Program-made: the position numbers and the translations under genes | The notes under the pieces: model-generated | The model's input: the letters and a program-made list of their open reading frames with translations, nothing else | The model's database searches: none | What the model was told of the DNA's origin: nothing | Shown here: piece after piece, positions 1 to 30,513 of the stretch | How positions within the stretch are numbered: position 1 is the first letter of the stretch | Layout: the number at the start of each line of letters is the position of its first letter | IMG/VR virus record: IMGVR_UViG_2778261535_000002 | Reading direction: 5' to 3' (one strand) | Origin: a virus | Taxonomy: Duplodnaviria; Heunggongvirae; Uroviricota; Caudoviricetes | DNA: 30,513 nucleotides

Positions 1-270
1 GATGTGGATCACGGCACCATTCGCCAGCGGTTCATTAAGACGGGCTGATAATTCTGTTTCACCGGCATCATGCCCGGCAATGCGTACCTGATACCAGCCG
101 TCGCTCAGTTTCTGACGAAACGCCGGGAGCTGTGTGGCCAGTGCCCGGATGGCTTCAGCCCCCGTTTTCACACGAAGGTCGATGCGGCGGCCAAATCGTT
201 GTAAATCCCCGTAAAGGCAGATGCGTGCCATGCCCGGTGACGCCAGAGGGAGTGTGTGCGTCGCTGCCAT
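1..270 (-). CDS. I: tail tip assembly protein I, partial (start at 270, runs off the window start)
   Basis: Reverse-complement translation from the ATG at 268-270 reads MAATHTLPLASPGMARICLYGDLQRFGRRIDLRVKTGAEA, recalled as the lambda I N-terminus; sits downstream of K in tail gene order. Confidence 0.8.
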   Translation of the reverse strand, partial: MAATHTLPLASPGMARICLYGDLQRFGRRIDLRVKTGAEAIRALATQLPAFRQKLSDGWYQVRIAGHDAGETELSARLNEPLANGAVIHI

Positions 271-911
271 TTGTCGGTATACCTCTCTCGTTTGCTCAGT
301 TGTTCAGGAATATGGTGCAGCAGCTCGCCGTCGCCGCAGTAAATGGCGGCATGATTCGGCACCGATGAACCAAAGCAGCACAGCAGCACATCGCCCGGCT
401 GCGCCTCTGTCAGTGCGACACGGTAAAAACCAGTCGCCTCCATATTGTCAAGATAGAGATTCTGGCCGTGACGCCACCAGTCATCCCCGCGATGAAAATC
501 CGGCATCTCAATCCCCGCCAGATGGTAAGCGTCCCGGAACAGCGTGTAACAGTCCGTCACCCCGTGCTCAAAGCGCCGCCCGGTGAGATGCGGCACACAG
601 CGGAACTTATGAATCACTCCCCGGCAGACCAGCCACCACGGCAAATCACTCTGCACCTGCAGCCGCCTGTCGGCCTCACTCAGCCAGGGCAGACCACCGG
701 GGTGGCTGTGGACCAGCGCCACAATCTCACCCTGTATTTCTGCCTGCAGCCAGTCCTCCGGAGCCATCCGGAAATAATCCTCCGGCTCACCGGAGATATT
801 CACGCAGGGAAAATATCTTTCTCCCTCCAGTGTTCTCACCACGAAGCCGCACGACTCCGCTGGCGCACATCGCCGGGCGTGCGCCAGAATCGCTGATTCA
901 GTTTCTGTCAT
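168..911 (-). CDS. K: tail tip assembly protein K
   Basis: ORF 168..953 trimmed to the internal MTETESAIL start at 911, 4 nt after the L stop; lambda-like sequence and synteny L-K-I. Confidence 0.8.
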   Translation of the reverse strand: MTETESAILAHARRCAPAESCGFVVRTLEGERYFPCVNISGEPEDYFRMAPEDWLQAEIQGEIVALVHSHPGGLPWLSEADRRLQVQSDLPWWLVCRGVIHKFRCVPHLTGRRFEHGVTDCYTLFRDAYHLAGIEMPDFHRGDDWWRHGQNLYLDNMEATGFYRVALTEAQPGDVLLCCFGSSVPNHAAIYCGDGELLHHIPEQLSKRERYTDKWQRRTHSLWRHRAWHASAFTGIYNDLAAASTFV

Positions 912-915
912 GGAT

Positions 916-1614
916 TTACTGCGAAAGTTTGTTAATGGAAAGGTAACCGCCAAAGTTGCCGAGGTTATTGCGAAACTTACAACCGCTCAGGCATTTGCTG
1001 CACTTATCCTTCGTGATATCGGACGTCGGCTGATCATATTCATCCGCGACCGCCGGACCGTGATAACCGCACTCATCGCCGCGATAGGTCCAGGTGCAGG
1101 TATTAGCCAGCATGATGCGCCCCGGAAAAACGGCACCATCCGTTTCCGTCGGTGTGGACAACACAAAGGAGGCACTGACCGCGCTCAGTTCGCTGCACTG
1201 CTCAATGCGCCAGCGGCTGAGCACCTCCTGCTCCGGATCGGCGTCACTGTTTCCGTTGACGAAGTTCACCGCATCCAGAAAACGGGCGTAAACCTTACGC
1301 CTGACCACCGTTCCGCCGACCAGACTCTGCAGATCTTCCGCCATCCCGGTGACCATACCGTGCAGGTTAGAAACCGTCAGTGTCGGACGGGCAGCACTGC
1401 CCTTGCCGTTCAGTTCAAATCCTGTCCCCTGAATGGGATACGGCTGATACCGTCGCCCCTGCCAGGTGACCGGCTCACCTTTTTCGTTCTGCTCATTACA
1501 GAAAAAATAACGTTCTCCACCGACCTCTGTCAGATCGATTTCCCAGAGCACCACGCTGGCCGACTGCTCCGCACGGGTGCATTCATTCAGTGTTTCCTGC
1601 CGGATATCCTGCAT
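916..1614 (-). CDS. L: minor tail protein L
   Basis: 232 aa ORF, same length as lambda L, placed between M and K. Confidence 0.85.
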   Translation of the reverse strand: MQDIRQETLNECTRAEQSASVVLWEIDLTEVGGERYFFCNEQNEKGEPVTWQGRRYQPYPIQGTGFELNGKGSAARPTLTVSNLHGMVTGMAEDLQSLVGGTVVRRKVYARFLDAVNFVNGNSDADPEQEVLSRWRIEQCSELSAVSASFVLSTPTETDGAVFPGRIMLANTCTWTYRGDECGYHGPAVADEYDQPTSDITKDKCSKCLSGCKFRNNLGNFGGYLSINKLSQ

Positions 1615-1943
1615 CAGTTCACCACCTGTTCAAACTCTGCGCTGAACTCAACACGCAACATACTGACCCGCGACGACCATTTTGCGCAGGTCACCTTTAT
1701 CTGCCGGTAGCCATAAGGCGGCGTCCACAGAAAGGCCTTCCAGCCCCCGTGCTCTGCCAGAAACGATTCCAGTGCCGTGGCCTCCTCGCGGGGAACAGAA
1801 AGCGTCACGCTGTACGTTTTCAGGTCGGCGTTCAGCCCGGCAGGCGCACGCTGAGAATAGCCATCACCAAAGCGCACCTTTCTTACAGAAGGGGCCGAAG
1901 CCACATCCATACCGGGTTTCACTTTCCAGCGGAAGGTTTTCAT
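1614..1943 (-). CDS. M: minor tail protein M
   Basis: 109 aa ORF, same length as lambda M; start overlaps the H stop. Confidence 0.85.
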   Translation of the reverse strand: MKTFRWKVKPGMDVASAPSVRKVRFGDGYSQRAPAGLNADLKTYSVTLSVPREEATALESFLAEHGGWKAFLWTPPYGYRQIKVTCAKWSSRVSMLRVEFSAEFEQVVN

Positions 1944-4501
1944 CGTCCACCTCCGGAGAACAGACCACCATCGCGCATCTGCCCGGTCACAACATCCATT
2001 GCCGCCTTACGGGCTACGTCATAAACAGCCTTCAGTGCCTGTGGCCCTATCTGACCGTTCGTGCCGTCGTTGTTAATCACCACATGGTTATTCTGCTCAA
2101 ACGTCCCGGACGCCTGCGAGCGGCTGTCCGCCATGCTGCCAGGTGTACCGACATAACCGCCGGTGGCATAGCCGCGCATCAGCCGGTAGAGATTTCCCAC
2201 GCCAATCCGGCTGGTTGCCTCCTTCGTGAAGACAAACTCACCACGGTGAACAATCCCCGCTGGCTCATATTTGCCGCCGGTTCCCGTAAATCCCCCGGTC
2301 GCAAAATGGAATTTCGCCGCAGCGGCCTGAATGGCTGTACCGCCTGACGCGGATGCGCCGCCACCAACAGCCACGCCAATGGCGCTGCCGATACTCCCGA
2401 CAATCCCCACCATTGCCTGCTTAAGCAGAATTTCTGTCATCATGGACAGCACGGAGCGGGTGAAGCTGCGCCAGTTCTGCTCACTGCCGGTCAGCATCGC
2501 CGCCATATTCTGTGCAATACCATCAAAGGTCTGCGTGGCTGCACTTTTTACCTGCGACATACTGTCCGTGGCGCTCTCTTCCCACTCACTCCAGCCGGAC
2601 TTCAGGCCTGCCATCCAGCTCCCGCGAAGCTGGTCTTCAGCCGCCCAGGTCTTTTTCTGCTCTGACATGACGTTATTCAGCGCCAGAGGATTATCGCCAT
2701 ACTGTTCCTTCAGGCGCTGTTCCGTGGCTTCCCGCGCTGCCTGCCGGTCAGTCAGCCCCCGGCTTTTCGCATCAATGGCGGCCCGTTTTGCCCGTTGCTG
2801 CTGTGCGAATTTATCCTCCTGCTGCGCCAGCGCGTTCAGGCGCTCCTGATACGTAACCTTGTCGCCAAGTGCAGCCAGCTGGCGTTTGTACTCCAGCGTC
2901 TCATCTTTATGCGCCAGCAGGGATTTCTCCTGTGCAGACAGCTGGCGACGTTGCGCCGCCTCCTCCAGTACCGCGAACTGACTTTCTGCCTTCCACAAAT
3001 CCCGGCGCTGCTGGCTGATTTTCTCATTCGCTCCGGCATGCTTCTCCAGCGTCCGGAGTTCTGCCTGAAGCGTCAGCAGGGCAGCATGAGCACTGTCTTC
3101 CTGACGATCGCCCGCAGACACCTTCACGCCGGACTGTTTCGGCTTTTTCAGCGTCTCTTCATAATCCTTTTTCGCCGCCGCCATCAGCGTGTTGTAATCC
3201 GCCTGCAGGATTTTCCCGTCTTTCAGTGCCTTGTTCAGTTCTTCCTGACGGGCGCTATATTTCTCCAGCGGCGTCTGCAGCCGTTCGTAAGCCTTCTGCG
3301 CCTCTTCGGTATATTTCAGCCGTGACGCTTCGGTATCGCTCTGCTGCTGCGCATTTTTGTCCTGTTGAGTCTGCTGCTCAGCCTTCTTTCGGGCGGCTTC
3401 AAGCGCAAGACGGGCCTTTTCACGATCATCCCAGTAACGCGCCCGCGCTTCATCGTTAACAAAATAATCATCCTTGCGCAGATTCCAGATGTCGTCTGCT
3501 TTCTTAAACGCAGCCTCTGCCTTAATCAGCATCTCCTGCGCGGTATCAGGACGACCAATATCCAGCACCGCATCCCACATGGATTTGAATGCCCGCGCTG
3601 TCCTGTCTGCCCAGGTCTCCAGCGTGCCCATGTTCTCTTTCAGGCGGCGGGTCTGGTCATCAAACCCTTTCGTTGCGGCCTCGTTCGCCGCCTGCAATGC
3701 CCCGGCTTCATCGCCGGAACGCTGTAACTGAGCAACATACGCAATCTGCTCCGCCGTCACGTTATGGAACTGGCGTGCCATCGCTGTCAGCCCCGACGTC
3801 GGGTCAGTGGTCAGCTTCCCGAAGGCTTCAGCGACCTTGTCCACCTCCACGCCGGATGCAGAGGAGAAACGCGCCACACTCTGGCTGATGGACGCAATCT
3901 GAGCCTCACCGCTTATCCCAGCCTTAACCAGTGCGCTGAGTGACTCGCTGGTCTGGTTAAACGTCAGCCCTGCCGCCTGCCCGGCTCTGGACAGGACCAG
4001 CATACGATCTGCCGTCAGACCCGACTGATTGCCGGAAAGGACCAGCGTTTTGTTGAAATCGGACAGGGTTGAGTTGCCCTGATACCAGGCATACGCCAGC
4101 GCACCGGTCGCCACTGCCAGCGAGGTGGCCCCGACCATCGGCAGGGTGATCGCACCGGCAAGTCCCCTGAACATGGGGATCATACCGCCGAAGGAGTCCT
4201 TCACCTGACCACCCTGTTGCAGCAGGATCAGCCACGGACTCTGCCCGCCTGCAAGCTGCGTGGCCACGTCGGTGAACTGTGCAGGAAGCATACGCATGGC
4301 GGCTTTATACTGTCCGACGGAAATCCCCGCTTTCTGTGCAGCCAGCGCCTGCCGGTTCATTGACTGTTCAACGACTGCCGCTGTTTTTTTCGCATCACTT
4401 TCCGTACCGGAAAAATGACGCCTGACTCTGGCCATCTGCTCGTCAAATCTGGCCGCATCCAGACTTAAATCAACGACCAGATCGCCTACCGGTTCAGCCA
4501 T
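1940..4501 (-). CDS. H: tail tape measure protein H
   Basis: 853 aa ORF, same length as lambda H; Ala/Gln-rich coiled-coil composition; position after G-T. Confidence 0.9.
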   Translation of the reverse strand: MAEPVGDLVVDLSLDAARFDEQMARVRRHFSGTESDAKKTAAVVEQSMNRQALAAQKAGISVGQYKAAMRMLPAQFTDVATQLAGGQSPWLILLQQGGQVKDSFGGMIPMFRGLAGAITLPMVGATSLAVATGALAYAWYQGNSTLSDFNKTLVLSGNQSGLTADRMLVLSRAGQAAGLTFNQTSESLSALVKAGISGEAQIASISQSVARFSSASGVEVDKVAEAFGKLTTDPTSGLTAMARQFHNVTAEQIAYVAQLQRSGDEAGALQAANEAATKGFDDQTRRLKENMGTLETWADRTARAFKSMWDAVLDIGRPDTAQEMLIKAEAAFKKADDIWNLRKDDYFVNDEARARYWDDREKARLALEAARKKAEQQTQQDKNAQQQSDTEASRLKYTEEAQKAYERLQTPLEKYSARQEELNKALKDGKILQADYNTLMAAAKKDYEETLKKPKQSGVKVSAGDRQEDSAHAALLTLQAELRTLEKHAGANEKISQQRRDLWKAESQFAVLEEAAQRRQLSAQEKSLLAHKDETLEYKRQLAALGDKVTYQERLNALAQQEDKFAQQQRAKRAAIDAKSRGLTDRQAAREATEQRLKEQYGDNPLALNNVMSEQKKTWAAEDQLRGSWMAGLKSGWSEWEESATDSMSQVKSAATQTFDGIAQNMAAMLTGSEQNWRSFTRSVLSMMTEILLKQAMVGIVGSIGSAIGVAVGGGASASGGTAIQAAAAKFHFATGGFTGTGGKYEPAGIVHRGEFVFTKEATSRIGVGNLYRLMRGYATGGYVGTPGSMADSRSQASGTFEQNNHVVINNDGTNGQIGPQALKAVYDVARKAAMDVVTGQMRDGGLFSGGGR

Positions 4502-5332
4502 ACCGGACTCCTCCTGCGATCCCTTCTGATACTGTCATCAGCATTACGTCATCCTCCGTCATGCCCGCCACATCCGGGGAAGCGGGGATAACTTCATTCC
4601 CGTCCGGGTCAAAGCGGACGCCTCCGGCAAGCCCTGCCGCTTTCTGCATCAGCACATCATCTTCAGGCTCTTCGTCAGCCTCACGCCGGTTCAGCAGACT
4701 GAAATCCAGCGGATGCATATCCGGATCGCTGAAAAACAGGCTGAGCACGGTGTACGTCAGCCCGGAAAAGTGCATATCCAGCAGAACATCATGAAAATAA
4801 TGGGTACTGTAAAAGCGGTGCCAGTCGGCATACTCCGTGGATGACATCCCGGCAAGCATGGCGCGCCAGTCGGGTCGCCCCATCTCACGCGCCAGTTTCA
4901 GGGCAAAACTCAGCTCACCGTCGAACACTTTCCCGCAGAAACAGGCTCTGCAGGCCCGGCGTCATCTGCCTGTTCAGGTGCATCATTCACAACAAACTCA
5001 GACATACCGGACAGACGCATTACCACATTTTCAGCCTGAGCAATTGCCTCTGTGGGCCAGGTGGTAAGCACTTCCTGCTCAATTTGTTTAACGGCTTCAT
5101 TCATGGATGGCATCTTTGTCTTCTGCGGATGGTTATGCCACAGGGACATCGCCACCAGAAAAGCACCGGTTCTGACGAGATCTTCCACGCTCACCTGTCG
5201 ATTGACACTGGAGCCCGCCTGTTCTGCCTGTCGTTTCAGCAGGGCGAGATGCTCAATACGCTGCAGGGCTGACAGTTCAGAAAGCGTGACGCTCACACCG
5301 TTATATTCAAATGATTCGGTTTTCAGGAACAT
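4494..5332 (-). CDS. T: tail assembly chaperone G-T fusion made by -1 programmed frameshift
   Basis: T-frame ORF 4494..4928 overlaps the G 3' end; - strand heptamer GGGAAAG at 4928..4934 (+ strand CTTTCCC) is the lambda G/GT slip site. Confidence 0.8.
4910..5332 (-). CDS. G: tail assembly chaperone G
   Basis: 140 aa ORF, same length as lambda G; slippery heptamer near its 3' end. Confidence 0.85.
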   Translation of the reverse strand: MFLKTESFEYNGVSVTLSELSALQRIEHLALLKRQAEQAGSSVNRQVSVEDLVRTGAFLVAMSLWHNHPQKTKMPSMNEAVKQIEQEVLTTWPTEAIAQAENVVMRLSGMSEFVVNDAPEQADDAGPAEPVSAGKCSTVS

Positions 5333-5347
5333 CGCTGACTCTCCGGA

Positions 5348-6088
5348 TTAACTGTCGGTGACGGTGATTTCTGCAACCGCAGCAAGTTCACCATTACCGG
5401 ATACAACCGGAATGTTGACCTTGCCTGCAGCAACGCCGTTCACGGTGATGGTCATACCGCTGACCGACACGGTGGCTTTTGTTTTATCCGCAGACACCGC
5501 ACGGAAGCTCTTGTCGGTTGCGCCCTCCGGCTGGAATGCCACGGTCAGCGTGGTGCTCTGCCCTTTCACCACCGAAGTGCTGGCAGGCGTCACGGTCATG
5601 CCGGTTGCCGCTGTTACCGTGCTGCGATCTTCTGCCATCGACGGACGCCCCACGTTGGTGACTTTCACCGTGCGGGTGATCACTTCCTTCGCCGTCACCG
5701 CCTTACCGATACTGCTGACCCAGCCGCGGAACACATCGACCGTGCCGTTCGGGAAGCGGATTTTATAGGCACGGGTATCCCCTTCATTAAACCACGCCAG
5801 CAGCGCCTGCTGCCCCTGCTCTCCGGGCATCCACGCCAGCGTGAAGCTGGTATCTCCGGCAGATTTCTGCCCCTGCCCGGTCGCAGTCCAGTCCGCATCT
5901 TCATCATCGAGATAGCTGTCGTCACAGGACTCAGCGGTCAGTTCGCCGGGCGTCAGGTCTTTAACTTTTGCCAGACGCAACCAGTCAACGTCTGAAAGCG
6001 GATTCGCATAAGGGTTACCGCTCCCCTTATAAACCCACAGGGTGGTCCCGGCACCTTTCACCGGCATTGTAGGATTTGGTACAGGCAT
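5348..6088 (-). CDS. V: major tail tube protein V
   Basis: ORF 5348..6118 trimmed to the [16 protein letters not shown] start, giving 246 aa as in lambda V. Confidence 0.85.
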
Positions 6089-6095
6089 AGCGTCC

Positions 6096-6491
6096 TCACA
6101 TTTCATAGGTAATGACATAAGTCAGATCGGCTGAACTCCACAGGCCCGCATCATCGTCGCGCCGGTAGTCATAGCCGCTGGCCACCATACTGGTGATCAA
6201 ATCTGACAGTGCCGGGATATCACTCATCACCGGATAAATCCGGGACTCCATCCACGCATCCAGCTCTGAATCCGGCACCTGAGCAGGCAGGAAAACTTCA
6301 ATATGCAACTCCGCCTGCCAGGTATCGCTGTCCAGCTCTTCGCCCGTGTATTCAGCGCCGGTGAGATAAACGGCAATTGCCGGAAAATCCGCCTCATCAA
6401 AAACAGCGGGGCGACCATCAAAAAGCGTCGCCCCGGTGTCATGCTTCTCCAGTGCATCCAGTACGGCTGCACGGAGTTCAGTATGTTTCAT
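6096..6491 (-). CDS. U: tail terminator protein U
   Basis: 131 aa ORF, same length and position as lambda U. Confidence 0.85.
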
Positions 6492-7066
6492 CGCTTTATT
6501 ACCATTCTCAGTTGATGCTGCAGCGCATAGCCCAGCTCTTTCGGAAGACGTTCACGCCGTATCCGCTCAATATTCTGTTTAAACGCCGTGGTCAGCGGCA
6601 CCGCCATCGGGATTTTCACCACATCAATGGGGTAACGGTTTTTCCCGGCCACACGCTGCATGACATGCCAGCGGCCATTTTTCAGTTGCTGAATAAACGC
6701 GCCGGGAATACGACGGTTTCCCACCACAAGCACGCTGCCGCCACCTTTCAGGGCTGAACGCTGCCCCTTTTTACGACGCCTGCGGCGGGACAGGACAACC
6801 CGCGCGTTACCCAGCCTGATGACGGGCAAATCCCCCCTGTTAACCCTGATTCTGGCCTGCGGATTTTTAACCGTGGCCCTTTTCAGCCTGGCCCTTTCCT
6901 TTACCAGTTTCCGGCGTACCTTTGTTTCACGGGCAACCTGTGCCGCCGACTGCGATATCGCGGATGAAGCAACGCGGTTAATGGCCATTGCGGCGGCACC
7001 AGGCACCGCCGTTTTGCTGATACGGCTGAGGTTTTCAACGGCCTGCTCAAGACCTTTTATGGCCAT
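6488..7066 (-). CDS. Z: tail completion protein Z
   Basis: 192 aa ORF, same length and position as lambda Z. Confidence 0.85.
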   Translation of the reverse strand: MAIKGLEQAVENLSRISKTAVPGAAAMAINRVASSAISQSAAQVARETKVRRKLVKERARLKRATVKNPQARIRVNRGDLPVIRLGNARVVLSRRRRRKKGQRSALKGGGSVLVVGNRRIPGAFIQQLKNGRWHVMQRVAGKNRYPIDVVKIPMAVPLTTAFKQNIERIRRERLPKELGYALQHQLRMVIKR

Positions 7067-7077
7067 ACATCCCCCTT

Positions 7078-7431
7078 TCAGCGGCGACGGTTAACGGCAG
7101 GCGGTACGCCCCGCCCAAGCCAGAGATGACAGCTTCCACCATCATCCGGCGAAACCCGGTCTATCCAGAAGTTTTCCTCACCGATGGTCAGCGTGTCTCC
7201 ACGCCGCAGCTGCCGCACCTCATCAGTCCGGACAAACAGGGACGGGCTGGAGCCTTCAACGCGCACGCCCTGTCCGGCATAGCTGATATTTTCAGGGTCA
7301 TCAAAAACACCACGTATCACAGCACCGGACTGCTCACCGGATGTCATGGTGGCTGACGTTCCCATGTACCCGCGTATCGTTTCATCGGCGCAGGCAATGG
7401 CAGCATCGAACAGGTTATCGAAATCAGCCAC
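7078..7431 (-). CDS. FII: head-tail connector protein FII
   Basis: 117 aa ORF, same length and position as lambda FII. Confidence 0.85.
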   Translation of the reverse strand: MADFDNLFDAAIACADETIRGYMGTSATMTSGEQSGAVIRGVFDDPENISYAGQGVRVEGSSPSLFVRTDEVRQLRRGDTLTIGEENFWIDRVSPDDGGSCHLWLGRGVPPAVNRRR

Positions 7432-7442
7432 AGCGCCTCCCG

Positions 7443-7838
7443 TTATTGCATTCTGGCCAGGCCACGTTCTGTCATTTCGGCTGCCACACCGGCAGAGACA
7501 CGAAACGCCGTTCCCGGCAGCACAAATGCCACAGGTTCATCCCGCGAGGCGTGAAGTGCATCAGTATGCAGCGTCACCAGTGCCACGACCGTGACCAGAG
7601 CAGCCGTATCAGTCACGGTACCTGGCTGCGCTGACACCACCTCATTTTCATGCCCGGTCAGCGCATTTTCCGGGCTGACAGACGTGTCCTGACCGGCAGC
7701 GTCATCCGTGTCATCAAGCTCCTCTTCCAGCTCTGCCACACGGAGCGCCAGTTCTTCTTTCGTCCCCGTCAGGCTGACATCACGGTTCAGTTGCTCACCC
7801 AGCACCTGAAGACGGGCAATCAGTTCATCTTTCGTCAT
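7443..7838 (-). CDS. FI: DNA packaging protein FI
   Basis: ORF 7443..7877 trimmed to the MTKDELIARLQ start, which is preceded by GGAGGAG; about 131 aa. Confidence 0.8.
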   Translation of the reverse strand: MTKDELIARLQVLGEQLNRDVSLTGTKEELALRVAELEEELDDTDDAAGQDTSVSPENALTGHENEVVSAQPGTVTDTAALVTVVALVTLHTDALHASRDEPVAFVLPGTAFRVSAGVAAEMTERGLARMQ

Positions 7839-7879
7839 GGACTCCTCCACAGAGAAACAATGGCCCCGAAGGGCCACGA

Positions 7880-8905
7880 TTACGCCAGTTGTACGGACAC
7901 GAACTCATCAGGGTCAGCCAGCAGCATCAGCGGTGCTGACTGAATCATAGTGAACTCACGCGCCGGATCGCCGGATGTCTTCCAGTTTTTCGGATAACGG
8001 GGAGACGCATTAATACCCTCACTCAATGCATCCGCATCCTGAATACAACCATAGGTGCGCAGACCGCGTGCCTGAGTGTTCCCCAGTACCATCGTGTTGT
8101 CCGGCAGAAAGTTCTTTTTGACGCCGTTTTCCACGTACTGTCCGGAATACACGACGATGGCCACATCGCCATACATCCCCTTATAGGACACCGCTTTACC
8201 CAGGTCTTTTACCGCTGTCTCCAGCTCGGAATGAGAGCCGCGACGGGTATCCAGCTTCTCCCTGACGGCTTTGAAGGAACGGAACAGCGCCCAGCCTTTC
8301 GGATCAAACACGATGATATTCACCACACCGCTGGCGTTCAGCGCGTAGGCTTCGATATCGTCGGTCGGGTCATACGTGGACTTGTCGCGATTGCTCCACT
8401 CCGTGCCGCCGGACTGTGTGATGTTATTCGCCTCACTGCGGCCCATATCCACCTCAACCGGATCGAAGGCTTCACCGGTCATGGTGTATTTGCCCTTAAG
8501 CACAGCAGAAACGGCCTGCATCTCTTCGACCTGAGCAATGGCAAGCTCCTCGTCTCGCATGTTCTGCATGATGATGCGACGGCGGCGGTAAGCCGGGTCC
8601 GCCAGATTCTGTGGATCTTCATCCGGCAGGCGACGCAGGGTCATCTGCGGATTCACCTCATGCTTGGGCTTGACATATCCCGGTGTAAATTCAGAGGTGG
8701 AGCCGCCACGGGAGCGGATAACCTCACCGGAAACAATCGGCGAAACGTACAGCGCCATGTTTACCAGTCCCGGAATTTGTGAGAGATAGACTTTCTCCGT
8801 GGTGAAGGGATAGCTCTCACGGAAAAAGAGACGCAGAAACAGCGGATCAAACTTAAATTTCTGCTCATTTGCCGCCAGCAGCTGGGCGGTTGTGTACATC
8901 GACAT
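7880..8905 (-). CDS. E: major capsid protein E
   Basis: ORF trimmed to the MSMYTTAQLLAANEQKFKFDPLF start (341 aa); recalled lambda E sequence. Confidence 0.9.
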   Translation of the reverse strand: MSMYTTAQLLAANEQKFKFDPLFLRLFFRESYPFTTEKVYLSQIPGLVNMALYVSPIVSGEVIRSRGGSTSEFTPGYVKPKHEVNPQMTLRRLPDEDPQNLADPAYRRRRIIMQNMRDEELAIAQVEEMQAVSAVLKGKYTMTGEAFDPVEVDMGRSEANNITQSGGTEWSNRDKSTYDPTDDIEAYALNASGVVNIIVFDPKGWALFRSFKAVREKLDTRRGSHSELETAVKDLGKAVSYKGMYGDVAIVVYSGQYVENGVKKNFLPDNTMVLGNTQARGLRTYGCIQDADALSEGINASPRYPKNWKTSGDPAREFTMIQSAPLMLLADPDEFVSVQLA

Positions 8906-8960
8906 AAAAAAATCCCGTAAAAAAAGCCGCACATGCGGCCTTTAGTGATGAAGGGTCAGG

Positions 8961-9293
8961 TTAAACGATGCTGATTGCCGTTCCGGCAAACGCGGTCCGT
9001 TTTTTCGTCTCGTCGCTGGCAGCCTCCGGCCAGAGCACATCCTCATAACGGAACGTGCCGGACTTGTAGAACGTCAGTGTGGTGCTGGTCTGGTCAGCAT
9101 CAACCGCCAGAATGCCAACGGCAGCACCGTCGGTGGTGCCATCCCACGCAACCAGCTTACGGGTGGAGGTATCCGGCATCAGCGGGGTCATTGCAGGCGC
9201 TTTCGCACTCAATCCGCCGGGCGCGGTTGCGGTATGAGCCGGGTCACTGTTGCCCAGCGGCTGGTAATGGGTAAAGGTTTCTTTGCTCGTCAT
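8961..9293 (-). CDS. D: capsid decoration protein D
   Basis: ORF trimmed to the [12 protein letters not shown] start (110 aa); recalled lambda D sequence. Confidence 0.9.
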
Positions 9294-9302
9294 AAACATC
9301 CC

Positions 9303-9908
9303 TTACACTGGTGTGTTCAGCAAATCGTTAACGGCATCAGATGCCGGGTTACCTGCAGCCAGCGGTGCCGGTGCCCCCTGCATCAGACGATCCAGCGCAG
9401 TGTCACTGCGCGCCTGTGCACTCTGTGGTGCTGCGGCCAGAATGCGGCGGGCCGTTTCCACGGTCATACCGGGGGTTTCGGCCAGCACGCGGGCCTGTTC
9501 TTCGCGTCCGTGAGCCTCCTCACAGTTGAGGATCCCCATAATGCGGCTGTTTTCTGCCGCAACCGCAGCGGTGATCTGCGCGTTCACGTCCGGCTGCGCC
9601 GCGCTGGCGTTTTCGCCCTCCGTCGCTGGCACCACGTCAGTAACGTCAGCCTGCGAAGCAGTGGCTGAAACAGTTGTTGATTGAGTCTCTTTGGTCATTC
9701 GCCCTCCTGAGAGACGGGATTTACGTGCATCCAGTGCATCACGCATAACGGTGATCGCATCGGTGCTGTTGACAAGTTCATCAGCCAGTCCGGCATCAAT
9801 GGCCTCCTGACCGCTGTACACTGCAGCCTCGGTATCCAGCACAGCCTGCACGGACAGGCCGGTATATGCCGACACCTTCTGCGCAAACATCCGGCGGGTT
9901 GCATCCAT
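9303..9908 (-). CDS. Nu3: capsid scaffolding protein Nu3, in-frame internal start within C
   Basis: In-frame Met at C residue 239 (MDATRRMFAQKV) gives the C-terminal 201 aa, as in the lambda C/Nu3 nested arrangement. Confidence 0.7.
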   Translation of the reverse strand: MDATRRMFAQKVSAYTGLSVQAVLDTEAAVYSGQEAIDAGLADELVNSTDAITVMRDALDARKSRLSGGRMTKETQSTTVSATASQADVTDVVPATEGENASAAQPDVNAQITAAVAAENSRIMGILNCEEAHGREEQARVLAETPGMTVETARRILAAAPQSAQARSDTALDRLMQGAPAPLAAGNPASDAVNDLLNTPV

Positions 9909-10602
9909 CCGGGACTGCAGTGTCTCCCGGACGTCATCCGGAAGATGGCTGTAGGGGTTGCCATCCACCTTATGGCTGCCGCTGTAAATCAGCGTGATTT
10001 CCACACCCTGTTTCTCCAGCGCAGCACCGTAATTACTGTGAGCCATCATGACGCCGATGGAGCCTGTCCGGGCGGTCTGCGTGACCAGACGCCGGGAGGC
10101 GGCGCTGGCAAGCAGCTGACCTGCACTGCAGTTCATGTCGTTGGCCAGCGCCCATACCGGTTTTATGTCTCGCACACGGGCGATGATGTCAGCACAGTCA
10201 AATGCTCCCGCCACCATCCCGCCCGGTGTGTCCATATCGAGCAGAATGCCGTCCACCATCGGATCGCTGGCAGCCTGTTGCAGACGGGCGATAATGCCGT
10301 TGTAACCGGTCATTCCCGAATACGGCTGCAGCGCCCGCGTCCGGCTGACCAGCGTACCGGACACCGGCAGCACGGCGATGCCGTTCATGACCTGATAACT
10401 GCGGGCCTGTCGTGGTCCGTCATCATCACCGGATAACGCCAGCGCCGCGGGTGCCTCTCCGGCAGTCAGGCTGTCGCCGGACACCGCATCCGTCAGGCGA
10501 CTGATCCCAAGCTGGCCTGCAAGCGCACAAAAGAAAACCCGCGCATAGGCGGGTTCAAGCATCAGCGGCTCATTAAAAGCCATGCTGGCAATATGCGGGA
10601 GA

Positions 10603-10622
<20 letters not shown>
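9303..10622 (-). CDS. C: capsid assembly protease C (apparent GTG start)
   Basis: ORF 9303..10757 trimmed to VTAELRNLPHIASMAF, giving 439 aa as in lambda C; overlaps the B 3' end. Confidence 0.8.
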
Positions 10623-14303
<3,681 letters not shown>

Positions 14304-14329
<26 letters not shown>

Positions 14330-14849
14330 TCAGCAACCCCGGTATCAGTTCATCCAGCGCGGCTGCTTTGTTCATGGCTTTGATGATATCCCGTTTCAGG
14401 AAATCAACATGTCGGTTTTCCAGTTCCGGAAAACGCCGCTGCACCGACAGGGGGATCCCGTCGAGAATACTGGCAATTTCACCTGCGATCCGCGACAGCA
14501 CGAAAGTACAGAATGCGGTTTCCACCACTTCAGCTGAGTCTCTGGCATTCTTCAGTTCCTGTGCGTCGGCCTGCGCACGCGTAAGTCGATGGCGTTCGTA
14601 CTCAATAGTCCCTGGCTGGAGATCTGTCTCGCTGGCCAGCCGCAGTTCTTCAACTTCCCGGCGCAGCTTTTCGTTCTCAATTTCAGCATCCCTTTCGGCA
14701 TACCATTTTATGACGGCGGCAGAGTCATAAAGCACCTCATTACCCTTGCCACCGCCTCGCAGAACGGGCATTCCCTGTTCCTGCCAGTTCTGAATGGTAC
14801 GGATACTCGCACCGAAAATGTCAGCCAGCTGCTTTTTGTTGACTTCCAT
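14304..14849 (-). CDS. Nu1: terminase small subunit Nu1
   Basis: 181 aa ORF starting MEVNKKQLADIFGASIRTIQNWQEQGMPV, recalled lambda Nu1; adjacent to cos. Confidence 0.9.
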
Positions 14850-15075
14850 TGTTCATTCCACGGACAAAAACAGAGAAAGGAAACGACAAAGGCCAAAAAG
14901 CTCGCTTTCAGCACCTGTCGTTTCCTTTCTTTTCAGAGGGTATTTTAAATAAAAACATTAAGTTATGACGAAGAAGAACGGAAACGCCTTAAACCGGAAA
15001 ATTTTCATAAATAGCGAAAACCCGCGCGCCTGACGCCCCGTAGCCTGCCGGATCGCTGGAAAGGACCCGCAAATG
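14850..15075 (-). other. cos: cos site: cosB (about 14850..15026), cosN 12-mer (15027..15038), cosQ side (about 15039..15075)
   Basis: Flanks match recalled lambda left-end and right-end sequence across the junction; the 12-mer between them is CGCCTGACGCCC on the + strand. Confidence 0.75.
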
Positions 15076-15236
15076 ATAATAATTATCATCTACATGTCAC
15101 AACGTGCATCTACGCCATCAAACCACGTCAAATAATCAATTATGACGCAGGTATCGTATTAATTGATCTGCATCAACTTAACGTAAAAACAACTTCAGAC
15201 AATACAAATCAGCGACACTGAATACGGGACAACCTC

Positions 15237-15431
15237 ATGTCAACGAAGAACAGAACCCGCAGAACAACAACCCGCAACATCCGCTTTCCTAACCAAATGA
15301 TTGAACAAATTAACATCGCTCTTGATCAAAAAGGGTCCGGGAATTTCTCAGCCTTGGTCATTGAAGCCTGCCGTCGGAGACTAACGTCAGAAAAGAGAGC
15401 ATATACATCAATTAAAAGTGATGAAGAATGA
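15237..15431 (+). CDS. hypothetical small protein, possible ribbon-helix-helix DNA-binding fold
   Basis: 64 aa ORF; basic N-terminus then RNIRFPNQMIEQINIALDQKG...NFSALVIEACRRRL, resembling a CopG/Arc-type strand-helix-helix pattern; weak GGGA upstream of the ATG. Confidence 0.4.
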   Translation: MSTKNRTRRTTTRNIRFPNQMIEQINIALDQKGSGNFSALVIEACRRRLTSEKRAYTSIKSDEE

Positions 15432-15595
15432 ACATCCCGCGTTCTTCCCTCCGAACAGGACGATATTGTAAATTCACTTAATTACGAGGGCATTGCAGTA
15501 ATTGAGTTGCAGTTTTACCACTTTCCTGACAGTGACAGACTGCGTGTTGGCTCTGTCACAGGCTAAATAGTTTGAATGATTAGCAGTTATGGTGA

Positions 15596-15802
15596 TCAGT
15601 CAACCACCAGGGAATAATCCTTCATATTATTATCGTGCTTCACCAACGCTTCCTCAATTGCTCTGAATGCTTCCAGAGACACCTTATGTTCTATACATGC
15701 AATTACAACATCAGGGTAACTCATAGAAATGGTGCTATTAAGCATATTTTTTACACGAATCAGATCCACGGAGGGATCATCAGCAGATTGTTCTGTATTC
15801 AT
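15596..15802 (-). CDS. hypothetical protein (lambda right-end small ORF equivalent)
   Basis: 68 aa ORF at the position and size of a small ORF near the lambda right end; AT-rich. Confidence 0.5.
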
Positions 15803-16086
15803 TTTGTCGCTCCATGCGCTTGCTCTTCATCTAGCGGTTAAAATATTACTTCAAATCTTTCTGTATGAAGATTTGAGCACGTTGGCCTTACATACATCTG
15901 TCGGTTGTATTTCCCTCCAGAATGCCAGCAGGACCGCACTTTGTTACGCAACCAATACTATTAAGTGAAAACATTCCTAATATTTGACATAAATCATCAA
16001 CAAAACACAAAGAGATCAGACCAGATTGAAACGATAAAAACGATCTTGCAAACTACGCACTCTCATATCATATGGAAGGTTTATCT

Positions 16087-16497
16087 ATGGATCAGGTAGT
16101 CATTTTTAAACAAATATTTGATAAAGTTCGAAACGATTTAAACTATCAATGGTTTTATTCTGAGCTAAAACGTCACAATGTCTCACATTACATTTACTAT
16201 TTAGCCACAGAGAATGTTCATATTGTATTAAAAAATGATAATATAGTGTTATTAAAGGGCCTAAAAAACATTGTGTCTGTCAAATTTTCAAAGGATAGGC
16301 ATCTTATAGAAACGACCTCTAATAAGCTGAAATCCAGAGAGATCACATTTCAGGAATACAGAAGAAACCTTGCTAAAGCAGGAGTTTTTCGGTGGGTTAC
16401 AAATATCCACGAACAAAAAAGATATTACTATACCTTTGATAAATCATTACTCTTTACTGAAAACATACAGAGCACATCACAAATATTTCCACACTAA
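16087..16497 (+). CDS. hypothetical protein, possibly DUF1398/YbcV-like
   Basis: ORF 16072..16497; start moved to the MDQVVIF Met at 16087, which has GGAAGG upstream; AT-rich moron-like gene. Confidence 0.45.
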
Positions 16498-16795
16498 ACC
16501 ATAACGTCCGGTTTCTTCTACCCCAGCACCGGACTGGCTGACATGAAGAGCAACCCCGCGTTCAGTTGACGTGTTAATAACCCGGTGTACATCGTTTTTG
16601 ATTATTCCCCCACACTTGTGCAGAAGGAGTTCCCCGTCGGGCTACGGTCATGGTTAATGCGGGAATACAGCGACGATACAGCGCATTATGTGTCAGGCTT
16701 GAATACCTTTATCCGTTAAAAGGGATATCAGTTAAGTTATCCTGCGTAGGGTATAAGCCATTATCAAGCCCACCCGTAGATAGGCTTTGTAATGG

Positions 16796-17053
16796 CTACT
16801 TCGCTTTTGCTTCCGCTCGCTTACGCCGGCGCTCTTCTTTCCTCTCGGCTTTTGCCATGTCCATGAATGCCTGCATGATCGAGTTCCGCATCATGTAGCT
16901 AACAAAGTGATGATTGACACAGCCGTTGAGGCGCAGCTGCTCGCCAAACTCATCCACCGAGGCCAATGCTTCCATCATGCCCTTCTCGCCTTTCATGAAC
17001 TCTGAGAAGTCGCGCCCCGCTCTGGAGGCGCATTCAATGACACGATCAATCAT
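16796..17053 (-). CDS. hypothetical protein, Lys/Arg/Glu-rich C-terminus
   Basis: 85 aa ORF whose ATG overlaps the stop of the upstream KilA-N gene (ATGA), implying co-translation. Confidence 0.5.
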   Translation of the reverse strand: MIDRVIECASRAGRDFSEFMKGEKGMMEALASVDEFGEQLRLNGCVNHHFVSYMMRNSIMQAFMDMAKAERKEERRRKRAEAKAK

Positions 17054-17547
17054 CCCGGAAGCCCGGGGATCGTAATCTGCAGCTGGTTAGCCAGGGAGTT
17101 AATCTCAGCGACCAACACTGGCTTCGTATAGCGCCATGCTGCCAGCCCTTGTCCGCAGAAGCTCGCCATGTCTTTCTTCTGGTCAAACTCATGACATTTC
17201 ATGTTGAGCTGCGCACTTAAGCTGTTGCGATGCTGAAGTTCTCCGGTGAAGTAGTCATCGAGGACTTTATAGGCCGCGTACTTGAACCCGGGGTTTAGCC
17301 ATGCTGCATAATCATAAGCAACAAACTTCCCGCCATATGTTCCACCGTGTACACCGCGCTCAGTAAAAACCACAGATTCGTGGTTTTTCTCCAGCTCGGC
17401 TAAGAACTCTTTGGTCTGCTTGTTTCGCAGGTAGTAGTACGGAGATTCAGATTCACTTTTACCACTGGCTTTCCACATATCAGTGAGGCAGATCATGCCA
17501 TCTTCACCGATACGAATTGGTTGATTGAAGAGGGTTAATGATTTCAT
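17050..17547 (-). CDS. KilA-N domain protein
   Basis: 165 aa ORF with a KilA-N-like pattern (GMICLTDMWKASG ... GGTYGGKFVAYDYAAWLNPGFKYAAYKVLDDYF); sits downstream of two intrinsic terminators after Rz. Confidence 0.6.
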   Translation of the reverse strand: MKSLTLFNQPIRIGEDGMICLTDMWKASGKSESESPYYYLRNKQTKEFLAELEKNHESVVFTERGVHGGTYGGKFVAYDYAAWLNPGFKYAAYKVLDDYFTGELQHRNSLSAQLNMKCHEFDQKKDMASFCGQGLAAWRYTKPVLVAEINSLANQLQITIPGLPG

Positions 17548-17661
17548 AGCGTATACCTACTCTTTGAAATGAACCTTTGCCGCACAGGAAACCAGCCCAC
17601 CGAGGCTCGCCAGCACTAACTGGTATCCTCAAAGGCCCATTCCAAAGGAGCTGGTTCGGTG

Positions 17662-17720
17662 TAAAAAAACATGCGTTGCGGTACGCATTTATTGCAAAAA
17701 AGCCCCGCATCGCGAGGCTC
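17662..17720 (-). terminator. two tandem intrinsic terminators downstream of Rz
   Basis: - strand ATGCGT-ACCGCA-ACGCAT followed by GTTTTTTTA, then GCCTCGC-GAT-GCGGGGC followed by TTTTTTGC. Confidence 0.55.
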
Positions 17721-17750
17721 ATTAAATGGACTTTGTGATTTGCAAAAAAA

Positions 17751-18005
17751 TTATTTCAGGCATTGCGTCCTGATGTACTCCTGCATTTCGATAGTCGCGT
17801 TAGCATCAGCAAGCTCCTTTGTATATCTGGCGTCGAGTTCTGCTACATCATGTTGACGCTTCTGCATGTCAGCGATTGTGGATGTGGCCTTATCGCGCTG
17901 CTCTTTGTAGGTAATGGCGTTATCACGGTAATGATTAACAGCCCATGACAGGCAGACGATGATGCAGATAACCAGAGCGGAGATAATCGCGGTTACTCTG
18001 CTCAT
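17751..18005 (-). CDS. Rz: i-spanin Rz, naturally shortened (84 aa versus 153 aa in lambda)
   Basis: N-terminus [34 protein letters not shown] matches recalled lambda Rz; C-terminus ends ...RTQCLK with the conserved Cys; the central part is missing. Confidence 0.8.
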
Positions 18006-18478
18006 ACCTCAATCTCTCTGACCATTCCGCCAGCTTCTTTGAATTTTGCAATCAGGTTGTCAGCCTTATGCTCGAACTGACCATAACCAGCGCCCGGCAG
18101 TGAAGCCCAGATATTGCTGCAACGGTCGATTGCCTGACGAATATCACCGCGGTCAATCATCGGTAAAGCGCCACGCTCTTTAATCTGCTGCAATGCCACA
18201 GCGTCCTGACTTTTGGGAGAGAAGTCTTTCAGGCCAAGCTGCTTACGATAGGCATCCCACCAACGGGAAAGAAGCTGGTAACGTCCGGCTGCTGTTGATT
18301 TGAGTTTTGGGTTTAGCGTGACAAGTTTGCGAGGGTGATCGGAGTAATCAGTGAATAGCTCTCCGCCTACAATGACGTCATAACCATGATTTCTGGTTTT
18401 CTGACGTCCGTTATCTGTTCCCTCTGACCACGCCAGCATATCGAGGAACGCCTTACGTTGATTATTGATTTCCACCAT
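18002..18478 (-). CDS. R: endolysin R (lytic transglycosylase)
   Basis: 158 aa ORF starting [35 protein letters not shown], recalled lambda R. Confidence 0.9.
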
Positions 18479-18785
18479 CTTCTACTCCGGCTTTTTTAGC
18501 AGCGAAGCGTTTGATAAGCGAACCTATCGAGTCAGTACCGATGTAGCCGATGAACACGCTCGTTATATAAGCGAGATTGCTACTTAGTCCGGCGAAGTCG
18601 AGAAGGTCACGAATGAACCAGGCGATAATGGCGCACATCGTTGCGTCGATTACTGTTTTTGTAAACGCACCGCCATTATATCTGCCACGAAGGTACGCCA
18701 TTGCAAACGCAAGGATTGCCCCGATGCCTTGTTCCTTTGCCGCGAGAATGGCGGCTAACAGGTCATGTTTTTCTGGCATCTTCAT
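18462..18785 (-). CDS. S: holin/antiholin S (S107 start, with the S105 start at Met3)
   Basis: 107 aa ORF starting [22 protein letters not shown], recalled lambda S, including the MKM dual-start motif. Confidence 0.9.
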
Positions 18786-18902
18786 GTCTTACCCCCAATA
18801 AGGGGATTTGCTCTATTTAATTAGGAATAAGGTCGATTACTGATAGAACAAATCCAGGCTACTGTGTTTAGTAATCAGATTTGTTCGTGACCGATATGCA
18901 CT

Positions 18903-18940
18903 GGCAAAACGGCAGGAGGTTGTTAGCGCAACCTCATGCC
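18903..18940 (-). terminator. candidate intrinsic terminator or attenuator hairpin upstream of S
   Basis: - strand GGCA-t-GAGGTTG-CGCTAA-CAACCTC-c-TGCC followed by GTTTTGCC. Confidence 0.4.
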
Positions 18941-19027
18941 ACCCGCTTTCACGAAGGTCATGTGTAGAAGGCCGCAGCGTAACTATCACTGATGAATTCA
19001 GGATAGCCAGTGGCTACGGCTCAGTTA

Positions 19028-19103
19028 TGGTGCTGGTTAACGGACTTGAACCGCTACCCATTCGCTTACAAGGCGACTGCTCTACCATTGGAGCTAAACC
19101 AGC
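19028..19103 (-). tRNA. tRNA-Thr, anticodon UGU, with encoded CCA
   Basis: Hand-folded cloverleaf: 7/7 acceptor pairs (GCTGGTT/AACCAGC), 4 bp D stem, anticodon loop CTTGTAA, T arm AGCGG-TTCAAGT-CCGTT, discriminator A, CCA. Confidence 0.7.
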
Positions 19104-19108
19104 ATGTT

Positions 19109-19183
19109 TGGCGGGACAGCGTGGACTCGAACCACGATAAGAAGGTTAACAGCCTTCCGTAATGACCTTTATACGACTGACCC
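19109..19183 (-). tRNA. tRNA-like gene, probably tRNA-Asn (anticodon GUU), slightly atypical
   Basis: Acceptor stem 6/7 paired, D stem 3 bp plus one mismatch with GG in the loop, perfect anticodon stem GAAGG/CCTTC with loop CTGTTAA, T arm CGTGG-TTCGAGT-CCACG, discriminator G, CCA. Confidence 0.5.
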
Positions 19184-19184
19184 A

Positions 19185-19229
19185 AATAAAAAAAGCCACC
19201 GTTGCAACTTAAGAGTCACTAACGGCAGC
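19185..19229 (-). terminator. hairpin plus T7 run immediately downstream of the Q-like gene (tR'-like candidate)
   Basis: - strand CTGCCGTT ... AACGGTGG stem followed by CTTTTTTTATTTG, directly abutting the 5' end of the tRNA-like gene. Confidence 0.4.
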
Positions 19230-19246
19230 TTACCTTCTAATTATGG

Positions 19247-19765
19247 CTAAATGGATAATTGCATGTCAAGGCTTTTAACAGCAACATGCTTAACTTTCTC
19301 AACACGTTTACGCATTTTGAAAGCATTTTGCATTGGCTGGTACAAAACAAATAACGACGCTTTCAGGATGTCGTCAATTTCGTTTCTACAGGTTGCCAGT
19401 GAAGGTTTTCTCCATCCCTCGCCACCACGTCCACACATCTTGCGTGGCTTTGCAGTCGCGTGATAGTAGGATGCAATTGCTCGCTTAGATGAACCATGAG
19501 CGTAGTAGCTGAGGAGGATGCCAAAGGCTTTCTTGTCAATGCACATGACGGAATCGACGACCTGAGAAATCAACATTCCATCATCATCATTGCACATTGG
19601 CCTTGTCATAACTCTTCCCGGCTCTACGCTCTCCATGAACTTCGCTATTACGCTGCTCATACGCTTTTCCAGACGACCTGAATAAACCCATGCGCCCCAC
19701 AGTTCAAGCCAGCCATTCAGCCACTCATGCTGTTCTTTGGTGAGGTTTAGTTCTCTTATGCCCAC
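19247..19765 (-). CDS. putative late-gene antiterminator Q, not lambda type
   Basis: 172 aa ORF in the Q slot between ninI and the lysis cassette; sequence is unlike recalled lambda Q (207 aa). Confidence 0.55.
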
Positions 19766-20427
19766 GCGCCTTCTCCCTGTACCTGAATCAATGTGAGATT
19801 TCCGCAGAACACTGCGCCGGTATCGATATACATCTGGTTGGCAAATTTGAGTGGTTTCACTGCTGGCGTATGACCAAAGATGAACGTGTCCGCGCCTTTA
19901 ATTTCTTTCACGATCCCGTCTTGTGAGTTGCTGATTCGTTTGCGGTTCCAGATTACCTGCTGATGATCAACTGGCTTTCCAAACTCGTATTCGTCAAAGG
20001 GATAATCGGCGTGGCAGATAACATATTTTTTATCTTTGCTCACCAGTTCGATGATTAACGGAAGTTCTTCTGCTTTATGGGCAAGAGCTTTAGCCAGAAT
20101 TTCTTTGTCGTAATCGAGATTAAAGAACCAGCCACCGCCATTAAGCAGCCAGTGATTGACGTTTCCACGCTCTGATAAGCCATCAATCATCATTTGCTCA
20201 TGGTTTCCACGTACAGCTCTGAACCAGGGGAATGTGATTAATTCCAGACATTCGACGTTCTCTGTACCGCGATCAACCAAATCGCCCACCGAGATAAGCA
20301 GGTCTTTTTTGGTGTCGAATCCTATCGTCTCCAGTTTTTTCATCAGGTTCGTGTAGCATCCGTGCAGATCGCCAACTACCCAAATATTTCGGTATTTGCT
20401 GCCATCAATTTTTTCGTAATAGCGCAT
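19756..20427 (-). CDS. ninI: Ser/Thr protein phosphatase NinI (lambda orf221 type)
   Basis: ORF trimmed to the [25 protein letters not shown] start, which has GGAG upstream; GDLHG and GNHE metallophosphatase motifs. Confidence 0.85.
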
Positions 20428-20611
20428 CTCTTTCACTCCATCCGCGATGAACCATGAGAACGTCGTTGACGATGGCGTGCATTTTCCCGTCTTTATCATC
20501 AACGTATTTTCTGACCGTACCGCGACTACATTTCAGTCTGCGTGCTACTTCTGTCTGGTTTCCGTATGCTTCAACGAGCATGTCTGGAATGGTTTTTACT
20601 GAGAACGTCAT
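20405..20611 (-). CDS. ninH: NinH
   Basis: 68 aa ORF starting [36 protein letters not shown], recalled lambda NinH. Confidence 0.85.
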
Positions 20612-21219
20612 GCGGCCTCACTTCTGCTATTTCGCAGGTCTTTGAGTTTCTGCTGATACTCCGCCTTGATGGCCCTGCACTCTTCGACAGTCCAGCGATG
20701 GCGGTTATGGTTTGATTCGATTTCGTCTACTGCTTCCTGCCCGATGCGATTAATCAGTTCGACGCGATACGGAACGAGATTTCCGCTTTTGTGCTGGTTG
20801 CACACCACGCATTGCTTGTGAATATTGCGTTCATCAAATCGGAGTTGAGGTGCCGCAGCAGTTGTCCGGTAATGTCCGGCATCCCACTGAGCAGACGTGA
20901 GCGTTCCGCACGAGATACATGGTAAGTCGCGGTCTCTTTCTCTGATGAAGGCGTTTACGGCTTGTTGGGCTTGTTTAATCCAGTAACTGCGGGGCTTTAA
21001 GGCGAGTTTTCGAATCTTAAGTTTATCTTTCTGTCTCTGATCCTCTCGTCGTCGTTTCTTCTCTGCTGCTTTTTCCGCTTTTTCGCGTTCTTTACTTCGT
21101 CGTTCGAGTGCTATCTTGGTTCCACACTCTGGAGAGCACCACCACTGATTAGCGAATGCAGGGTGAAACCATTCCCGACATTCATCGTTTTTACATCGTC
21201 TTCGCGCTGGTTTAGCCAT
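20608..21219 (-). CDS. ninG: NinG (Rap) recombination protein
   Basis: 203 aa Cys- and basic-rich ORF in the lambda NinG position. Confidence 0.8.
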
Positions 21220-21388
21220 CGTCTTCTTCCTCGTACATTGAGCTATTCGGATCGCTCATCAGTTCTGCGCAGCAGTGCTCACACACATGAACTTCCAGCA
21301 CATGCAGCTTCTGACTGCAGTTAGCGCACGTTAAAGCCCGCTCGACGCTTTCTTTCTGGTATTGAAGGGATTGGGATGGGCTAAGCAT
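21212..21388 (-). CDS. ninF: NinF
   Basis: ORF 21212..21442 trimmed to the [26 protein letters not shown] start (58 aa), recalled lambda NinF. Confidence 0.75.
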
Positions 21389-21788
21389 GGCTTTCACCAT
21401 TAAAAAGTCGCTTGTAAGCATCAATGTCTCGTTTTGCTTCACCGAGCTTTCGTCTTAATTCCATGTTTTCTGATTCAAGCTTTTCCATGTCTTGTTGGTA
21501 TCGATCGCGGTGTTCTTTCCATGCTTTTCGATACGCCTTCATGTATGTCGTATTGGCCTTTCTCTTTGCCTGACGAACCGCATGGTGGTTTTTCACAAAC
21601 CAGTCAGGGTCGTTAAATGCTGCTCTGGCGCATGTATACCAATAATTTGTTGCCTCCCTGTTTAGCCAATAAATACTGATAAATGGCAACCGGATAGACA
21701 CCATTTTTCGTTGTGACTCTTTCTCGCCAAACATGTGTCCTTTTTTGATGCTAAGGCCAAATCCAGGTTGAATTAAAAGCATTGTCAT
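21381..21788 (-). CDS. hypothetical protein between ninE and ninF (NinX-like position), coiled-coil C-terminus
   Basis: ORF 21381..21824; the MTMLLIQ start at 21788 overlaps the NinE stop as ATGA; lambda has no gene here. Confidence 0.5.
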
Positions 21789-21961
21789 TTCCTCGCACGA
21801 TGTCTTAGCCACCGGATATCCCACAGGTGAGCCGTGTAGTTGAAGGTTTTTACGTCAGATTCTTTTGGGATTGGCTTGCGTTTATTTCTGGAGCGTTTCG
21901 TTGGAAGGTATTTGCAGTTTTCACAGATTATGTCGGTGATGCTTCGTCGCTGTCGCCTCAT
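21785..21961 (-). CDS. ninE: NinE
   Basis: ORF 21785..22051 trimmed to [40 protein letters not shown] (58 aa), recalled lambda NinE. Confidence 0.8.
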
Positions 21962-22485
21962 GCCGCCCTCCTGACGCCCCGCCCGATCGCCATCAATGCC
22001 GCTTTGGATACGGTAGTAAACATCCGTCGAGGACTGATGAGCGGTCGCCAAATCAGCAGCATGGAGCCTTTGCTGTTTCCCTTCTTCTCCAGCCCTGTCG
22101 ATGGTTCGATAAAATTAATCCGTCCATCAGTGATAATGCGAACTTCGTCGACACTCTCCAGAGCCTTGCTGAACCATCCGACTGACATATCCTCTGGCAC
22201 AAGCATAACTACCGTCTGTCGCTGTTGTATGCACTGCTCAGCGGCTTTTTCCACCCACGGCCTGATATTGCTGTACGGTGGGTTATTCCAGATTGCACCG
22301 TGGCTTATCCACTCAGAATTTAGCGCGTCGTCGGCCTCAGTTAGCCAGTGAGCGCACAGAGCGTTTTTGTCGCTCGCAGCTGAATCCAGCCAGAATCCAA
22401 ACTCAATATCCAGCGCATCAAAAAGCCAAAGCGGCGTTTGCCAGCAGTCCTTGTCGTGTGCTGGCGTATTTGATTTGATAGTCAT
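21958..22485 (-). CDS. phage DNA N6-adenine methyltransferase (Dam-like)
   Basis: ORF 21958..22512 trimmed to the [22 protein letters not shown] start, which overlaps the NinB stop; catalytic NPPY motif (IWNNPPYSN). Confidence 0.7.
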
Positions 22486-22928
22486 GCAGCCTTCCCTTTT
22501 CGTTGTGACCATTCATACTCTCGCCGGGAGTCATCACTCCACCGCACGTTGCGCTCTGAGCCGAACCAGAACATGATTTCGATAAGCTCAGTCATGCTGG
22601 CCTTTCGCATTTTGCTGGTACGCACGCCAAGCATAACAACGCCACCGTCGATACCAGGCGCACTTCGTTGCTCCAGTTTTTTGGTCTTAAGCCACAGGGC
22701 AGTGAACAGGTCTTTCCAGTCCTCCGGCGCAAGTCTCTCTCCATGCCAAAGCACCTGACGCGATACGTCCTGCAATAACGCCCACATAAGGCGGTTTTGA
22801 GGATTGCTCCGCTTTGGTTCTTTAATGTGGACTTCGTGAGGTGACTTGTCGTCGATCGGAAGTGAGAGTATTGCGTCTATGGCGTTGTTTCTGATTGCTT
22901 CGTTGCGAAGCATGTATATTTGCTTCAT
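22482..22928 (-). CDS. ninB: NinB (Orf-family recombination mediator)
   Basis: 148 aa ORF with a C-terminal ...[21 protein letters not shown], similar in length and pattern to lambda NinB. Confidence 0.75.
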   Translation of the reverse strand: MKQIYMLRNEAIRNNAIDAILSLPIDDKSPHEVHIKEPKRSNPQNRLMWALLQDVSRQVLWHGERLAPEDWKDLFTALWLKTKKLEQRSAPGIDGGVVMLGVRTSKMRKASMTELIEIMFWFGSERNVRWSDDSRREYEWSQRKGKAA

Positions 22929-22935
22929 CGTTACC

Positions 22936-23142
22936 TCAACTCACAAAACGCCACGCCACTTTTGCTACGACAACAGGCATAACACCGATAATCACCCACA
23001 GGAAAATGCTACCGAAAAGCACACCCACCAGGTCTTTACCTTCGCCTACCAACCGGACAAAACTGCTGGCAACAACAATGAACGTCGCCACCATCCACAT
23101 AGCACCGAGAATCCTCAATGCAGAGAAAATTAACTCAGCCAC
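22936..23142 (-). CDS. small hydrophobic protein with two predicted transmembrane helices (GTG start)
   Basis: 68 aa ORF (MAELIFSALRILGAMWMVATFIVVASSFV ... LVGVLFGSIFLWVIIGVMPVVVA); GGGGGAGGG 6 nt upstream of the GTG; lies directly after the tR2-like terminator. Confidence 0.55.
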   Translation of the reverse strand: MAELIFSALRILGAMWMVATFIVVASSFVRLVGEGKDLVGVLFGSIFLWVIIGVMPVVVAKVAWRFVS

Positions 23143-23156
23143 GATTTACCCTCCCC

Positions 23157-23189
23157 CAAATAAAAAGGCCTGCGATTACCAGCAGGCCT
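23157..23189 (-). terminator. intrinsic terminator downstream of ren (tR2-like)
   Basis: - strand AGGCCTGC-TGGTAATC-GCAGGCCT followed by TTTTTATTTG. Confidence 0.75.
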
Positions 23190-23214
23190 GTTATTAGCTC
23201 AGTGATGTAGATGG

Positions 23215-23505
23215 TCATCTTTTAACTCCATATACCGCCAATACCCGTTTCATCGCGGCACTCTGGCGACACTCCTTAAAAATCAGGTTCGTGCTCATCT
23301 TTCCTTCCCGTTCTTCCCTGGTAGCAAACCGGTAATACACCGTTCGCCAGACCTTACCTTCGATAACCAGAAGACCTGCCCGTGCCATTTTAGCCGCGGC
23401 CTGATTTATGCTGGTTACTGTTGCGCCTGTTAGCGCGGCAACGTCCGGCGCACAGAAGCTATTATGCGTCCCCAGGTAATGAATAATTGCCTCTTTGCCC
23501 GTCAT
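23215..23505 (-). CDS. ren: Ren (Rex exclusion resistance protein)
   Basis: 96 aa ORF starting MTGKEAIIHYLGTHNSFCAPDVAALTG, recalled lambda Ren. Confidence 0.85.
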   Translation of the reverse strand: MTGKEAIIHYLGTHNSFCAPDVAALTGATVTSINQAAAKMARAGLLVIEGKVWRTVYYRFATREEREGKMSTNLIFKECRQSAAMKRVLAVYGVKR

Positions 23506-24203
23506 ACACTTGCTCCTTTCAGTCCGAACTTAGCTTTGAGTTCTGCGATCTTCGCCAGAGCCTGTGCACGATTTAGAGGTCTACCGCCCATGACAGGAAG
23601 TTGTTTTACTGGTTCAGGGATCGCCTCACCACGGTTAATTCTCGCAGTCATATGGACAAGCTCATCTGCGGCCTTACGGCGTAATTCCGCATCAGTAAGC
23701 GCATTGGCCCGCATGTTCTGATACAGGTTGGTAACCAGCCAGTAGTGCGCGTTTGATTTCCACGGATAAGACTCCGCATCCGGATACAGGCCTCGCTTCC
23801 GGCAATACTCGTAAACCATATCAACCAGCTCGCTGACGTTTGGCAGTCCGGCGATAACGGATGCTTCTTCCCGGCACCATGCAACAAACTGCCCGGGTGA
23901 TGGCAGAAATGGTCGATTCTGCCGACGGGCTACGCGCATTCCTGCGTTAACCTGTTCCATTGTGGTGATCCCGTTTTCCCGGAAAGCCAGCACCCACTGG
24001 CGGCGGATTTCGTTCAGTTCGTTCTGGTCCCGGTTAGCCAGGCTCGCCGGGAAAGTTGCCAGTAACTGGCTGAACACACCATTGATGATCTGCGCTACCT
24101 GCTGTACCTGCGGCTTTTCGTCGTACTGTTCCGGCATGTTGTTGGCGATCCTACGCATCTGCTCACGGTCAAAGTTAACCATCTGTGCGGCGATGTTTTT
24201 CAT
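23502..24203 (-). CDS. P: replication protein P (DnaB helicase loader)
   Basis: 233 aa ORF, same length and position as lambda P. Confidence 0.9.
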   Translation of the reverse strand: MKNIAAQMVNFDREQMRRIANNMPEQYDEKPQVQQVAQIINGVFSQLLATFPASLANRDQNELNEIRRQWVLAFRENGITTMEQVNAGMRVARRQNRPFLPSPGQFVAWCREEASVIAGLPNVSELVDMVYEYCRKRGLYPDAESYPWKSNAHYWLVTNLYQNMRANALTDAELRRKAADELVHMTARINRGEAIPEPVKQLPVMGGRPLNRAQALAKIAELKAKFGLKGASV

Positions 24204-25099
24204 AGATCCACCCCGTAAATCCAGTCTGTGTTTGTCAGGTCGAGTTTTGGTTTGCTGGCTGTCACGACTGCCTGTTGCTTGTTACGGTTGATTTCGAGCT
24301 GGGTCCACTTGTCGCGGAGTTTGGCCGGGCTAAGCACGTTACCGGACCAGAAGTTGTCCTGGCATGCCCAGCGGAACAGCACGCACATGTCGCGGTGGTT
24401 ACGTCCGTCACGTTCACGCATCAGGCGGATATCGTTAGCCCACCCTGCAAAATTCGGTTTTCTGGCTGATGGCGCGATGGTCTTCACCATGTCAAACATC
24501 CACTCTGCGGCGGTCAGGTCTTCTGCTGTTCCCCACTTGCTGCCGCTCTGAATTGCAGCATCCGGTTTAACCACAGAAAGATCGTTTTCTGGCTGGTCAG
24601 AGGATTCGCCAGAATTCTCGGACGAATAATCTTTTCTTTTTTCTTTTGTAATAGTGTCTTTTGTGTCCCCCTGTTTTGAGGGATAGCAATCCCCCAATTT
24701 GAGGGATGTTTTATCCCTCGTTTTAGGGGATTTTCCCTCGTTTTGAGGGATACACCATTCTGAGATGTTTTTATTTGGTCCAAACATGCCGCCTTGCTGC
24801 TTGATAATATTCATTCTGACGAGTTCTAACTTGGCTTCATTGCACCGTTTGACAGGTAACTTTGTAATCTCGCTAAGTTGAGAATCGGTGATTCTGTCCA
24901 TTGGTTTATTCCACCCATAGGTTTTACGCAGAATGGCAAGCAGCACTTTAAACTGTCGCTTGGTCAGATCTGCGCCCGAATAAGCCTCAAGCAGCATATT
25001 TGATAGTCTGGCGTAACCATCATCGAGATCTGCCACATTACGCTCCTGTCCGGCAAAGTTACCTCTGCCGAAGTTGAGTATTTTTGCTGTATTTGTCAT
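24200..25099 (-). CDS. O: replication initiator O
   Basis: 299 aa ORF, same length as lambda O; contains the ori iterons. Confidence 0.9.
   Translation of the reverse strand: MTNTAKILNFGRGNFAGQERNVADLDDGYARLSNMLLEAYSGADLTKRQFKVLLAILRKTYGWNKPMDRITDSQLSEITKLPVKRCNEAKLELVRMNIIKQQGGMFGPNKNISEWCIPQNEGKSPKTRDKTSLKLGDCYPSKQGDTKDTITKEKRKDYSSENSGESSDQPENDLSVVKPDAAIQSGSKWGTAEDLTAAEWMFDMVKTIAPSARKPNFAGWANDIRLMRERDGRNHRDMCVLFRWACQDNFWSGNVLSPAKLRDKWTQLEINRNKQQAVVTASKPKLDLTNTDWIYGVDL
24665..24760 (-). repeat. ori: ori lambda iterons (four O-binding repeats) with adjacent AT-rich region
   Basis: Repeated TCCCTC ... GAGGGA units inside the O reading frame; neighbouring AT-rich stretch with a GAATTC site as in lambda ori. 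Confidence 0.85.
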
Positions 25100-25109
25100 A
25101 ATGACTCCT

Positions 25110-25187
25110 GTTGATAGATCCAGTAATGACCTCAGAACTCCATCTGGATTTGTTCAGAACGCTCGGTTGCCGCCGGGCGTTTTTTAT
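25110..25187 (+). ncRNA. oop: oop antisense RNA ending at the t0 terminator
   Basis: Matches recalled lambda oop/t0 sequence (GTTGATAGATCCAGTAATGACC ... GGTTGCCGCCGGGCGTTTTTTATT); antisense to the cII 3' end. Confidence 0.65.
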
Positions 25188-25425
25188 TGGTGAGAATCGC
25201 AGCAACTTGTCGCGCCAATCGAGCCATGTCGTCGTCAACGACCCCCCATTCAAGAACAGCAAGCAGCATTGAGAACTTGGGAATCCAGTCTCTCTTCCAC
25301 CTGCTGATCTGCGACTTATCAACTCCCACAGCTTCCGCTGTCTTCTCAGTTCCAAGCATTGCGATTTTGTTAAGCAACGCACTCTCGATTCGTAGTGCCT
25401 CGTTGCGTTTGTTTGCACGAACCAT
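25132..25425 (-). CDS. cII: transcriptional activator cII
   Basis: ORF trimmed to the MVRANKRNEALRIESALLNKIAMLGTEKTAEAVGVDKSQISRWKRDWIPKF start (97 aa), recalled lambda cII. Confidence 0.9.
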   Translation of the reverse strand: MVRANKRNEALRIESALLNKIAMLGTEKTAEAVGVDKSQISRWKRDWIPKFSMLLAVLEWGVVDDDMARLARQVAAILTNKKRPAATERSEQIQMEF

Positions 25426-25504
25426 ATGTAAGTATTTCCTTAGATAACAATTGATTGAATGTATGCAAATAAATGCATACACCATAGGTGTGGTTTAATT
25501 GGAT

Positions 25505-25536
25505 GCCCTTTTTCAGGGCGGGGATGGGTAAGAGCG
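25505..25536 (-). promoter_or_regulatory. nutR: nutR (boxA and boxB)
   Basis: - strand boxA CGCTCTTAC and boxB GCCCTGAAAAAGGGC between cro and cII. Confidence 0.8.
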
Positions 25537-25543
25537 GGGTTAT

Positions 25544-25753
<210 letters not shown>

Positions 25754-25770
25754 TTAGTACATGCAACTAT

Positions 25771-25834
25771 TATCACCGCCAGAGGTAAAATAGTCAACAC
25801 GCACGGTGTTAGATGTTTATCCCTTGCGGTGATA
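25771..25834. promoter_or_regulatory. OR: right operator OR1-OR2-OR3 with divergent PR and PRM
   Basis: TATCACCGCCAGAGGTA (25771..25787), CAACACGCACGGTGTTA (25795..25811), TATCCCTTGCGGTGATA (25818..25834); all three match recalled lambda OR sites. Confidence 0.9.
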
Positions 25835-25841
25835 GATTTAA

Positions 25842-26558
<717 letters not shown>

Positions 26559-26615
26559 TAGGAAGTAAGTTTTATGTTGACGGCACAGTCAACTTGGCAT
26601 AGATTAATTAAACCA

Positions 26616-26676
26616 AGCCCAGCCCCGTTCGCAGACAATTGTTAATATCTGCATAACGGCTCTGGGCTATTTTTTT
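26616..26676 (+). terminator. long hairpin plus T7 run between cI and the downstream NYN gene
   Basis: AGCCCAG ... (nested CCGTT/AACGG and GCAGA/TCTGC pairs) ... CTGGGCT followed by ATTTTTTT. Confidence 0.55.
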
Positions 26677-26685
26677 GGGACTCTT

Positions 26686-27543
26686 ATGAAGAAAGCAGCA
26701 ATTTTAATTGATGCGGGTTTTTTCATGCAGCGTGTTCATGCTACGCATCGTAAACACTTCGCCGAGCATGAACTGACTGCGCAATGCATAATGAAAGTAA
26801 TATGGTCAATGGTTCTTTCCCATCTTAATGGAAAACGTCAATCACAAGAACGTAGGGAACCGCTTGAGCTTTATAGAATTTACTTCTATGACTGTCCACC
26901 ACTCGACATTCAAACACGCCTTCCACTTCCTGAGCCTGGCAATAAGACGCCTGGTCGCAAGAATTTCAAACTCGAAAAATCATATATTCTGAGAACGGAG
27001 CTGCATGAAGAGTTAAGAAAAACTCGAAAAACAGCCTTAAGATTAGGGAATCTTGTTGATAATAAGCGATGGCAACTAACTACATTCTCCCTTGATGCTC
27101 TGATGAAAGGAACGAAAAAATGGGATGAACTGACAAATGATGATTTTTACTATGACATCAAACAAAAACAAGTTGATATCAAGCTAGGGATGGATATCAC
27201 GACTTTAGCTTATGAAAAACTTGTTGATGTAATTGTCCTTGTTGCTGGGGACTCAGACTTTGTGCCTGCCGCCAAACACGCCAGAATTAAAGGTATTGAT
27301 TTTATTCTTGATCCACTAAGACAGAATGTTACCCCATCACTGTCAGAGCACATTGATGGAGTTCAGTCATACAGCTTGATATCAGGACTTGCCGATGCTT
27401 TACATGTTGAGCCAGACCCGGCACCTGACTGGTGGGAAGATCGAAAAAAAGGCAAGCCTAGAGGAAAAAACAATAGCGGTAAACGCAGGTATGGAAACAC
27501 TCAAGCTGAGTCTGCAAAGAAACATCAAAGAAATAAACGATAA
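26686..27543 (+). CDS. NYN/PIN-like domain protein (predicted nuclease) occupying the rexA-rexB slot
   Basis: 285 aa ORF; N-terminal AAILIDAGFF and later VDVIVLVAGDSDFVPAAKHARIKGIDFIL fit the NYN/LabA-like pattern with conserved acidic residues; Lys/Arg-rich C-terminal tail; unlike recalled RexA or RexB. Confidence 0.6.
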   Translation: MKKAAILIDAGFFMQRVHATHRKHFAEHELTAQCIMKVIWSMVLSHLNGKRQSQERREPLELYRIYFYDCPPLDIQTRLPLPEPGNKTPGRKNFKLEKSYILRTELHEELRKTRKTALRLGNLVDNKRWQLTTFSLDALMKGTKKWDELTNDDFYYDIKQKQVDIKLGMDITTLAYEKLVDVIVLVAGDSDFVPAAKHARIKGIDFILDPLRQNVTPSLSEHIDGVQSYSLISGLADALHVEPDPAPDWWEDRKKGKPRGKNNSGKRRYGNTQAESAKKHQRNKR

Positions 27544-27552
27544 TCCCATCAA

Positions 27553-27579
27553 CCCGGCCACCGAGCCGGGTTTTCTTTG
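27553..27579 (+). terminator. intrinsic terminator downstream of the NYN gene
   Basis: CCCGGC-CACCGA-GCCGGG followed by TTTTCTTTG. Confidence 0.65.
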
Positions 27580-27732
27580 CCTCACGATCGCCCCACCTAA
27601 AAACACATAACCAATTGTATTTATTTTAAAATTAATAGGTGCAACTCACTAAACAACGCAATTCTGATCTCTCGATCACCTCCCAAGCCACACAACCCTG
27701 CAAAAAATAAATCTATATAAAAAACATACAGA

Positions 27733-27795
27733 TAACCATCTGCGGTGATAAATTATCTCTGGCGGTGTTGACACAAATACCACTAGCGGTGATAC
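27733..27795 (+). promoter_or_regulatory. OL: left operator OL3-OL2-OL1 with pL
   Basis: AACCATCTGCGGTGATA (27733..27749), TATCTCTGGCGGTGTTG (27753..27769), TACCACTAGCGGTGATA (27777..27793); -35 TTGACA and -10 GATACT. Confidence 0.85.
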
Positions 27796-27834
27796 TAAAC
27801 ACACCAGCAGGACGCACTAACCCACATGAAGGTG

Positions 27835-27866
27835 ATGCTCTTAAAAATTAAGCCCTGAAGAAGGGC
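27835..27866 (+). promoter_or_regulatory. nutL: nutL (boxA-like TGCTCTTAA and boxB)
   Basis: boxB GCCCTGAAGAAGGGC at 27852..27866, preceded by a boxA-like element. Confidence 0.8.
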
Positions 27867-28024
27867 AGCATTCAAAGCAGAAGGCTTTGGGGTGTGTGAT
27901 ACGAAACGAAACATTGGCCGGAAGTGCGAATCCGGATTAGCTGCAAATGAGCCAATCGTGGGGTGTTTTCGTTCAGGACTACGACTCCCACACACCACCA
28001 AAGCTAACTGACAAGAGAATCCAG

Positions 28025-28348
28025 ATGGATGCACAAACACGCCGCCGCGAACGTCGCGCAGAGAAACAGGCTCAATGGAAAGCAGCAAATCCCCTGTTGG
28101 TTGGGGTAAGCGCAAAACCAGTTAACCGCCCTATTCTCTCGCTGAATCGCAAACCGAAATCACGAGTAGAAAGCGCACTAAATCCGATAGACCTTACAGT
28201 GCTGGCTGAATACCACAAACAGATTGAAAGCAACCTGCAACGTATTGAGCGCAAGAATCAGCGCACATGGTACAGCAAGCCTGGCGAACGCGGCATAACA
28301 TGCAGTGGACGCCAGAAAATTAAGGGAAAATCGATTCCTCTTATCTAG
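28025..28348 (+). CDS. N: antiterminator N
   Basis: ORF 27947..28348 trimmed to the MDAQTRRRERRAEKQAQWKAANPLLVGVSAKPVNRPIL start (107 aa), recalled lambda N with its Arg-rich motif. Confidence 0.9.
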   Translation: MDAQTRRRERRAEKQAQWKAANPLLVGVSAKPVNRPILSLNRKPKSRVESALNPIDLTVLAEYHKQIESNLQRIERKNQRTWYSKPGERGITCSGRQKIKGKSIPLI

Positions 28349-28903
28349 TTACTTAGATATTGGCCTTGGCTTTATCTCAATATTATATGGATCATAGCTG
28401 GCAACTAATTCAGTCCAGTAAATATCCTCAATAGGGAATAATATATGCTTCCCATTCCATCGGGAAAAAGTTTTGTTCAACACACCAAGCTCAATCAACT
28501 CACTAATGTATGGGAATTGTTTTGATGTAACCACATACTTCCTGCCTTCATTAAGGGCTGCGCACAAAACCATAGATTGCTCTTCTGTAAGGTTTTGAAT
28601 TACTGATCGCACTTTATCGTTTTGCATCTTAATGCGTTTTCTTAGCTTAAATCGCTTATATCTGGCGCTGGCAATAGCTGATAATCGATGCACATTAATT
28701 GCTAGCGAAAATGCAAGAGCAAAGACGAAAACATGCCACACATGAGGAATACCGATTCTCTCATTAACATATTCAGGCCAGTTATCTGGGCTTAAAAGCA
28801 GAAGTCCAACCCAGATAACGATCATATACATGGTTCTCTCCAGAGGTTCATTACTGAACACTCGTCCGAGAATAACGAGTGGATCCATTTCTATACTCAT
28901 CAA
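28349..28903 (-). CDS. sieB: superinfection exclusion protein SieB
   Basis: 184 aa ORF on the opposite strand between N and ral, as in lambda; hydrophobic N-terminal region. Confidence 0.75.
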   Translation of the reverse strand: MMSIEMDPLVILGRVFSNEPLERTMYMIVIWVGLLLLSPDNWPEYVNERIGIPHVWHVFVFALAFSLAINVHRLSAIASARYKRFKLRKRIKMQNDKVRSVIQNLTEEQSMVLCAALNEGRKYVVTSKQFPYISELIELGVLNKTFSRWNGKHILFPIEDIYWTELVASYDPYNIEIKPRPISK

Positions 28904-29027
28904 ACTGTAGGGGTTGTAATAGTTTATCCGATTTCTCGCTGTAGGGGTACACGAGAACCACCGAGCCTGATGTGGTTAAAAGACAGGCACAATCTTTACT
29001 ACCGCAATCCACTATTTAAGGTGATAT

Positions 29028-29114
29028 ATGGAAGAAGAATTTGAAGAGTTCGAAGAGCATCCTCAGGATGTGATGGAACAATACCAGGACTATCCGTATG
29101 ACTACGACTATTGA
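29028..29114 (+). CDS. small acidic ORF (lambda orf28 position)
   Basis: 28-codon ORF MEEEFEEFEEHPQDVMEQYQDYPYDYDY upstream of and overlapping the ral start; below the ORF-track size cutoff. Confidence 0.4.
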   Translation: MEEEFEEFEEHPQDVMEQYQDYPYDYDY

Positions 29115-29298
29115 TAAAAATCAATGGTGTGGACAATTCAAGCGATGCAATGGATGCAAGCTGCAATCGGAATGCATGGTTAAGCCTGAAGAAATGTTTC
29201 CTGTAATGGAAGATGGGAAATATGTCGATAAATGGGCAATACGAACGACGGCAATGATTGCCAGAGAACTTGGTAAACAGAACAACAAAGCTGCCTGA
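29098..29298 (+). CDS. ral: restriction alleviation protein Ral
   Basis: 66 aa ORF starting MTTTIDKNQWCGQFKRCNGCKLQSECMVKPEEMF, recalled lambda Ral. Confidence 0.85.
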   Translation: MTTTIDKNQWCGQFKRCNGCKLQSECMVKPEEMFPVMEDGKYVDKWAIRTTAMIARELGKQNNKAA

Positions 29299-29480
29299 TA
29301 GTGGCCTTTATTTTTGGCATAAATAACAGAATAAACACTGCACTGTGTATTCATTCCAACGAGTGAATACACGGAGCAATGTCGCTCGTAACTAAACAGG
29401 AGTCGACTTGTTCTGATTATTGGAAATCTTCTTTGCCCTCCAGTATGAGGGCGATTTTTTATCTGTGAGGATATGAATAG

Positions 29481-29849
29481 ATGTCAAACATCAAAAAATA
29501 CATCATTGATTACGACTGGAAAGCATCAATAGAAATTGAAATCGACCATGACGTAATGACAGAGGAAAAACTTTACCAGATTAATAATTTCTGGTCAGAC
29601 TCTGAATACCGACTCAATAAACACGGCTCTGTATTAAATGCTGTATTAATCATGCTGGCGCAACATGCTCTGCTTATAGCAATTTCAAGCGACTTAAATG
29701 CATATGGTGTTGTGTGTGAGTTCGACTGGAATGATGGAAATGGTCAGGAAGGATGGCCTCCAATGGATGGTAGCGAAGGAATAAGAATTACCGATATCGA
29801 TACATCAGGAATATTTGATCCAGATGATATGACTATCAAAGCCGCCTGA
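29481..29849 (+). CDS. ea10: Ea10 (putative single-stranded-DNA-binding protein)
   Basis: 122 aa ORF, same length and position as lambda Ea10. Confidence 0.8.
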   Translation: MSNIKKYIIDYDWKASIEIEIDHDVMTEEKLYQINNFWSDSEYRLNKHGSVLNAVLIMLAQHALLIAISSDLNAYGVVCEFDWNDGNGQEGWPPMDGSEGIRITDIDTSGIFDPDDMTIKAA

Positions 29850-29921
29850 GCGCGGCGTTACCGCATACCAATAACGCTTCACTCGAGGCGTTTTTCGTTA
29901 TGTATAAATAAGGAGCACACC

Positions 29922-30086
29922 ATGCAATATGCCATTGCAGGGTGGCCTGTTGCTGGCTGCCCTTCCGAATCTTTACTTGAACGAATCACCCGTAAATTAC
30001 GTGACGGATGGAAACGCCTTATCGACATACTTAATCAGCCAGGAGTCCCAAAAAATGGATCAAACACTTATGGCTATCCAGACTAA
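29922..30086 (+). CDS. cIII: CIII (FtsH inhibitor)
   Basis: 54 aa reading frame from the ATG at 29922, translating [54 protein letters not shown], recalled lambda CIII. Confidence 0.85.
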   Translation: MQYAIAGWPVAGCPSESLLERITRKLRDGWKRLIDILNQPGVPKNGSNTYGYPD

Positions 30087-30219
30087 ATTCACTATCGCCA
30101 CTTTTATTGGCGATGAAAAGATGTTTCGTGAGGCCGTCGACGCTTATAAAAAATGGATATTAATACTGAAACTGAGATCAAGCAAAAGCATTCACTACCC
30201 CCCTTCCCTGTTTTTCTAA
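30055..30219 (+). CDS. kil: Kil (host killing, FtsZ inhibitor); start uncertain, in-frame ATGs at 30055 and 30070
   Basis: Frame ends ...[44 protein letters not shown]; overlaps the cIII 3' end and the gam 5' end as in lambda. Confidence 0.7.
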
Positions 30220-30513
30220 TCAGCCCGGCATTTCGCGGACGATATTTTCACAGCTATTTCAGGAGTTCAGCCATGAACGCTTATTACATTCAGGATCGTC
30301 TTGAGGCTCAGAGCTGGGCGCGTCACTACCAGCAGATCGCCCGTGAAGAGAAAGAGGCAGAACTGGCAGACGACATGGAAAAAGGCCTGCCCCAGCACCT
30401 GTTTGAATCGCTATGCATCGATCATTTGCAACGCCACGGGGCCAGCAAAAAAGCCATTACCCGTGCGTTTGATGACGATGTTGAGTTTCAGGAGCGCATG
30501 GCAGAACACATCC
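30153..30513 (+). CDS. gam: Gam (RecBCD inhibitor), partial, runs off the window end
   Basis: Frame from the ATG at 30153 reads [15 protein letters not shown]... with an in-frame internal [21 protein letters not shown] (GamS-type start), as recalled for lambda Gam. Confidence 0.85.

Follow-up and report, generated by a model that had tools for sequence, protein, structure and literature searches.

Does a lambda-type cos site still function when five of the 12 bases of its cohesive end depart from those of lambda? The question was raised by a 30,513-nt stretch of viral DNA (IMG/VR record IMGVR_UViG_2778261535_000002), the whole of which is referred to here as the window. An initial annotation, made from the sequence alone, had described a divergent 12-nt core within an otherwise lambda-like cos region and had offered two readings, namely a changed cohesive end, possibly incompatible with lambda packaging extracts, or an inactivated cos in a cryptic prophage. 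Our analysis favors, with a probability of roughly 80%, a lambda-type cos site that works and whose cosN is a rare natural allele.

The cosN core and the rest of the cos region

The window was aligned to lambda, DE3, Turner, PhiR11_1, Kati and 2H10, and to bases 1-199 of lambda NC_001416 (features in Table 1). All six references read GGGCGGCGACCT, so the lambda 12-mer given in the initial annotation was correct. Its count of five differences was also right: relative to lambda, the window is changed at cohesive-end positions 6 (G>T), 8 (G>A), 9 (A>G), 10 (C>G) and 12 (T>G), and positions 1-5 (GGGCG), 7 and 11 are common to both. The clustering of these changes in the cosB-proximal half, as then described, holds for four of the five but not for position 6, with which the left half ends. 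Read on the minus strand, the site and its surroundings are ...GGGTCCTTTCCAGCGATCCGGCAGGCTACG GGGCGTCAGGCG CGCGGGTTTTCGCTATTTATG..., and GGGCGTCAGGCG occurs only once in the window (15027-15038, minus strand; matched in 0 of 100 shuffles). The lambda 12-mer GGGCGGCGACCT was not found in the window, even with two mismatches permitted. When the window was compared with NC_001416 by blastn, two long alignments were obtained (window 72-15026 to lambda 14971-13, and window 15039-16685 to lambda 48502-46868), and the 12-mer was the sole unaligned gap around cos. Between the window and Turner, 11 differences were found in 391 nt, and 5 of these fell within the 12-mer; with a hypergeometric P of 4.5e-6, this clustering is not due to chance. 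An assembly artefact was considered as the origin of GGGCGTCAGGCG and rejected, because the identical 12-mer recurs in many independent assemblies.

Table 1. Positions of the cos elements and terminase genes in the window, and of a satellite from E. coli
Feature	Position	Strand	Remarks
cosN core	15027..15038	(-)	unique match, from alignments; predicted 12-nt 5' cohesive end GGGCGTCAGGCG (lambda, GGGCGGCGACCT)
CG dinucleotide directly 5' of top-strand nick	15039..15040	(-)	nick between TACG and GGGC; same in all aligned phages
CG dinucleotide directly 3' of the 12-mer, bottom-strand nick site	15025..15026	(-)	same in all aligned phages
cosQ heptamer GGGTCCT	15062..15068	(-)	23 nt upstream of top-strand nick, lambda spacing; invariant in alignments
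cosQ-cosN spacer	15039..15061	(-)	three substitutions vs lambda and Turner: -19 G>A, -10 A>G, -5 T>C
cosB R3 repeat	14974..14989	(-)	equivalent to lambda bp 50-65; identical to lambda
cosB R2 repeat	14915..14930	(-)	AGAAAGGAAACGACAG; identical to lambda
cosB R1 repeat	14874..14889	(-)	TTGTCGTTTCCTTTCT; first base C>T vs lambda
nu1, terminase small subunit	14304..14849	(-)	181 aa; 178/181 identical to lambda gpNu1 (98%)
A, terminase large subunit	12404..14329	(-)	641 aa; 638/641 identical to lambda gpA (99.5%)
Satellite in locus L204	about 11348-21615 (locus coordinates)		E. coli 95-3322, NZ_CP027461.1 1442589-1482627

The window has the cosQ spacing, the CG pairs, the GGGC and G5 of cosN, the cosB and the terminase of a lambda-like cos. 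In the layout TACG-GGGCGTCAGGCG-CGCGGG, a CG pair adjoins each of the two nick positions, which are 12 bp apart, and the upstream heptamer GGGTCCT is what we take to be cosQ (lambda bases 48473-48479). cosQ has been reported as conserved among lambda-like phages (PMC4669245). Just upstream of the 12-mer, the three spacer substitutions appear as CCGACAGGTTACG>CCGGCAGGCTACG and CCGGCG>CCAGCG. The changes at -10 and -5 are common to other variant-allele phages and satellites in the flank tables, and they therefore form a short mosaic tract together with the 12-mer. This tract spans roughly 25-35 bp (about -10 to +12, plus a private change at -19) and is surrounded by Turner- and lambda-like sequence, a mosaic pattern which suggests that the allele probably entered the phage by recombination, the partner being either a second lambda-like phage or a helper-embedded PICI satellite.

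The cosB repeats R3, R2 and R1 (extent of R3 taken from PMC9026076) lie at a fixed distance from cosN and adjoin the small terminase gene, which starts at 14849. Between lambda bases 13-190 and the window, one substitution and one 1-bp deletion were found, and the window form is the common natural one. The R2-R1 spacer of the window (14890-14914) is 25 nt, as in most of the natural lambda-like cos sites compared; that of the lambda reference is 26 nt, with an additional G at about bp 138.

A cohesive end unlike that of lambda, as implied by the initial annotation, is thus borne out as a prediction for five of the 12 bases, and the same five mismatches separate the window from the cross-annealing classic lambda group (lambda, 21, 434 and phi80; GGGCGGCGACCT). 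Both chromosome ends derive from the same concatemer cosN, so interior changes stay self-complementary, and the window ends should anneal to each other as stably as those of lambda do. The nearest-neighbour dG37 calculated for the 12-mer duplex was -17.9 kcal/mol for the window and -18.2 kcal/mol for lambda, and the GC content is 10/12 in both. The incompatible step would be the annealing of window ends to lambda ends, with mismatches at 5 of 12 positions, and DNA from phages with GGGCGTCAGGCG is accordingly not expected to anneal to lambda arms. With 8 matched positions, against 10 in lambda, the 16-bp cosN of the window has less two-fold symmetry, which could somewhat reduce the efficiency of nicking.

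Natural variation at cosN and the carriers of the allele

Variation at cosN was surveyed by scanning IMG/VR in the lambda-type cos context TACG-N12-CGCGGGTTTTCGC. Changes at cohesive-end positions 1, 2, 3 and 4 were found in 0, 1, 0 and 0 contigs, respectively, the sole position-2 variant being an unrelated phage, and the alleles recovered showed no variation at positions 5 and 11. Natural variation at lambda-type cos sites in IMG/VR was found at positions 6-10 and 12, and essentially never at positions 1-5 and 11; thus, all five changes in the window fall at variable positions. A degenerate scan returned 71 contigs with a base other than T at position 12, in which GGGCGGAAGGCG was present in 51 and the window allele in 15, and GGGCGGCAGGCG, GGGCGTCAGACG, GGGCGGCAGACG, GGGCGGCTGACG and GGGCGGCGACCG were each present in one. 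Two one-step neighbours of GGGCGTCAGGCG were therefore observed (GGGCGGCAGGCG and GGGCGTCAGACG), and GGGCGGAAGGCG lies two steps from GGGCGTCAGGCG via the observed intermediate GGGCGGCAGGCG. Of the first 120 lambda-type cos sites listed from IMG/VR, 115 had the lambda allele. The allele of the window is therefore a rare one, at roughly 1% or less. Position 6 held a base other than G in 18 contigs. The left half of cosN, which contains this position, is described as under selection (PMC4669245), and our literature search found no published test of the G6T change; its natural recurrence (16 of the 18 contigs) suggests that G6T is tolerated.

Differences at bp 7-12 are common among lambda-like cosN sites, as described by Feiss and colleagues (PMC4669245). 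The cosN sites of N15 and phiD326 differ from lambda at positions 9 and 12, and that of Gifsy-1 at 8, 9 and 11 (PMC4669245); the N15 site was read directly from its sequence as GGGCGGCGTCCG. In mEp213 and LLS, cosN is GGGCGGCGCGCT, which differs at 9 and 10 (PMC12315714). Since right-half variants have been published for N15, phiD326, Gifsy-1 and mEp213/LLS, the kind of variation seen in the window is already documented. The initial annotation had taken the lambda 12-mer to be shared across the classic lambdoid phages; this is correct for the classic set, but these five phages and several of the alleles surveyed here differ from it. The CG pairs flanking the nicks are highly conserved and the left half of cosN is also conserved (PMC4669245), and the relevant passage of PMC9303873, citing Vahanian et al. 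2017 (Virology 509:140), gives the first 4 bp, along with the flanking 2 bp, as the conserved part. Lambda terminase gave equal yields with cosN-lambda and cosN-N15, no cosN specificity was found between the lambda and N15 terminases, and right-half cosN mutations showed little phenotype because TerL is anchored by cosB; when the ends were mismatched at two bases, cyclisation was still possible at a cost of about 4-fold in yield (PMC4669245). Searching the literature text for the exact 12-mers matched only unrelated primer sequences.

The exact window 12-mer was found in 15 IMG/VR contigs, where it is combined with two classes of cosB and at least five of upstream flank, as would be expected of a functional, exchangeable allele and not of a lesion. 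An exact 30-mer scan of IMG/VR gave 11 contigs, and a 39-mer with the allele was found in 61 of 5426 complete E. coli genomes. Most IMG/VR loci with the allele were in satellite context; three (L007, L014 and L201) were in phage context (cos-Nu1-A), and L007 and the window share 99% identity across about 9.6 kb. The neighbouring allele GGGCGTCAGACG was also found in phage context (L191, cos-Nu1-A). Nine metagenome contigs carried the window allele, seven in satellite context and two (L210 and L211) in phage context, the latter combining the variant 12-mer with a lambda-type left flank. No metagenome contig ended exactly at the 12-mer, and the site was internal in 9/9. The allele was not found in deposited phage genomes (0 of 50,697 records). 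Its only match in the plasmid scan was a chromosome-sized record; with one genome per species, the exact 30-mer gave no match, and a 19-mer gave, among the matches listed, only chance matches in high-GC taxa (Streptomyces, Mesorhizobium). The exact cos configuration of the window was not found in complete E. coli RefSeq genomes, where the best match was 96.4% over 111 nt and about 96% more widely. In the loci sampled, the allele is carried mainly by helper-embedded PICI satellites, and in a few cases by true lambda-like phages. A distant phage contig (IMGVR_UViG_3300005992_000001, 3652-3680) had TACG-GACTGTAAAGGG-CGCGGGTTTTCGC with a cosQ-like GGGTCCC upstream, and may have the architecture of a lambda-type cos around a wholly different 12-mer.

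In the three E. coli loci examined, the allele lies inside satellites of about 10.5 kb that sit within the E gene of the carrier prophage and are without a large terminase. Their gene order is integrase, AlpA-like HTH regulator, Icd-like protein, DUF4222 protein, primase, SSB, own major capsid and decoration proteins, HTH protein, cos and own small terminase. The layout in E. coli 95-3322 (L204) and in loci L142-L144 is that of the helper-embedded PICI class, which was described with 11capE (Mageeney et al. 2023, PMC10111431); 11capE lacks terS, whereas these satellites have an annotated TerS. The satellites of these loci also include a DUF2971/Abi gene. Some satellite TerS proteins are 73% identical to Nu1 and accompany a lambda-type cosB, and others are about 35% identical, with an unrelated cosB (ATGAGCATTTTAAGGGGACTGG). 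The L204 locus has two cos sites in the same orientation, 15.2 kb apart: that of the carrier prophage, GGGCGGCGACCT, at locus coordinate 4780, and that of the embedded satellite, GGGCGTCAGGCG, at locus coordinate 19980. Packaging from one to the other would leave ends mismatched at 5 of 12 bases. Since the 95-3322 satellite has no large terminase of its own, it is presumably packaged by the terminase of its carrier or by a similar one. In an 8651-nt human gut metagenome contig (L207, ORSG01002381), the satellite integrase does not precede cos and TerS but lies about 2.4 kb downstream of them, as would fit a satellite present in the gut sample in an excised circular or a tandem form.

This distribution raises the possibility that the allele is selected rather than neutral, and that it defines a cohesive-end incompatibility group, in which the ends of satellites and some phages would not anneal to those of co-resident lambda-type elements and the circularisation of chimeric packaging products would be blocked, the window phage having captured the allele of a satellite or donated its own. 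Such a role would fit with most carriers being helper-embedded PICIs and with the different alleles of helper and satellite in 95-3322, and a five-base mismatch should be much worse than the two-base mismatch that cost about 4-fold in yield (PMC4669245). We nevertheless consider it improbable: related satellite cos junctions were found in 414 E. coli genomes and the allele in only 61, alleles other than this one, for example GGGCGGAAGGCG, are likewise found in satellite-context contigs, and neutral drift with recombination explains the pattern equally well. The wider proposal that cosN alleles are compatibility groups of helpers versus satellites, with GGGCGTCAGGCG mainly a satellite allele that would prevent annealing between satellite and helper ends, and the window phage a lambda-immunity helper that exchanged its cosN with such a satellite, is likewise improbable; if it were true, cosN exchange would alter which chimeric packaging products circularise.

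Terminase, integrity of the phage and proposed function of the site

The lambda-like flanks and terminase of the initial annotation were confirmed, with 178 of 181 Nu1 residues and 638 of 641 gpA residues matching lambda. A second alternative is that the window has a new cosN specificity with a co-adapted terminase, so that neither it nor lambda could cut the site of the other. For this, one may point to the five of 12 bases that differ, against two in the tested N15 case, and to the three gpA substitutions D185E, S268A and I459V, which are conservative relative to lambda gpA and are candidate functional differences. However, the window gpA is 99.5% identical to that of lambda, each of the three substitutions was also present beside the lambda cosN allele, and gpA at least 98.9% identical to that of lambda adjoins four different non-lambda alleles in 28 loci. 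No gpA residue specific to variant cosN alleles was found when 43 lambda-allele loci were compared with 28 variant-allele loci. Furthermore, the lambda-allele prophage of 95-3322 hosts a GGGCGTCAGGCG satellite without a large terminase, and the lambda and N15 terminases are without cosN specificity (PMC4669245). A new specificity is thus very improbable. The possible incompatibility with lambda packaging extracts that the initial annotation had raised is also unlikely, as is one with lambda terminase, because right-half variants were cut by lambda terminase in published work and gpA has no allele-specific residue.

The window represents a complete lambda-like phage that is very closely related to lambda, runs in reverse orientation across cos and has no satellite insertion. 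By tblastn against lambda, W, B, C, D, E, FI, FII, Z, U, V, G, T, H, M, L and K were all full length (86-100% amino-acid identity), as were Nu1, A, S, R, N, sieB, cIII, O, P and ren, and the immunity genes cI (98%), cro and cII (both 100%). The rexAB, Q and bor regions are replaced relative to lambda (no tblastn match), and ninB is only 44% identical. Regions that differ from lambda were found at window 15039-16685, 16700-17800, 19030-19760 and 26560-27550, and identity to lambda is only 91% across 1.6 kb on the right side of cos, compared with 97% on the Nu1 side. The replaced regions are typical lambdoid mosaicism around an otherwise lambda-immunity phage.

Neither a loss of late genes nor changes at required cos positions were found, and with head, tail and cI/cro/O/P genes all full length the phage is not a decayed cryptic prophage. 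The notion of the initial annotation that the site is an inactivated cos in such a prophage, its substitutions being damage beyond what terminase can cut, could draw on the absence of the allele from deposited phage genomes, its carriers being prophages, satellites and metagenome contigs, and on the location of G6T in the functionally more sensitive left half (PMC4669245), but is contradicted, and hardly credible, since every tested lambda late, lysis, immunity and replication gene is full length, decay would not put 5 of the 11 Turner differences into 12 nt while sparing cosQ, cosB and the nick flanks, one and the same 12-mer is found on many different flanks in phages and cos-dependent satellites, and all changes are at naturally variable positions.

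For the preferred reading, a working cos site with a rare natural cosN allele, we propose the following mechanism. In a terminase that is essentially that of lambda, Nu1 would anchor on cosB (R3, I1, R2 and R1) and gpA would be placed on cosN, where it would nick at both conserved CG-flanked positions, 12 bp apart. The virion DNA would then have the 5' overhang GGGCGTCAGGCG in place of GGGCGGCGACCT, and termination would proceed via the unchanged cosQ. If terminase reads only the left bases (GGGCG) and the CG pairs flanking the nicks, positions 6-10 and 12 could drift or be swapped. Because lambda terminase is indifferent to right-half variation according to the work of the Feiss laboratory, the window phage should have functional ends that are unlike those of lambda. 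Both the cleavage positions and the viability of a phage with this cos are what we infer from the conserved anatomy of the site.

Comparison with known cos sites

The cos of the window shares with that of lambda the same cosQ, spacing, CG pairs, R3 and R2, and has a nearly identical R1; it differs at positions 6, 8, 9, 10 and 12 and by three spacer substitutions, and the predicted ends of the two are not complementary. Search tools that rely on the lambda 12-mer, for example in genome-end prediction or annotation, will miss it.

Like the window, N15/phiD326, Gifsy-1 and mEp213/LLS have a conserved GGGCG and conserved nick flanks, with changes mainly in the cosB-proximal half, and N15 has G at position 12, as in the window. 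In contrast, the window has five changes, including position 6, whereas the N15, Gifsy-1 and mEp213 types have two or three, and its variant is paired with a near-exact lambda terminase and cosB, whereas the terminases of N15 (TerL 65%, PMC4669245), Gifsy-1 and mEp213 have diverged. If the phage is viable, the rule from the Feiss laboratory that lambda terminase ignores most of the interior of the cohesive end would extend from two or three changes to five. We regard two points as mildly new, namely that an allele with five changes accompanies a terminase that is in essence exactly that of lambda, and that in the loci sampled this allele is carried mainly by helper-embedded PICI satellites.

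The phage PhiR46_1 (PV340565; host ECOR13 in the record) provides a related allele that works, GGGCGGAAGGCG, and has the left flank CCGGCAGGCTACG as in the window, a lambda-type cosB and a gpA identical to that of the window at 635 of 641 residues. GGGCGGAAGGCG shares positions 8-12 (AGGCG) with the window allele and differs at 6 and 7 (GA vs TC). It is also found in YDC107_1 and in many prophages, it is the commoner of the two (51 vs 15 IMG/VR contigs) and, unlike the window allele, it is present in deposited phage genomes.

The helper-embedded PICIs have a cos with a 12-mer identical to that of the window, the same cosQ in most of those sampled and, in some, a lambda-type cosB. Their arrangement differs from that of the window in that cos lies inside the E gene of a prophage, without a large terminase, with an HTH gene upstream, their own TerS downstream and often an unrelated cosB. 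An allele that is common to lambda-like phages and PICIs hints at an exchange of cos between helpers and satellites, which we regard as a modest lead.

Follow-up and report, generated by a model that had tools for sequence, protein, structure and literature searches.

The window, a 30,513-nucleotide stretch of viral DNA (Caudoviricetes), is 100% identical to Escherichia coli contig NMHT01000057.1 (assembly GCA_002511955.1). Two small open reading frames reported by an earlier sequence-only reading, 17050..17547 (165 aa) and 16796..17053 (85 aa), are both present on the minus strand. The holin and endolysin genes S and R (18002..18785, minus strand), which lie upstream of the spanin gene Rz, set the context and the orientation of the late operon. 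The pair is flanked by the spanin gene and the terminase genes and lies in the sense of late transcription; the proposed co-orientation was borne out, as both frames share the minus strand with S, R and Rz. The features of the locus, in the direction of late transcription, are:

18462..18785, minus strand: holin gene S (PF05106, E 2.4e-30)
18002..18478, minus strand: endolysin gene R, annotated in relatives as glycoside hydrolase family 24/lysozyme R
17751..18005, minus strand: internally deleted i-spanin gene Rz, 84 aa (PF03245 and alignment with comparison sequence L001)
17785..17786, no strand: junction of a 183-bp (61-codon) in-frame deletion (BLAST breakpoints against comparison sequences L001 and L003, and junction sequences)
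17695..17720, minus strand: T1, an intrinsic terminator that comes shortly after Rz, with the sequence GAGCCUCGC-GAU-GCGGGGCUU and then a U-run
17663..17688, minus strand: T2, which is helix P0 of the leader, ATGCGT-ACCGCA-ACGCAT followed by U7 (folding and homology)
17562..17647, minus strand: long imperfect hairpin forming the leader core, 31 consensus base pairs (folding and RNAalifold consensus)
17556..17562, minus strand: GAGTAGG, resembling a Shine-Dalgarno sequence; it precedes the KilA-N ATG by 8 nt and directly adjoins the long leader helix at its 3′ end
17050..17547, minus strand: hkbK-like gene for a 165-aa Bro-network protein (Pfam, PHROGs and AlphaFold2)
16796..17053, minus strand: hkbL-like gene for the 85-aa partner, PHROG 875 (open reading frame and profile match)

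The assignment of a KilA-N domain to the 165-aa protein was confirmed by the PF04383 profile, which matches residues 9–101 with 56.1 bits (E 3.7e-15) against a gathering cutoff of 23.8 bits. A C-terminal ORF11CD3 domain covers residues 109–161 (PF10549, E 2.4e-13, 50.5 bits, cutoff 25) and is predicted to form a hairpin of two long helices; this domain had gone unmentioned in the sequence-only reading. The N-terminal module is swappable, with relatives carrying Phage_pRha or P22_AR_N instead of KilA-N in front of the same C-terminus. The protein matches PHROG 129, "transcriptional regulator" (E 6.4e-61). By its domain composition, the first gene is a Bro-network protein consisting of an N-terminal KilA-N module and a C-terminal ORF11CD3 helical hairpin. 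In the AlphaFold2 model (pLDDT 82.5), the best fold match in the PDB was a weak one to the Mbp1 APSES DNA-binding domain (E 0.024, probability 0.90, TM 0.26–0.40), and it is from this and from family membership that DNA binding by the KilA-N domain may be inferred. Searches of both proteins against NCBIfam returned nothing, sequence searches against PDB chains gave no meaningful match, and no functional study of hkbK/hkbL or ORF11CD3 proteins was found in the literature.

The partner gene starts within the stop codon of the KilA-N gene. The plus-strand tcat at 17050–17053 places the partner ATG (17053..17051) over the KilA-N TGA (17052..17050), so the ATGA overlap claimed earlier is real, and it suggests that the two genes are translationally coupled. 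The question of a domain in the partner received a divided answer: the protein matches PHROG 875 end to end (1–85 of 85, E 1.6e-53), but has no counterpart in Pfam, NCBIfam or the PDB. It is predicted to be a three-helix protein (AlphaFold2 pLDDT 93; helices 2–20, 26–42 and 48–84) with a basic tail rich in Lys, Arg and Glu, and a Foldseek search of the model against the PDB returned generic or designed helical bundles only, with E > 1 and no significant fold. Zinc binding by the invariant Cys8, Cys45, His48 and His49 was considered and rejected because in a homologous domain, which occurs as a T5orf172 fusion, these positions are Ser, Cys, His and Ala. Partner homologues form 137 clusters, and all those with a source name are enterobacterial. 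The partner stands behind KilA-N-ORF11CD3 genes in 33 of 39 instances (the other six related KilA-N genes are without it) and behind Rha-ORF11CD3 genes in none of 41. A scan of genome contigs found six partner loci, with a KilA-N gene in front in all five that have upstream sequence. The partner also occurs as a separate frame after a quite different KilA-N-P63C protein, and in mEp235 and KP12 a 2-nt gap separates it from a different upstream protein. Its sequence follows the host genus rather than the type of upstream KilA-N protein, which argues against a tightly co-evolving complex.

By sequence comparison, the pair is already known: it is the hkbK/hkbL-type accessory cassette that is widespread among lambdoid and P22-like phages. 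It is 96%–98% identical to hkbK/hkbL of HK620 and to counterparts in the Stx2 phages 1717 and 2851, ECP1 and PhiR49_1, and was found in 389 of 5,426 complete E. coli genomes (∼7%); exact copies of the 165-aa and 85-aa proteins are on record in 177 and 203 contigs, respectively. The earlier description of a two-gene unit stands: HK620, the Stx phages, ECP1 and PhiR49_1 all have a 165-aa frame followed by an 85-aa one, as do hundreds of E. coli genomes. In E. coli, Erwinia phage phiEt88 and a Cronobacter prophage alike, Rz is immediately followed by a co-oriented KilA-N-ORF11CD3 gene, with the terminase genes beyond it; in Klebsiella phage RAH1 the cassette sits between tail genes. The stretch homologous between HK620 and the window (16759..17552) breaks off only a few bases from either end of the cassette. 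The claim that the pair replaces bor is supported in the sense that the slot is an alternative to it. In the sister prophage of E. coli NS-NP030, which has the backbone of the window (Q, tRNA-Thr/Asn, S, R, ybcV, ybcW, ylcI and nohD) and is near-identical otherwise, bor occupies the slot between full-length rzpD and ybcV.

The spanin gene is short, as had been noted (84 aa versus 145 aa in close relatives), but the proposal that the cassette replaces the distal spanin genes did not hold. The short Rz is due to an independent, clean 183-bp in-frame internal deletion, whose junction (window 17785|17786) corresponds to positions 4492|4676 of L001. Residues 74–134 are lost; the N-terminal transmembrane segment, the first periplasmic part and the last 11 residues remain, and the deletion spares the C-terminus, the stop codon and the terminator that follows. 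Elsewhere the cassette adjoins an intact Rz of 145–155 aa. PF03245 covers only profile positions 7–52 of 126, less than a full-length i-spanin. In the +1 frame, Rz1 retains seven native codons, and its signal peptide and lipobox Cys (LLVVSAC in L001) are gone. As read from these alignments, the deletion is unrelated to the cassette and is expected to inactivate the two-component spanin. None of the 5,426 complete E. coli genomes matches contiguously across the junction. Identical copies of the 84-aa protein are nevertheless recorded for 36 contigs and account for 75 blocks in the contig index, of which 24 contigs were read; the spanin-deleted lysis cassette circulates in more than one prophage backbone.

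The stretch from the Rz stop (17751) to the KilA-N start contains two hairpins, each with a U-run, and both had been taken for tandem intrinsic terminators. This is correct for T1 (17720..17695), which is stable (−14.1 kcal/mol, z −4.0, with none of 200 shuffles as good); it is kept in P22, HK544, HK97-like and mEp phages, and the annotations of HK544, HK106, mEp235 and mEpX1 list it as a terminator. T2 (17688..17663) folds only weakly (−6.9 kcal/mol, z −1.9), a level that 9 of 200 shuffles equal, and is also the first helix, P0, of a conserved leader. It is homologous to GCGC-ACCGCA-GCGC of the P22-type copies, which is without a U-run; the U-run is absent from most homologues, and T2 resembles a terminator only weakly in form. 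In P0, an exchange of C-G to U-A is compensatory in 13 of 73 sequences.

The leader extends over ∼125 nt (17562..17688, minus strand) in front of the KilA-N gene. Its long hairpin is predicted at −46.4 kcal/mol (z −2.95). Across the family, 99.8% of the cells at pair positions are paired compared with 35%–52% in slid controls, a figure to be read with the ascertainment bias in the apical helix that comes from picking members by a 22-nt selection pattern. Compensatory changes affect three pairs in the long hairpin and four of the 35 pairs that make up the whole structure (51 cells), a level reached in none of 500 shuffles, and the hairpin contains fixed G·U pairs. The window contains the core pattern a single time, against a chance expectation of zero, and the leader was found on at least 120 viral contigs, in some of which two copies lie ∼2 kb apart. 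Rz is the gene upstream in 84 of 122 viral-contig instances. Over 101 nt, the leader shares 97% identity with the sequence preceding P22 rha/ORF201, and it suggests that the annotated ORF201 start codon falls within an RNA hairpin and is probably mis-annotated. Behind the same leader sequence, in the same slot, stand more than 10 unrelated genes, among them Rha-ORF11CD3 (P22 rha), other KilA-N and P22_AR_N-ORF11CD3 genes and four types of HNH_3 endonuclease. An Rfam 15 covariance search of 14800–19400 gave no match at E ≤ 1, and with relaxed filters the region 17530–17760 yielded chance-level matches only, far below gathering scores.

The leader could act through control of translation or through RNA processing. 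In the window copy, the predicted pairing of the Shine-Dalgarno-like GAGTAGG is 63%. Since the prediction puts it above 50% in only 36 of 74 family members, strict occlusion of the ribosome-binding site was rejected as the conserved function. A tentative proposal, given as a whole a little under even odds, is that the leader is an undescribed cis-acting RNA gating a hypervariable accessory slot where the lysis cassette of lambdoid and P22-like phages ends, P22 rha, HK544 and Stx-phage relatives included, and that the 85-aa partner is a new stand-alone Bro-network module cooperating specifically with KilA-N proteins. Gating by the leader would explain how potentially harmful Bro-network and HNH genes are tolerated in a strongly transcribed late operon.

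A consensus scan found no sigma-70-like promoter on the minus (coding) strand in 16796–17750, although a weak or non-sigma-70 promoter may be present, and no terminator-like site was found on that strand downstream of 16796. A promoter formed from TTTACA at the U-run was considered and dismissed, since the −10 region is poor and the −35-like sequence is absent from P22-type copies. An upstream LexA box, as in Gifsy-type antirepressors, was not seen on reading the intergenic sequence. The GC content of the cassette (0.48–0.54) is like that of the lysis and terminase flanks; the adjacent ybcV island is AT-rich (0.30–0.40). With no promoter-like site, no downstream terminator and a flank-like composition, the pair, which had been called a moron, is most likely not one in the strict sense. 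The lack of a promoter-like site together with the composition makes it most likely that these are ordinary late-operon genes which, as with P22 rha in the same slot, Q-modified polymerase transcribes, and Q-dependent readthrough, which had been offered as one of two modes of expression, is retained as the likeliest. [quoted passage not shown]

The best overall explanation, to which a probability of about 0.6 is given, is a late, Q-dependent Bro-network cassette whose protein level is set by the leader and whose role resembles that of Rha. The pair would be transcribed only within the Q-antiterminated late operon during lytic growth, with the Q-modified polymerase ignoring T1. The leader hairpin would then set the amount of protein, either at the ribosome-binding site, which it might occlude or abut, or as a target for double-strand RNA processing. 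By analogy with Rha, the 165-aa protein would be a DNA-binding regulator or antirepressor-like factor, expressed late and not essential, and the small partner may act as its cofactor.

Other explanations were weighed against the same observations. The pair might be a lysogenic-conversion moron or defence module, expressed from its own prophage promoter and causing BstA-like abortive infection of superinfecting phages. The upstream terminators would insulate such a unit, and the interval between lysis and packaging genes is a hotspot of defence and counter-defence, as for phi80 Tai/Ati (PMC11364771). A KilA-N domain is also present in the prophage defence protein BstA (PMC8585504). PADLOC, however, returned no BstA model for the cassette proteins and only a weak match over a short stretch to the candidate system PDC-S22 (E 3e-8), and the 165-aa protein shares with BstA the KilA-N core only. 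The missing promoter-like site, the non-foreign composition and the co-orientation of the pair inside the late operon, where the documented defence genes (bor and phi80 tai) lie on the opposite strand, also speak against a defence module, which is considered unlikely. An assignment of the neighbouring genes to the phi80 Tai/Ati defence was rejected, as TaiEcA, at 26 kDa, does not match in size. It is quite unlikely that the pair belongs to a set of selfish, interchangeable cassettes of little benefit to the phage, for which the leader would provide homology for swaps of Bro-network and HNH homing-endonuclease genes. Such exchange would be in keeping with the many unrelated genes behind one leader, the abrupt ends of the homology with HK620, the position of the same cassette between tail genes in RAH1 and the paired leader copies within single contigs. 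The leader is nonetheless under constraint at the RNA level, and homology for DNA recombination alone would not maintain fixed G·U pairs and compensatory changes. Exchange of cassettes is, moreover, compatible with the late, Q-dependent reading rather than exclusive of it.

A toxin-antidote pair, in which the KilA-N protein kills or arrests the host like P1 KilA and the 85-aa protein neutralizes it, is suggested by two small adjacent genes with a 4-nt overlap, by 29% identity to the KilA-N domain of P1 KilA and by the near-constant association of the partner with this KilA-N type (33 of 39). Against this, neither protein matches a toxin-antitoxin family in Pfam, NCBIfam or PADLOC, six related KilA-N genes do without a partner and the homologous partner domain fused to T5orf172 is not beside a toxin. 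The partner also serves two unrelated KilA-N architectures and tracks the host genus without co-variation with the upstream protein, and the toxin-antidote explanation is judged improbable. That both frames are fragments of one frameshifted gene is effectively refuted. One database protein (P0001, 123 aa, from a single contig) joins an ORF11CD3 segment to partner sequence, but a widespread continuous homologue was looked for and not found; the two-frame layout with its ATGA is kept in many phages and in the 389 E. coli genomes, the exact proteins recur separately in 177 and 203 contigs, and the partner is a frame of its own behind a different protein in mEp235 and KP12.

The gene pair itself adds nothing new, being a catalogued cassette of classical phages and of ∼7% of complete E. 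coli genomes. The most interesting element at the locus is the conserved folded leader RNA, which is absent from the RNA family catalogue and offers a testable handle on the regulation of Bro-network genes (KilA-N, Rha and antirepressor-like). The spanin-deleted lysis cassette provides a natural test of the dispensability of spanins outside the laboratory.

Among known systems, lambda bor and DLP12 borD resemble the cassette in their slot, between Rz and ybcV or cos. bor has its own promoter and is expressed in lysogens; it lies on the opposite strand, whereas the KilA-N pair lies on the late-operon strand with no promoter detected. P1 KilA has the KilA-N domain in common (∼29% identity over residues 11–127) but matches only the N-terminal two-thirds of the 165-aa protein, the C-terminal region being different, and its gene belongs to a lytic replicon operon rather than a late lysis-packaging interval. 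BstA is a prophage-encoded abortive-infection protein with an N-terminal KilA-N domain (PMC8585504). The 165-aa protein is much shorter than BstA and has another C-terminal domain, and its gene sits in the late operon, in contrast to the lysogen-expressed BstA. The leader resembles the double-strand leaders of phage mRNAs in being a long imperfect hairpin just 5′ of a ribosome-binding site on a polycistronic transcript. That of lambda N is an RNase III-sensitive double-strand RNA hairpin, and such leaders have no sequence relationship to the one described here.

The HK620 genes hkbK and hkbL, at 165 and 85 aa, match the cassette in length; they too overlap by 4 nt and follow Rz in the late operon, with 95.8% identity for HkbK and 98.5% for HkbL over 66 aligned residues. 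HK620 differs in its intact 155-aa Rz, in the P22-type packaging genes downstream and in the region between Rz and hkbK, which is without the long leader hairpin; both genes occur there without the leader, which is thus not obligatory for the cassette. The phi80 and P22 work on rha reportedly supplied early genetic data on Bro-network genes. P22 ORF201 and phi80 rha carry an N-terminal Phage_pRha instead of KilA-N and have no 85-aa partner (0 of 41), and Rha inhibits phage growth in IHF-deficient hosts (PMC4936722). With the cassette they share the slot directly after Rz, the late-operon orientation, the C-terminal ORF11CD3 domain and, at 97% identity over 101 nt, the leader RNA.

The prophage in the window, a lambdoid element of E. 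coli with 100% identity to E. coli contig NMHT01000057.1, has its late genes on the minus strand. From high to low coordinates, the features are as follows.

19247..19765, minus strand: antiterminator Q gene
19028-19183, late-operon strand: tRNA-Asn(GTT) and tRNA-Thr(TGT) genes, between Q and the holin gene
18462..18785, minus strand: holin S
18002..18478, minus strand: endolysin R
17751..18005, minus strand: short Rz (84 aa)
203-nt spacer between Rz and the 165-aa ORF, containing the leader (17562..17688, minus strand)
17050..17547, minus strand: 165-aa ORF, KilA-N and ORF11CD3
16796..17053, minus strand: 85-aa partner ORF, PHROG 875
16072..16497, plus strand: DUF1398 ybcV-like gene, first of an AT-rich island
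15596..15802, minus strand: ybcW-like 68-aa gene
15237..15431, plus strand: YlcI/YnfO DUF3950 (ylcI-like) gene, last of the island
after the island: Nu1 and large terminase genes

The same tRNA-Thr/tRNA-Asn arrangement is present in the sister prophages NS-NP030 and PM7.

No sigma-70-like site was found on the coding strand of 16796-17750, and no terminator was found behind the pair. The GC content of the two genes (0.48-0.54) resembles that of the lysis and terminase genes, compared with 0.30-0.40 in the opposite-strand ybcV island. T1, the first hairpin after Rz (17720..17695, minus strand; -14.1 kcal/mol, z -4.0), is an intrinsic terminator, strong and conserved; the annotations of HK544 and several mEp/HK phages record it as a terminator. 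Together, these features point to a late-operon pair, and the two are probably ordinary late genes read by Q-modified, terminator-resistant polymerase. Tested where possible, they do not fit the moron proposed in the sequence-only reading, and the features of a toxin-antitoxin pair, tested likewise, were not found. The island at 15237-16497, between the cassette and cos, matches the ybcV-ybcW-ylcI region of DLP12 in layout and resembles a true moron much more closely than the KilA-N pair.

Two tandem terminators had been placed upstream of the KilA-N gene. The first is T1, but the second (T2, 17688..17663, minus strand) is weak (-6.9 kcal/mol, z -1.9). Downstream of T2, 115 nt fold as a long hairpin (-46.4 kcal/mol, z -2.95), and the leader segment shares 97% identity with the sequence preceding P22 rha/ORF201. 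A search with an exact 22-nt core pattern, which occurs once in the window versus 0 expected by chance, retrieved at least 120 viral contigs. RNAalifold, applied to an alignment of 74 distinct leader copies in which the apical 22 nt cannot vary because they are the search pattern, gave a 31-pair hairpin. For this hairpin and a small upstream helix, 99.8% of the pair cells in the alignment are standard, versus 35-52% with the partners slid. Both-sided changes occur at four pairs (51 cells), a level reached by 0 of 500 shuffles. Several pairs are fixed as G·U, which indicates that the constraint acts on the RNA in the late-operon sense and not on the DNA. No Rfam family matches this conserved and noteworthy RNA, which is uncatalogued as far as the searches show. 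From the end of the conserved helix to the ATG there are 9-17 nt across copies, and 15 nt in that of the window. Pairing predictions put the ribosome-binding site at 63% paired in the window copy and above 50% in only 36 of the 74 copies; the mode of action is therefore not fixed to occlusion of this site. The leader may gate translation, be processed as double-strand RNA or stabilise the mRNA.

Among the matches listed, Rz is the gene upstream of the leader in 84 of 122 viral-contig instances. Downstream, counting all listed instances with a complete ORF, are Rha-ORF11CD3 (47 instances), KilA-N-ORF11CD3 (36), several other KilA-N types, four types of HNH_3 endonuclease, one P22_AR_N-ORF11CD3 and one partner-like N terminus fused to T5orf172/MUG113. 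In HK544 the leader is followed by a different KilA-N gene, in IdasGreatGrand and SI8 by Rha-type genes, and in Klebsiella phage RothC by an HNH endonuclease gene located after the tRNAs. Some viral contigs carry two copies about 2 kb apart (L048, 284-437 and 2302-2455; L062, 2694-2715 and 4882-4903), showing the behaviour of a reusable unit placed before successive accessory genes. The two L048 copies are followed by an HNH_3 gene and by a gene of the cluster whose representative lacks ORF11CD3, a cluster resembling the SI8 Rha-type protein. In P22 (AF217253, 1501-1615), the start codon annotated for ORF201 (rha) falls within the leader hairpin. A later ATG, 23 codons further on (MNELIANHDF...) and equipped with a Shine-Dalgarno-like sequence, lines up with the starts of every other leader-following gene. 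Judged from this alignment, the P22 rha start is probably mis-annotated.

The boundaries of both ORFs and their ATGA overlap had been read correctly, and the KilA-N assignment was confirmed by a profile match to PF04383 (E 3.7e-15). The 165-aa protein has a second, C-terminal domain, ORF11CD3 (PF10549, E 2.4e-13). Its predicted model (pLDDT 82.5) comprises a small β/α N-terminal domain and two long helices, and the best PDB match, a weak one (E 0.024), is the APSES DNA-binding domain of Mbp1. This agrees with the relationship between KilA-N and APSES domains proposed in the literature. The 85-aa product matches PHROG 875 end to end and has no relative in Pfam, NCBIfam or PDB; its model, three confidently predicted helices (pLDDT 93), has no informative neighbour among known structures. 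Among the matches listed, the partner lies downstream of KilA-N-ORF11CD3 in 33 of 39 cases and of Rha-ORF11CD3 in 0 of 41, which links it to KilA-N proteins and not the ORF11CD3 domain. Its sequence follows the host genus, not the type of KilA-N protein upstream. The partner domain also occurs in fusion: in an IMG/VR contig (L130, 1245-1870), a 161-aa protein directly after the leader has 67 N-terminal residues 40% identical to the partner and a C-terminal T5orf172/MUG113 domain, making the partner domain a shuffling module in its own right. We read the partner as a further small Bro-network module rather than an antitoxin.

The cassette is already known. Its DNA is matched in HK620 (hkbK/hkbL), Stx2 phages 1717 and 2851 (annotated kilA), ECP1, PhiR49_1 (annotated "KilA-N-ORF11CD3") and others, with 95-99% identity to these at the protein level. 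Of 5,426 complete E. coli genomes, 389 carry it, and the exact 165-aa and 85-aa proteins occur in 177 and 203 recorded contigs, respectively. KilA-N-ORF11CD3 genes of greater divergence (48-57% identity) immediately follow the spanin gene and precede the terminase genes in Erwinia phage phiEt88 and a Cronobacter prophage; in a Salmonella prophage, one such gene is downstream of the lysozyme gene, amid other Bro-network genes. Comparison with relatives excluded the possibility, raised earlier, that the pair represents fragments of one frameshifted gene: the two-ORF layout is conserved everywhere, and the 85-aa gene is a separate ORF behind a very dissimilar protein, KilA-N-P63C (242 aa), in mEp235, Klebsiella phage KP12, Raoultella, Scandinavium and Trabulsiella.

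In Klebsiella phage vB_Kpn_RAH1 (2007-2755), the same pair is found between the genes for the major tail subunit and the tape measure, not after Rz; the two-gene unit is therefore able to relocate within late operons. In the slot of E. coli PM7 (1835-3098), a Rha-family gene comes first, a 147-aa KilA-N gene second and the partner third, so successive insertions stack there. A Salmonella Kottbus contig (1560-5034) has four Bro-network genes within or near its lysis cassette: two of the KilA-N-ORF11CD3 type, one P22_AR_N-ORF11CD3 and another with KilA-N. Its 59-aa ORF shares only the first 14 partner residues (VSNRVIECASRAGR) and then diverges, marking a recombination scar inside the partner gene.

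The proposal that the cassette replaces bor holds: a same-backbone E. coli prophage has bor, on the opposite strand, between full-length rzpD and ybcV, so the pair and bor are alternatives for one slot. The distal spanin genes were wrongly included in this replacement; relatives pair the cassette with an intact Rz, and the truncation is unrelated to it. Compared with two relatives, Rz has a single clean deletion of exactly 183 bp (61 codons), its junction at window 17785/17786 equivalent to 4492/4676 in L001, which encodes an intact 145-aa Rz. The deletion is in-frame and keeps the N-terminal 73 residues, C-terminal end, stop codon and downstream terminator; the embedded Rz1 frame is left with 7 native codons and no lipobox. 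With Rz1 so reduced, the two-component spanin is predicted to be non-functional. The junction is absent from the 5,426 complete E. coli genomes searched, and the exact 84-aa Rz is nevertheless recorded in 36 contigs. One of these (L146) differs from the window in its Q, terminase and capsid genes (the capsid is HK97-type) and shares only window 16506-19030, carrying S, R, truncated Rz, leader, KilA-N and partner as a block (4977-7500, 98% identity). The deletion is thus a genuine allele that has transferred between backbones. The circulation of a putatively non-functional spanin allele is noteworthy alongside the leader RNA.

P1 KilA and BstA each have only the KilA-N domain in common with the 165-aa protein, and a PADLOC search of the pair gave no BstA match. 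By position, leader and C-terminal domain, the closest characterised relative is Rha of P22/phi80, which is described as a late-operon product that inhibits phage growth without IHF (PMC4936722).

Follow-up and report, generated by a model that had tools for sequence, protein, structure and literature searches.

The window analyzed here is the entire 30,513-bp E. coli draft contig NMHT01000057.1 (GCA_002511955.1), assembled from short reads, which carries a lambda-like prophage whose late genes lie on the minus strand (Table 1; the locus listed as L004 in the exact-protein look-up corresponds to window positions 7751–28005 in reverse). The lysis genes follow the order S-R-Rz with overlapping stops and starts. 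The S holin has the same length in all carriers of the allele described below and in the intact relatives, and the counterparts of the R endolysin are annotated in the relatives as glycoside hydrolase family 24. The third gene follows directly after the endolysin gene, overlapping its stop, and encodes an Rz of only 84 residues. Genes of lambda length are found for the head (Nu1 181, A 641, W 68, B 533, C 439, D 110, E 341) as well as for the tail (Z 192, U 131, H 853, M 109, L 232) and, going by these ORF lengths, the rest of the late operon looks undamaged. The DUF1398 gene and its small companion, situated between the lysis module and the terminase genes, are transcribed against the late operon; at the same position the E. 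coli EA2 prophage has a DUF1398 gene with an adjoining YlcI/YnfO family gene. In the immunity region, the NYN-domain gene occupies the slot that lambda uses for rexAB, and its product may be a prophage-expressed defence nuclease.

Table 1. Coordinates of the features of the window discussed in the text.
Feature	Position	Strand	Remarks
S holin/antiholin, 107 aa	18462-18785	(-)	PF05106 Phage_holin_3_1; lambda-type dual start (MKM...); intact
R endolysin, 158 aa	18002-18478	(-)	lambda-type transglycosylase; length equal to lambda R; intact
Deleted Rz (i-spanin remnant), 84 aa	17751-18005	(-)	ATG start; 4-nt overlap with R
Rz1 (o-spanin) stub, 16 codons	17756-17806	(-)	start codon and AAGGAG Shine-Dalgarno sequence retained
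Deletion junction ...ACTATCGAAA/TGCAGGAG... (coding strand)	between 17786 and 17785	(-)	from the alignment with intact alleles
KilA-N/ORF11CD3 protein, 165 aa	17050-17547	(-)	3' of Rz, where lambda has bor
85-aa ORF, very basic C-terminus	16796-17053	(-)	after the KilA-N gene
Q antiterminator	19247-19765	(-)	late operon
pR'-like promoter TTGACA-18-CATAAT	19269-19240	(-)	upstream of the tRNA pair
tRNA-Thr(TGT) and tRNA-Asn(GTT)	19028-19183	(-)	between Q antiterminator and S holin
DUF1398 protein (141 aa, PHROG 'head protein' label) and 79-aa ORF	15729-16497	(+)	between lysis module and terminase genes
cI-like repressor	25845-26558		NYN gene directly downstream
NYN-domain protein, 285 aa	26686-27543	(+)	Pfam NYN 6.8e-9; phrog_5783; weak PADLOC HEC-09 match
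N-like antiterminator	27947-28348		
SieB superinfection-exclusion homologue, 184 aa	28349-28903	(-)	PF14163 1e-29; opposite the N-like antiterminator
DUF2528 protein	29481-29849		
Kil homologue	29929-30219		

Comparison of the 84-residue Rz with family profiles reveals that its residues 1–73 match positions 1–80 of the 154 in phrog_13 (E = 1.4e-35) and that PF03245 is matched at positions 7–52 of 126 (33.3 bits for a cut-off of 25.4), both profiles thus being covered over their N-terminal halves only. Judging from these matches, the protein would be a member of the lambda Rz family by descent, and not a functional one. The closest intact relatives are found in the E. coli EA2 prophage and in the phages mEp234, ECP1 and HK022. 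Rz and Rz1 are overlapping genes whose products disrupt the outer membrane in the last step of phage lysis. In the intact HK022/HK97/mEp234 type, a 145-aa i-spanin (PF03245 / phrog_13) contains, embedded in the +1 frame, a 61-aa Rz1 lipoprotein. The EA2 counterpart is annotated as a 145-aa 'lysis protein' whose +1 frame encodes a typical Rz1, a lipoprotein of 61 aa that reads MLTRLSKVSVLMFLLVVSAC/KSPPPVQSQRPEPAAW..., and the Rz1 of the intact relatives reads MLTRLSKVSVLMFLLVVSAC/KSPPP.... A length of 145–147 aa is usual for Rz, as nearly all of the best 120 of 3,951 homologues fall in this range. The original prediction had taken the 153-aa lambda Rz as its yardstick; the internal shortening to 84 aa that it described is real, whereas the proper reference is the 145-aa HK022/mEp234-type protein.

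The lesion was mapped by pairwise and five-way DNA alignments (EA2, mEp234, ECP1, lambda). They reveal one single blunt, in-frame gap of exactly 183 bp, or 61 codons, which removes codons 74–134 of the 145-aa Rz and is bordered by flanks near-identical to the intact alleles of EA2, mEp234 and ECP1; the first 219 nt and the last 36 nt of the window gene are 96–99% identical to the HK022/mEp234 type. Each of the intact IMG/VR loci aligning contiguously across the junction has exactly 183 extra bases there, and the top-scoring DNA matches, whether to complete E. coli genomes or to phage records, are two-piece alignments with approximately 181–184 extra bases in the subject. The deleted segment begins with GTCTCC and ends with CTACC, so that its ends share no microhomology, and neither microhomology nor repeats accounting for the deletion end points were found in the alignments with intact alleles. 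A hybrid Met codon (Met74) is formed at the junction and the reading frame is kept. We therefore consider, from the alignments, that a single illegitimate, blunt and microhomology-free deletion of 183 bp would have hit both spanin genes: the deleted stretch also contains, in its +1 frame, the nested Rz1 gene, so that everything of the o-spanin past codon 7 was lost in the same event. What is left of Rz1 consists of seven native codons (MLTRLSK), followed by nine out-of-frame codons and a stop. This stub has no hydrophobic core of a signal peptide, no lipobox Cys (the intact allele reads LLVVSAC) and no Pro-rich domain, and hence neither of the two attributes of the o-spanins of the Rz1 family (PF06085), namely the signal peptide with its lipobox, typical of an outer-membrane lipoprotein, and the short periplasmic Pro-rich domain to which the C-terminus of the i-spanin binds.

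The window cassette thus shares with the HK022/mEp234 type the position after S and R, the transmembrane domain (TMD), the proximal part of the first coiled coil (CC1), the ten C-terminal residues, and the start codon and Shine-Dalgarno sequence of Rz1, but is devoid of 61 Rz codons and of all functional parts of Rz1. With respect to lambda (Rz 153 aa, Rz1 60 aa), what remains of Rz shows 78% identity in the aligned stretch and the cassette has the same architecture, whereas lambda Rz has a seven-residue insertion in CC1 and another distal half, and bor takes the place of the KilA-N gene downstream. The domain map of lambda Rz comprises a TMD (residues 1–24), CC1 (27–87), the hinge L2 (89–120) and the second coiled coil CC2 (121–150), with essential helices at approximately residues 60–90 and 130–140 (Cahill et al., PMC5295617). 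When the 84-residue protein is placed on this map, it is made of the TMD (residues 1–24, identical to lambda Rz), proximal CC1 (25–73), Met74 and the last ten residues with the C-terminal Cys. CC1 is kept up to about lambda residue 80, that is, for the most part, while the distal end of CC1, the whole of the L2 hinge and almost all of CC2 (approximately lambda residues 81–144) are lost, and the missing distal CC1 overlaps the mutationally most sensitive stretch of lambda Rz. An i-spanin is characterized by an N-terminal TMD (N-in, C-out) and by two periplasmic coiled coils, joined by a flexible hinge, that together extend as far as the o-spanin; here the TMD is present, the hinge is absent and CC2 is reduced to about the last ten residues. 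Of the periplasmic cysteines available to lambda Rz for intermolecular disulfides (C99 and C152), the equivalent of C152 is kept as Cys82 and that of C99 was deleted together with the hinge; in lambda one Cys is enough, but in the full-length complex only (PMC6139136). Most of what had been proposed from first inspection of the locus agrees with this anatomy: the N-terminal transmembrane region and the Cys-containing C-terminus are retained in the alignment with lambda Rz, the embedded Rz1 frame is destroyed, and the ATG at the Rz1 position opens about 16 codons lacking a signal peptide and a lipobox. The statement that the central coiled coil is absent is only approximate, most of CC1 (residues 25–73) being present.

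The original prediction further held that no o-spanin is encoded in the window and called for a search for a small lipobox-bearing ORF or a unimolecular spanin. This search covered the 30.5-kb window; the contig does not include the distal tail, att/int and part of the early-left operon, which make up about 15 kb of the prophage. All possible starts in the six frames were scanned for lipoprotein-type N-termini, the Rz1 of the intact locus being recovered as a positive control. The scan found neither an o-spanin nor a unimolecular spanin elsewhere in the window, and in particular no credible ORF of the T1 gp11 type, with an N-terminal lipobox and a C-terminal TMD. Two candidate lipoproteins were rejected: one (9526–9684, plus strand) is antisense inside the head protease/scaffold gene, the other (25729–25872, minus strand) lies over the cI/cro operator region. 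When the window was searched by tblastn with the Rz1 of lambda and that of the HK type, only the seven-residue stub was recovered, and the match of lambda Rz was confined to residues 1–77. The prediction therefore stands on this point, no full-length Rz1-like lipoprotein ORF being present in the window. The KilA-N and 85-aa genes were considered as a spanin replacement and discarded: both follow an intact Rz in EA2 and ECP1 and are therefore not replacements for it. Similar KilA-N-type neighbours are also found 3' of Rz in mEp234. In place of a spanin, a lysis cassette may contain a disruptin (phiKT gp28 type), a small cationic amphipathic protein that disrupts the outer membrane. Compared with the intact relatives having the same KilA-N and 85-aa neighbours, the cassette of the window has no added gene.

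Since the window is a short-read draft contig of 30.5 kb, the 183-bp gap might be thought to result from a collapse during assembly or from sequencing errors. Against this, the deleted segment contains no collapse-prone repeat, and the same junction and the same protein recur in many independent assemblies from differing projects and pipelines. The exact 84-aa protein has been deposited under SQL33139.1 and SQM44004.1, labelled 'putative phage endopeptidase', and the index of the assembly collection has it in 75 blocks. We read 24 carrier contigs, from independent NCBI, ENA and Logan assemblies: carriers were found in GCA_030006335, GCA_958336295, GCA_907166325, GCA_020669175 and GCA_004172265, in the ENA MEGAHIT-style contig k141_6006 (ERZ27235136), in Logan contigs and in two IMG/VR UViGs. 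With the exact protein present in dozens of assemblies made independently, an artefact is refuted, and we leave practically no probability to this explanation.

The deletion allele is rare. It was found in none of 5,426 complete E. coli genomes, a search in which a carrier would have topped the ranking and in which the best 40 matches were all two-piece, in none of 50,697 phage records, and neither in the GTDB species representatives nor in the JGI metagenomes searched. In IMG/VR, two contigs have the deletion and more than 120 the intact junction among the matches listed. Inspection of ten carrier places revealed at least seven different mosaic prophage contexts. The backbones vary in their repressor/cro pairs, in the content of the nin region and in Q, of which there are three types; the head modules are either of the lambda type or of the DUF1441/ClpP-capsid type, and one carrier is a head-less remnant. 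In two carriers (L002 and L009) the homology to the window ends near the tRNA pair. In the head-less remnant (locus L005, 12599–20255, in GCA_958336295.1) the deleted cassette is accompanied by an Nu1 fragment abutting tail-fibre, tail-assembly and invertase genes. This remnant adjoins ydfJ/ydfI/ydfZ-like chromosomal genes, a neighbourhood which we take to be the position of the Qin prophage on the K-12 map.

Despite this variety of contexts, the carriers differ by only 0–1 SNP in the 255-bp gene and by 0–5 SNPs over the 1.2-kb block formed by Rz, the KilA-N gene and orf85, the amino-acid identity of Rz being imposed by the exact-sequence look-up and that of the flanks not. The endolysin gene just upstream has at most eight differing sites among carriers, and intact relatives show 7–9 SNPs within the same 255 bp. 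The KilA-N and 85-aa pair is almost invariant across carriers, the near-identical 1.2-kb block travelling with the deletion. The carriers form one tight haplotype, and the simplest history suggested by these sequences is that the deletion arose once. Indeed, the identical recurrence of a blunt deletion free of microhomology is unlikely, which argues for a single event followed by homologous recombination. The allele would then have moved among co-resident or related lambdoid prophages by this route, as a passenger that probably has no effect on fitness or a slightly harmful one. Among 78 fetched loci matching both flanks, none has the whole flanking haplotype of an immediate intact parent. We found no description of this specific Rz/Rz1 allele in the literature. 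Other lesions are seen in the same family: several database proteins of 127–129 aa (P0106, P0118 and others) join the N-terminus of Rz to the C-terminus of Rz1 and match PF03245 plus PF06085. They are frameshift fusions, representing other independent natural lesions or sequencing errors; such independent fusions within one family suggest that spanin decay in prophages recurs.

Taking the above together, we read the locus with good confidence as one in which a deletion has abolished the function of the two-component spanin Rz/Rz1, in a lambda-like E. coli prophage that otherwise looks intact. The conditionally defective lysis, or the dependence on a spanin from elsewhere, put forward in the original prediction would follow from published lambda genetics (PMC6139136, PMC5295617). 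Loss of Rz or of Rz1 by knock-out leads to an absolute lysis defect, the cells becoming fragile, spherical and surrounded by an intact outer membrane; in lambda this defect is hidden by shaking unless millimolar divalent cations are added (PMC6139136). The Rz-Rz1 complex has been estimated at 25.5 nm (130 Rz and 40 Rz1 periplasmic residues), approximately the span of the periplasm (PMC5295617). In the 84-residue remnant, by comparison, about 60 residues are periplasmic, which as a helix would extend over roughly 9 nm, and the product is most likely inert. Upon induction of the window prophage, the holin and endolysin steps would go ahead, leaving the inner membrane permeabilised and the murein degraded, but with no bridging complex the fusion of inner and outer membranes could not occur, and cells would become fragile spheres bounded by the outer membrane, from which the release of virions would need shear, low divalent cations or the complete Rz/Rz1 pair of a co-induced prophage. 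The allele can therefore be read as a natural Rz/Rz1 double null. The laboratory Rzam, Rz1am, nonsense and deletion mutants of lambda (Cahill et al. 2017) belong to the same predicted phenotype class, with spherical cells and a defect that shear conceals and millimolar Mg2+ uncovers; unlike these, the window allele is natural, kills both genes in one event and circulates in wild E. coli prophages, its phenotype being a prediction only. When lambda Rz was knocked down by CRISPRi, the efficiency of plating fell, the two values given being 5e-4 and 0.15 (PMC10695390).

The occurrence of the allele in at least seven backbones and in dozens of assemblies indicates that it has not been eliminated quickly, and this persistence leaves room for trans-complementation or for weak natural selection on spanins. 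One may thus envisage that the spanin-null cassette behaves as a cheater, rescued by the complete Rz/Rz1 pairs of other lambdoid prophages co-induced by the SOS response; the deletion would then be effectively neutral, which would explain its persistence and its spread between prophages. Regions resembling this cassette are present in E. coli genomes with a median of 2 and a maximum of 10 per genome, and the range of backbones, among them the head-less Qin-position remnant, implies that prophages resident in the same cell have recombined. Such a rescue nevertheless assumes co-induction and its timing, and the allele is still rare by the counts of complete genomes and IMG/VR contigs given above (0 of 5,426; 2 against more than 120), so that we hold it to be possible but rather unlikely. 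A broader version, in which a natural spanin-null cassette of single origin was recombined into the at least seven backbones and persists either as the user of a shareable 'public good' or because spanins are naturally dispensable, appears improbable to us. Less likely still is its variant in which the shortened Rz interferes with the spanins of rival phages.

An in-frame deletion that spares the TMD, the greater part of CC1 and the Cys tail contacting Rz1 would also fit a retained or new activity, and the shortened protein could accordingly be pictured as a dominant-negative poison of the spanins of rival or co-resident phages, or as a factor delaying the rupture of the outer membrane. The preservation of the frame, of the dimerisation-prone CC1 and of the extreme C-terminus, which in lambda contacts Rz1, is consistent with such a role, as is the amino-acid sequence shared by all carriers, an identity imposed by the look-up. 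However, an in-frame outcome is expected by chance in one case out of three, the lysis-defective missense mutants of lambda Rz that were tested are not dominant-negative (PMC5295617), and the allele is rare, with no sign of selection other than its hitch-hiking on the neighbouring block. That the 84-residue protein has a separate function is thus very improbable in our view, and the loss-of-function reading is retained.

With respect to its biological meaning, the feature corresponds to known biology, namely gene decay, in the form of the ordinary loss of a well-understood gene pair, the one mildly notable point being that a single broken allele was handed on from one prophage backbone to several others. 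For the prophage of the window, lysis competence should not be assumed, and the annotation of an 84-aa 'lysis protein' or 'endopeptidase' conceals the loss of two genes. At the same time, the locus offers an Rz/Rz1 double null already made by nature, in a phage that otherwise looks intact, and this could be used for asking how important spanins are beyond the shaker flask and whether lysis is complemented among co-resident prophages. Finally, the presence of the allele in several backbones illustrates how defective alleles may travel through recombination between prophages.

Follow-up and report, generated by a model that had tools for sequence, protein, structure and literature searches.

A phage 21-type late-gene control cassette probably stands in place of the lambda Q-pR'-6S region in a lambda-like prophage

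In the window analyzed here, the whole 30,513-nt stretch of Caudoviricetes DNA from IMG/VR record IMGVR_UViG_2778261535_000002, we propose that a phage 21-type late-gene control cassette has replaced the lambda Q-pR'-6S region of an otherwise lambda-like genome, a reading to which we assign a probability of roughly 0.9. Lambda covered 81% of 24.5 kb at 97% identity, and the genes on the minus strand followed the order NinG, NinH, NinI, Q, tRNAs, S, and R. The boundaries of the mosaic were mapped by comparison with lambda within 20700..17901. The ninI side (20451..19763) was 97.4% identical to lambda DNA and the leader, S, and R side (19026..18371) was 97.7% identical, and the 736 bp between these flanks had no lambda match and stood in place of 1056 bp of lambda. 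Lambda homology ended at 19763, precisely at the ninI/Q junction, and resumed at 19026, just past tRNA-Thr, so that Q, the late promoter, the terminator, and both tRNA genes, and nothing else, made up the exchanged block (table 1). Homology to phage 21 was 89% across 19778..18966, and the match of Shigella phage Sf6 to the exchanged stretch was 98% throughout. We regard the window as a case of textbook lambdoid mosaicism, in which the Q-promoter-terminator unit was swapped as one block since neither the protein nor its DNA site can move without the other.

Table 1. Features of the late-control region and of its lambda-like flanks in the window.
Feature	Coordinates	Strand	Evidence and remarks
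ninI (serine/threonine phosphatase), lambda-like	19756..20421	-	Pfam Metallophos, E=6.4e-17
Block exchanged relative to lambda	19027..19762	-	Q, pR', Q-binding element, pause element, tR', two tRNA genes
Q gene (Q21/Q933W-family late antiterminator, by profile matches)	19247..19765	-	172 aa, GTG start, TAG stop 19249..19247
paQ-like antisense promoter inside Q (putative)	19440..19472	+	CII box TTGCGTGGCTTTGC 19440-19453; -10 TAGGAT 19467-19472
pR' -35 hexamer TTGACA, within Q coding sequence	19264..19269	-	Same as annotated phage 21 and Sf6 -35
Putative Q-binding element	19245..19260	-	Direct repeats AATTATCC (19260..19253) and ATTTAGCC (19252..19245)
pR' -10 hexamer CATAAT	19240..19245	-	18-bp spacer; promoter scan and phage 21 alignment
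Sigma-dependent pause element TAAGCT (+2..+7)	19227..19232	-	Identical to annotated phage 21 pause element
tR' intrinsic terminator (by alignment with phage 21)	19188..19231	-	Hairpin 19231..19193 and T7 run 19194..19188
tRNA-Asn (GUU)	19109..19183	-	ARAGORN; Rfam RF00005 55.3 bits; CCA encoded
tRNA-Thr (UGU)	19028..19103	-	ARAGORN; Rfam RF00005 61.5 bits; CCA encoded
Lambda-type late leader upstream of S	18786..19026	-	97.7% identical to lambda; highly structured
Second hairpin and GTTTTG	18905..18940	-	Stem 18940..18911, then GTTTTG 18910..18905; 126 nt before S start 18785
S holin/antiholin	18462..18785	-	Pfam Phage_holin_3_1, E=2.4e-30; lambda dual start ATG AAG ATG

The product of the ORF in the Q position matched Pfam PF06530 at 90.1 bits (cut-off 26) and the PHROGs family phrog_943, described as 'anti-termination protein Q-like' (E=5e-93), and phmmer aligned it with phage 21 Q in PDB 6JNX/6P18 over residues 1-162 of both proteins (E=2.6e-91). 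It was ~85% identical to this structurally solved protein (Q21): residues 1-94 were nearly the same, and the C-terminal third was diverged and followed by a 10-aa C-terminal extension. PF06530 represents the Q21/Q933W family and PF03589 the lambda Q family (Yin et al.). The Pfam search found no PF03589 match in the ORF at E<=0.01, BLASTP against lambda Q gave only E=4.4, and an NCBIfam search with the protein returned no match. On these profile and alignment results, the ORF is a Q21/Q933W-family antiterminator unrelated to lambda Q, with which it shares neither sequence similarity nor a Pfam family. An earlier note on this DNA had described a 172-aa ORF unlike lambda Q, set between lambda-like ninI and S in a mosaic late-control module, and our comparisons agree with it in each of these respects; the minus-strand orientation of the module's features and the two tRNA genes were absent from that note.

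The Q gene is the final gene of the nin/early-right region, with the late promoter and the lysis genes following directly downstream. Its start overlaps the stop of ninI, which forms the upstream flank of the exchanged block. The ninI start was set at the ATG at 20421 after the model of lambda NinI (221 aa; lambda CDS 666 nt) and its N-terminal sequence. Inside Q and on the opposite strand, the paQ-like site aligned with the annotated paQ/CII site of phage 21 (TTGCGAGGTCTTGC ... TAAGAT), which suggests that it may act as an antisense promoter.

We read the anatomy of pR' by base-by-base alignment with the phage 21 record (OL657228), covering the -35, the QBE (Q-binding element), the -10, +1, the sigma-dependent pause element (SDPE), the terminator, tRNA-Asn, and tRNA-Thr. 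Phage 21 carries a Q of the same family, and its -35, SDPE, terminator, and tRNA-Asn and tRNA-Thr genes were identical to those of the window. A consensus promoter scan scored pR' at 11/12 and returned it as the sole strong promoter-like site in 18400-20000, and alignment with the annotated phage 21 start places the predicted late transcript start near G19233. The -35 and both putative Q-binding repeats fell in the last 8 codons of Q, the TAG stop lying inside the downstream repeat, and the repeats kept the same register to the -10 and +1 as QBEu/QBEd of phage 21, although their sequences differed (AATTATCC/ATTTAGCC in the window and ATTGAGCA/AATGAGCA in phage 21). The two phages also differed in that Q21 (162 aa) stops before the -35, whereas the 172-aa Q of the window runs through the -35 and both repeats, in that the -35/-10 spacer is 17 bp in phage 21 and 18 bp here, and in that a pinholin/SAR-endolysin cassette lies downstream in phage 21, where the window has lambda S/R. 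In lambda, pR' is intergenic and follows the Q stop. Among 77 close IMG/VR copies of the module, the -35 and -10 were invariant and the repeats and SDPE nearly so; besides a few single-base variants, the sole common polymorphism of the repeats was a T/G exchange in the upstream one. The window has T at this position; G (AATTAGCC) stands there in Sf6 and in roughly half of the close relatives, so that Q ends in ...MQLSI in the window and in ...MQLAI in Sf6. The T in place of G would make the upstream repeat a weaker one, which, like the longer spacer, counts against the phage 21-type reading.

Two hairpins lie between Q and S, and the first of them carries the features of the regulated terminator. 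It starts 18 nt past the Q TAG, and its T7 run ends 59 nt past the stop. Its predicted fold of -20.2 kcal/mol (z=-5.9) was matched in stability by 0 of 200 shuffles, and hairpin and T7 run were identical base for base to the phage 21 terminator, an assignment given in the GenBank annotation of phage 21, which cites PMID 1704887. The corresponding hairpin is annotated as tR' in the Sf6 and HK75 records; the Sf6 copy has one T fewer in its T-run. When 17 diverse members of the family were aligned, compensatory double changes occurred in 7 of the 13 pairs, and 90.8% of cells were paired, compared with 82% in shuffles and 31-62% when the partner strand was slid. By this alignment and covariation, the first hairpin is tR'. 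The earlier note had correctly recognized the short gap between the Q stop and a hairpin with a T7 run, which leaves no space for a pR'/6S unit of the lambda kind, the second hairpin with a T-run about 120 bp before S, and the possibility that the late promoter lies in the Q 3' end. Its view that tR' and the promoter were unresolvable from sequence did not hold, since alignment with the characterized phage 21 region resolves both. For comparison of the Q protein it had named phages 21, 82, and 933W; phage 21 proved informative, together with Sf6 and phage L, and 933W and 82 were not the most informative choices.

Sf6 (AF547987) showed 98.8% DNA identity over the full 991-bp module, and its gene 59 encodes a 172-aa Q that is 98.3% identical to the Q of the window. 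The Sf6 record annotates the same promoter position in the Q 3' end, the same terminator, and the same pair of tRNAs as in the window, with S downstream of them and a lambda-like ninI on the upstream side; the matching features are annotated as pR', qut, and tR' in both Sf6 and HK75. However, Sf6 is a P22-like podovirus, whereas the genome analyzed here is lambda-like. Salmonella phage L and ST64T carry the same Q allele as gp23 (97.7%). In phage L, the segment of gp23 from about residue 94 to the C-terminus, which bears the QBE contacts, is diverged, the QBE was predicted as AATTATCC/AtTTAgCC, the same as here, and tRNA-Asn is joined by a tRNA with anticodon UAA, in a P22-like genome with other lysis genes (Zaworski et al. 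2020, PMC8022706).

The Q21 structural papers describe a QBE direct repeat between the -35 and -10, an SDPE, and a nozzle, and we infer by homology that the module works as in phage 21. In such a mechanism, pR' would be a constitutive sigma-70 promoter, with its -35 and the pair of 8-bp Q-binding repeats in the closing codons of Q. RNA polymerase would initiate near 19233 and stall at the -10-like TAAGCT, and without Q it would terminate at the hairpin and U7 of tR', releasing a leader RNA of ~45 nt. Q would build up from the early rightward transcript, and two Q protomers would then occupy the repeats, and one of the protomers would load onto the paused polymerase and form a nozzle on the RNA exit channel, so that hairpin formation is prevented. 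The Q-modified polymerase could then pass tR' and transcribe tRNA-Asn, tRNA-Thr, the lambda-type leader including the second hairpin, S, R, and the other late genes. The start at pR', the pausing, and the Q-dependent readthrough would thus follow phage 21 in this allele as well. The module shares its genomic position and its logic with that of lambda: a constitutive late promoter, a sigma-dependent pause close to the promoter, a Q site between the -35 and -10, and a terminator that Q-modified polymerase passes.

The Q protein and its putative site differed from those of phage 21 in a correlated manner. Q21 reads its core TGAGCA through H95, A124, R127, and R128 in the major groove and R113 in the minor groove (Shi et al.). 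The Q21 specificity class combines these five residues with TGAGCA cores, and the Q of the window falls outside it, with H95R and R128N at two of the base-reading residues. Both repeats differed from those of Q21 at the same two core positions, changing TGAGCA to TTAKCC (cores TTATCC/TTAGCC). We compiled a residue/base table from 60 loci, drawn from phages and, among bacteria, from a single genome for each species, and two pairings emerged. In counts that take in related sequences and that differ slightly from the raw script tallies, the QBE registers of L104, L107, and L128 having been adjusted by eye (off by one), G stood at core position 2 in 44/45 loci with R128 and T in 15/15 loci with N128, and core position 6 was C in 21/23 loci with R95 and A in 36/38 loci with H, Y, L, or I at residue 95. 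All four core combinations (TGAGCA, TGAGCC, TTAGCC, and TTAGCA) occurred among the 60 loci, and on a neighbor-joining tree the state of residue 128 switched at least 7 times. The residue-95 rule is not absolute, since locus L096 paired R95 with a Q21-type site. This covariation lends support to where the QBE was placed and also to a specificity that differs from that of Q21. Thus, the allele of the window (R95/N128; TTATCC/TTAGCC) probably differs in DNA specificity from Q21 (H95/R128; TGAGCA), as judged from the sequences of protein and site. We also lean, by a narrow margin, toward a two-position recognition code, in which residue 128 would read core position 2 (R for G, N for T) and residue 95 would read core position 6 (R for C, H/Y/L/I for A).

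A different reading is that the cassette is functionally the same as that of phage 21, the C-terminal divergence and altered repeats representing neutral drift between interchangeable Q proteins. The first 94 Q residues, the SDPE, the terminator, and the tRNAs are indeed identical or nearly identical to those of phage 21, R113, A124, T125, and R127 are retained, and the Sf6 record calls its promoter 'nearly identical to phage 21'. We consider this reading unlikely, however: the changes fall on two base-reading residues of Q21 and on the same two positions of both repeats, identical residue/base pairings turn up in a number of separate lineages, and the Q21 structural paper reported lower Q21 binding or antitermination when these residues, or else the C:G conserved at -21 or -13, are substituted. 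If the code that we favor is true, the R95/N128/TTAGCC allele would be orthogonal to Q21 (H95/R128/TGAGCA), co-resident prophages with Q21-family regulators, including Stx phages, would not cross-activate each other's late or toxin operons, and the family would represent a ready set of orthogonal antiterminator/site pairs. If confirmed, the residue/base pattern would tell apart the co-resident prophages, Shiga-toxin phages with a Q21-type regulator among them, that can trans-activate each other's late operons from those that cannot. We did not find this family-wide two-position pattern in the literature searched. It is a modest extra to the description of the module, with wider use than the module of the window itself.

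The two tRNA genes occupy the ~160 nt that separate the hairpins and scored well above the Rfam RF00005 gathering score of 29. Both were identical in, and annotated in, phage 21 and Sf6, whereas tRNA genes are absent from the Q-S region of lambda. tRNA-Asn starts 4 nt past the T-run of the terminator, and 5 nt (19108-19104) part it from tRNA-Thr. As this leaves no room for a promoter of their own and none was predicted, the tRNAs are probably late, Q-dependent products cut from the late transcript, from which both would presumably be excised. That a promoter of their own drives them without Q, in the lysogen for instance, so that tR' does not gate them, we think improbable. The choice between excision from late mRNA and an own promoter was left unsettled for the phage L tRNAs (Zaworski et al., PMC8022706); here, however, the spacing argues against a promoter, the tight terminator-tRNA-tRNA arrangement is also kept in phage 21 and Sf6, and the consensus scan found no promoter-like site from pR' to the tRNAs. 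Compensation for late codon usage was considered as a role for the tRNAs and was unsupported: AAC made up 64% of the Asn codons in late ORFs, and ACA made up 14% of the Thr codons there compared with 36% in early ORFs. The tRNAs seem simply to have arrived with the Q block.

The second hairpin belongs to the downstream leader, which, like S and R, is of lambda's own type. The 251-nt leader folded at -85.8 kcal/mol (z=-6.3) and ended in a stem-loop, CCCC-UUAUU-GGGG, just ahead of the dual S start. Lambda, Sf6, and HK75 carry the second hairpin, and phage 21 lacks it. For an intrinsic terminator we required a GC-rich stem followed directly by a U-tract of ~7-8 nt and conserved among relatives; the stem was present (11/12 bp, -20.9 kcal/mol), but its z was only -2.0, 8 of 200 shuffles were as stable, and the terminator scan gave no call at the site. 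The T-run was 4 nt long and was broken in Sf6, where GCTTTG follows the hairpin. No covariation was found among 26 natural variants, in which 87.5% were paired compared with 87.6% in shuffles and the changes mostly broke pairs. We therefore rejected the second hairpin as the regulated tR': given its origin in the lambda leader, its short U-run, its weak z, and the lack of covariation, it is, as far as sequence and folding can tell, an inverted repeat that came along with the lambda-type leader and not the regulated terminator. That it should instead be the regulated tR', or act in series as a second terminator under Q control, the first hairpin being only an attenuator or the 3' end of the Q message, is very improbable despite its stable GC-rich stem, its GUUUUG, and its placement between the promoter and S, because it sits in a 240-bp leader ~97% common to lambda, where the leader lies downstream of the 6S region and the record annotates no terminator, and because it is the first hairpin that is identical to the characterized phage 21 terminator. 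6S RNA is a known product of lambda pR' terminated at tR'. A full-text search for reports of RNase III sites or processing sites within lambda's late leader, as a possible explanation of the second hairpin, found none. Q-modified polymerase would pass the second hairpin in any case. S is the first late protein gene downstream of the module, and its lambda identity was seen in the DNA alignment. The prophage also carries an Rz/Rz1 deletion and may therefore be less than fully lytic-competent.

The module itself is already known, being annotated in Sf6 and L and common in E. coli, and its altered site was predicted for phage L in 2020. Of 5426 complete E. coli genomes, at least 540 carried the 991-bp module at >=80% coverage, and PGAP there labels the Q copies 'antiterminator Q family protein' and annotates the same two tRNAs. 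At the same coverage (>=80%) it occurred in 44 phage records, and at least 598 matches were confirmed among IMG/VR viral contigs.

Loci that carry Q21-family modules were compared around the late promoter and its terminator. In 4 of the 77 IMG/VR copies of the window's Q allele (among L005-L084), the -35 element, the repeats and the -10 element were kept, and the sequence switched right after the -10 element to a unit with the pause element TATGCT and another terminator (equivalent to window 19239-19190). This switch marks a recombination joint, with the Q-binding promoter on one side and the pause element and terminator on the other. In addition, the two tRNAs were absent from some carriers of the same Q, pR' and tR', namely phage HK75 (L002, 1576-1700) and many IMG/VR loci. 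In a comparison made by eye, the HK75 sequence 3' of the terminator T-run (...TTTGCACAACAGGTAAGAGCATTGA) apparently resembled the sequence 3' of lambda's own tR'; if this likeness is real, the T-run would be another mosaic joint.

The region from +1 to +60 of the late transcripts was further compared in Q21-family loci from other genera (L086-L147), where both the initial sequence (GTAAGSTGCCGT..GTG..TCTTAGG) and the hairpin starting at the pause element were conserved across genera. In about half of these loci a U-tract followed the pause-element hairpin, indicating that the hairpin there serves as tR'; the remaining loci had the hairpin without a U-tract, and a separate terminator was located approximately 15-30 nt downstream.

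The stretch separating tRNA-Thr from S, a lambda-type leader (window 18786-19030, minus strand), had a folding energy of -85.8 kcal/mol (z = -6.3), a stability far above that of shuffled sequences, and its fold contained several long hairpins in addition to hairpin 2. A 1988 paper, cited in PMC7547250, refers in its title to sites at which RNase III processes the late RNA of lambda. The loop of hairpin 2 was inverted in two IMG/VR relatives (L007 and L008), from GCGCTAAC to GTTAGCGC, with the arms unmoved (equivalent to window 18940-18911), which looks like a palindrome-mediated loop flip.

The codon read by the phage tRNA-Thr(UGU), ACA, accounted for 14% of the Thr codons in the late ORFs of the window (positions below 18800), compared with 36% in the early ORFs (above 19200). 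Since ACA is rarer in the late ORFs, the tRNA-Thr(UGU) is not matched to the late genes with which it is co-transcribed.

Other features of the window are listed in the table. The paQ-like promoter inside Q is conserved with the annotated paQ of phage 21. Compared with the Stx2a phage F349, the window Rz carried a clean, in-frame deletion of 183 bp (junction 17786|17785) that removed the middle of Rz and nearly all of the embedded Rz1; because of this deletion, the window genome appears to lack a functional two-component spanin. The KilA-N/ORF11CD3 gene and the 85-aa ORF occupy the same place in the Stx phages 1717 and 2851, whereas the arrangement in lambda is different.

Control, lysis and adjacent features of the window
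Feature	Window coordinates	Strand	Remarks
paQ-like antisense promoter within Q (putative)	19440-19472	+	CII box TTGCGTGGCTTTGC; -10 TAGGAT
lambda cIII thermoregulator RNA element	29909-29967	+	Rfam RF01804, 88.5 bits, full-length match
Rz	17751-18005	-	84 aa only
KilA-N + ORF11CD3 domain protein (165 aa) and 85-aa ORF	16796-17547	-	between Rz and packaging genes

Two Q modules of enterobacterial-phage type were observed in bacterial genome contigs binned as a Cellvibrionaceae MAG (L093; 99% identity to the window Q) and a Segatella copri MAG (L098; 85%), and their presence there is probably due to contamination during metagenome binning.

Follow-up and report, generated by a model that had tools for sequence, protein, structure and literature searches.

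A known tRNA-Asn/tRNA-Thr cassette in the late leader of a lambda-like prophage is a candidate counter-defense module

Two tRNA genes lie between Q and S

The DNA analyzed in this work, referred to as the window below, is a stretch of 30,513 nucleotides of a viral genome. Exactly 2 tRNA genes, tRNA-Thr(tgt) and tRNA-Asn(gtt), were called by ARAGORN in this 30.5-kb window, and both were also recovered with the Rfam tRNA model RF00005 at scores of 61.5 bits (E 3e-11) and 55.3 bits (E 2e-9), respectively, relative to a gathering score of 29. A preceding sequence-only reading of the same DNA had proposed two adjacent minus-strand tRNA genes between Q and S and had left room for predictors to score both of them below threshold; the genes are where it had placed them, and both were called. 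On the minus strand, tRNA-Asn(GUU) comes first (19109..19183; 75 nt), followed by a 5-nt spacer read from the sequence as AACAU (19104..19108; AACAT or AATAT depending on the allele) and by tRNA-Thr(UGU) (19028..19103; 76 nt), which is the phage 21 gene known as “tRNA-Thr21.”

The threonine tRNA is as well formed as had been described, with 7 of 7 acceptor pairs and an encoded CCA end. Its anticodon arm (GUCGC/GCGAA) contains a U28-A42 pair, while G27 and A43 are unpaired. The asparagine tRNA likewise encodes its CCA end and has a G73 discriminator, a full 5-bp anticodon stem (GAAGG/CCUUC), a single acceptor mismatch (U4xU69), and a D stem of 3 bp (U13xU22). These irregularities had been noticed correctly in the sequence-only reading, but its description of the gene as “tRNA-like” undersells a sequence that scores 55.3 bits and whose mismatches are constant in 11 alleles. 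The two genes encode genuine tRNAs, as opposed to being pseudogenes or cloverleaves formed by chance. Because tRNA-Thr and tRNA-Asn share only 55/78 and 48/78 positions with thrU and asnT of Escherichia coli K-12, respectively, a recent capture of host tRNA genes can be ruled out. The anticodon loops (CUUGUAA for Thr and CUGUUAA for Asn) are the same as those of the host, which rules out that the phage tRNAs evade anticodon-loop nucleases through loop mutations.

The tRNA genes are embedded in the late leader

Both genes have the orientation of the late operon and are flanked by Q and S. The late antiterminator gene Q (19247..19765, minus strand) encodes a protein of 172 amino acids of the Q21 family, specifically the Sf6 gp59 allele (Pfam PF06530 Phage_antitermQ, E 1e-25). 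Its end overlaps the predicted late promoter pR' (19240..19269, minus strand; TTGACA, 18-nt spacer, CATAAT), which matches the consensus at 11 of 12 positions, is the sole promoter-like site in 18700-19400, and is positionally equivalent to the annotated site of phage 21 (-35, Q-binding element [QBE], -10, and start) as well as to pR' of Sf6. Judging by this homology, transcription probably starts at about 19233.

The late leader that follows (19184..19231, minus strand) contains a pause element and the intrinsic terminator tR', recognized by its fold and by homology. The sequence-only reading had seen a hairpin with a run of seven T directly abutting the 5' end of the upstream tRNA; this element is real (U7 at 19194-19188), folds at -21.5 kcal/mol (z -4.6), and corresponds to tR'. 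It is 100% identical to the terminator feature of phage 21 (L085 1365-1412), and the equivalent element is annotated as tR' in Sf6 and HK75. A terminator scan of the region returned zero sites and carries no weight because it missed even tR' itself, so that the terminator was judged by folding and homology instead. Merely 4 nt (AUUU) separate the U7 run from G1 of tRNA-Asn. This leaves no room for a promoter between tR' and tRNA-Asn, so the layout implies that the tRNAs would be made from pR' by read-through of tR'. The same arrangement is found in the phage 21 and Sf6 records, and the earlier impression that the tRNAs are embedded in the late leader thus agrees with annotated relatives.

Downstream of tRNA-Thr, a 60-nt hairpin-forming linker (18966..19025, minus strand; defined by alignment and fold) is common to the window, HK446, lambda, and phage 21 regardless of cargo or lysis cassette, and also to HK75 and Sf6; it is part of a strongly structured stretch of 138 nt (z -4.2). 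A second hairpin, identified by folding at 18905..18940 on the minus strand, is followed by GUUUUG and conserved in lambda and HK446. This is the hairpin with a T-run that had been placed just before S: It is present at 18940-18905, but its U-run is weak (4 U) and about 120 nt separate it from the downstream start codon of S. The first late gene past the tRNAs is S itself (18462..18785, minus strand), an open reading frame for a lambda-type holin/antiholin with the dual start MKM..., whose equivalents are annotated as holin genes in Sf6, HK75, and HK446.

A phage 21/Sf6-type module in a lambda-like mosaic

The segment comprising both tRNAs, the spacer, and tR' (19020-19232) is 100.0% identical to phage 21 over 213 nt, 100% identical to BTP1, and 99.6% and 99.4% identical to Sf6 and HK446, respectively. 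Over the whole Q-to-S interval (641 bp), identity to Sf6 is 98.4%, and the Sf6 tRNAs bear the annotation “similar to phage 21.” Among 5,426 complete E. coli genomes, 202 contain 80% or more of the module, and PGAP annotates tRNA-Thr and tRNA-Asn in them at this place. The tandem of Asn and Thr genes was described in SfI with reference to Sf6, ST64T, PS3, and phage 21 (PMC3636060) and again in work on phages L and ST64T (PMC8022706), while the phage 21 genome paper reports 2 tRNA genes (PMC9119081). The pair is therefore the long-known phage 21/Sf6-type tRNA-Asn/tRNA-Thr cassette and not a new feature. The sequence-only reading had rightly noted that the anticodons differ from the Ile/Arg/Arg set of Stx phages; they had seemed unusual only for want of the phage 21/Sf6 precedent, and in fact form a classic pair that is 100% identical to phage 21.

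Positions 1-25000 of the window are about 97% identical to lambda over 85% of their length, and the prophage is therefore a lambda-like mosaic with an acquired phage 21/Sf6-type late-control module. The match to phage 21 ends at the annotated transcription start, and the Q proteins of the two phages share 85% identity, with differences mostly in the C-terminal half. For annotation, these results settle both genes as genuine tRNAs and place the prophage as a lambda-like mosaic with a phage 21/Sf6-type module.

The cassette occupies a variable slot with fixed edges

An alignment of lambda, HK446, HK75, Sf6, and phage 21 defined the edges of the cassette. Its left edge is the T-run of the terminator, both after a Q21-type leader and after the lambda-type leader of HK446, and its right edge is the 60-nt linker (19025-18966). 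We surveyed the content of this slot in 80 IMG/VR loci with a Q at least 98% identical, among which 45 contain Asn and Thr, 30 contain no tRNA, and 5 contain variant sets. Since 30 of 80 near-identical Q modules do without any tRNA, the cassette is dispensable. The variants were rejected as independent tRNA sets because they turned out to be point-mutated Asn genes and recombinant chimeras. A U35A change in the Asn gene accounts for the apparent “Ile(gat)”, the loci with Asn and Gly (L018, L031, and L077) contain, like JLK-2012, a chimera of a Thr21 5' half and a thrU-like 3' half followed by a glyT-like Gly gene, and L072 carries an Asn/Gly fusion across a shared GGTTCGA. Recombination therefore happens inside these tRNA genes. 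The cassette as a whole is found next to unrelated late-gene sets of lambda type, P22 type, and HK97 type.

In lambda and HK75, the filler after tR' measures roughly 170-217 nt. For the cargo of slots without tRNAs, Rfam returned nothing but a weak tmRNA-end-like match in a 65-kb search. In a narrow search, one class of this cargo matched the type I hammerhead ribozyme at 24.7 bits (E 8e-4), which is under the gathering score of 34, and the catalytic core of this hammerhead-like element, located at L080 3104-3150, is complete by eye. We found no accessible paper describing it.

Both tRNAs look functional

The identity, position, and conservation of the two genes are direct observations. Read from the sequence, tRNA-Thr carries G1-C72, C2-G71, G35, U36, and A73-CCA, and tRNA-Asn carries G34, U35, U36, and G73-CCA. 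These include what we take to be the identity elements of the threonine synthetase (G1-C72, C2-G71, G35, and U36) and of the asparagine synthetase (G34, U35, U36, and G73). Across alleles, double-sided changes occur at 6 pairs of the tRNA-Thr cloverleaf vs 0.8 in shuffles (0 of 500 shuffles reach the observed value) and at 3 pairs of the tRNA-Asn cloverleaf vs 0.3 (2 of 500), with counts driven by few independent events, chiefly the divergent copies of a Klebsiella phage and JLK-2012. Positions 27:43 of Thr are unpaired in 13 of 13 distinct alleles, as are the alignment columns 4:68 and 13:22 of Asn in 11 of 11. With mismatches constant in 11 of 11 Asn alleles and compensatory changes at other pairs, the apparent stem defects therefore look like conserved design features and not like decay, and both genes appear functional by these sequence criteria. 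No accessible paper with expression data for the tRNAs of the Asn/Thr cassette was found in the literature.

A probable role in counter-defense against tRNA-cleaving immunity

P2-OLD is a nuclease encoded by the P2 prophage and responsible for classical P2-lambda interference. It kills by cutting tRNA-ThrU of the host within a paired CNG motif, after C28 and after C40, with Lys(UUU), Asn(GUU), and Val(UAC) as slower substrates (PMC12445682). The phage 21 tRNA-Thr(UGU) protected cells from OLD, and each of the four validated hits of the respective screen increased viability at least 1000-fold (PMC12445682). Resistance of tRNA-Thr21 to cleavage was traced to C28U/G42A together with a shortened anticodon stem, and expression from a plasmid restores ACA decoding (PMC12445682). 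E. coli has a single tRNA-Thr(UGU) gene of low abundance (PMC12445682). A second study reported that Thr(UGU) of HK446 allows HK97, HK542, and Bas34 to plate again on OLD+ cells, while a plasmid-borne viral Thr(UGU) gave no rescue of lambda itself (bioRxiv 10.64898/2026.07.10.737580). HK446 evades OLD and the tRNA-less HK75 is sensitive, a contrast confounded by the Oad2 inhibitor of HK446 (bioRxiv 10.64898/2026.07.10.737580).

The tRNA-Thr of the window is the phage 21 allele, and its U28-A42 pair and unpaired G27xA43 are the published resistance features. At positions 28-30/40-42 of the CNG motif, it reads UCG/CGA vs CUG/CAG in the host. Since the window thus carries the exact Thr allele that was shown to defeat P2-OLD, this prophage is probably equipped with a ready-made, though partial, countermeasure to a defense that is widespread and encoded by prophages; the resistance of this allele and its rescue of cells are taken from the literature cited above. 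Points counted against counter-defense include the failure to rescue lambda together with the largely lambda-like nature of this prophage, the Oad2 inhibitor of HK446, and the dispensability of the cassette.

We propose that two functional phage tRNA genes were inserted immediately after the late terminator tR' without a promoter of their own. RNA polymerase starting at pR' would pass tR', efficiently once Q is present, and thereby transcribe the tRNAs; leaky read-through of tR' in the lysogen may also occur. RNase P and 3' trimming would then free the tRNAs from the 5' end of the late transcript, with CCA already encoded. When an abortive-infection tRNase such as OLD of a P2 prophage acts, these spare tRNAs would keep ACA, and probably also AAC/AAU, readable: OLD would destroy the one tRNA-Thr(UGU) of the host and, at a slower rate, its tRNA-Asn(GUU), and the phage copies would serve as nuclease-resistant replacements. 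Overall, we put the probability at roughly 0.6 that this is a phage 21/Sf6-type cassette expressed by read-through from pR' whose main role is counter-defense by nuclease-resistant replacement tRNAs.

Alternative explanations for the cassette

The traditional explanation for phage tRNAs would be that they boost translation of phage genes using ACA and AAC/AAU beyond the host's tRNA supply, and the sequence-only reading had proposed a comparison of codon usage as a check. We compared 23 minus-strand late ORFs (5,514 codons) with 59 annotated K-12 genes as a host reference and obtained little support, with ACA making up 15.7% of Thr codons in late genes vs 16.0% in this host sample (Fisher p 1.0). 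The late genes show no ACA excess and therefore no special demand for this codon in the co-transcribed genes. For Asn, the share of AAC is slightly elevated (61.9% vs 53.0%, p 0.03; a weak effect), and ACA accounts for 29.5% of Thr codons in the non-late genes of the window, but these ACA-rich genes belong to the early set, whose expression precedes the action of Q. In published work, ACA makes up 17.3% of Thr codons in SfI vs 7.1% in its host, though the authors found no Asn bias (PMC3636060), while the capsid gene of phage L uses AAC in 24 of 25 Asn codons (PMC8022706) and the one E. coli gene for tRNA-Thr(UGU) is of low abundance (PMC12445682). The cassette also recombines among lambda-type, P22-type, and HK97-type late-gene sets and therefore cannot be tuned to any one of them. 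Codon supplementation is hence poorly supported here and an unlikely main role, a weaker rival to counter-defense. A speculative rival of another kind, prompted by the sub-threshold hammerhead-like element, is that RNAs in the slot self-process and sever the pR'/tR' leader from the late mRNA as a natural insulator, with the tRNAs acting as RNase P cleavage signals. The location of the cassette at the very start of the late transcript, the other structured RNAs in the slot of tRNA-less relatives (including the hammerhead-like class), and the conserved hairpin directly after the slot in all variants would fit such a role. However, the hammerhead match is sub-threshold and absent from the larger search, lambda's own slot filler shows no significant structure (z -1.5), and a processing signal alone needs no intact anticodons, identity elements, encoded CCA, or two tRNAs. 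Given that tRNA-Thr21 moreover acts in trans in translation (PMC12445682), we consider cis-processing quite improbable as the reason for the cassette.

Even less probable is that the tRNAs are neutral hitch-hikers or recombination joints, either aiding mosaic exchange through tRNA homology or simply traveling with the Q module. The chimeric genes (L018, L031, L077, and JLK-2012, as well as L072) do mark recombination inside tRNAs, some alleles are damaged (anticodon GUU to GAU, U33C, and G73U), and the cassette is missing from 30 of 80 modules. Yet most alleles are intact, compensatory substitutions keep both cloverleaves (0/500 and 2/500 shuffles), the pairing of Thr and Asn recurs with unrelated Asn genes in distant lineages, and the Thr allele was shown to be functional (PMC12445682). 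The tRNAs could also compensate for a host tRNA gene broken by prophage integration, as was suggested for HK446 (bioRxiv 10.64898/2026.07.10.737580). Many temperate phages integrate into tRNA genes and bring a replacement 3' part, but the tRNA genes of the window are complete and lie in the late leader near the lysis genes and not by int/attP (the int/att region is outside the window), and E. coli has four asn genes. The integration sites of lambda (gal-bio), phage 21 (icd), and Sf6 (argW) are none of them thrU or an asn gene. Phage L restores thrW via a separate tRNA-like attP segment and carries late-leader tRNAs too (PMC8022706), and we regard integration repair as highly implausible.

The tRNA-Asn partner as a possible second component

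The always-accompanying tRNA-Asn is a possible second component of counter-defense. The paired CNG motif of the host genes asnT-W (CGG/CCG) is lost on both strands of the phage tRNA-Asn (AAG/CUU) with the 5-bp stem kept. A scan for the Thr21-type anticodon arm yielded hits in 12 species genomes and in 120 viral contigs. An Asn(GUU) gene belongs to the same cluster in 8 of the 9 Thr acceptor types, and these include Pseudomonas lambdoid prophages in which Thr is followed by Asn at a distance of 3 nt, between the NinG gene plus an ORF of unknown function and a lambda-family holin gene. The Asn partners fall into at least 6 unrelated sequence types, 5 of 6 without a paired CNG. This recurrence of Thr and Asn with unrelated Asn genes suggests, at the level of sequence comparison, that the pair may be a functional unit.

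The CNG motif is kept in the Asn gene of the Klebsiella phage and in the phage Gly(UCC) gene of the same slot. A change of CNG alone gave tRNA-ThrU no protection (PMC12445682), and the tRNAs listed as depleted by OLD more than 2-fold do not include Asn (bioRxiv 10.64898/2026.07.10.737580). The Thr gene of HK446 was called a “single” tRNA (bioRxiv 10.64898/2026.07.10.737580), although ARAGORN finds an Asn gene beside it. A literature search retrieved no paper testing a phage tRNA-Asn. We therefore offer only tentatively, as an idea that is somewhat more doubtful than promising, that tRNA-Asn(GUU) could be a second nuclease-resistant spare and that Thr and Asn might form a conserved two-tRNA kit against OLD-like or other tRNases, repeatedly assembled at the start of the late transcript in lambdoid phages of both Enterobacteriaceae and Pseudomonas, with the slot of other relatives holding self-processing RNAs that include a hammerhead-like ribozyme. 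If tRNA-Asn were the missing second component, this would go some way toward explaining the partial rescue obtained with Thr alone in published assays.

Comparison with known systems

Among the closest relatives of the cassette is that of phage 21 (tRNA-Asn CPT_21_64 and tRNA-Thr CPT_21_65; OL657228), which shares its order, its place directly after tR', and the strand of the late operon. The curated phage 21 record lists -35, Q-binding element, -10, start, sigma-dependent pause element, terminator, tRNA-Asn at the next base, and tRNA-Thr. Upstream of the start, the window differs by another Q allele (85% amino acid identity) and another promoter/QBE, and downstream it has a lambda-type S/R cassette whereas phage 21 encodes a pinholin and a SAR endolysin. 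Sf6 shows the same feature order as the window (gene 59, pR', tR', tRNA-Asn, tRNA-Thr, and holin), but Sf6, BTP1, SPN9CC, HF4s, and CurroJimenez are P22-like podoviruses while the module of the window sits in a lambda-like siphovirus backbone.

Stx phages of the 933W type carry the ileZ-argN-argO cluster between Q and stx, which likewise places tRNA genes as cargo after pR'/tR' in the late leader of a lambdoid phage. The sequences of this cluster and its anticodons, CAU-derived for Ile and of the UCU/UCG type for Arg, are different from those of the window with its GUU and UGU anticodons. Some Stx2 phages match the window only at tR' and the first 24 nt of tRNA-Asn, and therefore have a truncated copy. 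Homologous Asn and/or Thr genes occupy the same Q-to-lysis slot in phages L/ST64T (Asn and “Leu-UAA”), JLK-2012 (Asn-Thr-Gly), and the Klebsiella phage ST101-KPC2phi6.1 (Asn-Phe-Thr-Arg), which differ by additional or substituted tRNA partners; neither the “Leu” of phage L nor the chimeric Thr of JLK-2012 was called by ARAGORN.

Among the OLD-resistant rescue tRNAs, tRNA-Thr21, tRNA-Thr6, and the Thr tRNAs of HK446, T4, and Bas32/33 all have the same anticodon as tRNA-Thr of the window. The studies of these rescue tRNAs used plasmid-borne copies, whereas the gene of the window sits in its native late leader beside tRNA-Asn.

Variation of the tRNA slot among related prophages

The slot between the tR' terminator and the lysis genes carries no tRNA in HK75 (L002, 1749-1960), lambda (L090, 385-560) and 30 IMG/VR loci among L003-L082, where it is 161-555 nt long. 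These tRNA-less variants have a common frame of GCACAACAGGTAAGAGCATT ... AGTGCTCTT(A/T)(T/C)CGTTGTG ... CAGCACAACCCAA, of which the first two pieces are mutually complementary and enclose variable inserts. The 3' end of the HK75-type slot resembles a tRNA 3' half with T-arm and acceptor-like segments (tmRNA-end match, 20 bits), and the lambda version folds no more strongly than shuffled sequences (z -1.5).

Some tRNA-less relatives with near-identical Q genes (L080, L056, L057 and L061) have the slot, corresponding to 19026-19187 of the window, filled by an insert of around 303 nt. Positions 3104-3150 of L080 match the type I hammerhead model of Rfam (Hammerhead_1) with 24.7 bits (E 8e-4 in a 381-nt search), below the gathering score of 34. 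As judged by eye, this hammerhead-like element has a complete core comprising CUGACGA, GAAA, the GUC cleavage triplet and three stems; we found no description of the insert in the accessible literature.

Recombined and apparently truncated tRNA genes

Several loci (L101 of Atlantibacter subterraneus, 1834-1908; L018, L031, L077 and L088 of JLK-2012) encode chimeric tRNAs that are marks of recombination within tRNA genes. The chimeric tRNA-Asn combines the usual GGGTCAG/CTGTCCC acceptor, including U4xU69, with a different body, and the chimeric tRNA-Thr joins a 5' half from the phage 21 tRNA-Thr(UGU) allele to a thrU-like 3' half. Its anticodon stem is shrunk to 3 bp, and the 3' CNG, part of the paired motif at the cut sites of the P2 prophage nuclease OLD, is changed to CAU. 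In the Stx2/Stx2c phages 1717, 2851, Nil2 and WGPS4/6 (hits H112-H122), the match is limited to tR' and the first 24 nt of tRNA-Asn (19160-19232 of the window), as if the cassette had been cut down to a remnant there. In the record of Nil2, this site bears the annotation of an IS-like insertion.

Surroundings of the cassette and comparison with other lambdoid phages

Directly after the slot lies a hairpin-forming linker of 60 nt (18966-19025, minus strand; ACTGAGCCGTAGCCACTGGCTATCC...GCTGCGGCCTTCT), which is kept in lambda, HK446, HK75, Sf6 and phage 21, also across differing lysis cassettes. It could serve as a boundary for recombination or as an element at the 5' end of an RNA. Further along, the Rz i-spanin frame (17751-18005, minus strand) encodes only 84 aa and, compared to Sf6 and HK75, has suffered an in-frame deletion of 183 bp that removed most of the embedded o-spanin gene Rz1. 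A functional spanin is probably missing from this prophage. The early-left genes are of lambda type on the plus strand, as confirmed by an Rfam match to the cIII thermoregulator Lambda_thermo (29909-29967, plus strand; 88.5 bits). The gam/recombination region, site of the OLD trigger, lies past the window end.

Lambdoid prophages of Pseudomonas spp. and an uncultured gammaproteobacterium (L091, L094, L096, L100 and L102) also carry a tRNA-Thr(UGU)/tRNA-Asn(GUU) pair. In the Pseudomonas prophages, the two genes are 3 nt apart, flanked by NinG and an unknown ORF on one side and a lambda-family holin gene on the other; the ORF of ~200 aa that takes the place of Q matches no Pfam family. Their tRNA-Thr is identical to the phage 21 allele in the D and anticodon arms but matches it at only 57-58 of 76 positions overall, and their tRNA-Asn sequence is unrelated.

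Across Q and the late promoter pR' (19233-19765, minus strand, against 1414-1944 of L085, phage 21), identity between the window and phage 21 stops at the annotated transcription start of the latter. The two Q proteins are 85% identical, with the changes in the C-terminal half, and the -35/-10 spacer TGCAATTATCCATTTAGC is unlike the Q-binding elements ATTGAGCA and AATGAGCA of phage 21. Together, these differences in Q and spacer imply a predicted specificity of Q for its binding element that is of the Sf6 type, unlike that of phage 21.

Follow-up and report, generated by a model that had tools for sequence, protein, structure and literature searches.

In lambda, ninC and ninD lie between ninB and ninE, and in the lambda-like DNA analyzed here this position holds a single open reading frame. 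What does the gene encode, which sequence would its product modify, and why would a phage carry it? We addressed these questions in a stretch of viral DNA of 30,513 nucleotides, referred to here as the window, for which an earlier note drawn from the letters alone had proposed a Dam-like N6-adenine methyltransferase. We conclude that the gene, called dam below, very probably specifies a member of the T1/HP1/VT2 "phage Dam" family, an orphan, SAM-dependent DNA N6-adenine methyltransferase that acts on GATC, and we propose a mechanism, an expression pattern and a role to go with this reading. The gene as such is already known, being equivalog-annotated, very common and provided with a target in the literature; what keeps it of interest is how a core of 175 residues reads GATC without a recognition domain and why a phage duplicates a mark of its host.

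The gene and its protein family

Read from the minus strand, a point left unstated in the first reading, the dam gene contains no frameshifts or internal stops (Table 1). Its ATG at 22485 is shared by RefSeq, all the phage annotations examined, and 46 homologues. An alternative start at ATG 22512, from the mechanical ORF list, was rejected; the resulting protein of 184 aa is used by neither annotations nor homologues, and its frame overlaps ninB by 31 nt. Profile searches were decisive for the proposed N6-adenine methyltransferase identity. The protein matches Pfam PF05869 (Dam) with 215.5 bits against a cutoff of 28.1 (E 5e-64, model positions 1-167 of 169) and the NCBIfam equivalog TIGR01712 (phage N-6-adenine-methyltransferase) with 263 bits against a cutoff of 97.05 (E 7.5e-79, positions 1-165 of 165), and such E-values show that dam is not a chance ORF. 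It also matches phrog_111, its best PADLOC matches are "orphan methyltransferase" models, and the identical CDS in Escherichia coli RM10740 is annotated in RefSeq as phage N-6-adenine-methyltransferase (WP_089515634.1).

The NPPY catalytic motif that had been picked out by eye is borne out at residues 68-71, and a family alignment of 47 sequences shows no variation at any of the four. Also invariant are L33, D34 and A36 of the putative SAM-binding segment, which we take to be the equivalent of motif I, with the LEPAC motif of M.TaqI as the analogue, and which coincides with a strand in the structural model (E31-36). All the family-invariant residues of this alignment are present in the dam protein, and both its (D/N)PPY motif and its conserved SAM-binding segment align with those of phage T1 Dam (YP_003925; 33% identity over 160 residues, E 6e-27). 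T1 Dam (M.EcoT1Dam) and the HP1/HP2 Dam group belong to the same PF05869 family, and T1 Dam shares the NPPY and LD-AAS motifs along with GATC specificity. However, it is longer (237 aa), being extended by 48 residues at the N-terminus and interrupted by an insertion of 14 residues after residue 109, and T1 is a virulent phage.

Two other groups of enzymes resemble dam in name or activity but not in family. The alpha-class enzymes E. coli Dam, T4 Dam and DpnM (PF02086) likewise make m6A in GATC, are orphans and have the general Rossmann methyltransferase fold, but PF05869 is the sole Pfam match of the dam protein at E <= 0.01. Among phage enzymes, only T2 and T4 Dam are considered homologues of cellular Dam (PMC7139368). 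The second group is represented by the MT-A70-type enzyme of Stx prophages (M.EcoGV / M.EcoPA8orf6770P), a prophage gene that is annotated "Dam/GATC" and co-occurs with dam on Stx prophages; it differs in its DPPW-motif family, its other locus, its required partner PNB-2 and its preference for 16S rRNA (PMC10810198). The dam protein has NPPY, not DPPW, and no MT-A70 Pfam match.

The neighbours of dam are ninB and ninE, as their own families PF05772 and PF05322 identify them, which confirms the placement of a 175-aa ORF between these two genes; further out lie orf68 and orf133. A restriction gene adjacent to dam, as in a type II restriction-modification pair, is absent, and the annotation of the operon holds no nuclease partner for the methyltransferase flanked by NinB and NinE. 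A copy with at least 90% DNA identity occurs in 1566 of the 5426 complete E. coli genomes (~29%), with up to 5 copies per genome, and 244 phage records carry a copy at least 95% identical (tblastn). The earlier description of an orphan methyltransferase that is common cargo thus stands.

Table 1. Coordinates of dam and associated features in the window
Feature	Position	Strand	Basis or remarks
dam (phage N-6-adenine-methyltransferase CDS)	21958..22485	minus	ATG at 22485, TGA 21960..21958; 528 nt, 175 aa
ATGA junction, ninB TGA / dam ATG	22482..22485	minus	sequence
ATGA junction, dam TGA / ninE ATG	21958..21961	minus	sequence
GGGAAGG, Shine-Dalgarno-like (putative function)	22490..22496	minus	ends 4 nt 5' of dam ATG, inside ninB 3' end
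Catalytic motif IV, N68-P69-P70-Y71	22273..22284	minus	AAC CCA CCG TAC, read from sequence
L33-D34-S35-A36-A37-S38, proposed SAM-binding motif I equivalent	22372..22389	minus	end of predicted strand beta1
ninB (Orf-family recombination mediator), upstream coupled gene	22482..22928	minus	PF05772, 164 bits
ninE, downstream coupled gene, lambda-like	21785..21961	minus	PF05322, 148 bits; 97% DNA identity to lambda 42097..42263
tR2-like intrinsic terminator, 3' of ren and 5' of the nin genes and dam	23166..23189	minus	AGGCCTGCTGGTAATCGCAGGCCT then TTTTATTT
PR-like promoter, TTGACT-17-GATAAT	25769..25797	minus	consensus scan, 10/12 matches; directly 5' of lambda-type cro ORF 25744..25544
orf133 (133 aa)	21381..21782	minus	between ninE and ninF
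orf68 (68 aa, GTG start)	22936..23142	minus	between tR2-like terminator and ninB
285-aa ORF	26686..27543	plus	directly 3' of lambda-type cI (25845..26558)

Target sequence and predicted fold

The earlier note had regarded the target specificity as unknown, a view that is superseded by reports on close relatives. With 3-4 conservative differences, the dam protein shares 98% identity with the methyltransferases encoded in the nin regions of the Stx2 phages 933W, VT2-Sakai and Stx2-86; in a pairwise alignment with the VT2-Sakai enzyme, three residues differ (I60V, L149F and R169Q). The VT2-Sakai (NP_050531) and 933W (NP_049494) proteins also have 175 aa, start at the same ATG and are encoded in the same place directly after ninB, but their genes reside in Stx phages, whereas dam here is carried by a phage with lambda immunity and lambda structural genes. 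Radlinska and Bujnicki reportedly cloned the VT-2 enzyme, essentially identical to the one here, in 2001 and found a GATC target. Two later papers agree, the one stating that M.EcoVT2Dam, the orphan methyltransferase of prophage VT2-Sa, targets 5'-GATC-3' (PMC6602927, citing Radlinska and Bujnicki 2001, PMID 11720311) and the other, from Radlinska's group, that GATC-to-Gm6ATC activity has been demonstrated for VT-2 (PMC7139368). M.EcoVT2Dam is probably the product of the nin-region gene, as opposed to that of the MT-A70-type gene which Stx prophages carry elsewhere, since M.EcoGV-like and M.EcoVT2Dam-like enzymes are two different genes on one prophage (PMC6602927), M.EcoGV is of the MT-A70 type, and the nin-region gene of 933W carries the remark "similar to methylases of bacteriophage HP1 and T1" in its record. 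Moreover, M.EcoT1Dam is itself a G(m6A)TC-modifying enzyme (PMC4996451). Judged by these sequence relationships, the most likely target of the dam protein is the adenine in 5'-GATC-3', which host Dam methylates as well. The occurrence of GATC in the window provides no further clue to function: its 95 sites (observed/expected 0.65 under a Markov model, within the range of TATA, GGCC and CGCG) are neither avoided nor enriched to an unusual degree and do not cluster at ori or promoters.

A sequence search of the PDB (phmmer) returned neither a related chain nor a Dam chain, only chance matches (SdiA, E 0.17). No member of the family has a solved structure, and we therefore used a predicted model and a fold search. 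The AlphaFold model, built on the 47-sequence alignment, is confident (pLDDT 90.5, pTM 0.88) and has the alternating strand-helix core of a minimal methyltransferase, that is, a predicted class I SAM-methyltransferase fold akin to that of N6-adenine enzymes. Its resemblance to the gamma-class enzymes (M.TaqI, M.BseCI and type I HsdM) and to PCIF1 exceeds that to E. coli Dam, and its nearest structural neighbours are not Dam-type enzymes with an inserted recognition domain. The best match is PCIF1, an mRNA cap adenosine N6-methyltransferase, and the other top matches are DNA enzymes. These gamma-class enzymes and PCIF1 are only 11-17% identical to the dam protein; they are longer (380-750 aa) and either contain large recognition domains or have partner subunits, whereas the dam protein is a catalytic core alone, with no separate target-recognition domain. 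Given this gamma-class-like fold and the lack of a match to the E. coli Dam family, the label "Dam-like" is right for function but not for ancestry, and "Dam" here denotes a function attained by a family unrelated to host Dam.

For the mechanism, the roles of residues in contact with SAM, adenine and DNA are our assumption by analogy with M.TaqI, based on the alignment and the model. A minimal Rossmann-type core would bind SAM through two elements, L33-D34-x-A36-A37, with which strand 1 ends, and E50/D53, which follow strand 2, and the flipped target adenine would be held in the N68-P69-P70-Y71 pocket that follows strand 64-68. The hairpin between the last core strands, conserved at 120-140 (G121, R122, F125, N137, K139 and G140), may read the DNA, and the conserved N-terminus (S5, T7, D13, W15, T17 and P18) may join it in replacing the target-recognition domain.

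A possible extension of the GATC reading, adding to it rather than replacing it, is that specificity is relaxed at lytic levels of the enzyme, so that related non-GATC adenines are methylated too and the phage gains wider anti-restriction cover than host Dam gives. A cloned relative from Bibersteinia, 35% identical to M.EcoT1Dam, methylates GATC with appreciable off-target activity (PMC4996451), promiscuity is frequent among prophage methyltransferases (PMC4659465), and the dam protein lacks the recognition domain of its best structural matches (175 aa versus 382-750 aa). The assay of the VT-2 enzyme was probably restriction digestion, which is blind to off-target sites. We nevertheless consider this extension unlikely, since the 98%-identical M.EcoVT2Dam is listed with GATC only, and SMRT methylomes of strains with two copies contain no extra attributable motif, although the gene may be silent in lysogens (PMC6602927).

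It is highly improbable that, as in Stx prophage PA8 with its "Dam" of the MT-A70 type, the dam protein mainly methylates RNA, possibly with a partner encoded next door. The PA8 gene, annotated as a GATC DNA methyltransferase, turned out to encode a 16S rRNA methyltransferase when bound to its neighbour's product (PMC10810198); the top structural match of the dam protein is an mRNA cap enzyme, and dam is tightly coupled to ninB and ninE. However, the PA8 enzyme is of a different family (MT-A70, DPPW) and is encoded elsewhere in the prophage, and we rejected it on this ground as a case that would overturn the DNA-methylase reading. Moreover, T1 Dam, VT-2 Dam and M.Btr190III methylate DNA at GATC when expressed alone, DNA enzymes make up the rest of the top structural matches, and NinB is a DNA-recombination protein. 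Finally, orphan methylases can in general descend from decayed restriction-modification systems, and truncated and fused dam copies exist in the database, but the full-length alignment to TIGR01712 without frameshift or internal stop, the presence of the invariant residues, the flanking NinB and NinE in place of a nuclease, and the retention of the same intact gene in ~29% of complete E. coli genomes exclude that dam is vestigial and inactive or that it is the methylase of a restriction-modification pair, readings to which we assign next to no probability.

Coupling, expression, and proposed role

The overlapping ATGA junctions with both neighbours, as first described, are real. They also occur at O/P, P/ren and ninG/ninH of the same operon, making this a general habit and not one specific to dam, and ATGA coupling is a feature of all lambdoid nin regions (PMC8022706). 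The dam ATG directly follows AAAGGGAAGGCTGC, which holds the Shine-Dalgarno-like element. Among database entries, several "fusion" proteins (P0001, P0005, P0011, P0015, P0022, P0109 and P0117) join the methyltransferase domain to NinE, NinB or other phage neighbours, and truncated copies of dam are found as well. Given the ATGA overlaps, the "fusion" entries are most likely gene-calling or frameshift artefacts, not real fusions.

Upstream of dam, the intrinsic terminator falls within a segment 98.8% identical to lambda 38600..40634, and we name it after the tR2 terminator of lambda. The location of dam downstream of this terminator, together with its coupling to ninB and ninE, suggests that the enzyme is probably made only during lytic growth. 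The PR-like promoter would drive cro-cII-O-P-ren-nin transcription, and dam, as part of this PR operon, would be a delayed-early, N-dependent gene that is off in the lysogen and comes on after induction or infection via N antitermination. The analogy with lambda underlies this expectation.

If dam is indeed a lytic gene, why add to a mark that the host already makes? In virions of lambda and P22 the DNA is incompletely methylated by Dam, probably for the reason that the host enzyme falls behind replication (PMC8022706). With host Dam outpaced in lytic growth, the phage copy would on the simplest reading serve as a GATC top-up. It would complete the GATC methylation of replicating DNA before packaging and so shield the progeny, in the next host, against methylation-sensitive restriction enzymes that cut GATC; it could also keep MutH and SeqA off replicating or recombining phage DNA. 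Since the host makes the same mark, the advantage of the phage gene may be small.

The surroundings of dam in other phages add a further element. Gene content varies in this region: Salmonella phage Oslo has the order ninB-dam-ninC-ninD-ninE (compared locus 506..2658), in Stx2-86 ninB and dam are separated by an HNH endonuclease gene (compared locus 1493..3207), and 933W has a P63C-domain gene, not ninE, after dam (compared locus 2381..4582). Despite these differences, dam lies at or next to ninB in all three, and this near-constant placement right after a recombination mediator may reflect a functional link. If so, full GATC methylation would prevent MutH and SeqA from acting on mismatched intermediates when mosaic phages recombine. 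The combined proposal, in which such a link with ninB goes along with off-GATC targets at lytic levels like those of the Bibersteinia relative, is quite unlikely as a whole.

Resemblance to lambda and mosaic surroundings

The window represents a lambda-like phage or prophage, covering 85% of lambda at 96.6% identity, with cI, cro and N of the lambda type. Identity to lambda is 98.8% in O-P-ren and 97-98% in ninE and ninF-ninI, but the block between them (23150..21955), which carries orf68 and dam as well as ninB in a different allele, does not match the DNA of lambda 40635..42096 (ninB-ninC-ninD). Consistent with this, blastn found no match between lambda ninB and the ninB of the window, which is a non-lambda allele at the DNA level. 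Homology to NinC or NinD was not found at the dam position; lambda NinC is annotated as PAPS-reductase-like. The earlier statement that dam stands in place of ninC and ninD is thus correct for position but not as a replacement, since the exchanged block also includes orf68 and ninB, and since phage Oslo has dam, ninC and ninD together, showing that they are not alternatives.

This segment has a counterpart in E. coli RM10740, which is 100% identical over 21700..23000 and aligns at 97.8% over 18966..25193. As a whole-window comparison limits the alignment to the latter range, we rejected the idea that the window is the RM10740 prophage and used its annotation for the nin segment only. No match to the whole window was found among the complete E. 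coli genomes and phage records searched. The window is mosaic, its structural genes and immunity region following lambda without a match to RM10740.

Several minor features accompany this mosaic structure. The product of orf68 belongs to phrog_1165 and that of orf133, a gene absent from lambda, matches phrog_1511 over its full length, both of unknown function; orf133 has no Pfam family above cutoff, and its 3' end overlaps the start of ninF by 41 nt. Similarity to lambda ends at lambda 43885, the ninI/Q boundary, where the lambda record has a misc_recomb feature (43884..43885), and the Q antiterminator gene is outside the lambda-matching DNA. Just 3' of Q lie tRNA-Thr(tgt) and tRNA-Asn(gtt); this part of the window comprises 19028..19183 and 19247..19765, both on the minus strand. 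The 285-aa ORF next to cI encodes an NYN/LabA-like nuclease domain (PF01936, 36.8 bits) and has weak PADLOC HEC-09 and NYN matches. In lambda, the slot downstream of cI is occupied by rexA/rexB, and here the ORF may have taken their place as a prophage gene for exclusion or defence.

Follow-up and report, generated by a model that had tools for sequence, protein, structure and literature searches.

Organization of the locus

On the minus strand of the window (the whole 30,513 nt stretch of phage DNA that was analysed), the gene order is O, P, ren, ninA/tR2, a 68-codon ORF termed ORF68 here, ninB, dam and, further on, ninG, a phosphatase gene and Q. Pfam searches recognized O, P, NinB, a Dam methyltransferase, NinG, a NinI-like phosphatase, Q and the S holin on that strand, and CI and a lambda-type N antiterminator (27947–28348, plus strand; N36, PF11438, E 2.6e-26) on the other. 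ORF68 falls in the interval from the replication genes to Q, shares their strand and is tightly packed with its neighbours, and is in that sense a nin-region gene.

In the ORF list, ORF68 occupies positions 22936–23142 of the minus strand, from a GTG start at 23142 to a TGA stop at 22938–22936. Upstream of it the DNA reads GGGGGAGGG (23149–23157, minus strand), a Shine–Dalgarno sequence whose GGAGG core is positioned 7 nt ahead of the GTG, a spacing favourable for initiation. This in turn is preceded by a tR2-type intrinsic terminator (23158–23189, minus strand), identified by a terminator scan, RNA folding and identity with lambda tR2. The stem (23189–23166) has 8 pairs, 6 of them G–C, and a loop of 8, and is followed by TTTTATTT, with the T-run at 23165–23158. 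The hairpin is labelled 'terminator tR2' in the annotations of HK620 and Lahn3. The succession of terminator, strong Shine–Dalgarno sequence and GTG-initiated 68-codon ORF, which was the substance of the original prediction, was therefore found in place.

One detail of that prediction was in error: the stop codon of ORF68 had been placed 5 nt before the ninB start, and the distance to the ninB ATG (22928) is 7 nt (GGTAACG). The GAGG ribosome-binding site of ninB overlaps the ORF68 stop. The ninB gene (22482–22928, minus strand; NinB, PF05772, E 1.5e-48) is a non-lambda allele. Its 3′-end is overlapped by 31 nt by a gene for a Dam-type N6-adenine methyltransferase (21958–22512, minus strand; PF05869, E 5.8e-64), which stands in place of lambda ninC.

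The last gene before tR2 is a ren-like gene, an ORF of 96 aa in the ORF list (23215–23505, minus strand), whose counterpart in mEpX1 is annotated 'Ren-like exclusion protein'. Translation of the region that follows revealed the ninA mini-ORF, of 27 aa (MTIYITELITGLLVIAGLFIWGRVNRG; 23135–23218, minus strand). Its ATG overlaps the ren stop codon (ATGA), its frame crosses tR2 and the Shine–Dalgarno sequence, and its TGA is located 5 nt beyond the ORF68 GTG, the first 8 nt of ORF68 being shared by ninA. The equivalent mini-ORF carries the ninA annotation in HK620 and SPN9CC. The tR2 terminator hairpin would itself encode the putative hydrophobic ninA peptide. Since ninA is listed under the HK620, HK630 and SPN9CC matches, the identification of ORF68 as NinA was considered, and was rejected because ninA is the separate 27-codon ORF across tR2.

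The G+C content of ORF68 is 0.49, as compared with 0.51–0.54 for its neighbours, and base composition thus provides no mark of foreign origin. An Rfam search yielded no family above threshold. A Trp_leader match was noted below it (23160–23249, minus strand; 20.1 bits against a gathering score of 41, E 0.2), spanning the 3′-end of ren and tR2, and most likely reflects a generic resemblance among terminator hairpins. A preprint on the lambda sRNA PreS was considered for its bearing on tR2, and was set aside because it concerns the late operon.

Comparison with lambda

The window is 97% identical to lambda across 80% of positions 8000–30513. Through the 3′-end of ren, the mini-ORF, the tR2 hairpin, the T-run and the sequence GGGGGAG there is one mismatch between the two (alignment A2); the 3′-end of the ren-like gene matches lambda ren exactly within the aligned stretch, and tR2 is likewise identical in sequence. 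Beyond the common GGGGGAG, lambda continues into ninB, while the window, HK620 and the Salmonella phage SPN9CC continue into the 68-codon ORF. The same ribosome-binding-site element therefore precedes ninB in lambda. The lambda mini-ORF has 26 codons, and its stop codon overlaps the ninB ATG (ATGA).

It had been stated that the lambda ren–ninB gap contains essentially the tR2 terminator alone. The end of lambda ren at 40570 and the start of ninB at 40644 are separated by 73 nt, which do contain tR2; the interval between ren and ORF68, however, holds ninA as well, and not just a terminator. The two nin regions are thus alike in the 3′-end of ren, the ninA mini-ORF, the tR2 hairpin and the ribosome-binding site, and in their tight packing with overlapping stop and start signals. 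They differ in that the lambda ninA stop lies on the ninB ATG, whereas here a 207 nt gene for a predicted membrane protein intervenes and a different ninB allele follows. Nin regions have been described as a 'chain of interlinked genes' (ren-ninA-ninB...), linked by ATGA and tightly packed (PMC8022706). With its identical flanks, lambda constitutes a natural ORF68 knockout, which renders the function of the gene readily testable.

Evidence that ORF68 is a coding sequence

Related loci were collected from IMG/VR and from GTDB genomes; the 84 loci comprised 39 DNA alleles and 29 protein alleles. ORF68 was intact, with a GTG start, in every one of the 84, and the Shine–Dalgarno sequence was retained as GGGGGAG(A/G)G at every locus with enough upstream sequence. 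Across the 39 DNA alleles pN/pS was 0.33, indicative of only moderate constraint. The same ratio was obtained for the antisense frame, as follows from a shadow frame sharing third codon positions, and the ratio alone cannot discriminate between the two. The nature of the replacements differs: their mean BLOSUM62 score was +0.12 (conservative) in the sense frame versus -0.77 (non-conservative) in the antisense frame.

Two long antisense ORFs lie over ORF68, at 22895–23197 (100 aa) and 22846–23133 (95 aa) of the plus strand. The first of these, open for 100 codons and with the same pN/pS, is what might be cited in favour of ORF68 being a chance ORF, or the non-coding shadow of an antisense gene. 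That frame, however, is broken by stop codons in five of the 39 close alleles, in HK620, in SPN9CC and in most of the distant loci, and it crosses both the terminator and the ninB start and lacks a ribosome-binding site. The sense frame, on the other hand, is whole in every allele and in every distant homologue, and its product gives a coherent hairpin model. A non-coding ORF68 can be given almost no credence, and the antisense ORF at 22895–23197 is, judged by these alignments, a shadow ORF. Together with the distribution described in the following sections, the sequence comparisons establish ORF68 as a genuine, conserved, modular and dispensable accessory gene of lambda-like phages.

Homologues and distribution of ORF68

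ORF68 is not novel: it has already been catalogued as PHROG 1165, a family whose function is uncharacterized. Residues 1–68 matched the phrog_1165 HMM over profile positions 1–68 of 68 (E 6.5e-36, 123.9 bits), and the sole PHROG matches were to two families of unknown function. Members of phrog_1165 include HK022_58, mEpX1 gp49, orf70 of Stx2-converting phage 86 and SPN9CC_0027; they share the place after tR2 and before the nin genes, and no difference was apparent that would set ORF68, itself a member, apart from them. An identical protein sequence is present on 802 contigs in the public databases, in which the names are all 'hypothetical protein' or 'phage protein' (PGAP: 'hypothetical protein').

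By tblastn, the ORF68 protein was found in 107 phage records. Carriers include phiv205-1 (100% identity over the aligned residues 3–68), HK75, HK629/630, mEpX1, HK022 and Kapi1, and 48 of the 107 are Stx2a-converting phages. The gene was also detected in 153 IMG/VR stretches and, in every case on the chromosome, in 451 of 5,426 complete Escherichia coli genomes (~8%). It is a common gene, therefore, shared by many Stx2a-converting phages, HK022 and the P22-like phages of Salmonella, and yet it is nameless.

The homology search that had been proposed among lambdoid nin regions was productive, in that homologues of equal length were recovered from lambda-like phages. That of HK620 has 68 aa and 60% identity, that of H-19B has the identical length and 54% identity, and those of P22-like Salmonella phages (SPN9CC) have 68 aa, 41% identity and an ATG start. 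The homologues in HK620 (AF335538; locus L086, 1998–2204) and H-19B (AF034975; 8091–8291) are missing from the original annotations; in both GenBank records, the 200 nt from ninA/tR2 to the following gene stand as an 'empty' gap.

Only 27 matches emerged when 1.84 billion representative proteins were searched with a profile. The more distant relatives, of 60–66 aa and approximately 30–40% identity, derive from prophages of Pantoea, Serratia and Izhakiella and from metagenomes, and reciprocal tblastn searches from them led back to the E. coli and Salmonella family. Four distant contexts were retrieved. All are phage early regions in which the gene abuts or overlaps the preceding ORF; in one it comes after CI/Cro/CII/O/DnaC-type genes and ahead of NinX and NinF. 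PF26207 (Phage_phiTE_015) was found near three of the four distant homologues and was considered as a conserved partner gene; the 'MDESRKQFEE...' gene commonly found downstream in E. coli loci has no Pfam match, and no linkage was established. Some database entries are shorter (40–65 aa), and these could be pseudogenes or products of contig ends.

Scans of ORF68 against Pfam, NCBIfam and PADLOC gave no match, and no PDB sequence was retrieved by a profile at E ≤ 1. When the AlphaFold2 model was compared with BFVD and the PDB using Foldseek, no match reached E ≤ 0.001, and the top-scoring ones, with E values of 2–10, were to generic helical hairpins (ATP-synthase c subunits, for example). Literature searches on the nin region, ninA/ninB, tR2, lambdoid small membrane proteins and the peptide motifs yielded no paper on the ORF68 protein.

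Modular structure and mosaicism

In every locus with enough upstream sequence, ORF68 is preceded by the same linker, consisting of tR2 and the ribosome-binding site. Different loci have different genes ahead of this linker, which encode Ren, either of two DnaB-type helicases, a primase-helicase, an HNH-like protein or a small protein of unknown type. What follows ORF68 differs as well, being either of two ninB alleles or a member of the unrelated 'MDESRKQFEE...' family, in which a zinc-ribbon-like extension may be present or absent, and the junctions coincide with the ends of ORF68. Chimeric alleles exist (P0147), and over the last 63 nt the HK620 type is the same as that of the window.

The tR2 linker was found in 406 phage records, including those of lambda, 434, 933W, VT1-Sakai, P22, L, ES18 and BTP1, and only 107 of these carry ORF68. 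Lambda, 434, 933W, P22 and further viable phages possess the same linker but no ORF68, and the gene is therefore dispensable. By alignment, ORF68 is one of several alternative first genes behind a universal tR2 linker, and it represents ordinary nin-region mosaicism. The original prediction had spoken of a gene inserted between the terminator and ninB. That term has to be given up, as tR2, the ribosome-binding site and ORF68 form a widespread alternative module (107 of the 406 records) and the direction of the change is not polarisable: lambda may have lost ORF68 or, equally, the others may have gained it. Absence of the ORF from close relatives with conserved flanks, which had been named as a result adverse to the gene, is literally what is observed in lambda; the pattern is one of clean presence or absence of a module, and not of decay, so that it provides no argument against ORF68 as a gene.

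In approximately half of the related loci, ORF68 is followed, in place of ninB, by members of a highly mosaic family of small acidic proteins that start with MDESRKQFEE and end with IRAAGIKVKE (e.g. locus L042, 255–617, and locus L083, 1276–1695). Some of these have an N-terminal Cys-rich extension, and the family had no Pfam match.

Predicted architecture and topology of the protein

The description of the product as two hydrophobic helices was confirmed. Hydropathy analysis located hydrophobic stretches at approximately residues 11–31 and 38–60, with a GRAVY of 1.56, and AlphaFold2, run with a 17-sequence alignment, modelled helices at residues 2–32 and 37–66 (mean pLDDT 89.8). Neither hydrophobic segment contains a charged residue, and the hydrophobicity of helix 1 is somewhat below that of helix 2. 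The product is accordingly predicted to be a 68-residue inner-membrane α-helical hairpin with no soluble domain.

In 15 family members, the tails contain 39 K/R and 4 D/E residues, as compared with 20 and 22, respectively, in the loop. From this excess of positive charge in the tails, the positive-inside rule predicts an N-in/C-in topology, in which both termini would be cytoplasmic and a short turn (V-G/N-x-G-K-D) periplasmic. The C-terminal tail, KVAWRFVS, comprises 8 residues, 2 of them K/R.

In the wider family, conservation is seen at a K/R immediately preceding helix 1, at W16, W49, G53, P56, K61 and W64, and in a V-N/G-x-G-x-D-P turn; W16, W49 and W64 are conserved interfacial residues. 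The most conserved segment, G-x-x-P-V-x-V-A-K-x-A-W-R-F, is situated at the predicted cytoplasmic-interface end of helix 2. A cleavable signal peptide was also considered, with a possible V-A-S/S site after residue 27. Conservation of the site does not extend to the HK620 and Salmonella subfamilies, whereas helix 1 residues are conserved, and to judge from this pattern it is more likely that the first helix is uncleaved.

Expression

A simple consensus scan of positions 22400–23700, which could miss a weak or non-sigma-70 promoter, detected no sigma-70-like promoter on either strand. In lambda, N-modified polymerase from pR reads through tR2. Given the lack of a detected promoter and the place of ORF68 directly after tR2, we infer that the gene is expressed by read-through of that terminator. 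It would be silent in the repressed prophage and would be switched on as a delayed-early gene when N-modified RNA polymerase passes tR2, with translation proceeding from its own strong ribosome-binding site and GTG. Delayed-early timing is thus probable, the simple scan being compatible with expression in the lysogen also. It had been proposed that ORF68 is expressed only on N-antiterminated read-through or from an unrecognised promoter. The promoter scan and the presence of an N gene in the window are in keeping with the first of these, which would be the natural route.

The ninA stop codon, 5 nt inside ORF68, could add a coupling of termination and reinitiation, which would fit the view of nin regions as a 'chain of interlinked genes' (PMC8022706). 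ORF68 does not have the arrangement of a moron: its terminator lies upstream and not downstream, no promoter was found for it, and the next gene begins 7 nt after its stop codon.

Resemblance to known small membrane proteins

T4 Imm and HK97 gp15 are tiny, accessory inner-membrane exclusion proteins with one or two transmembrane helices and no soluble domain. Imm is made early in lytic infection, and gp15 is the product of a prophage-expressed moron with its own promoter. The ORF68 product is likewise tiny, accessory and, by prediction, wholly membrane-embedded, and like Imm it would be made early, but it has no detectable sequence or profile similarity to either protein and, in contrast to gp15, no detectable promoter of its own. 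The class II pinholin S68 of phage 21 has approximately 68 residues and two transmembrane helices, as ORF68 is predicted to have; ORF68 differs from class II holins and pinholins in its location in the early and not the late operon, its distance from the endolysin gene and its very short, weakly charged tail. AcrZ, MgtS and MgrB are chromosomally encoded, mostly single-helix proteins that are almost wholly transmembrane and bind larger membrane proteins. The conservation of interface residues in ORF68 would be consistent with binding of that kind, although the resemblance is one of functional analogy only, as ORF68 has no homology to these proteins, is phage-borne and has two predicted helices.

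Possible function of the ORF68 product

The observation that prompted this study is confirmed by the data presented above, and its interpretation is supported only in part. On the whole, it is probable that ORF68 is an accessory gene of the early-right (pR) operon, expressed in the delayed-early phase, and that its product is an inner-membrane hairpin, which may act within the membrane. The latter point we infer from the lack of a soluble domain and from the concentration of conservation in the membrane-interface motif. The protein would bind a host or phage membrane component inside the membrane and would not form a lytic pore. This mode of action is proposed weakly; the all-membrane architecture, the interface conservation and the absence of charges from the hydrophobic segments fit a binder better than a pore. 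Position, architecture and the pattern of conservation allow the tentative suggestion that the product serves to protect the infected cell during lytic growth, either by blocking the entry of further phage DNA or by neutralising a membrane-acting host factor. It is a more speculative idea still, and one that we regard as rather improbable, that ORF68 and its relatives in temperate phages of the Enterobacterales represent an unrecognised class of delayed-early membrane effectors, each binding a specific host inner-membrane protein via the G-x-x-P-V-x-V-A-K-x-A-W-R-F motif, with the effect of safeguarding or optimising lytic development; the targets might be a DNA-entry channel, a protease or transport complex, or an abortive-infection or defence effector that acts at the membrane. 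If modulation of a host membrane component in lytic growth is indeed the role of ORF68, the lambda early programme, well studied as it is, would gain a small-protein effector.

Several more specific functions were weighed against this reading. A superinfection-exclusion factor that, like T4 Imm, blocks the entry of secondary phage DNA during lytic growth would agree with the small, two-helix, predicted inner-membrane architecture, with the early-operon position and with an accessory, mosaic distribution of the kind typical of exclusion and competition genes. It is nevertheless an unlikely assignment, as there is no similarity to an annotated exclusion family in PHROGs, Pfam, NCBIfam or PADLOC, and expression in the lysogen is the norm for prophage exclusion genes, whereas ORF68 is placed downstream of pR and tR2 and no promoter was detected for it. 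The holin-like activity that had been envisaged, whether as a holin, a pinholin or an antiholin-like lysis-timing protein, receives some encouragement from the size and the two predicted transmembrane segments, which resemble those of class II holins and pinholins (68–71 aa), and from the somewhat lower hydrophobicity of helix 1. The genomic setting is wrong for it, however. ORF68 is in the early operon, approximately 4 kb upstream of the window's own S holin (PF05106, 18462–18785) and R endolysin genes, which together occupy 18002–18785 according to Pfam, and an endolysin gene was its neighbour in none of the 84 loci. Nor did it match a holin HMM in Pfam or PHROGs, and its tail, of 8 residues with 2 positive charges, would be atypical of holins, in which it is usually long and charged. 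A hole-former made early would abort the infection, and a role in lysis appears very improbable.

A toxin-like function, also raised at the outset, would make ORF68 a type I or abortive-infection membrane toxin that is held in check by antisense RNA or by low expression. Although it encodes a small and very hydrophobic peptide in a prophage, neither a promoter of its own nor an antisense one was detected for ORF68 (no promoter-like site on either strand in 22400–23700), it lies within a polycistronic chain of overlapping or adjacent, coupled ORFs, and no Rfam or PADLOC matches were obtained. Moreover, its 68 aa and two predicted helices contrast with the single helix, usually of under 60 aa, of such toxins, and what is conserved is a specific interface motif and not generic hydrophobicity; this function, too, has very little to recommend it. 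There is, finally, the possibility that the peptide has no function and that the frame is a translated spacer, holding ribosomes between tR2 and ninB for the sake of coupling or anti-polarity. The nin genes do form a chain of coupled ORFs (PMC8022706), and a pN/pS of 0.33 is not very low. Lambda, however, makes ninB directly from the same ribosome-binding site with no ORF68, and the length, the hydropathy, W16, G53, P56, K61, W64 and the G-x-D-P turn are conserved down to approximately 30% identity, even in contexts that contain no tR2 or ninB. A mere spacer is thus highly implausible, and the probable reading remains that of a delayed-early membrane hairpin.

Other features of the window

Two further regions of the window deserve mention. 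The R endolysin gene is followed by an Rz-like ORF of only 84 aa (17751–18005, minus strand), and that in turn by a gene with a KilA-N/ORF11CD3 domain (17050–17547, minus strand). Lambda Rz has 153 aa, and the Rz-like ORF presumably diverges from it after approximately residue 70. The spanin may therefore be truncated or replaced in this prophage. Directly downstream of cI, at what we take to be roughly the position of lambda rexA/rexB, is a gene for a 285 aa protein with an NYN domain, a predicted RNase (26686–27543, plus strand). In this part of the immunity region it is a candidate for a defence or moron gene expressed from the prophage.

Follow-up and report, generated by a model that had tools for sequence, protein, structure and literature searches.

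A predicted NYN nuclease with a conserved leader hairpin in the rexAB position of a lambda-related phage

The window analysed here, a stretch of 30,513 nucleotides of viral DNA (Caudoviricetes; IMGVR_UViG_2778261535_000002), carries a single gene in the slot that rexA and rexB occupy in lambda, and comparison by sequence and by modelled structure identifies its product as an NYN/LabA-type predicted nuclease. The gene is part of an architecture of promoter, hairpin, U-run and ORF that is conserved, shows covariation and recurs in the lysogeny modules of prophages. We propose, with an even chance of being right, that the slot holds a self-contained RNA-protein module for RNase-based exclusion or abortive infection in lysogens.

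A cassette in place of rexA-rexB

The upstream neighbour of the gene is a cI repressor of the lambda immunity type (25845..26558, + strand, from the ORF list), lying in a region that blastn aligns to the cI region of lambda at 97% DNA identity; the protein of locus L018, which is identical to the cI of the window, has the Peptidase_S24 and HTH_3 domains. In the blastn comparison, homology with lambda stops at 26562, 4 nt beyond the cI stop, and restarts at 27551, so that window positions 26563–27550 replace lambda 37222–35827, that is, rexA-rexB. The inserted cassette (26563..27550, + strand) is 988 bp long, lies between cI and the terminator that precedes OL/pL, and contains one ORF. The first-pass annotation had placed an NYN-like ORF in the rexAB slot, and the alignment with lambda bears this out exactly. 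The 285 aa ORF that it described at 26686..27543, with the strings AAILIDAGFF and VLVAGDSDFVP, is there as quoted, and in line with its view that this ORF is unrelated to the Rex proteins, no Rex family appears among the Pfam, PADLOC and NCBIfam matches.

An intrinsic terminator follows the ORF (27551..27581, + strand), as had also been reported; the terminator scan and folding place its 8-bp GC-rich stem at 27551–27572, followed by a T-rich tail. This sequence is common to lambda, where it directly follows rexB, and the terminator therefore lies outside the insert. The GC content of the cassette (0.38–0.42) is slightly lower than that of its flanks (0.44–0.50), a difference that is not decisive for foreign origin. 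In about 48 Stx2a-converting phages the cassette is 99.6% identical, but the repressor is a different one.

The interval between cI and N is a known hotspot that carries the abortive-infection systems rexAB and bstA (PMC8585504). The cassette and RexAB occupy base for base the same slot, bounded by the cI stop on one side and by the terminator and OL/pL on the other, and the cassette, like RexAB, is presumably expressed in lysogens, as its own promoter and its location in the lysogeny region would lead one to expect. RexAB, however, comprises a sensor and a membrane protein and depends on pRM, whereas the cassette encodes one soluble predicted NYN-fold protein, without homology to RexAB, behind its own predicted promoter and leader.

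The NYN protein

The 285 aa protein (26686..27543, + strand, ATG start) corresponds to YP_009909946.1 of phage ev099. The NYN/LabA-like pattern proposed in the first pass is supported both by fold comparison and by the Pfam NYN model PF01936, which matches residues 158–205 with 36.8 bits (gathering cut-off 24.2) and E=6.8e-9. The alignment is limited to these residues because family-specific insertions, at 70–97 and 121–160, split the domain and add about 100 residues to it. The NCBIfam model TIGR00288 gives a partial match to residues 100–207, far under its equivalog cut-off. Sequence searches of the PDB, with the protein alone and with a 46-sequence profile, yielded no usable relative, and fold comparison alone succeeded: the predicted structure has a PIN-like alpha/beta fold with solved NYN domains as its nearest neighbours, the MARF1 NYN domain (5yaa) and the LabA-like Vibrio protein VPA0982 (2qip) being among the top matches. 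Within this range of NYN nucleases (PF01936, LabA-like, MARF1, VPA0982) the window protein differs in standing alone, in being borne by a prophage with a dedicated leader RNA, and in lacking a sequence-level match to any solved structure.

Across a conservation set of 46 homologues with 42–86% identity, D9, D69, D164, D170, D189 and D191 are invariant. Asp9 (26710..26712, + strand), at the end of strand 1 in the motif LIDAG, is a predicted metal-binding catalytic residue. Two signatures fall within the PF01936 match. The first is the NYN/LabA signature helix QKQVDIKLGMD with Asp164 and Asp170 (residues 160–170; 27163..27195, + strand), in which Q160, K161, V163, D164, K166, G168 and D170 are invariant; the second is the NYN signature GDSDF with Asp189 and Asp191 (residues 188–192; 27247..27261, + strand), in which G188, D189, D191 and F192 are invariant. 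The protein would accordingly be a candidate for metal-dependent RNase activity. Were it instead an RNA-binding regulator of NYN fold that has no catalytic activity, a possibility discussed for LabA-like proteins, the leader would be its feedback binding site. The literature searched shows no activity for the family, and VPA0982 (2qip), the LabA-like top structural match, is of unknown function, both of which are consistent with such a regulator; yet the invariance of D9, D164, D170, D189 and D191 is what an active nuclease would be expected to show, and we consider an inactive protein very unlikely.

The Lys/Arg-rich C-terminal tail pointed out in the first pass is present at residues 253–285 (27442..27540, + strand) and is predicted to be disordered (pLDDT 52–54), but it is not a feature of the family, since it is unconserved and Pseudomonas homologues have an acidic tail or none.

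Whether the protein belongs to a described defence family had been left to a search of the defence catalogues. PADLOC-DB v2 gives no significant full-length system match, and its weak, partial matches, HEC-09 (2e-4) and NYN PDLC01154 (1.4e-3), each cover about 45 residues and point to no described defence family. In PHROGs the protein falls into phrog_5783 ('unknown function'), and Pfam, PADLOC, PHROGs and NCBIfam together return only the NYN domain and this PHROG. HEC-09 is the only other tested NYN-domain defence candidate that we found. It shares the MARF1-like NYN domain, is a proposed defence RNase and is embedded in Hma systems; it differs in its N-terminal HTH-like domain, and its match to the window protein covers only 46 residues (E=2e-4). 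It gave no protection against any phage tested (bioRxiv 10.1101/2024.01.29.577857). In the literature searched, no experiment is reported that shows the NYN-leader family to be toxic, to cleave RNA or to exclude phages, and neither the pairing of leader RNA and NYN gene nor a function for it is described; nothing relevant turned up on an EHEC sRNA at the cryptic-prophage copy.

Promoter and leader hairpin

A sigma-70-type promoter of the cassette was found by consensus scan (26577..26605, + strand; 9/12 matches), with the -35 hexamer TTGACG at 26577–26582, a 17-nt spacer and the -10 hexamer TAGATT at 26600–26605. Transcription is predicted to start at about 26611–26613, 3–5 nt ahead of the hairpin. 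Of the 34 distinct leaders from Proteobacteria, 33 carry the pattern TTGAC[AGT]-16..18-TAnnnT, whose distance from the T-run stays within 60–69 nt. The -35 hexamer is overlaid by the palindrome GTTGAC-N6-GTCAAC (26576..26593). With at least 4/5 matches, an inverted repeat with the -35 occurs in 26/34 distinct leaders against a chance expectation of 13.5%; it is perfect in 10 leaders, with spacers of 6 to 9 nt, among them leaders from cassettes of E. coli and P. syringae that encode proteins of about 46% identity. The palindrome may serve as an operator or, in transcripts that read through from cI, fold into a small hairpin.

Between the promoter and the gene lies a three-tier hairpin (26616..26668, + strand), identified by folding and covariation and followed immediately by a U-run (T7; 26670..26676, + strand) that ends 9 nt ahead of the ATG and is kept across leaders; a hairpin with a T-run between cI and the ORF had been correctly noted before. 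The hairpin is built of 7 bp, a 2x2 internal loop, 5 bp, a 1x2 internal loop, 5 bp and a 12-nt loop, and its centroid structure has a folding energy of -25 kcal/mol (z = -2.2 against shuffles). The consensus terminator scan did not pick it up, because of the 12-nt loop and the internal loops, and covariation is what establishes its reality. In an alignment of 13 distinct sequences (A4), 96.4% of cells pair, against 26–45% in slid controls, and 12 of the 17 base pairs have compensatory change on both sides. A covariance model (R1) gives one + strand match per locus at 63–84 bits, while - strand scores do not exceed about 25 bits. Its match in the window (26612–26677) ends just before the ATG and coincides with the predicted terminated RNA of about 65 nt (about 26612–26677). 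Scanning the 30.5-kb window and about 800 kb of related loci with R1, we found no further copies of the hairpin that could serve as targets in trans, apart from one Stx2a phage in which sequence around an IS is duplicated.

The leader is present at every NYN homologue examined, regardless of the upstream gene, and the T-run is retained in all leaders examined, from Proteobacteria, Firmicutes and Bacteroidota-type contigs. The sequences of the loop and internal loops are conserved among proteins of 46–58% identity. Hairpin and U-run together resemble an intrinsic terminator and would act as an attenuator or leader of the NYN gene, with termination expected in E. coli. Even if the protein were only a regulated RNase, the leader would be a well-supported new class of cis-regulatory RNA for Proteobacteria.

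This assignment bears on the suggestion, made in the first-pass annotation, that the gene is a moron insulated by two terminators. The cassette does have a predicted and conserved promoter of its own and is an exact replacement with respect to lambda, but the 3' terminator is lambda's own shared sequence, and the 5' hairpin is better seen as the leader or attenuator RNA of the NYN gene, since the cassette's own promoter lies upstream of it and it is co-inherited with the NYN gene across phyla. It is extremely unlikely that the ORF is a generic moron between two unrelated terminators, with the upstream hairpin ending transcription of cI and the downstream one that of the unit. Both hairpins are followed by a T-run, and pRM transcripts leaving cI would meet the first; against this, a conserved promoter separates it from the upstream gene, and it accompanies the NYN gene behind different repressors, DUF3024, at integrase-side ends and behind a chromosomal ABC transporter. 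For these reasons, the conserved intervening promoter and the joint inheritance with the NYN gene, we rejected the hairpin as the terminator of cI.

Distribution and genomic context

The homologues form about 7,000 clusters, with at least 575 matching stretches in the viral contig collection, and range over Proteobacteria, Firmicutes and Bacteroidota-type phages. The same architecture is found at Moraxella, Burkholderia, Streptococcus, Dorea, Bacteroidota-type and chromosomal Proteus homologues. CI/LexA-type repressors of diverse sequence make up 27 of the 48 distinct upstream neighbours, and other NYN copies adjoin integrases or prophage ends. We saw no conserved protein partner, antitoxin or sensor among the neighbours: repressors, N, integrases, DUF3024 and others vary. 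Some homologues occupy ordinary chromosomal positions, that of Proteus beside glmS being one example, and this counts against a defence role.

Of the complete E. coli genomes, 1.4% carry the gene intact. In many E. coli genomes the leader is retained but the gene behind it is truncated; these cases, which mostly go back to one clonal IS1203 event in O157:H7, are uninformative.

A link to the small RNA TEG147

An Rfam scan assigned no family to the leader of the window, and the TEG147 model, RF03535, gave no match at E<=10. The same model does score Gram-positive leaders, with 52.6 bits for Streptococcus phage Javan84 and 36.2 bits for a Dorea phage, both under its gathering score of 56.1. TEG147 matches lie 20–40 nt upstream of NYN homologues in Javan84, the Dorea phage, S. 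borealis and S. intermedius, and a genome scan that started from the RNA found TEG147 directly 5' of NYN genes in staphylococci, in some of which the RNA has been kept and the nuclease gene has decayed. The literature searched contains no paper connecting TEG147 with NYN genes. The scan from the RNA also returned coincidental matches inside permease genes, as well as two hairpins in Sutterella that precede a membrane protein judged TerC-like by eye; some TEG147-like matches are thus not linked to NYN genes.

In common with the leader of the window, TEG147 starts a few nt ahead of a long hairpin with an internal loop, continues into a U-run and lies directly 5' of an NYN homologue; the RF03535 model has 60 positions and begins 4 nt before the stem. 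The two differ in their loops: where TEG147 has an AGUA/GAA loop of sarcin-ricin type, the window hairpin shows two small internal loops together with a loop of 12 nt. Internal loops of this type are likely protein-binding motifs. In TEG147 the sarcin-ricin loop was predicted by JAR3D (PMC13085918), and in S. aureus Teg147 was detected as a discrete 60-nt RNA (PMC5826253).

A broader reading, which we hold only tentatively, is that NYN gene and hairpin leader constitute an unrecognised multi-phylum family of RNA-protein toxin-antitoxin (TA) or abortive-infection systems, with TEG147 as its Gram-positive RNA. In such a family the terminator-embedded RNA would both throttle and neutralise the NYN RNase, and lambdoid phages would have swapped this non-repeat counterpart of type III systems with rexAB.

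A model for the cassette and its alternatives

In the mechanism that we favour for the cassette, a constitutive sigma-70 promoter would start transcription a few bases ahead of the hairpin, and most transcripts would end at the hairpin and U-run, giving an RNA of about 65 nt. A minority would read through into the predicted metal-dependent endoribonuclease of NYN (LabA/MARF1-like) fold, which would be translated from a weak ribosome-binding site. With most transcripts ending at the leader and few reading through, the leader would keep the nuclease scarce. In addition, the nuclease probably recognises the leader, since loops and internal loops are conserved beyond the needs of a plain terminator; the RNA could then be an inhibitory partner, in the manner of type III TA systems, or an autoregulatory substrate. 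RNase action would most likely exclude superinfecting phages or abort their infection, in RexAB's stead. Judged by its context and position, the NYN module is probably an exclusion or abortive-infection factor. RNase activity, toxicity and an interaction of RNA and protein are likewise inferred.

Hairpin, U-run and covariation are, however, also what a simple attenuator would show, and this counts against the model. The leader could be a cis-acting attenuator or 5' stabiliser that does nothing but set low expression, with the NYN protein a housekeeping-type or regulatory RNase rather than a toxin or defence factor, for example one that trims leaky lytic transcripts to stabilise lysogeny, or that modulates host mRNAs. 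RNases often autoregulate via their own leaders, as with rnc and rne, and a hairpin with a U-run is by itself a terminator. Moreover, some homologues are lone chromosomal genes away from any prophage (Proteus, beside glmS), validated defence models give no match, and RexA itself acts in the lambda switch, a role apart from defence (PMC11077077). This alternative is nevertheless rather unlikely in our view, given that the conservation of the loops over 46–58% protein identity exceeds what termination needs, as does the sarcin-ricin-type loop in other lineages (PMC13085918); that the gene is found repeatedly in prophage accessory slots, exchanged with rexAB; and that it is sporadic, with intact copies in 1.4% of complete E. 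coli genomes, as accessory conflict genes typically are.

The organisation of the cassette invites comparison with type III TA systems. In ToxIN, a promoter-proximal terminator lies between the RNA and the toxin ORF, which is the type III organisation, and the cassette likewise has, by prediction from sequence and conservation, an RNA and an ORF under one promoter with a terminator between them. With ToxIN, CptIN, TenpIN and avcID it has in common a single promoter that is followed by a non-coding RNA, a terminator-like hairpin and U-run, and the ORF for a predicted enzyme acting on nucleic acid, as well as carriage on mobile elements; avcID is an example with an RNA antitoxin (PMC10511110). 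Type III toxins, however, have the ToxN/AbiQ fold and the putative toxin of the window an NYN/PIN-like one, and the type III antitoxin consists of tandem repeats that the toxin processes, whereas a search of 26400–27800 with TRF found no ToxI-like tandem repeats and the leader is a single hairpin unit.

If the likeness were taken further, the cassette would be a type III-like addiction module, whose post-segregational killing chiefly serves to keep the prophage or island in place and for which phage exclusion is incidental. The shared order of promoter, RNA, terminator and nuclease is compatible with this, as are its presence on many mobile elements, beside integrases and at prophage ends, and the RNA outlasting a decayed nuclease in some staphylococci, as would be expected if an antitoxin outlives its toxin. 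The missing repeats and ToxN-like fold speak against it, and the truncated-gene cases in E. coli trace to one clonal IS event; we regard an addiction module as clearly improbable.

BstA-aba of prophage BTP1 and its relatives offers a second parallel to the exclusion module that we propose, since it too is a single-gene module 3' of diverse prophage repressors, and the 5' end of its gene carries a conserved non-coding element (PMC8585504). BstA itself is unrelated to the NYN protein and absent from its Pfam and PADLOC matches. The element aba acts as DNA (PMC8585504). Three features point to RNA in the case of the window, namely the U-run, the G-U pairs and the preference of the model for one strand (82 versus 25 bits), and on these grounds a DNA-level element like aba was rejected.

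Implications

The pairing of a structured terminator RNA with an NYN nuclease provides a simple, testable model for the silencing of a potentially toxic RNase, and could reveal the RNA shape that this nuclease family recognises. If RNase-based exclusion is indeed its function, the module would add to current catalogues a widespread defence family that they lack, and would give a function to TEG147, a small RNA of S. aureus that has been without one since 2010. The slot between cI and N of lambdoid phages would then be seen to exchange mechanistically unrelated exclusion systems, namely RexAB, BstA and the NYN module. As the gene is carried by many Stx2a-converting phages, it may also affect phage superinfection of Shiga-toxin-producing E. 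coli.

Exchange of the NYN cassette for rexAB

Escherichia phage ev099 (NC_049953, genus Radostvirus) matches the region at 100% identity. The region is oriented opposite to the lambda map: on the + strand, cI (25845–26558) is followed by the NYN ORF (26686–27543), OL/pL and N, with Cro, cII, O and P upstream on the − strand. In blastn comparisons, lambda matches the window at 97% identity as far as 26562, 4 nt beyond the cI stop, and the match resumes at 27551 with 94% identity. Because lambda homology stops and restarts at these positions, the intervening 988 bp (26563–27550) take the place of rexA-rexB (lambda 37222–35827) with essentially base-exact ends. The first-pass annotation had placed a single 285-aa ORF with NYN/LabA-like motifs in the rexAB slot; ORF and motifs are indeed there, and the swap is exact. 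This substitution appears to be undescribed in the searchable literature.

Two pL-operon products, Ral, which is an anti-restriction protein (Pfam E=1.6e-48), and a protein with DUF2528 (29098–29298 and 29481–29849), are ordinary lambda-like content. A 184-aa ORF on the − strand (28349–28903) is a homologue of the superinfection-exclusion protein SieB (PF14163, E=1e-29); the ev099 RefSeq record (L001) has at this place a hypothetical ORF of 88 aa that runs on the other strand (5990–6256, window 28389–28655), which is probably a mis-annotation.

The protein and its NYN domain

Pfam NYN (PF01936) matches the 285-aa protein at 36.8 bits against a curated threshold of 24.2, NCBIfam gives a partial match to the NYN model TIGR00288, and in PHROGs the full protein falls into phrog_5783, of "unknown function" (E=1.5e-119). 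The alignable part amounts to no more than 140–152 residues, with family-specific insertions at residues about 70–97 and 121–160, and because of these insertions the Pfam model aligns over 158–205 only. Neither the protein sequence nor a profile retrieved a relative among solved structures by sequence search. The protein collection holds 7034 homologue clusters (E<=1e-5), which, where named at all, are called "NYN domain-containing protein" or "nuclease". Across 46 homologues (42–86% identity) the invariant residues include D9, D69, Q160, K161, D164, K166, D170, G188, D189, D191 and F192, which make up the LabA-type NYN signatures IDxG, QKxVDxKLxxD and GDSDF. Profile, fold and acidic residues thus agree with the pattern first read by eye: the protein is a member of the NYN domain family with an intact-looking nuclease fold, an assignment already carried by RefSeq ("NYN domain-containing protein"). 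The Lys/Arg-rich C-terminal tail, taken earlier as typical of nucleic-acid binding, is present and predicted to be disordered, but is not a conserved feature, being acidic or missing in Pseudomonas homologues.

Going by what is established for the family (MARF1, N4BP1, PRORP, YacP/Rae1), the 285-aa protein would be expected to act as a metal-dependent endoribonuclease.

In two E. coli chromosomes the intact ORF (L003 3128–3985, L002 4128–4985), uninterrupted in frame and 100% identical to window 26686–27543, is cut in two by PGAP, into a "pseudogene, missing C-terminus" (the first 118 codons, once named PIN domain-containing) and a short "NYN domain-containing protein". Our guess is that a truncated O157:H7 allele served as protein evidence.

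The flanking hairpins and the leader

The two hairpins beside the ORF had been read as terminators insulating it. Both exist, each with a T tract, but the insulating role does not hold. The downstream hairpin (27551–27572, with a T-rich tail) lies directly after rexB in sequence common to lambda, and is therefore phage backbone outside the insert; the upstream one (26616–26668, with T7 at 26670–26676) is the leader of the NYN gene, behind a predicted promoter (26577–26605). A pair of insulating terminators is thus scarcely credible. We also dropped the upstream hairpin as a cI terminator after comparing homologous loci, as promoter, hairpin and T-run precede the NYN gene in every proteobacterial locus.

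That comparison covered the 150 nt 5' of each start codon in 79 viral loci with homologues, together with annotated phages and bacterial loci. The proteobacterial layout is always TTGAC[AGT], a 16–18 nt spacer, TAnnnT, about 10 nt, a three-tier hairpin, a T-run and the ATG, the last usually some 8–15 nt past the T-run. Of 34 distinct leaders, 33 have the promoter-like pair, and the distance from −10 to T-run is fixed at 60–69 nt. Overlapping the −35 of the cassette promoter is a palindrome, GTTGAC-N6-GTCAAC (26576–26593), kept in E. coli, Pseudomonas and other lineages; since its spacing varies (perfect repeats have 6 to 9 nt spacers), it is more in keeping with a small hairpin of RNA or DNA than with a rigid dimer operator.

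When 13 distinct hairpins are aligned, 96.4% of cells pair and 12 of 17 pairs show two-sided changes, such as GCAGA/TCTGC to GTAGA/TCTAC, or CCCAG/CTGGG to CCTAG/CTAGG or CTCAG/CTGAG; the middle helix is wholly exchanged in an AT-rich group (L058–L072). Sliding the 3' partners by 1–3 columns lowers pairing to 26–45%. Also kept are the places of both internal loops, the length of the 12-nt loop and the loop core TTTA[AG], which exceeds the needs of a generic terminator. In each proteobacterial NYN locus, a covariance model built from this alignment has exactly one match, which scores 63–84 bits on the + strand and ends just 5' of the start codon; the − strand gives about 25 bits or less. The 30.5-kb window contains no further match, while a duplication around an IS has left two copies in one Stx2a phage. 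G-U pairs, strand asymmetry and the U-run together indicate that the leader works as RNA, on the strand of the NYN mRNA. The window leader falls into no Rfam family, and a conserved leader RNA of proteobacterial NYN genes appears to be undescribed in the searchable literature.

Related leaders and TEG147

A structured hairpin and T-run also lie directly 5' of the ORF in homologues of 35–44% identity, namely in Moraxella phage Mcat4, Burkholderia phage phiE202, Streptococcus phage Javan84, a Dorea phage, a Proteus chromosomal locus and Bacteroidota-type viral contigs, the last with covariation of their own (compensatory changes in 4 of 15 pairs) and an internal loop that is kept among them. RF03535 TEG147, an Rfam family of class "Cis-reg", is matched by the Javan84 leader with 52.6 bits (E=6.5e-8), a little short of the gathering score of 56.1, and by the Dorea leader with 36.2 bits. 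The window leader is by score no member of RF03535, but is its positional and architectural counterpart.

The S. aureus RNA Teg147 is listed among the "bona fide" sRNAs of strain HG003 as a 60-nt transcript of unusually high GC (PMC5826253), has been described as expressed from a genomic island (PMC3053349), and has a sarcin-ricin internal loop predicted by JAR3D (PMC13085918). Scanning species-representative genomes with a TEG147-derived pattern gave, besides unrelated coincidental matches, the RNA directly 5' of an intact NYN homologue in S. borealis, of one truncated at 110 aa in S. intermedius, and the RNA 5' of apparent decayed NYN remnants in S. schweitzeri (L102 8127–8230) and S. simulans (L104 705–800). 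Its retention beside apparently decayed or truncated genes may be the reason that Teg147 counts as a stand-alone sRNA in S. aureus. As Teg147 is recorded as a 60-nt transcript and TEG147 precedes NYN genes in the scan, there is experimental support in Staphylococcus for the homologous element working as promoter and terminator. We found no paper linking TEG147 to NYN genes, and their cross-phylum pairing with TEG147-type hairpin RNAs appears to be undescribed in the searchable literature. In Sutterella (L101 446–490, L105 142–186), a TEG147-like hairpin and U-run precede a membrane protein, TerC-like by eye, with no NYN gene; these are either orphan copies or ordinary terminators fitting the pattern.

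Genomic context of the family

In the viral loci, 27 of the 48 distinct upstream neighbours are Peptidase_S24/HTH (CI/LexA-type) repressors, many with only 15–30% identity to lambda CI; downstream neighbours include N antiterminators and integrases. The gene occupies the equivalent slot behind a repressor in Proteus phage Brookers, lies between an XRE regulator and the integrase in Javan84, and sits at the integrase end in phiE202 and in Pseudomonas and Halomonas prophages. In Mcat4 it too adjoins an immunity module, as strong matches to Rfam isrK (61.9 bits) and C4 antisense RNA (71.3 bits), a P1/P7-type antisense immunity element, lie directly 3' of it (L005 4270–4470); the record puts the gene between terminase and coat genes. 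Proteus has a solitary chromosomal copy next to glmS. The examined loci share no conserved protein partner.

The same cassette (99.6% identity) is found in about 48 Stx2a-converting phages, after a different repressor and a DUF3024 gene. In Stx2_EH0505 (L009 4658–4999 and 8237–8691) the DUF3024 gene (Pfam E=2.4e-31) lies between repressor and cassette, and past an IS this phage carries the leader once more, as well as part of its repressor gene. A hint of where the Stx2a-phage cassette came from is that it retains the last ~19 nt of a lambda-type cI. Of 5426 complete E. coli genomes, 275 have the leader and 79 the 3' half of the NYN gene. At least part of this excess, and probably most, comes from the O157:H7 cryptic prophage at thrW, where IS1203 truncates the gene; the truncation goes back mostly to a single inherited event, and not too much should be made of it. 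In the EC4115 prophage at thrW/proA (L107 3501–5246), and in L078, a cI identical to that of the window and a complete leader precede a NYN gene that ends after ~118–127 codons, through IS1203 or deletion.

Possible function of the cassette

Our proposal builds on the NYN nuclease fold, the conserved promoter–hairpin–U-run–ORF unit, the recurring lysogeny-module placement and the exact rexAB exchange. Transcription would start at about 26612 and mostly stop at the U-run, yielding an RNA of ~65 nt; the few read-through transcripts would be translated from a weak ribosome-binding site, so that the nuclease would be scarce compared with the RNA. Conservation of the loops suggests that the nuclease recognises the leader RNA; that it is an inactive RNA-binding regulator is highly unlikely. 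The RNA could act as an inhibitor, in an architecture resembling type III toxin-antitoxin loci such as ToxIN and avcID. Alternatively it could be a self-substrate, as some RNases control their own mRNAs.

Among known systems, the protein is no member of RexAB, with which it shares the slot. The type III transcriptional architecture is shared, but because repeats are missing and the toxin fold differs, no described type III family fits. PADLOC returned only weak, domain-level likeness to HEC-09 and to a NYN model, and HEC-09 gave no protection when tested (bioRxiv 10.1101/2024.01.29.577857). We rate the cassette as a putative RNase-based prophage accessory or toxin-like module.

As the cI–N interval is a known hotspot hosting the abortive-infection systems rexAB and bstA (PMC8585504), the role that seems most probable is exclusion or abortive infection; prophage addiction, to which a toxin-antitoxin-like architecture could also lend itself, is distinctly unlikely. 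We give about an even chance to the composite of a low-level NYN RNase with a leader RNA that throttles it and is probably recognised by it, serving exclusion or abortive infection. Its main rival, a regulatory RNase that is simply attenuated and plays no part in defence, would share the promoter, hairpin and U-run, and we consider it rather unlikely given the repeated placement in lysogeny modules. Tentatively, and as a possibility rather than an expectation, the cassette may represent a new RNA-antitoxin/NYN-toxin defence family; if so, TEG147 would gain a function, as the RNA part of such a family.

Follow-up and report, generated by a model that had tools for sequence, protein, structure and literature searches.

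The hairpin that lies between the repressor gene cI and the NYN-domain nuclease gene of this lambdoid phage is best read, with moderate confidence, as the promoter-proximal terminator and leader RNA of a mobile NYN module, an element that would end the cI transcripts, limit the expression of the nuclease and probably be bound by the nuclease itself. On this reading it is an enterobacterial form, so far undescribed, of a little-known class of NYN-associated leader or small RNA. We will refer to the whole stretch of DNA that was analysed (30,513 nt) as "the window". The queried segment is 100% identical to Escherichia phage ev099, and the immunity region is of the lambda type, presenting in reversed reading cro, cI, an ORF of 285 aa, a terminator, OL/PL and N; the features that matter for the argument are collected in Table 1.

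Table 1. Coordinates of the immunity-region features in the window, with the basis of each assignment.
Feature	Position	Strand	Basis
cro	25544-25744	-	ORF list / sequence
cI repressor gene	25845-26558	+	ORF list; 97.3% identity with lambda 38084-37223
Promoter-hairpin-NYN cassette	26563-27550	+	blastn against lambda; replaces cI-rexA spacer, rexA and rexB
Cassette promoter	26577-26605	+	consensus scan; conserved in 12 diverged upstream regions
-35 hexamer, TTGACG	26577-26582	+	
-10 hexamer, TAGATT	26600-26605	+	
Three-helix hairpin	26616-26668	+	folding, covariation, core identity
Helix P1, AGCCCAG with CTGGGCT	26616-26622 with 26662-26668	+	
Helix P2, CCGTT with AACGG	26625-26629 with 26655-26659	+	
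Helix P3, GCAGA with TCTGC	26631-26635 with 26648-26652	+	
Hairpin loop, 12 nt, CAATTGTTAATA	26636-26647	+	
Predicted terminator U-tract, A (26669) and T7 (26670-26676)	26669-26676	+	sequence
GGGACTCTT, weak Shine-Dalgarno (GGGA) and spacer of the NYN gene	26677-26685	+	sequence
NYN-domain nuclease gene, 285 aa	26686-27543	+	Pfam PF01936, phrog_5783
lambda tIMM terminator	about 27551-27580	+	terminator scan; lambda homology resumes at 27551

The preliminary description had noticed a strong nested hairpin with a T-run between cI and the NYN gene (26616-26676), and this observation holds in full. The hairpin comprises 53 nt arranged in three helices and begins 58 nt past the cI stop codon; five of the seven pairs of its basal helix P1 are G-C, and the run of seven T is set off from the stem by a single A, within the 0-2 nt spacing taken as characteristic of intrinsic terminators. 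The ATG of the NYN gene follows 10 nt past the U-tract. A weak fold would have spoken against termination, and the fold is far from weak: the free energy of the hairpin alone is -24.0 kcal/mol, compared with -14.5 kcal/mol for the tIMM terminator in the same window, while an 85-nt segment reaches an RNA minimum free energy of -25.9 kcal/mol (z = -3.6), a stability equalled by none of 200 shuffles. Conservation across species and covariation, both detailed below, confirm at the sequence level that the hairpin is real, far beyond chance. The two hallmarks of an intrinsic terminator, a stable G+C-rich stem-loop on the transcribed strand and an adjoining U-tract, are both present, and all copies found have 4-9 consecutive T behind the hairpin. 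A simple terminator scan did not call the element, because its 12-nt loop is longer than the 8 nt that the scanner allows. In every sequence feature, the hairpin that separates cI from the cargo resembles a strong intrinsic terminator, termination itself being predicted. In enterobacterial copies, a conserved (T)GGA/GGGA comes after the T-run. This Shine-Dalgarno element adjoins the U-tract, and therefore NYN would be translatable solely from read-through RNA; furthermore, the U-tract and the NYN start codon are so close that a second promoter would have no space between them.

The possible TTGACG-17-TAGATT promoter that had been pointed out upstream of the hairpin was recovered by the consensus scan with its 17-nt spacer, although it ends at 26605 and the end given earlier (about 26610) lay slightly too far downstream. 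Its hexamers match the sigma-70 consensus at 9 of 12 positions. Comparison of 12 diverged upstream regions, in which the spacer and the discriminator vary, shows that all of them retain the TTGAC of the -35 and, in the -10, the first two bases and the last one (TAnnnT). The hairpin begins 10 nt past the -10, and the cassette start site is predicted at about 26611-26613, 3-5 nt ahead of P1. With a start at the foot of P1, most cassette transcripts would thus consist of the hairpin RNA of approximately 60-65 nt, and, as there would be no transcribed sequence upstream, an alternative antiterminator fold would be impossible. An attenuator and a promoter belonging to the cargo had been put forward as alternatives; judged from the terminator features and from the conservation of the sigma-70 element, both look right together.

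Several other candidates around the leader were considered and discarded. A 23-codon ORF with a good Shine-Dalgarno sequence (26574-26645), which might couple translation to antitermination, is not conserved in other flank types and was rejected as a general mechanism. Pairing of the loop with NYN codons (AAUUG with GCA-AUU in E. coli, AAUAG with GCU-AUU in the Proteus phage) resembled covariation, and was rejected on its failure in Photorhabdus, Xenorhabdus, Yersinia and two further loci (L019 and L044). Finally, svsR, a co293-like sRNA of prophage NC-SV, is situated inside cI and not past it, and was judged unrelated by position (PMC12803456).

The hairpin travels with the nuclease gene and not with the repressor. 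In the blastn comparison, homology with lambda breaks at 26562, 4 nt past the cI stop codon, and resumes at 27551, equivalent to lambda 35826 at the end of rexB. The 988 bp in between hold promoter, hairpin and NYN gene, and in this alignment the cassette is an exact substitute for rexAB, its hairpin not being derived from lambda. The segment 26540-27625, with the cassette inside, is found at 99.6% identity in 48 Stx2a-converting phages that have a different upstream gene, and 275 of 5426 complete E. coli genomes (~5%) have the hairpin, a set that includes the O157:H7 prophage Sp1/CP-933H, where the NYN ORF is truncated. Ahead of the cassette stand either cI-type repressor genes, whose products share 28-100% identity with lambda cI, or genes that encode no repressor; the hairpin is kept together with NYN in a Proteus P22-like phage, and the pairing of NYN and hairpin is retained in Streptococcus, Lactococcus, Dorea, Moraxella and Burkholderia phages as well as on the S. 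aureus chromosome. More than 100 hairpin occurrences are linked to NYN, and about three are orphans. Given such varied upstream genes, the hairpin belongs to the cargo rather than to the cI/PRM operon. In this sense, the cI-operon framing of the preliminary description does not stand, since the hairpin is part of a mobile NYN cassette that replaces rexAB here and is found behind many unrelated genes elsewhere.

Sequence constraint on the element was assessed in about 50 loci, which came from pattern scanning of IMG/VR and from two further scans, one of viral and one of metagenome sequences. In at least seven flank types, the 51-nt hairpin core is identical at 51 of 51 positions, in loci where the upstream 60 nt are 62-75% identical, the NYN coding sequence 73-88%, and the four-fold sites of NYN 24-63% (about one third in the most diverged, near saturation). 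Copies from Tatumella, Yersinia, Photorhabdus, Xenorhabdus and a Proteus phage keep 46-49 of the 51 core positions, and their changes are mostly compensatory: the GCCCAG/CTGGGC of P1 appears as GCCCGG/CCGGGC, GCCTAG/CTAGGC or GCTTGG/CCAAGC, and the GCAGA/TCTGC of P3 as GTAGA/TCTAC. In a covariation alignment of 13 sequences, which adds Ewingella, Acinetobacter, Pseudomonas and Pasteurella, the 16 pairs are 95.7% paired and 11 of them show changes on both sides; slid controls are 31-40% paired, and no shuffle attains the observed value. Six G-U pairs and no A-C pair occur in the enterobacterial and Pseudomonas alignment, which favours RNA of the + strand as the form under constraint. Loops and bulges are as invariant as the stems, while the flanks and the synonymous sites of NYN have drifted strongly. 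Terminator function requires just a stem and a U-tract; the freezing of loops and bulges beyond these needs therefore suggests that the sequence is read by a partner. This constraint, together with equivalents before NYN genes across phyla, argues for a dedicated NYN RNA element, and the idea that the hairpin is a stop setting the stoichiometry of repressor to cargo proves too narrow.

These equivalents came from a genome scan with an NYN alignment, restricted to one genome per species, which returned 80 loci. A single long interrupted hairpin with a T-rich run is situated 6-60 nt before the start codon in approximately 50 of the 80, usually with TTGAC and a -10 ahead of it. The taxa bearing the element include Pseudomonas, Acinetobacter, Pasteurella, Halomonas, Cupriavidus, Burkholderia, Acidovorax, a Moraxella phage, Acidobacteriaceae, Bacteroidales and Elusimicrobiales, and the phyla in which it precedes a phrog_5783 NYN gene are Proteobacteria, Bacteroidota, Acidobacteriota, Elusimicrobia and Firmicutes. 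The distant forms follow the consensus 5'-GCYCNNGG-CAGUA(A/C)G...GCCGA(G/A/C)CC-CNNGRGC-U(n), and the gammaproteobacterial forms share a conserved loop motif, AUUGUUA. In all loci searched with models R1 and R2, there is one copy per NYN gene and no tandem RNA repeat was found. As far as these sequences tell, an RNA composed of promoter, hairpin and U-tract is a general companion of the phrog_5783 NYN family.

One member of this group has already been described under another name. Rfam scans of the window and of 30 NYN loci gave no family for the E. coli form and none above its cut-off, with sub-threshold TEG147 matches in distant forms (RF03535, gathering cut-off 56.1 bits). These are full-length, and score 52.6 bits in Streptococcus phage Javan84, 38.2 bits in Lactococcus phage Bacchus, 36.2 bits in a Dorea phage and 32 bits in Acidovorax. 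In S. aureus, the RF03535 match scores 86.6 bits, with 18 nt between its end and the start codon of the NYN homologue P0165, which belongs to phrog_5783 like the NYN protein of the window; the promoter of this element is TTGAAA/TGATAATAT. Teg147 (also sRNA85 or srn_0960) has been listed among the bona fide sRNAs of strain HG003 as a discrete transcript of 60 nt, with an unusually high G+C content and no assigned function (PMC5826253), and its internal loop has been predicted to form a sarcin-ricin motif (PMC13085918). No description of a function of Teg147, or of its link with NYN, was found in the accessible literature; this orphan sRNA now gains a genomic partner.

The window hairpin shares with Teg147 a length of about 60 nt, a promoter of its own, a long interrupted hairpin, a U-tail and an orthologous phrog_5783 NYN gene directly downstream. 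It differs in having three Watson-Crick helices, one of them extra (CCGUU/AACGG), and CC/CU and C/AU as its internal loops. In Teg147 the internal loop between P1 and P2 is instead AGUA/GAA, a motif that recurs in Firmicute, acidobacterial and proteobacterial forms (beta- and others) and is lacking in the E. coli form; the terminal loop is CAUCAUA in Teg147 versus the 12-nt CAAUUGUUAAUA in the window. A search with RF03535 gave no match to the window hairpin at E<=1 in 3.5 kb or at E<=10 in 101 nt, and model R2, which combines 19 Teg147-like and proteobacterial forms, scored E. coli-type copies at 11.5-14.7 bits (E 0.5-4). Intermediate forms (L055 and L056) score weakly with both models; in Proteus penneri and Marinobacterium, such forms join a group-B-like P1 and junction to a gamma-type loop, CAUUYGUUAA. 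As no score is significant, homology with Teg147 is argued from position, architecture and the intermediates L055 and L056; the window hairpin is classed as a functional counterpart and a probable divergent relative of Teg147, and not as a member of RF03535.

The NYN domain of the cargo protein scores 36.8 bits (PF01936, cut-off 24.2), and the protein aligns over its full length with phrog_5783 (E 1.5e-119), a family whose function is unannotated. Across 30 homologues, six acidic residues (D9, D69, D164, D189, D191 and D224) never vary, those of the GDSDF motif included. PADLOC returned weak partial matches, to HEC-09 (E 2e-4) and NYN (E 1.4e-3), and no relative in the PDB was found by sequence search. 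HEC-09, a related NYN candidate, gave no phage defence when assayed (10.1101/2024.01.29.577857). Decayed NYN genes retain the hairpin RNA (in Sakai Sp1, and in the second copy of locus L001), an observation that is neutral as to whether this RNA is an antitoxin.

Copies of the hairpin devoid of an NYN gene were found in three genomes. In a lambdoid contig (L038, IMG/VR), the identical core occupies the position of tR' in the late region, about 240 nt past the PR'-like promoter that follows Q, with tRNA-Arg(UCU) and the lysis genes immediately behind it. The virulent Chaseviridae phages BSBP01 and 2KOFFS carry a 98% identical copy with one internal-loop C missing; it replaces, to the base, the tRNA-Ser(GCU) gene of SA91KD, TH24 and FXie, and reads in the sense direction ahead of a small ORF and the spanins. 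These orphans suggest that the hairpin can also serve alone, as a portable plain terminator.

We infer from this arrangement the following course of events. Transcripts from PRM and PRE would run into the hairpin and terminate just past cI. The promoter of the cassette would fire a few nt before P1, most of its transcripts being halted as an RNA of ~60-65 nt, and read-through alone would reach the NYN start, so that NYN would be kept low and the small RNA would accumulate in excess. The NYN transcript would then end at tIMM, a terminator that is lambda's own and lies outside the cassette. The RNA would be recognised sequence-specifically, most likely by NYN, resulting in autoregulation or neutralisation; by analogy with AbiF/RCd22 and with type III toxin-antitoxin systems, we infer that it is probably bound by the NYN protein.

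Among the other explanations, the one that survives best is that the ~65-nt RNA is an antitoxin or self-immunity factor, which neutralises a toxic NYN RNase in trans within a repeat-less type III-like module at the rexAB position. If an infecting phage shut off transcription, the RNA would run out and NYN would be released; the orphans would be captured decoys. We consider this unlikely, yet a serious possibility. The order of promoter, RNA, terminator and nuclease gene is the same as in ToxIN and in AbiF/RCd22, the RNA is expected in excess over the NYN mRNA, and constraint at the nucleotide level suits an RNA-protein interface. Furthermore, the module occupies hot spots of defence genes and morons (after cI and, in phiE202, beside an integrase and a toxin-antitoxin pair), it adjoins a GmrSD-like gene in S. 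aureus, and the orphans, whether in the lambdoid late region or in the two virulent Chaseviridae, all read in the sense direction. On the other hand, each locus has a single copy of the RNA with no tandem repeats, the HEC-09 NYN protein conferred no defence, toxicity of NYN is conjectural, and the orphans are rare (~3 in more than 100) and located, every one, where a terminator or a tRNA is expected. That the orphan copies may be captured decoys is speculation; the case that their presence in virulent phages proves such a role is weakened because one orphan occupies the tR' position of a temperate lambdoid phage and the Chaseviridae copy just replaces a tRNA gene. In its widest version, the hairpin would be the enterobacterial form of a pan-bacterial Teg147-class partner of NYN, acting as a single-hairpin antitoxin or self-immunity RNA, with the module as a repeat-less type III-like abortive infection system in the rexAB slot and the orphans as its decoys; this we put forward only tentatively, as doubtful on present evidence.

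The remaining alternatives are disfavoured, as far as sequence comparison goes, by the linkage with NYN, the fixed orientation, the frozen loops and the compensatory stems combined. A plain insulating terminator, which would stop transcription of cI from PRM and stabilise the 3' end of the cI mRNA, its identity among loci being a product of recent recombination at module junctions, is improbable. The canonical terminator features agree with it, as do the orphans at tR' after Q and in the place of a tRNA gene before the Chaseviridae lysis genes; it does not account for loops and bulges that stay invariant next to diverged flanks and NYN synonymous sites, for changes in distant taxa that are compensatory, for an element that tracks NYN and not cI across phyla, or for a conserved promoter directed straight into the hairpin. 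A base-pairing regulatory sRNA that targets host or phage mRNAs through its 12-nt loop, in the manner of StxS, AsxR and svsR, is more improbable still. A promoter of its own, a Rho-independent terminator with a U7 tail, a loop motif (AUUGUUA) conserved in gammaproteobacteria and the listing of Teg147 among bona fide sRNAs (PMC5826253) would fit such a role, but host-specific targets are hard to reconcile with strict linkage to a single gene family in several phyla, the apparent covariation of loop and NYN codons failed in the three genera named above, and the Hfq-CRAC tables of O157 Sakai contain no Hfq-crosslinked sRNA at this Sp1 site or near 3018xx (Tree et al. 2014).

We give very little credence to an element acting as DNA, in which the imperfect palindrome would be an operator, a cruciform, a hotspot of module exchange or a site for protein binding or recombination. 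The minus-strand fold is the more stable one (-33.1 kcal/mol), the position is exactly at the mosaic junction, and a small piece has moved alone into unrelated phages. Against these points, every locus shows one and the same orientation with respect to promoter, T-run and NYN, the enterobacterial and Pseudomonas alignment contains G-U pairs and not a single A-C pair, the asymmetric bulges and the three-helix architecture are kept by compensatory change, and the S. aureus counterpart is a detected RNA (PMC5826253). Equally remote is a ligand-sensing terminator of the riboswitch kind, in which a small molecule bound in the internal loops would tune read-through into NYN: its unpaired nucleotides are conserved within the terminator stem and its distribution across phyla before one gene family resembles that of orphan riboswitch candidates, but the start predicted at the foot of P1 leaves no space for a competing antiterminator fold, and the internal loops, CC/CU in enterobacteria and AGUA/GAA in Teg147-like forms, differ completely, so that one conserved ligand pocket does not fit.

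With the hairpin read as the terminator and leader of a mobile NYN module, an anonymous terminator becomes a testable RNA-protein module. Among lambdoid prophages, those with Shiga toxin and Sp1 of O157:H7 included, the nuclease gene is widespread; it is found in about 5% of complete E. coli genomes and over many phyla, with a tightly constrained RNA of its own alongside. The arrangement suggests an RNA-controlled nuclease in the classic exclusion slot of rexAB, a cargo that, if the hairpin terminates as predicted, would be transcriptionally uncoupled from the repressor, unlike lambda rexAB.

Regarding known systems, the cassette fills the same slot as rexA and rexB in the PRM-cI-rexA-rexB-tIMM unit of lambda, downstream of cI and upstream of tIMM, and it resembles lambdoid morons in bringing its own promoter together with its cargo. 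The cargo of this slot is typically devoted to exclusion or defence, as with rexAB, or BstA in BTP1. The difference is that rexAB is co-transcribed with cI, with no terminator in the 112-nt spacer, whereas the cargo of the window is separated from cI by a predicted terminator that is itself a conserved RNA element of this cargo. Constitutive promoters followed by a close terminator are also known to yield short, abundant by-product RNAs, as occurs with tR'/6S RNA and StxS. The window likewise presents a promoter with a close hairpin behind it, and the L038 orphan even sits at the tR' position; nonetheless, tR' is read through by Q-modified polymerase, whereas PRM, PRE and the cassette promoter are without nut or qut sites, and to our knowledge there is no antiterminator for the NYN leader.

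Type III toxin-antitoxin systems (ToxIN, CptIN, TenpIN) consist of a promoter, an antitoxin RNA, a Rho-independent terminator that sets the excess of RNA over toxin, and an endoribonuclease gene; they are frequent on phages and plasmids, and their activity leads to abortive infection. The window also displays promoter, RNA, terminator and nuclease gene, the terminator ending 10 nt before the NYN start. It departs from them in that the RNAs of the known families are tandem direct repeats processed by the toxin, in contrast with a single hairpin that is itself the terminator, and in that the protein has an NYN/PIN-like fold here and a ToxN/AbiQ-like fold there, toxicity and RNA binding being conjectural for the former. 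The closest mechanistic precedent is AbiF (Abi_2)/RCd22 of a C. difficile prophage. There, an upstream structured RNA is reported to lower transcription in cis, and to neutralise the toxic, prophage-borne AbiF in trans by direct binding (10.1101/2025.04.15.648962). The proteins of the two systems differ (Abi_2/HEPN-like versus NYN), as do the RNA motifs; what they have in common is a conserved structured RNA directly upstream of a prophage-borne protein gene.

The three-helix hairpin found between cI and the NYN gene (a phrog_5783 nuclease gene) also occurs as orphan copies lacking this gene. The virulent phages BSBP01 and 2KOFFS (Chaseviridae) carry the hairpin base-for-base in place of a tRNA-Ser(GCU) gene, which is present upstream of the lysis genes in the relatives SA91KD, TH24 and FXie. 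Another orphan copy, in the lambdoid late region of L038 (3297-3699), presents an identical 51-nt core downstream of Q and of a PR'-like promoter, 8 nt before tRNA-Arg(UCU). This core occupies the tR' position, and a 6S/StxS-like RNA from that site would therefore terminate in the hairpin. Promoter and hairpin are also intact beside decayed NYN genes, for example in O157 Sakai and in Stx2a phage Stx2_EH0505, where the decayed copy lies 3.5 kb away from an intact one.

Two features of the window concern read-through RNA. A 23-codon ORF, preceded by a Shine-Dalgarno (SD) sequence rated good, runs across the junction between lambda and cassette sequence and covers the promoter as well as the hairpin's 5' half. 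If ribosomes translated it on transcripts reading through from PRM, they could melt the terminator; the ORF is not conserved across the other flank types, and thus it is probably fortuitous. The minimum free energy fold predicts that a CCA immediately 5' of the outermost helix (P1) pairs with a UGG that extends from the U-tract's end into the NYN SD. The combination (A)CCA(A/G) plus UGG(G/A) is repeated in most enterobacterial copies, the Proteus-phage type being without it, and such pairing could mask the NYN SD in read-through RNA.

Location of the features discussed (L, comparison loci)
Feature	Position	Remarks
Chaseviridae hairpin/tRNA-Ser site	L002 2501-2562; L003 3-63; L129 664-755	
PR'-like promoter	L038 3297-3324	TTGATT-16-TATATT
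Decayed NYN copy, Stx2_EH0505	L001 about 6630-6900	Second copy, internal deletion
NYN remnant, O157 Sakai ECs_0273 (Sp1/CP-933H)	L135 2424-2813	N-terminal, 129 aa
23-codon ORF	Window 26574 (ATG) to 26643-26645 (TAA)	Stop codon inside hairpin loop
SD of 23-codon ORF	Window 26560-26565	AGGAAG
CCA/UGG	Window 26613-26615/26676-26678	
C4 RNA locus, Moraxella phage Mcat4	L127 3270-3470	
C4 RNA locus, Pseudomonas yamanorum	L050 5509-5708	
S. aureus Teg147-NYN flanks	L132 1-536 and 6652-8690	

P1 is broken at one fixed position by a U-U or U-C mismatch (e.g., GCCCUUGG/CCCUUGGGC) in the beta- and gammaproteobacterial forms L102, L112, L113, L120 and L128, and this recurrence suggests a conserved non-canonical pair. 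The NYN genes of Dyella, Rhodanobacter and Frateuria (L058-L101) form a shorter subgroup (228-aa match) without the long hairpin; their -10 element, TAGAAT/TAAAAT, precedes a short hairpin that is rich in G+C and has a loop of the CCCAUCC type. This may represent the NYN-associated RNA in reduced form. The CAUCC motif is also present in apical loops of the Halomonas, Dyella L079 and Burkholderia forms.

Regarding genomic neighbours, the S. aureus pair of NYN gene and preceding sRNA Teg147 (RF03535) is situated between a type IV restriction-like GmrSD_N-domain gene and the ssl superantigen-like cluster, and is therefore on a genomic island. At two further loci, a C4 antisense RNA and its a1/b1 targets lie within about 0.1-2.7 kb 3' of the NYN gene, Moraxella phage Mcat4 additionally having an isrK-like RNA; the NYN module is adjoined there by immunity RNAs of the P1/P7 type.
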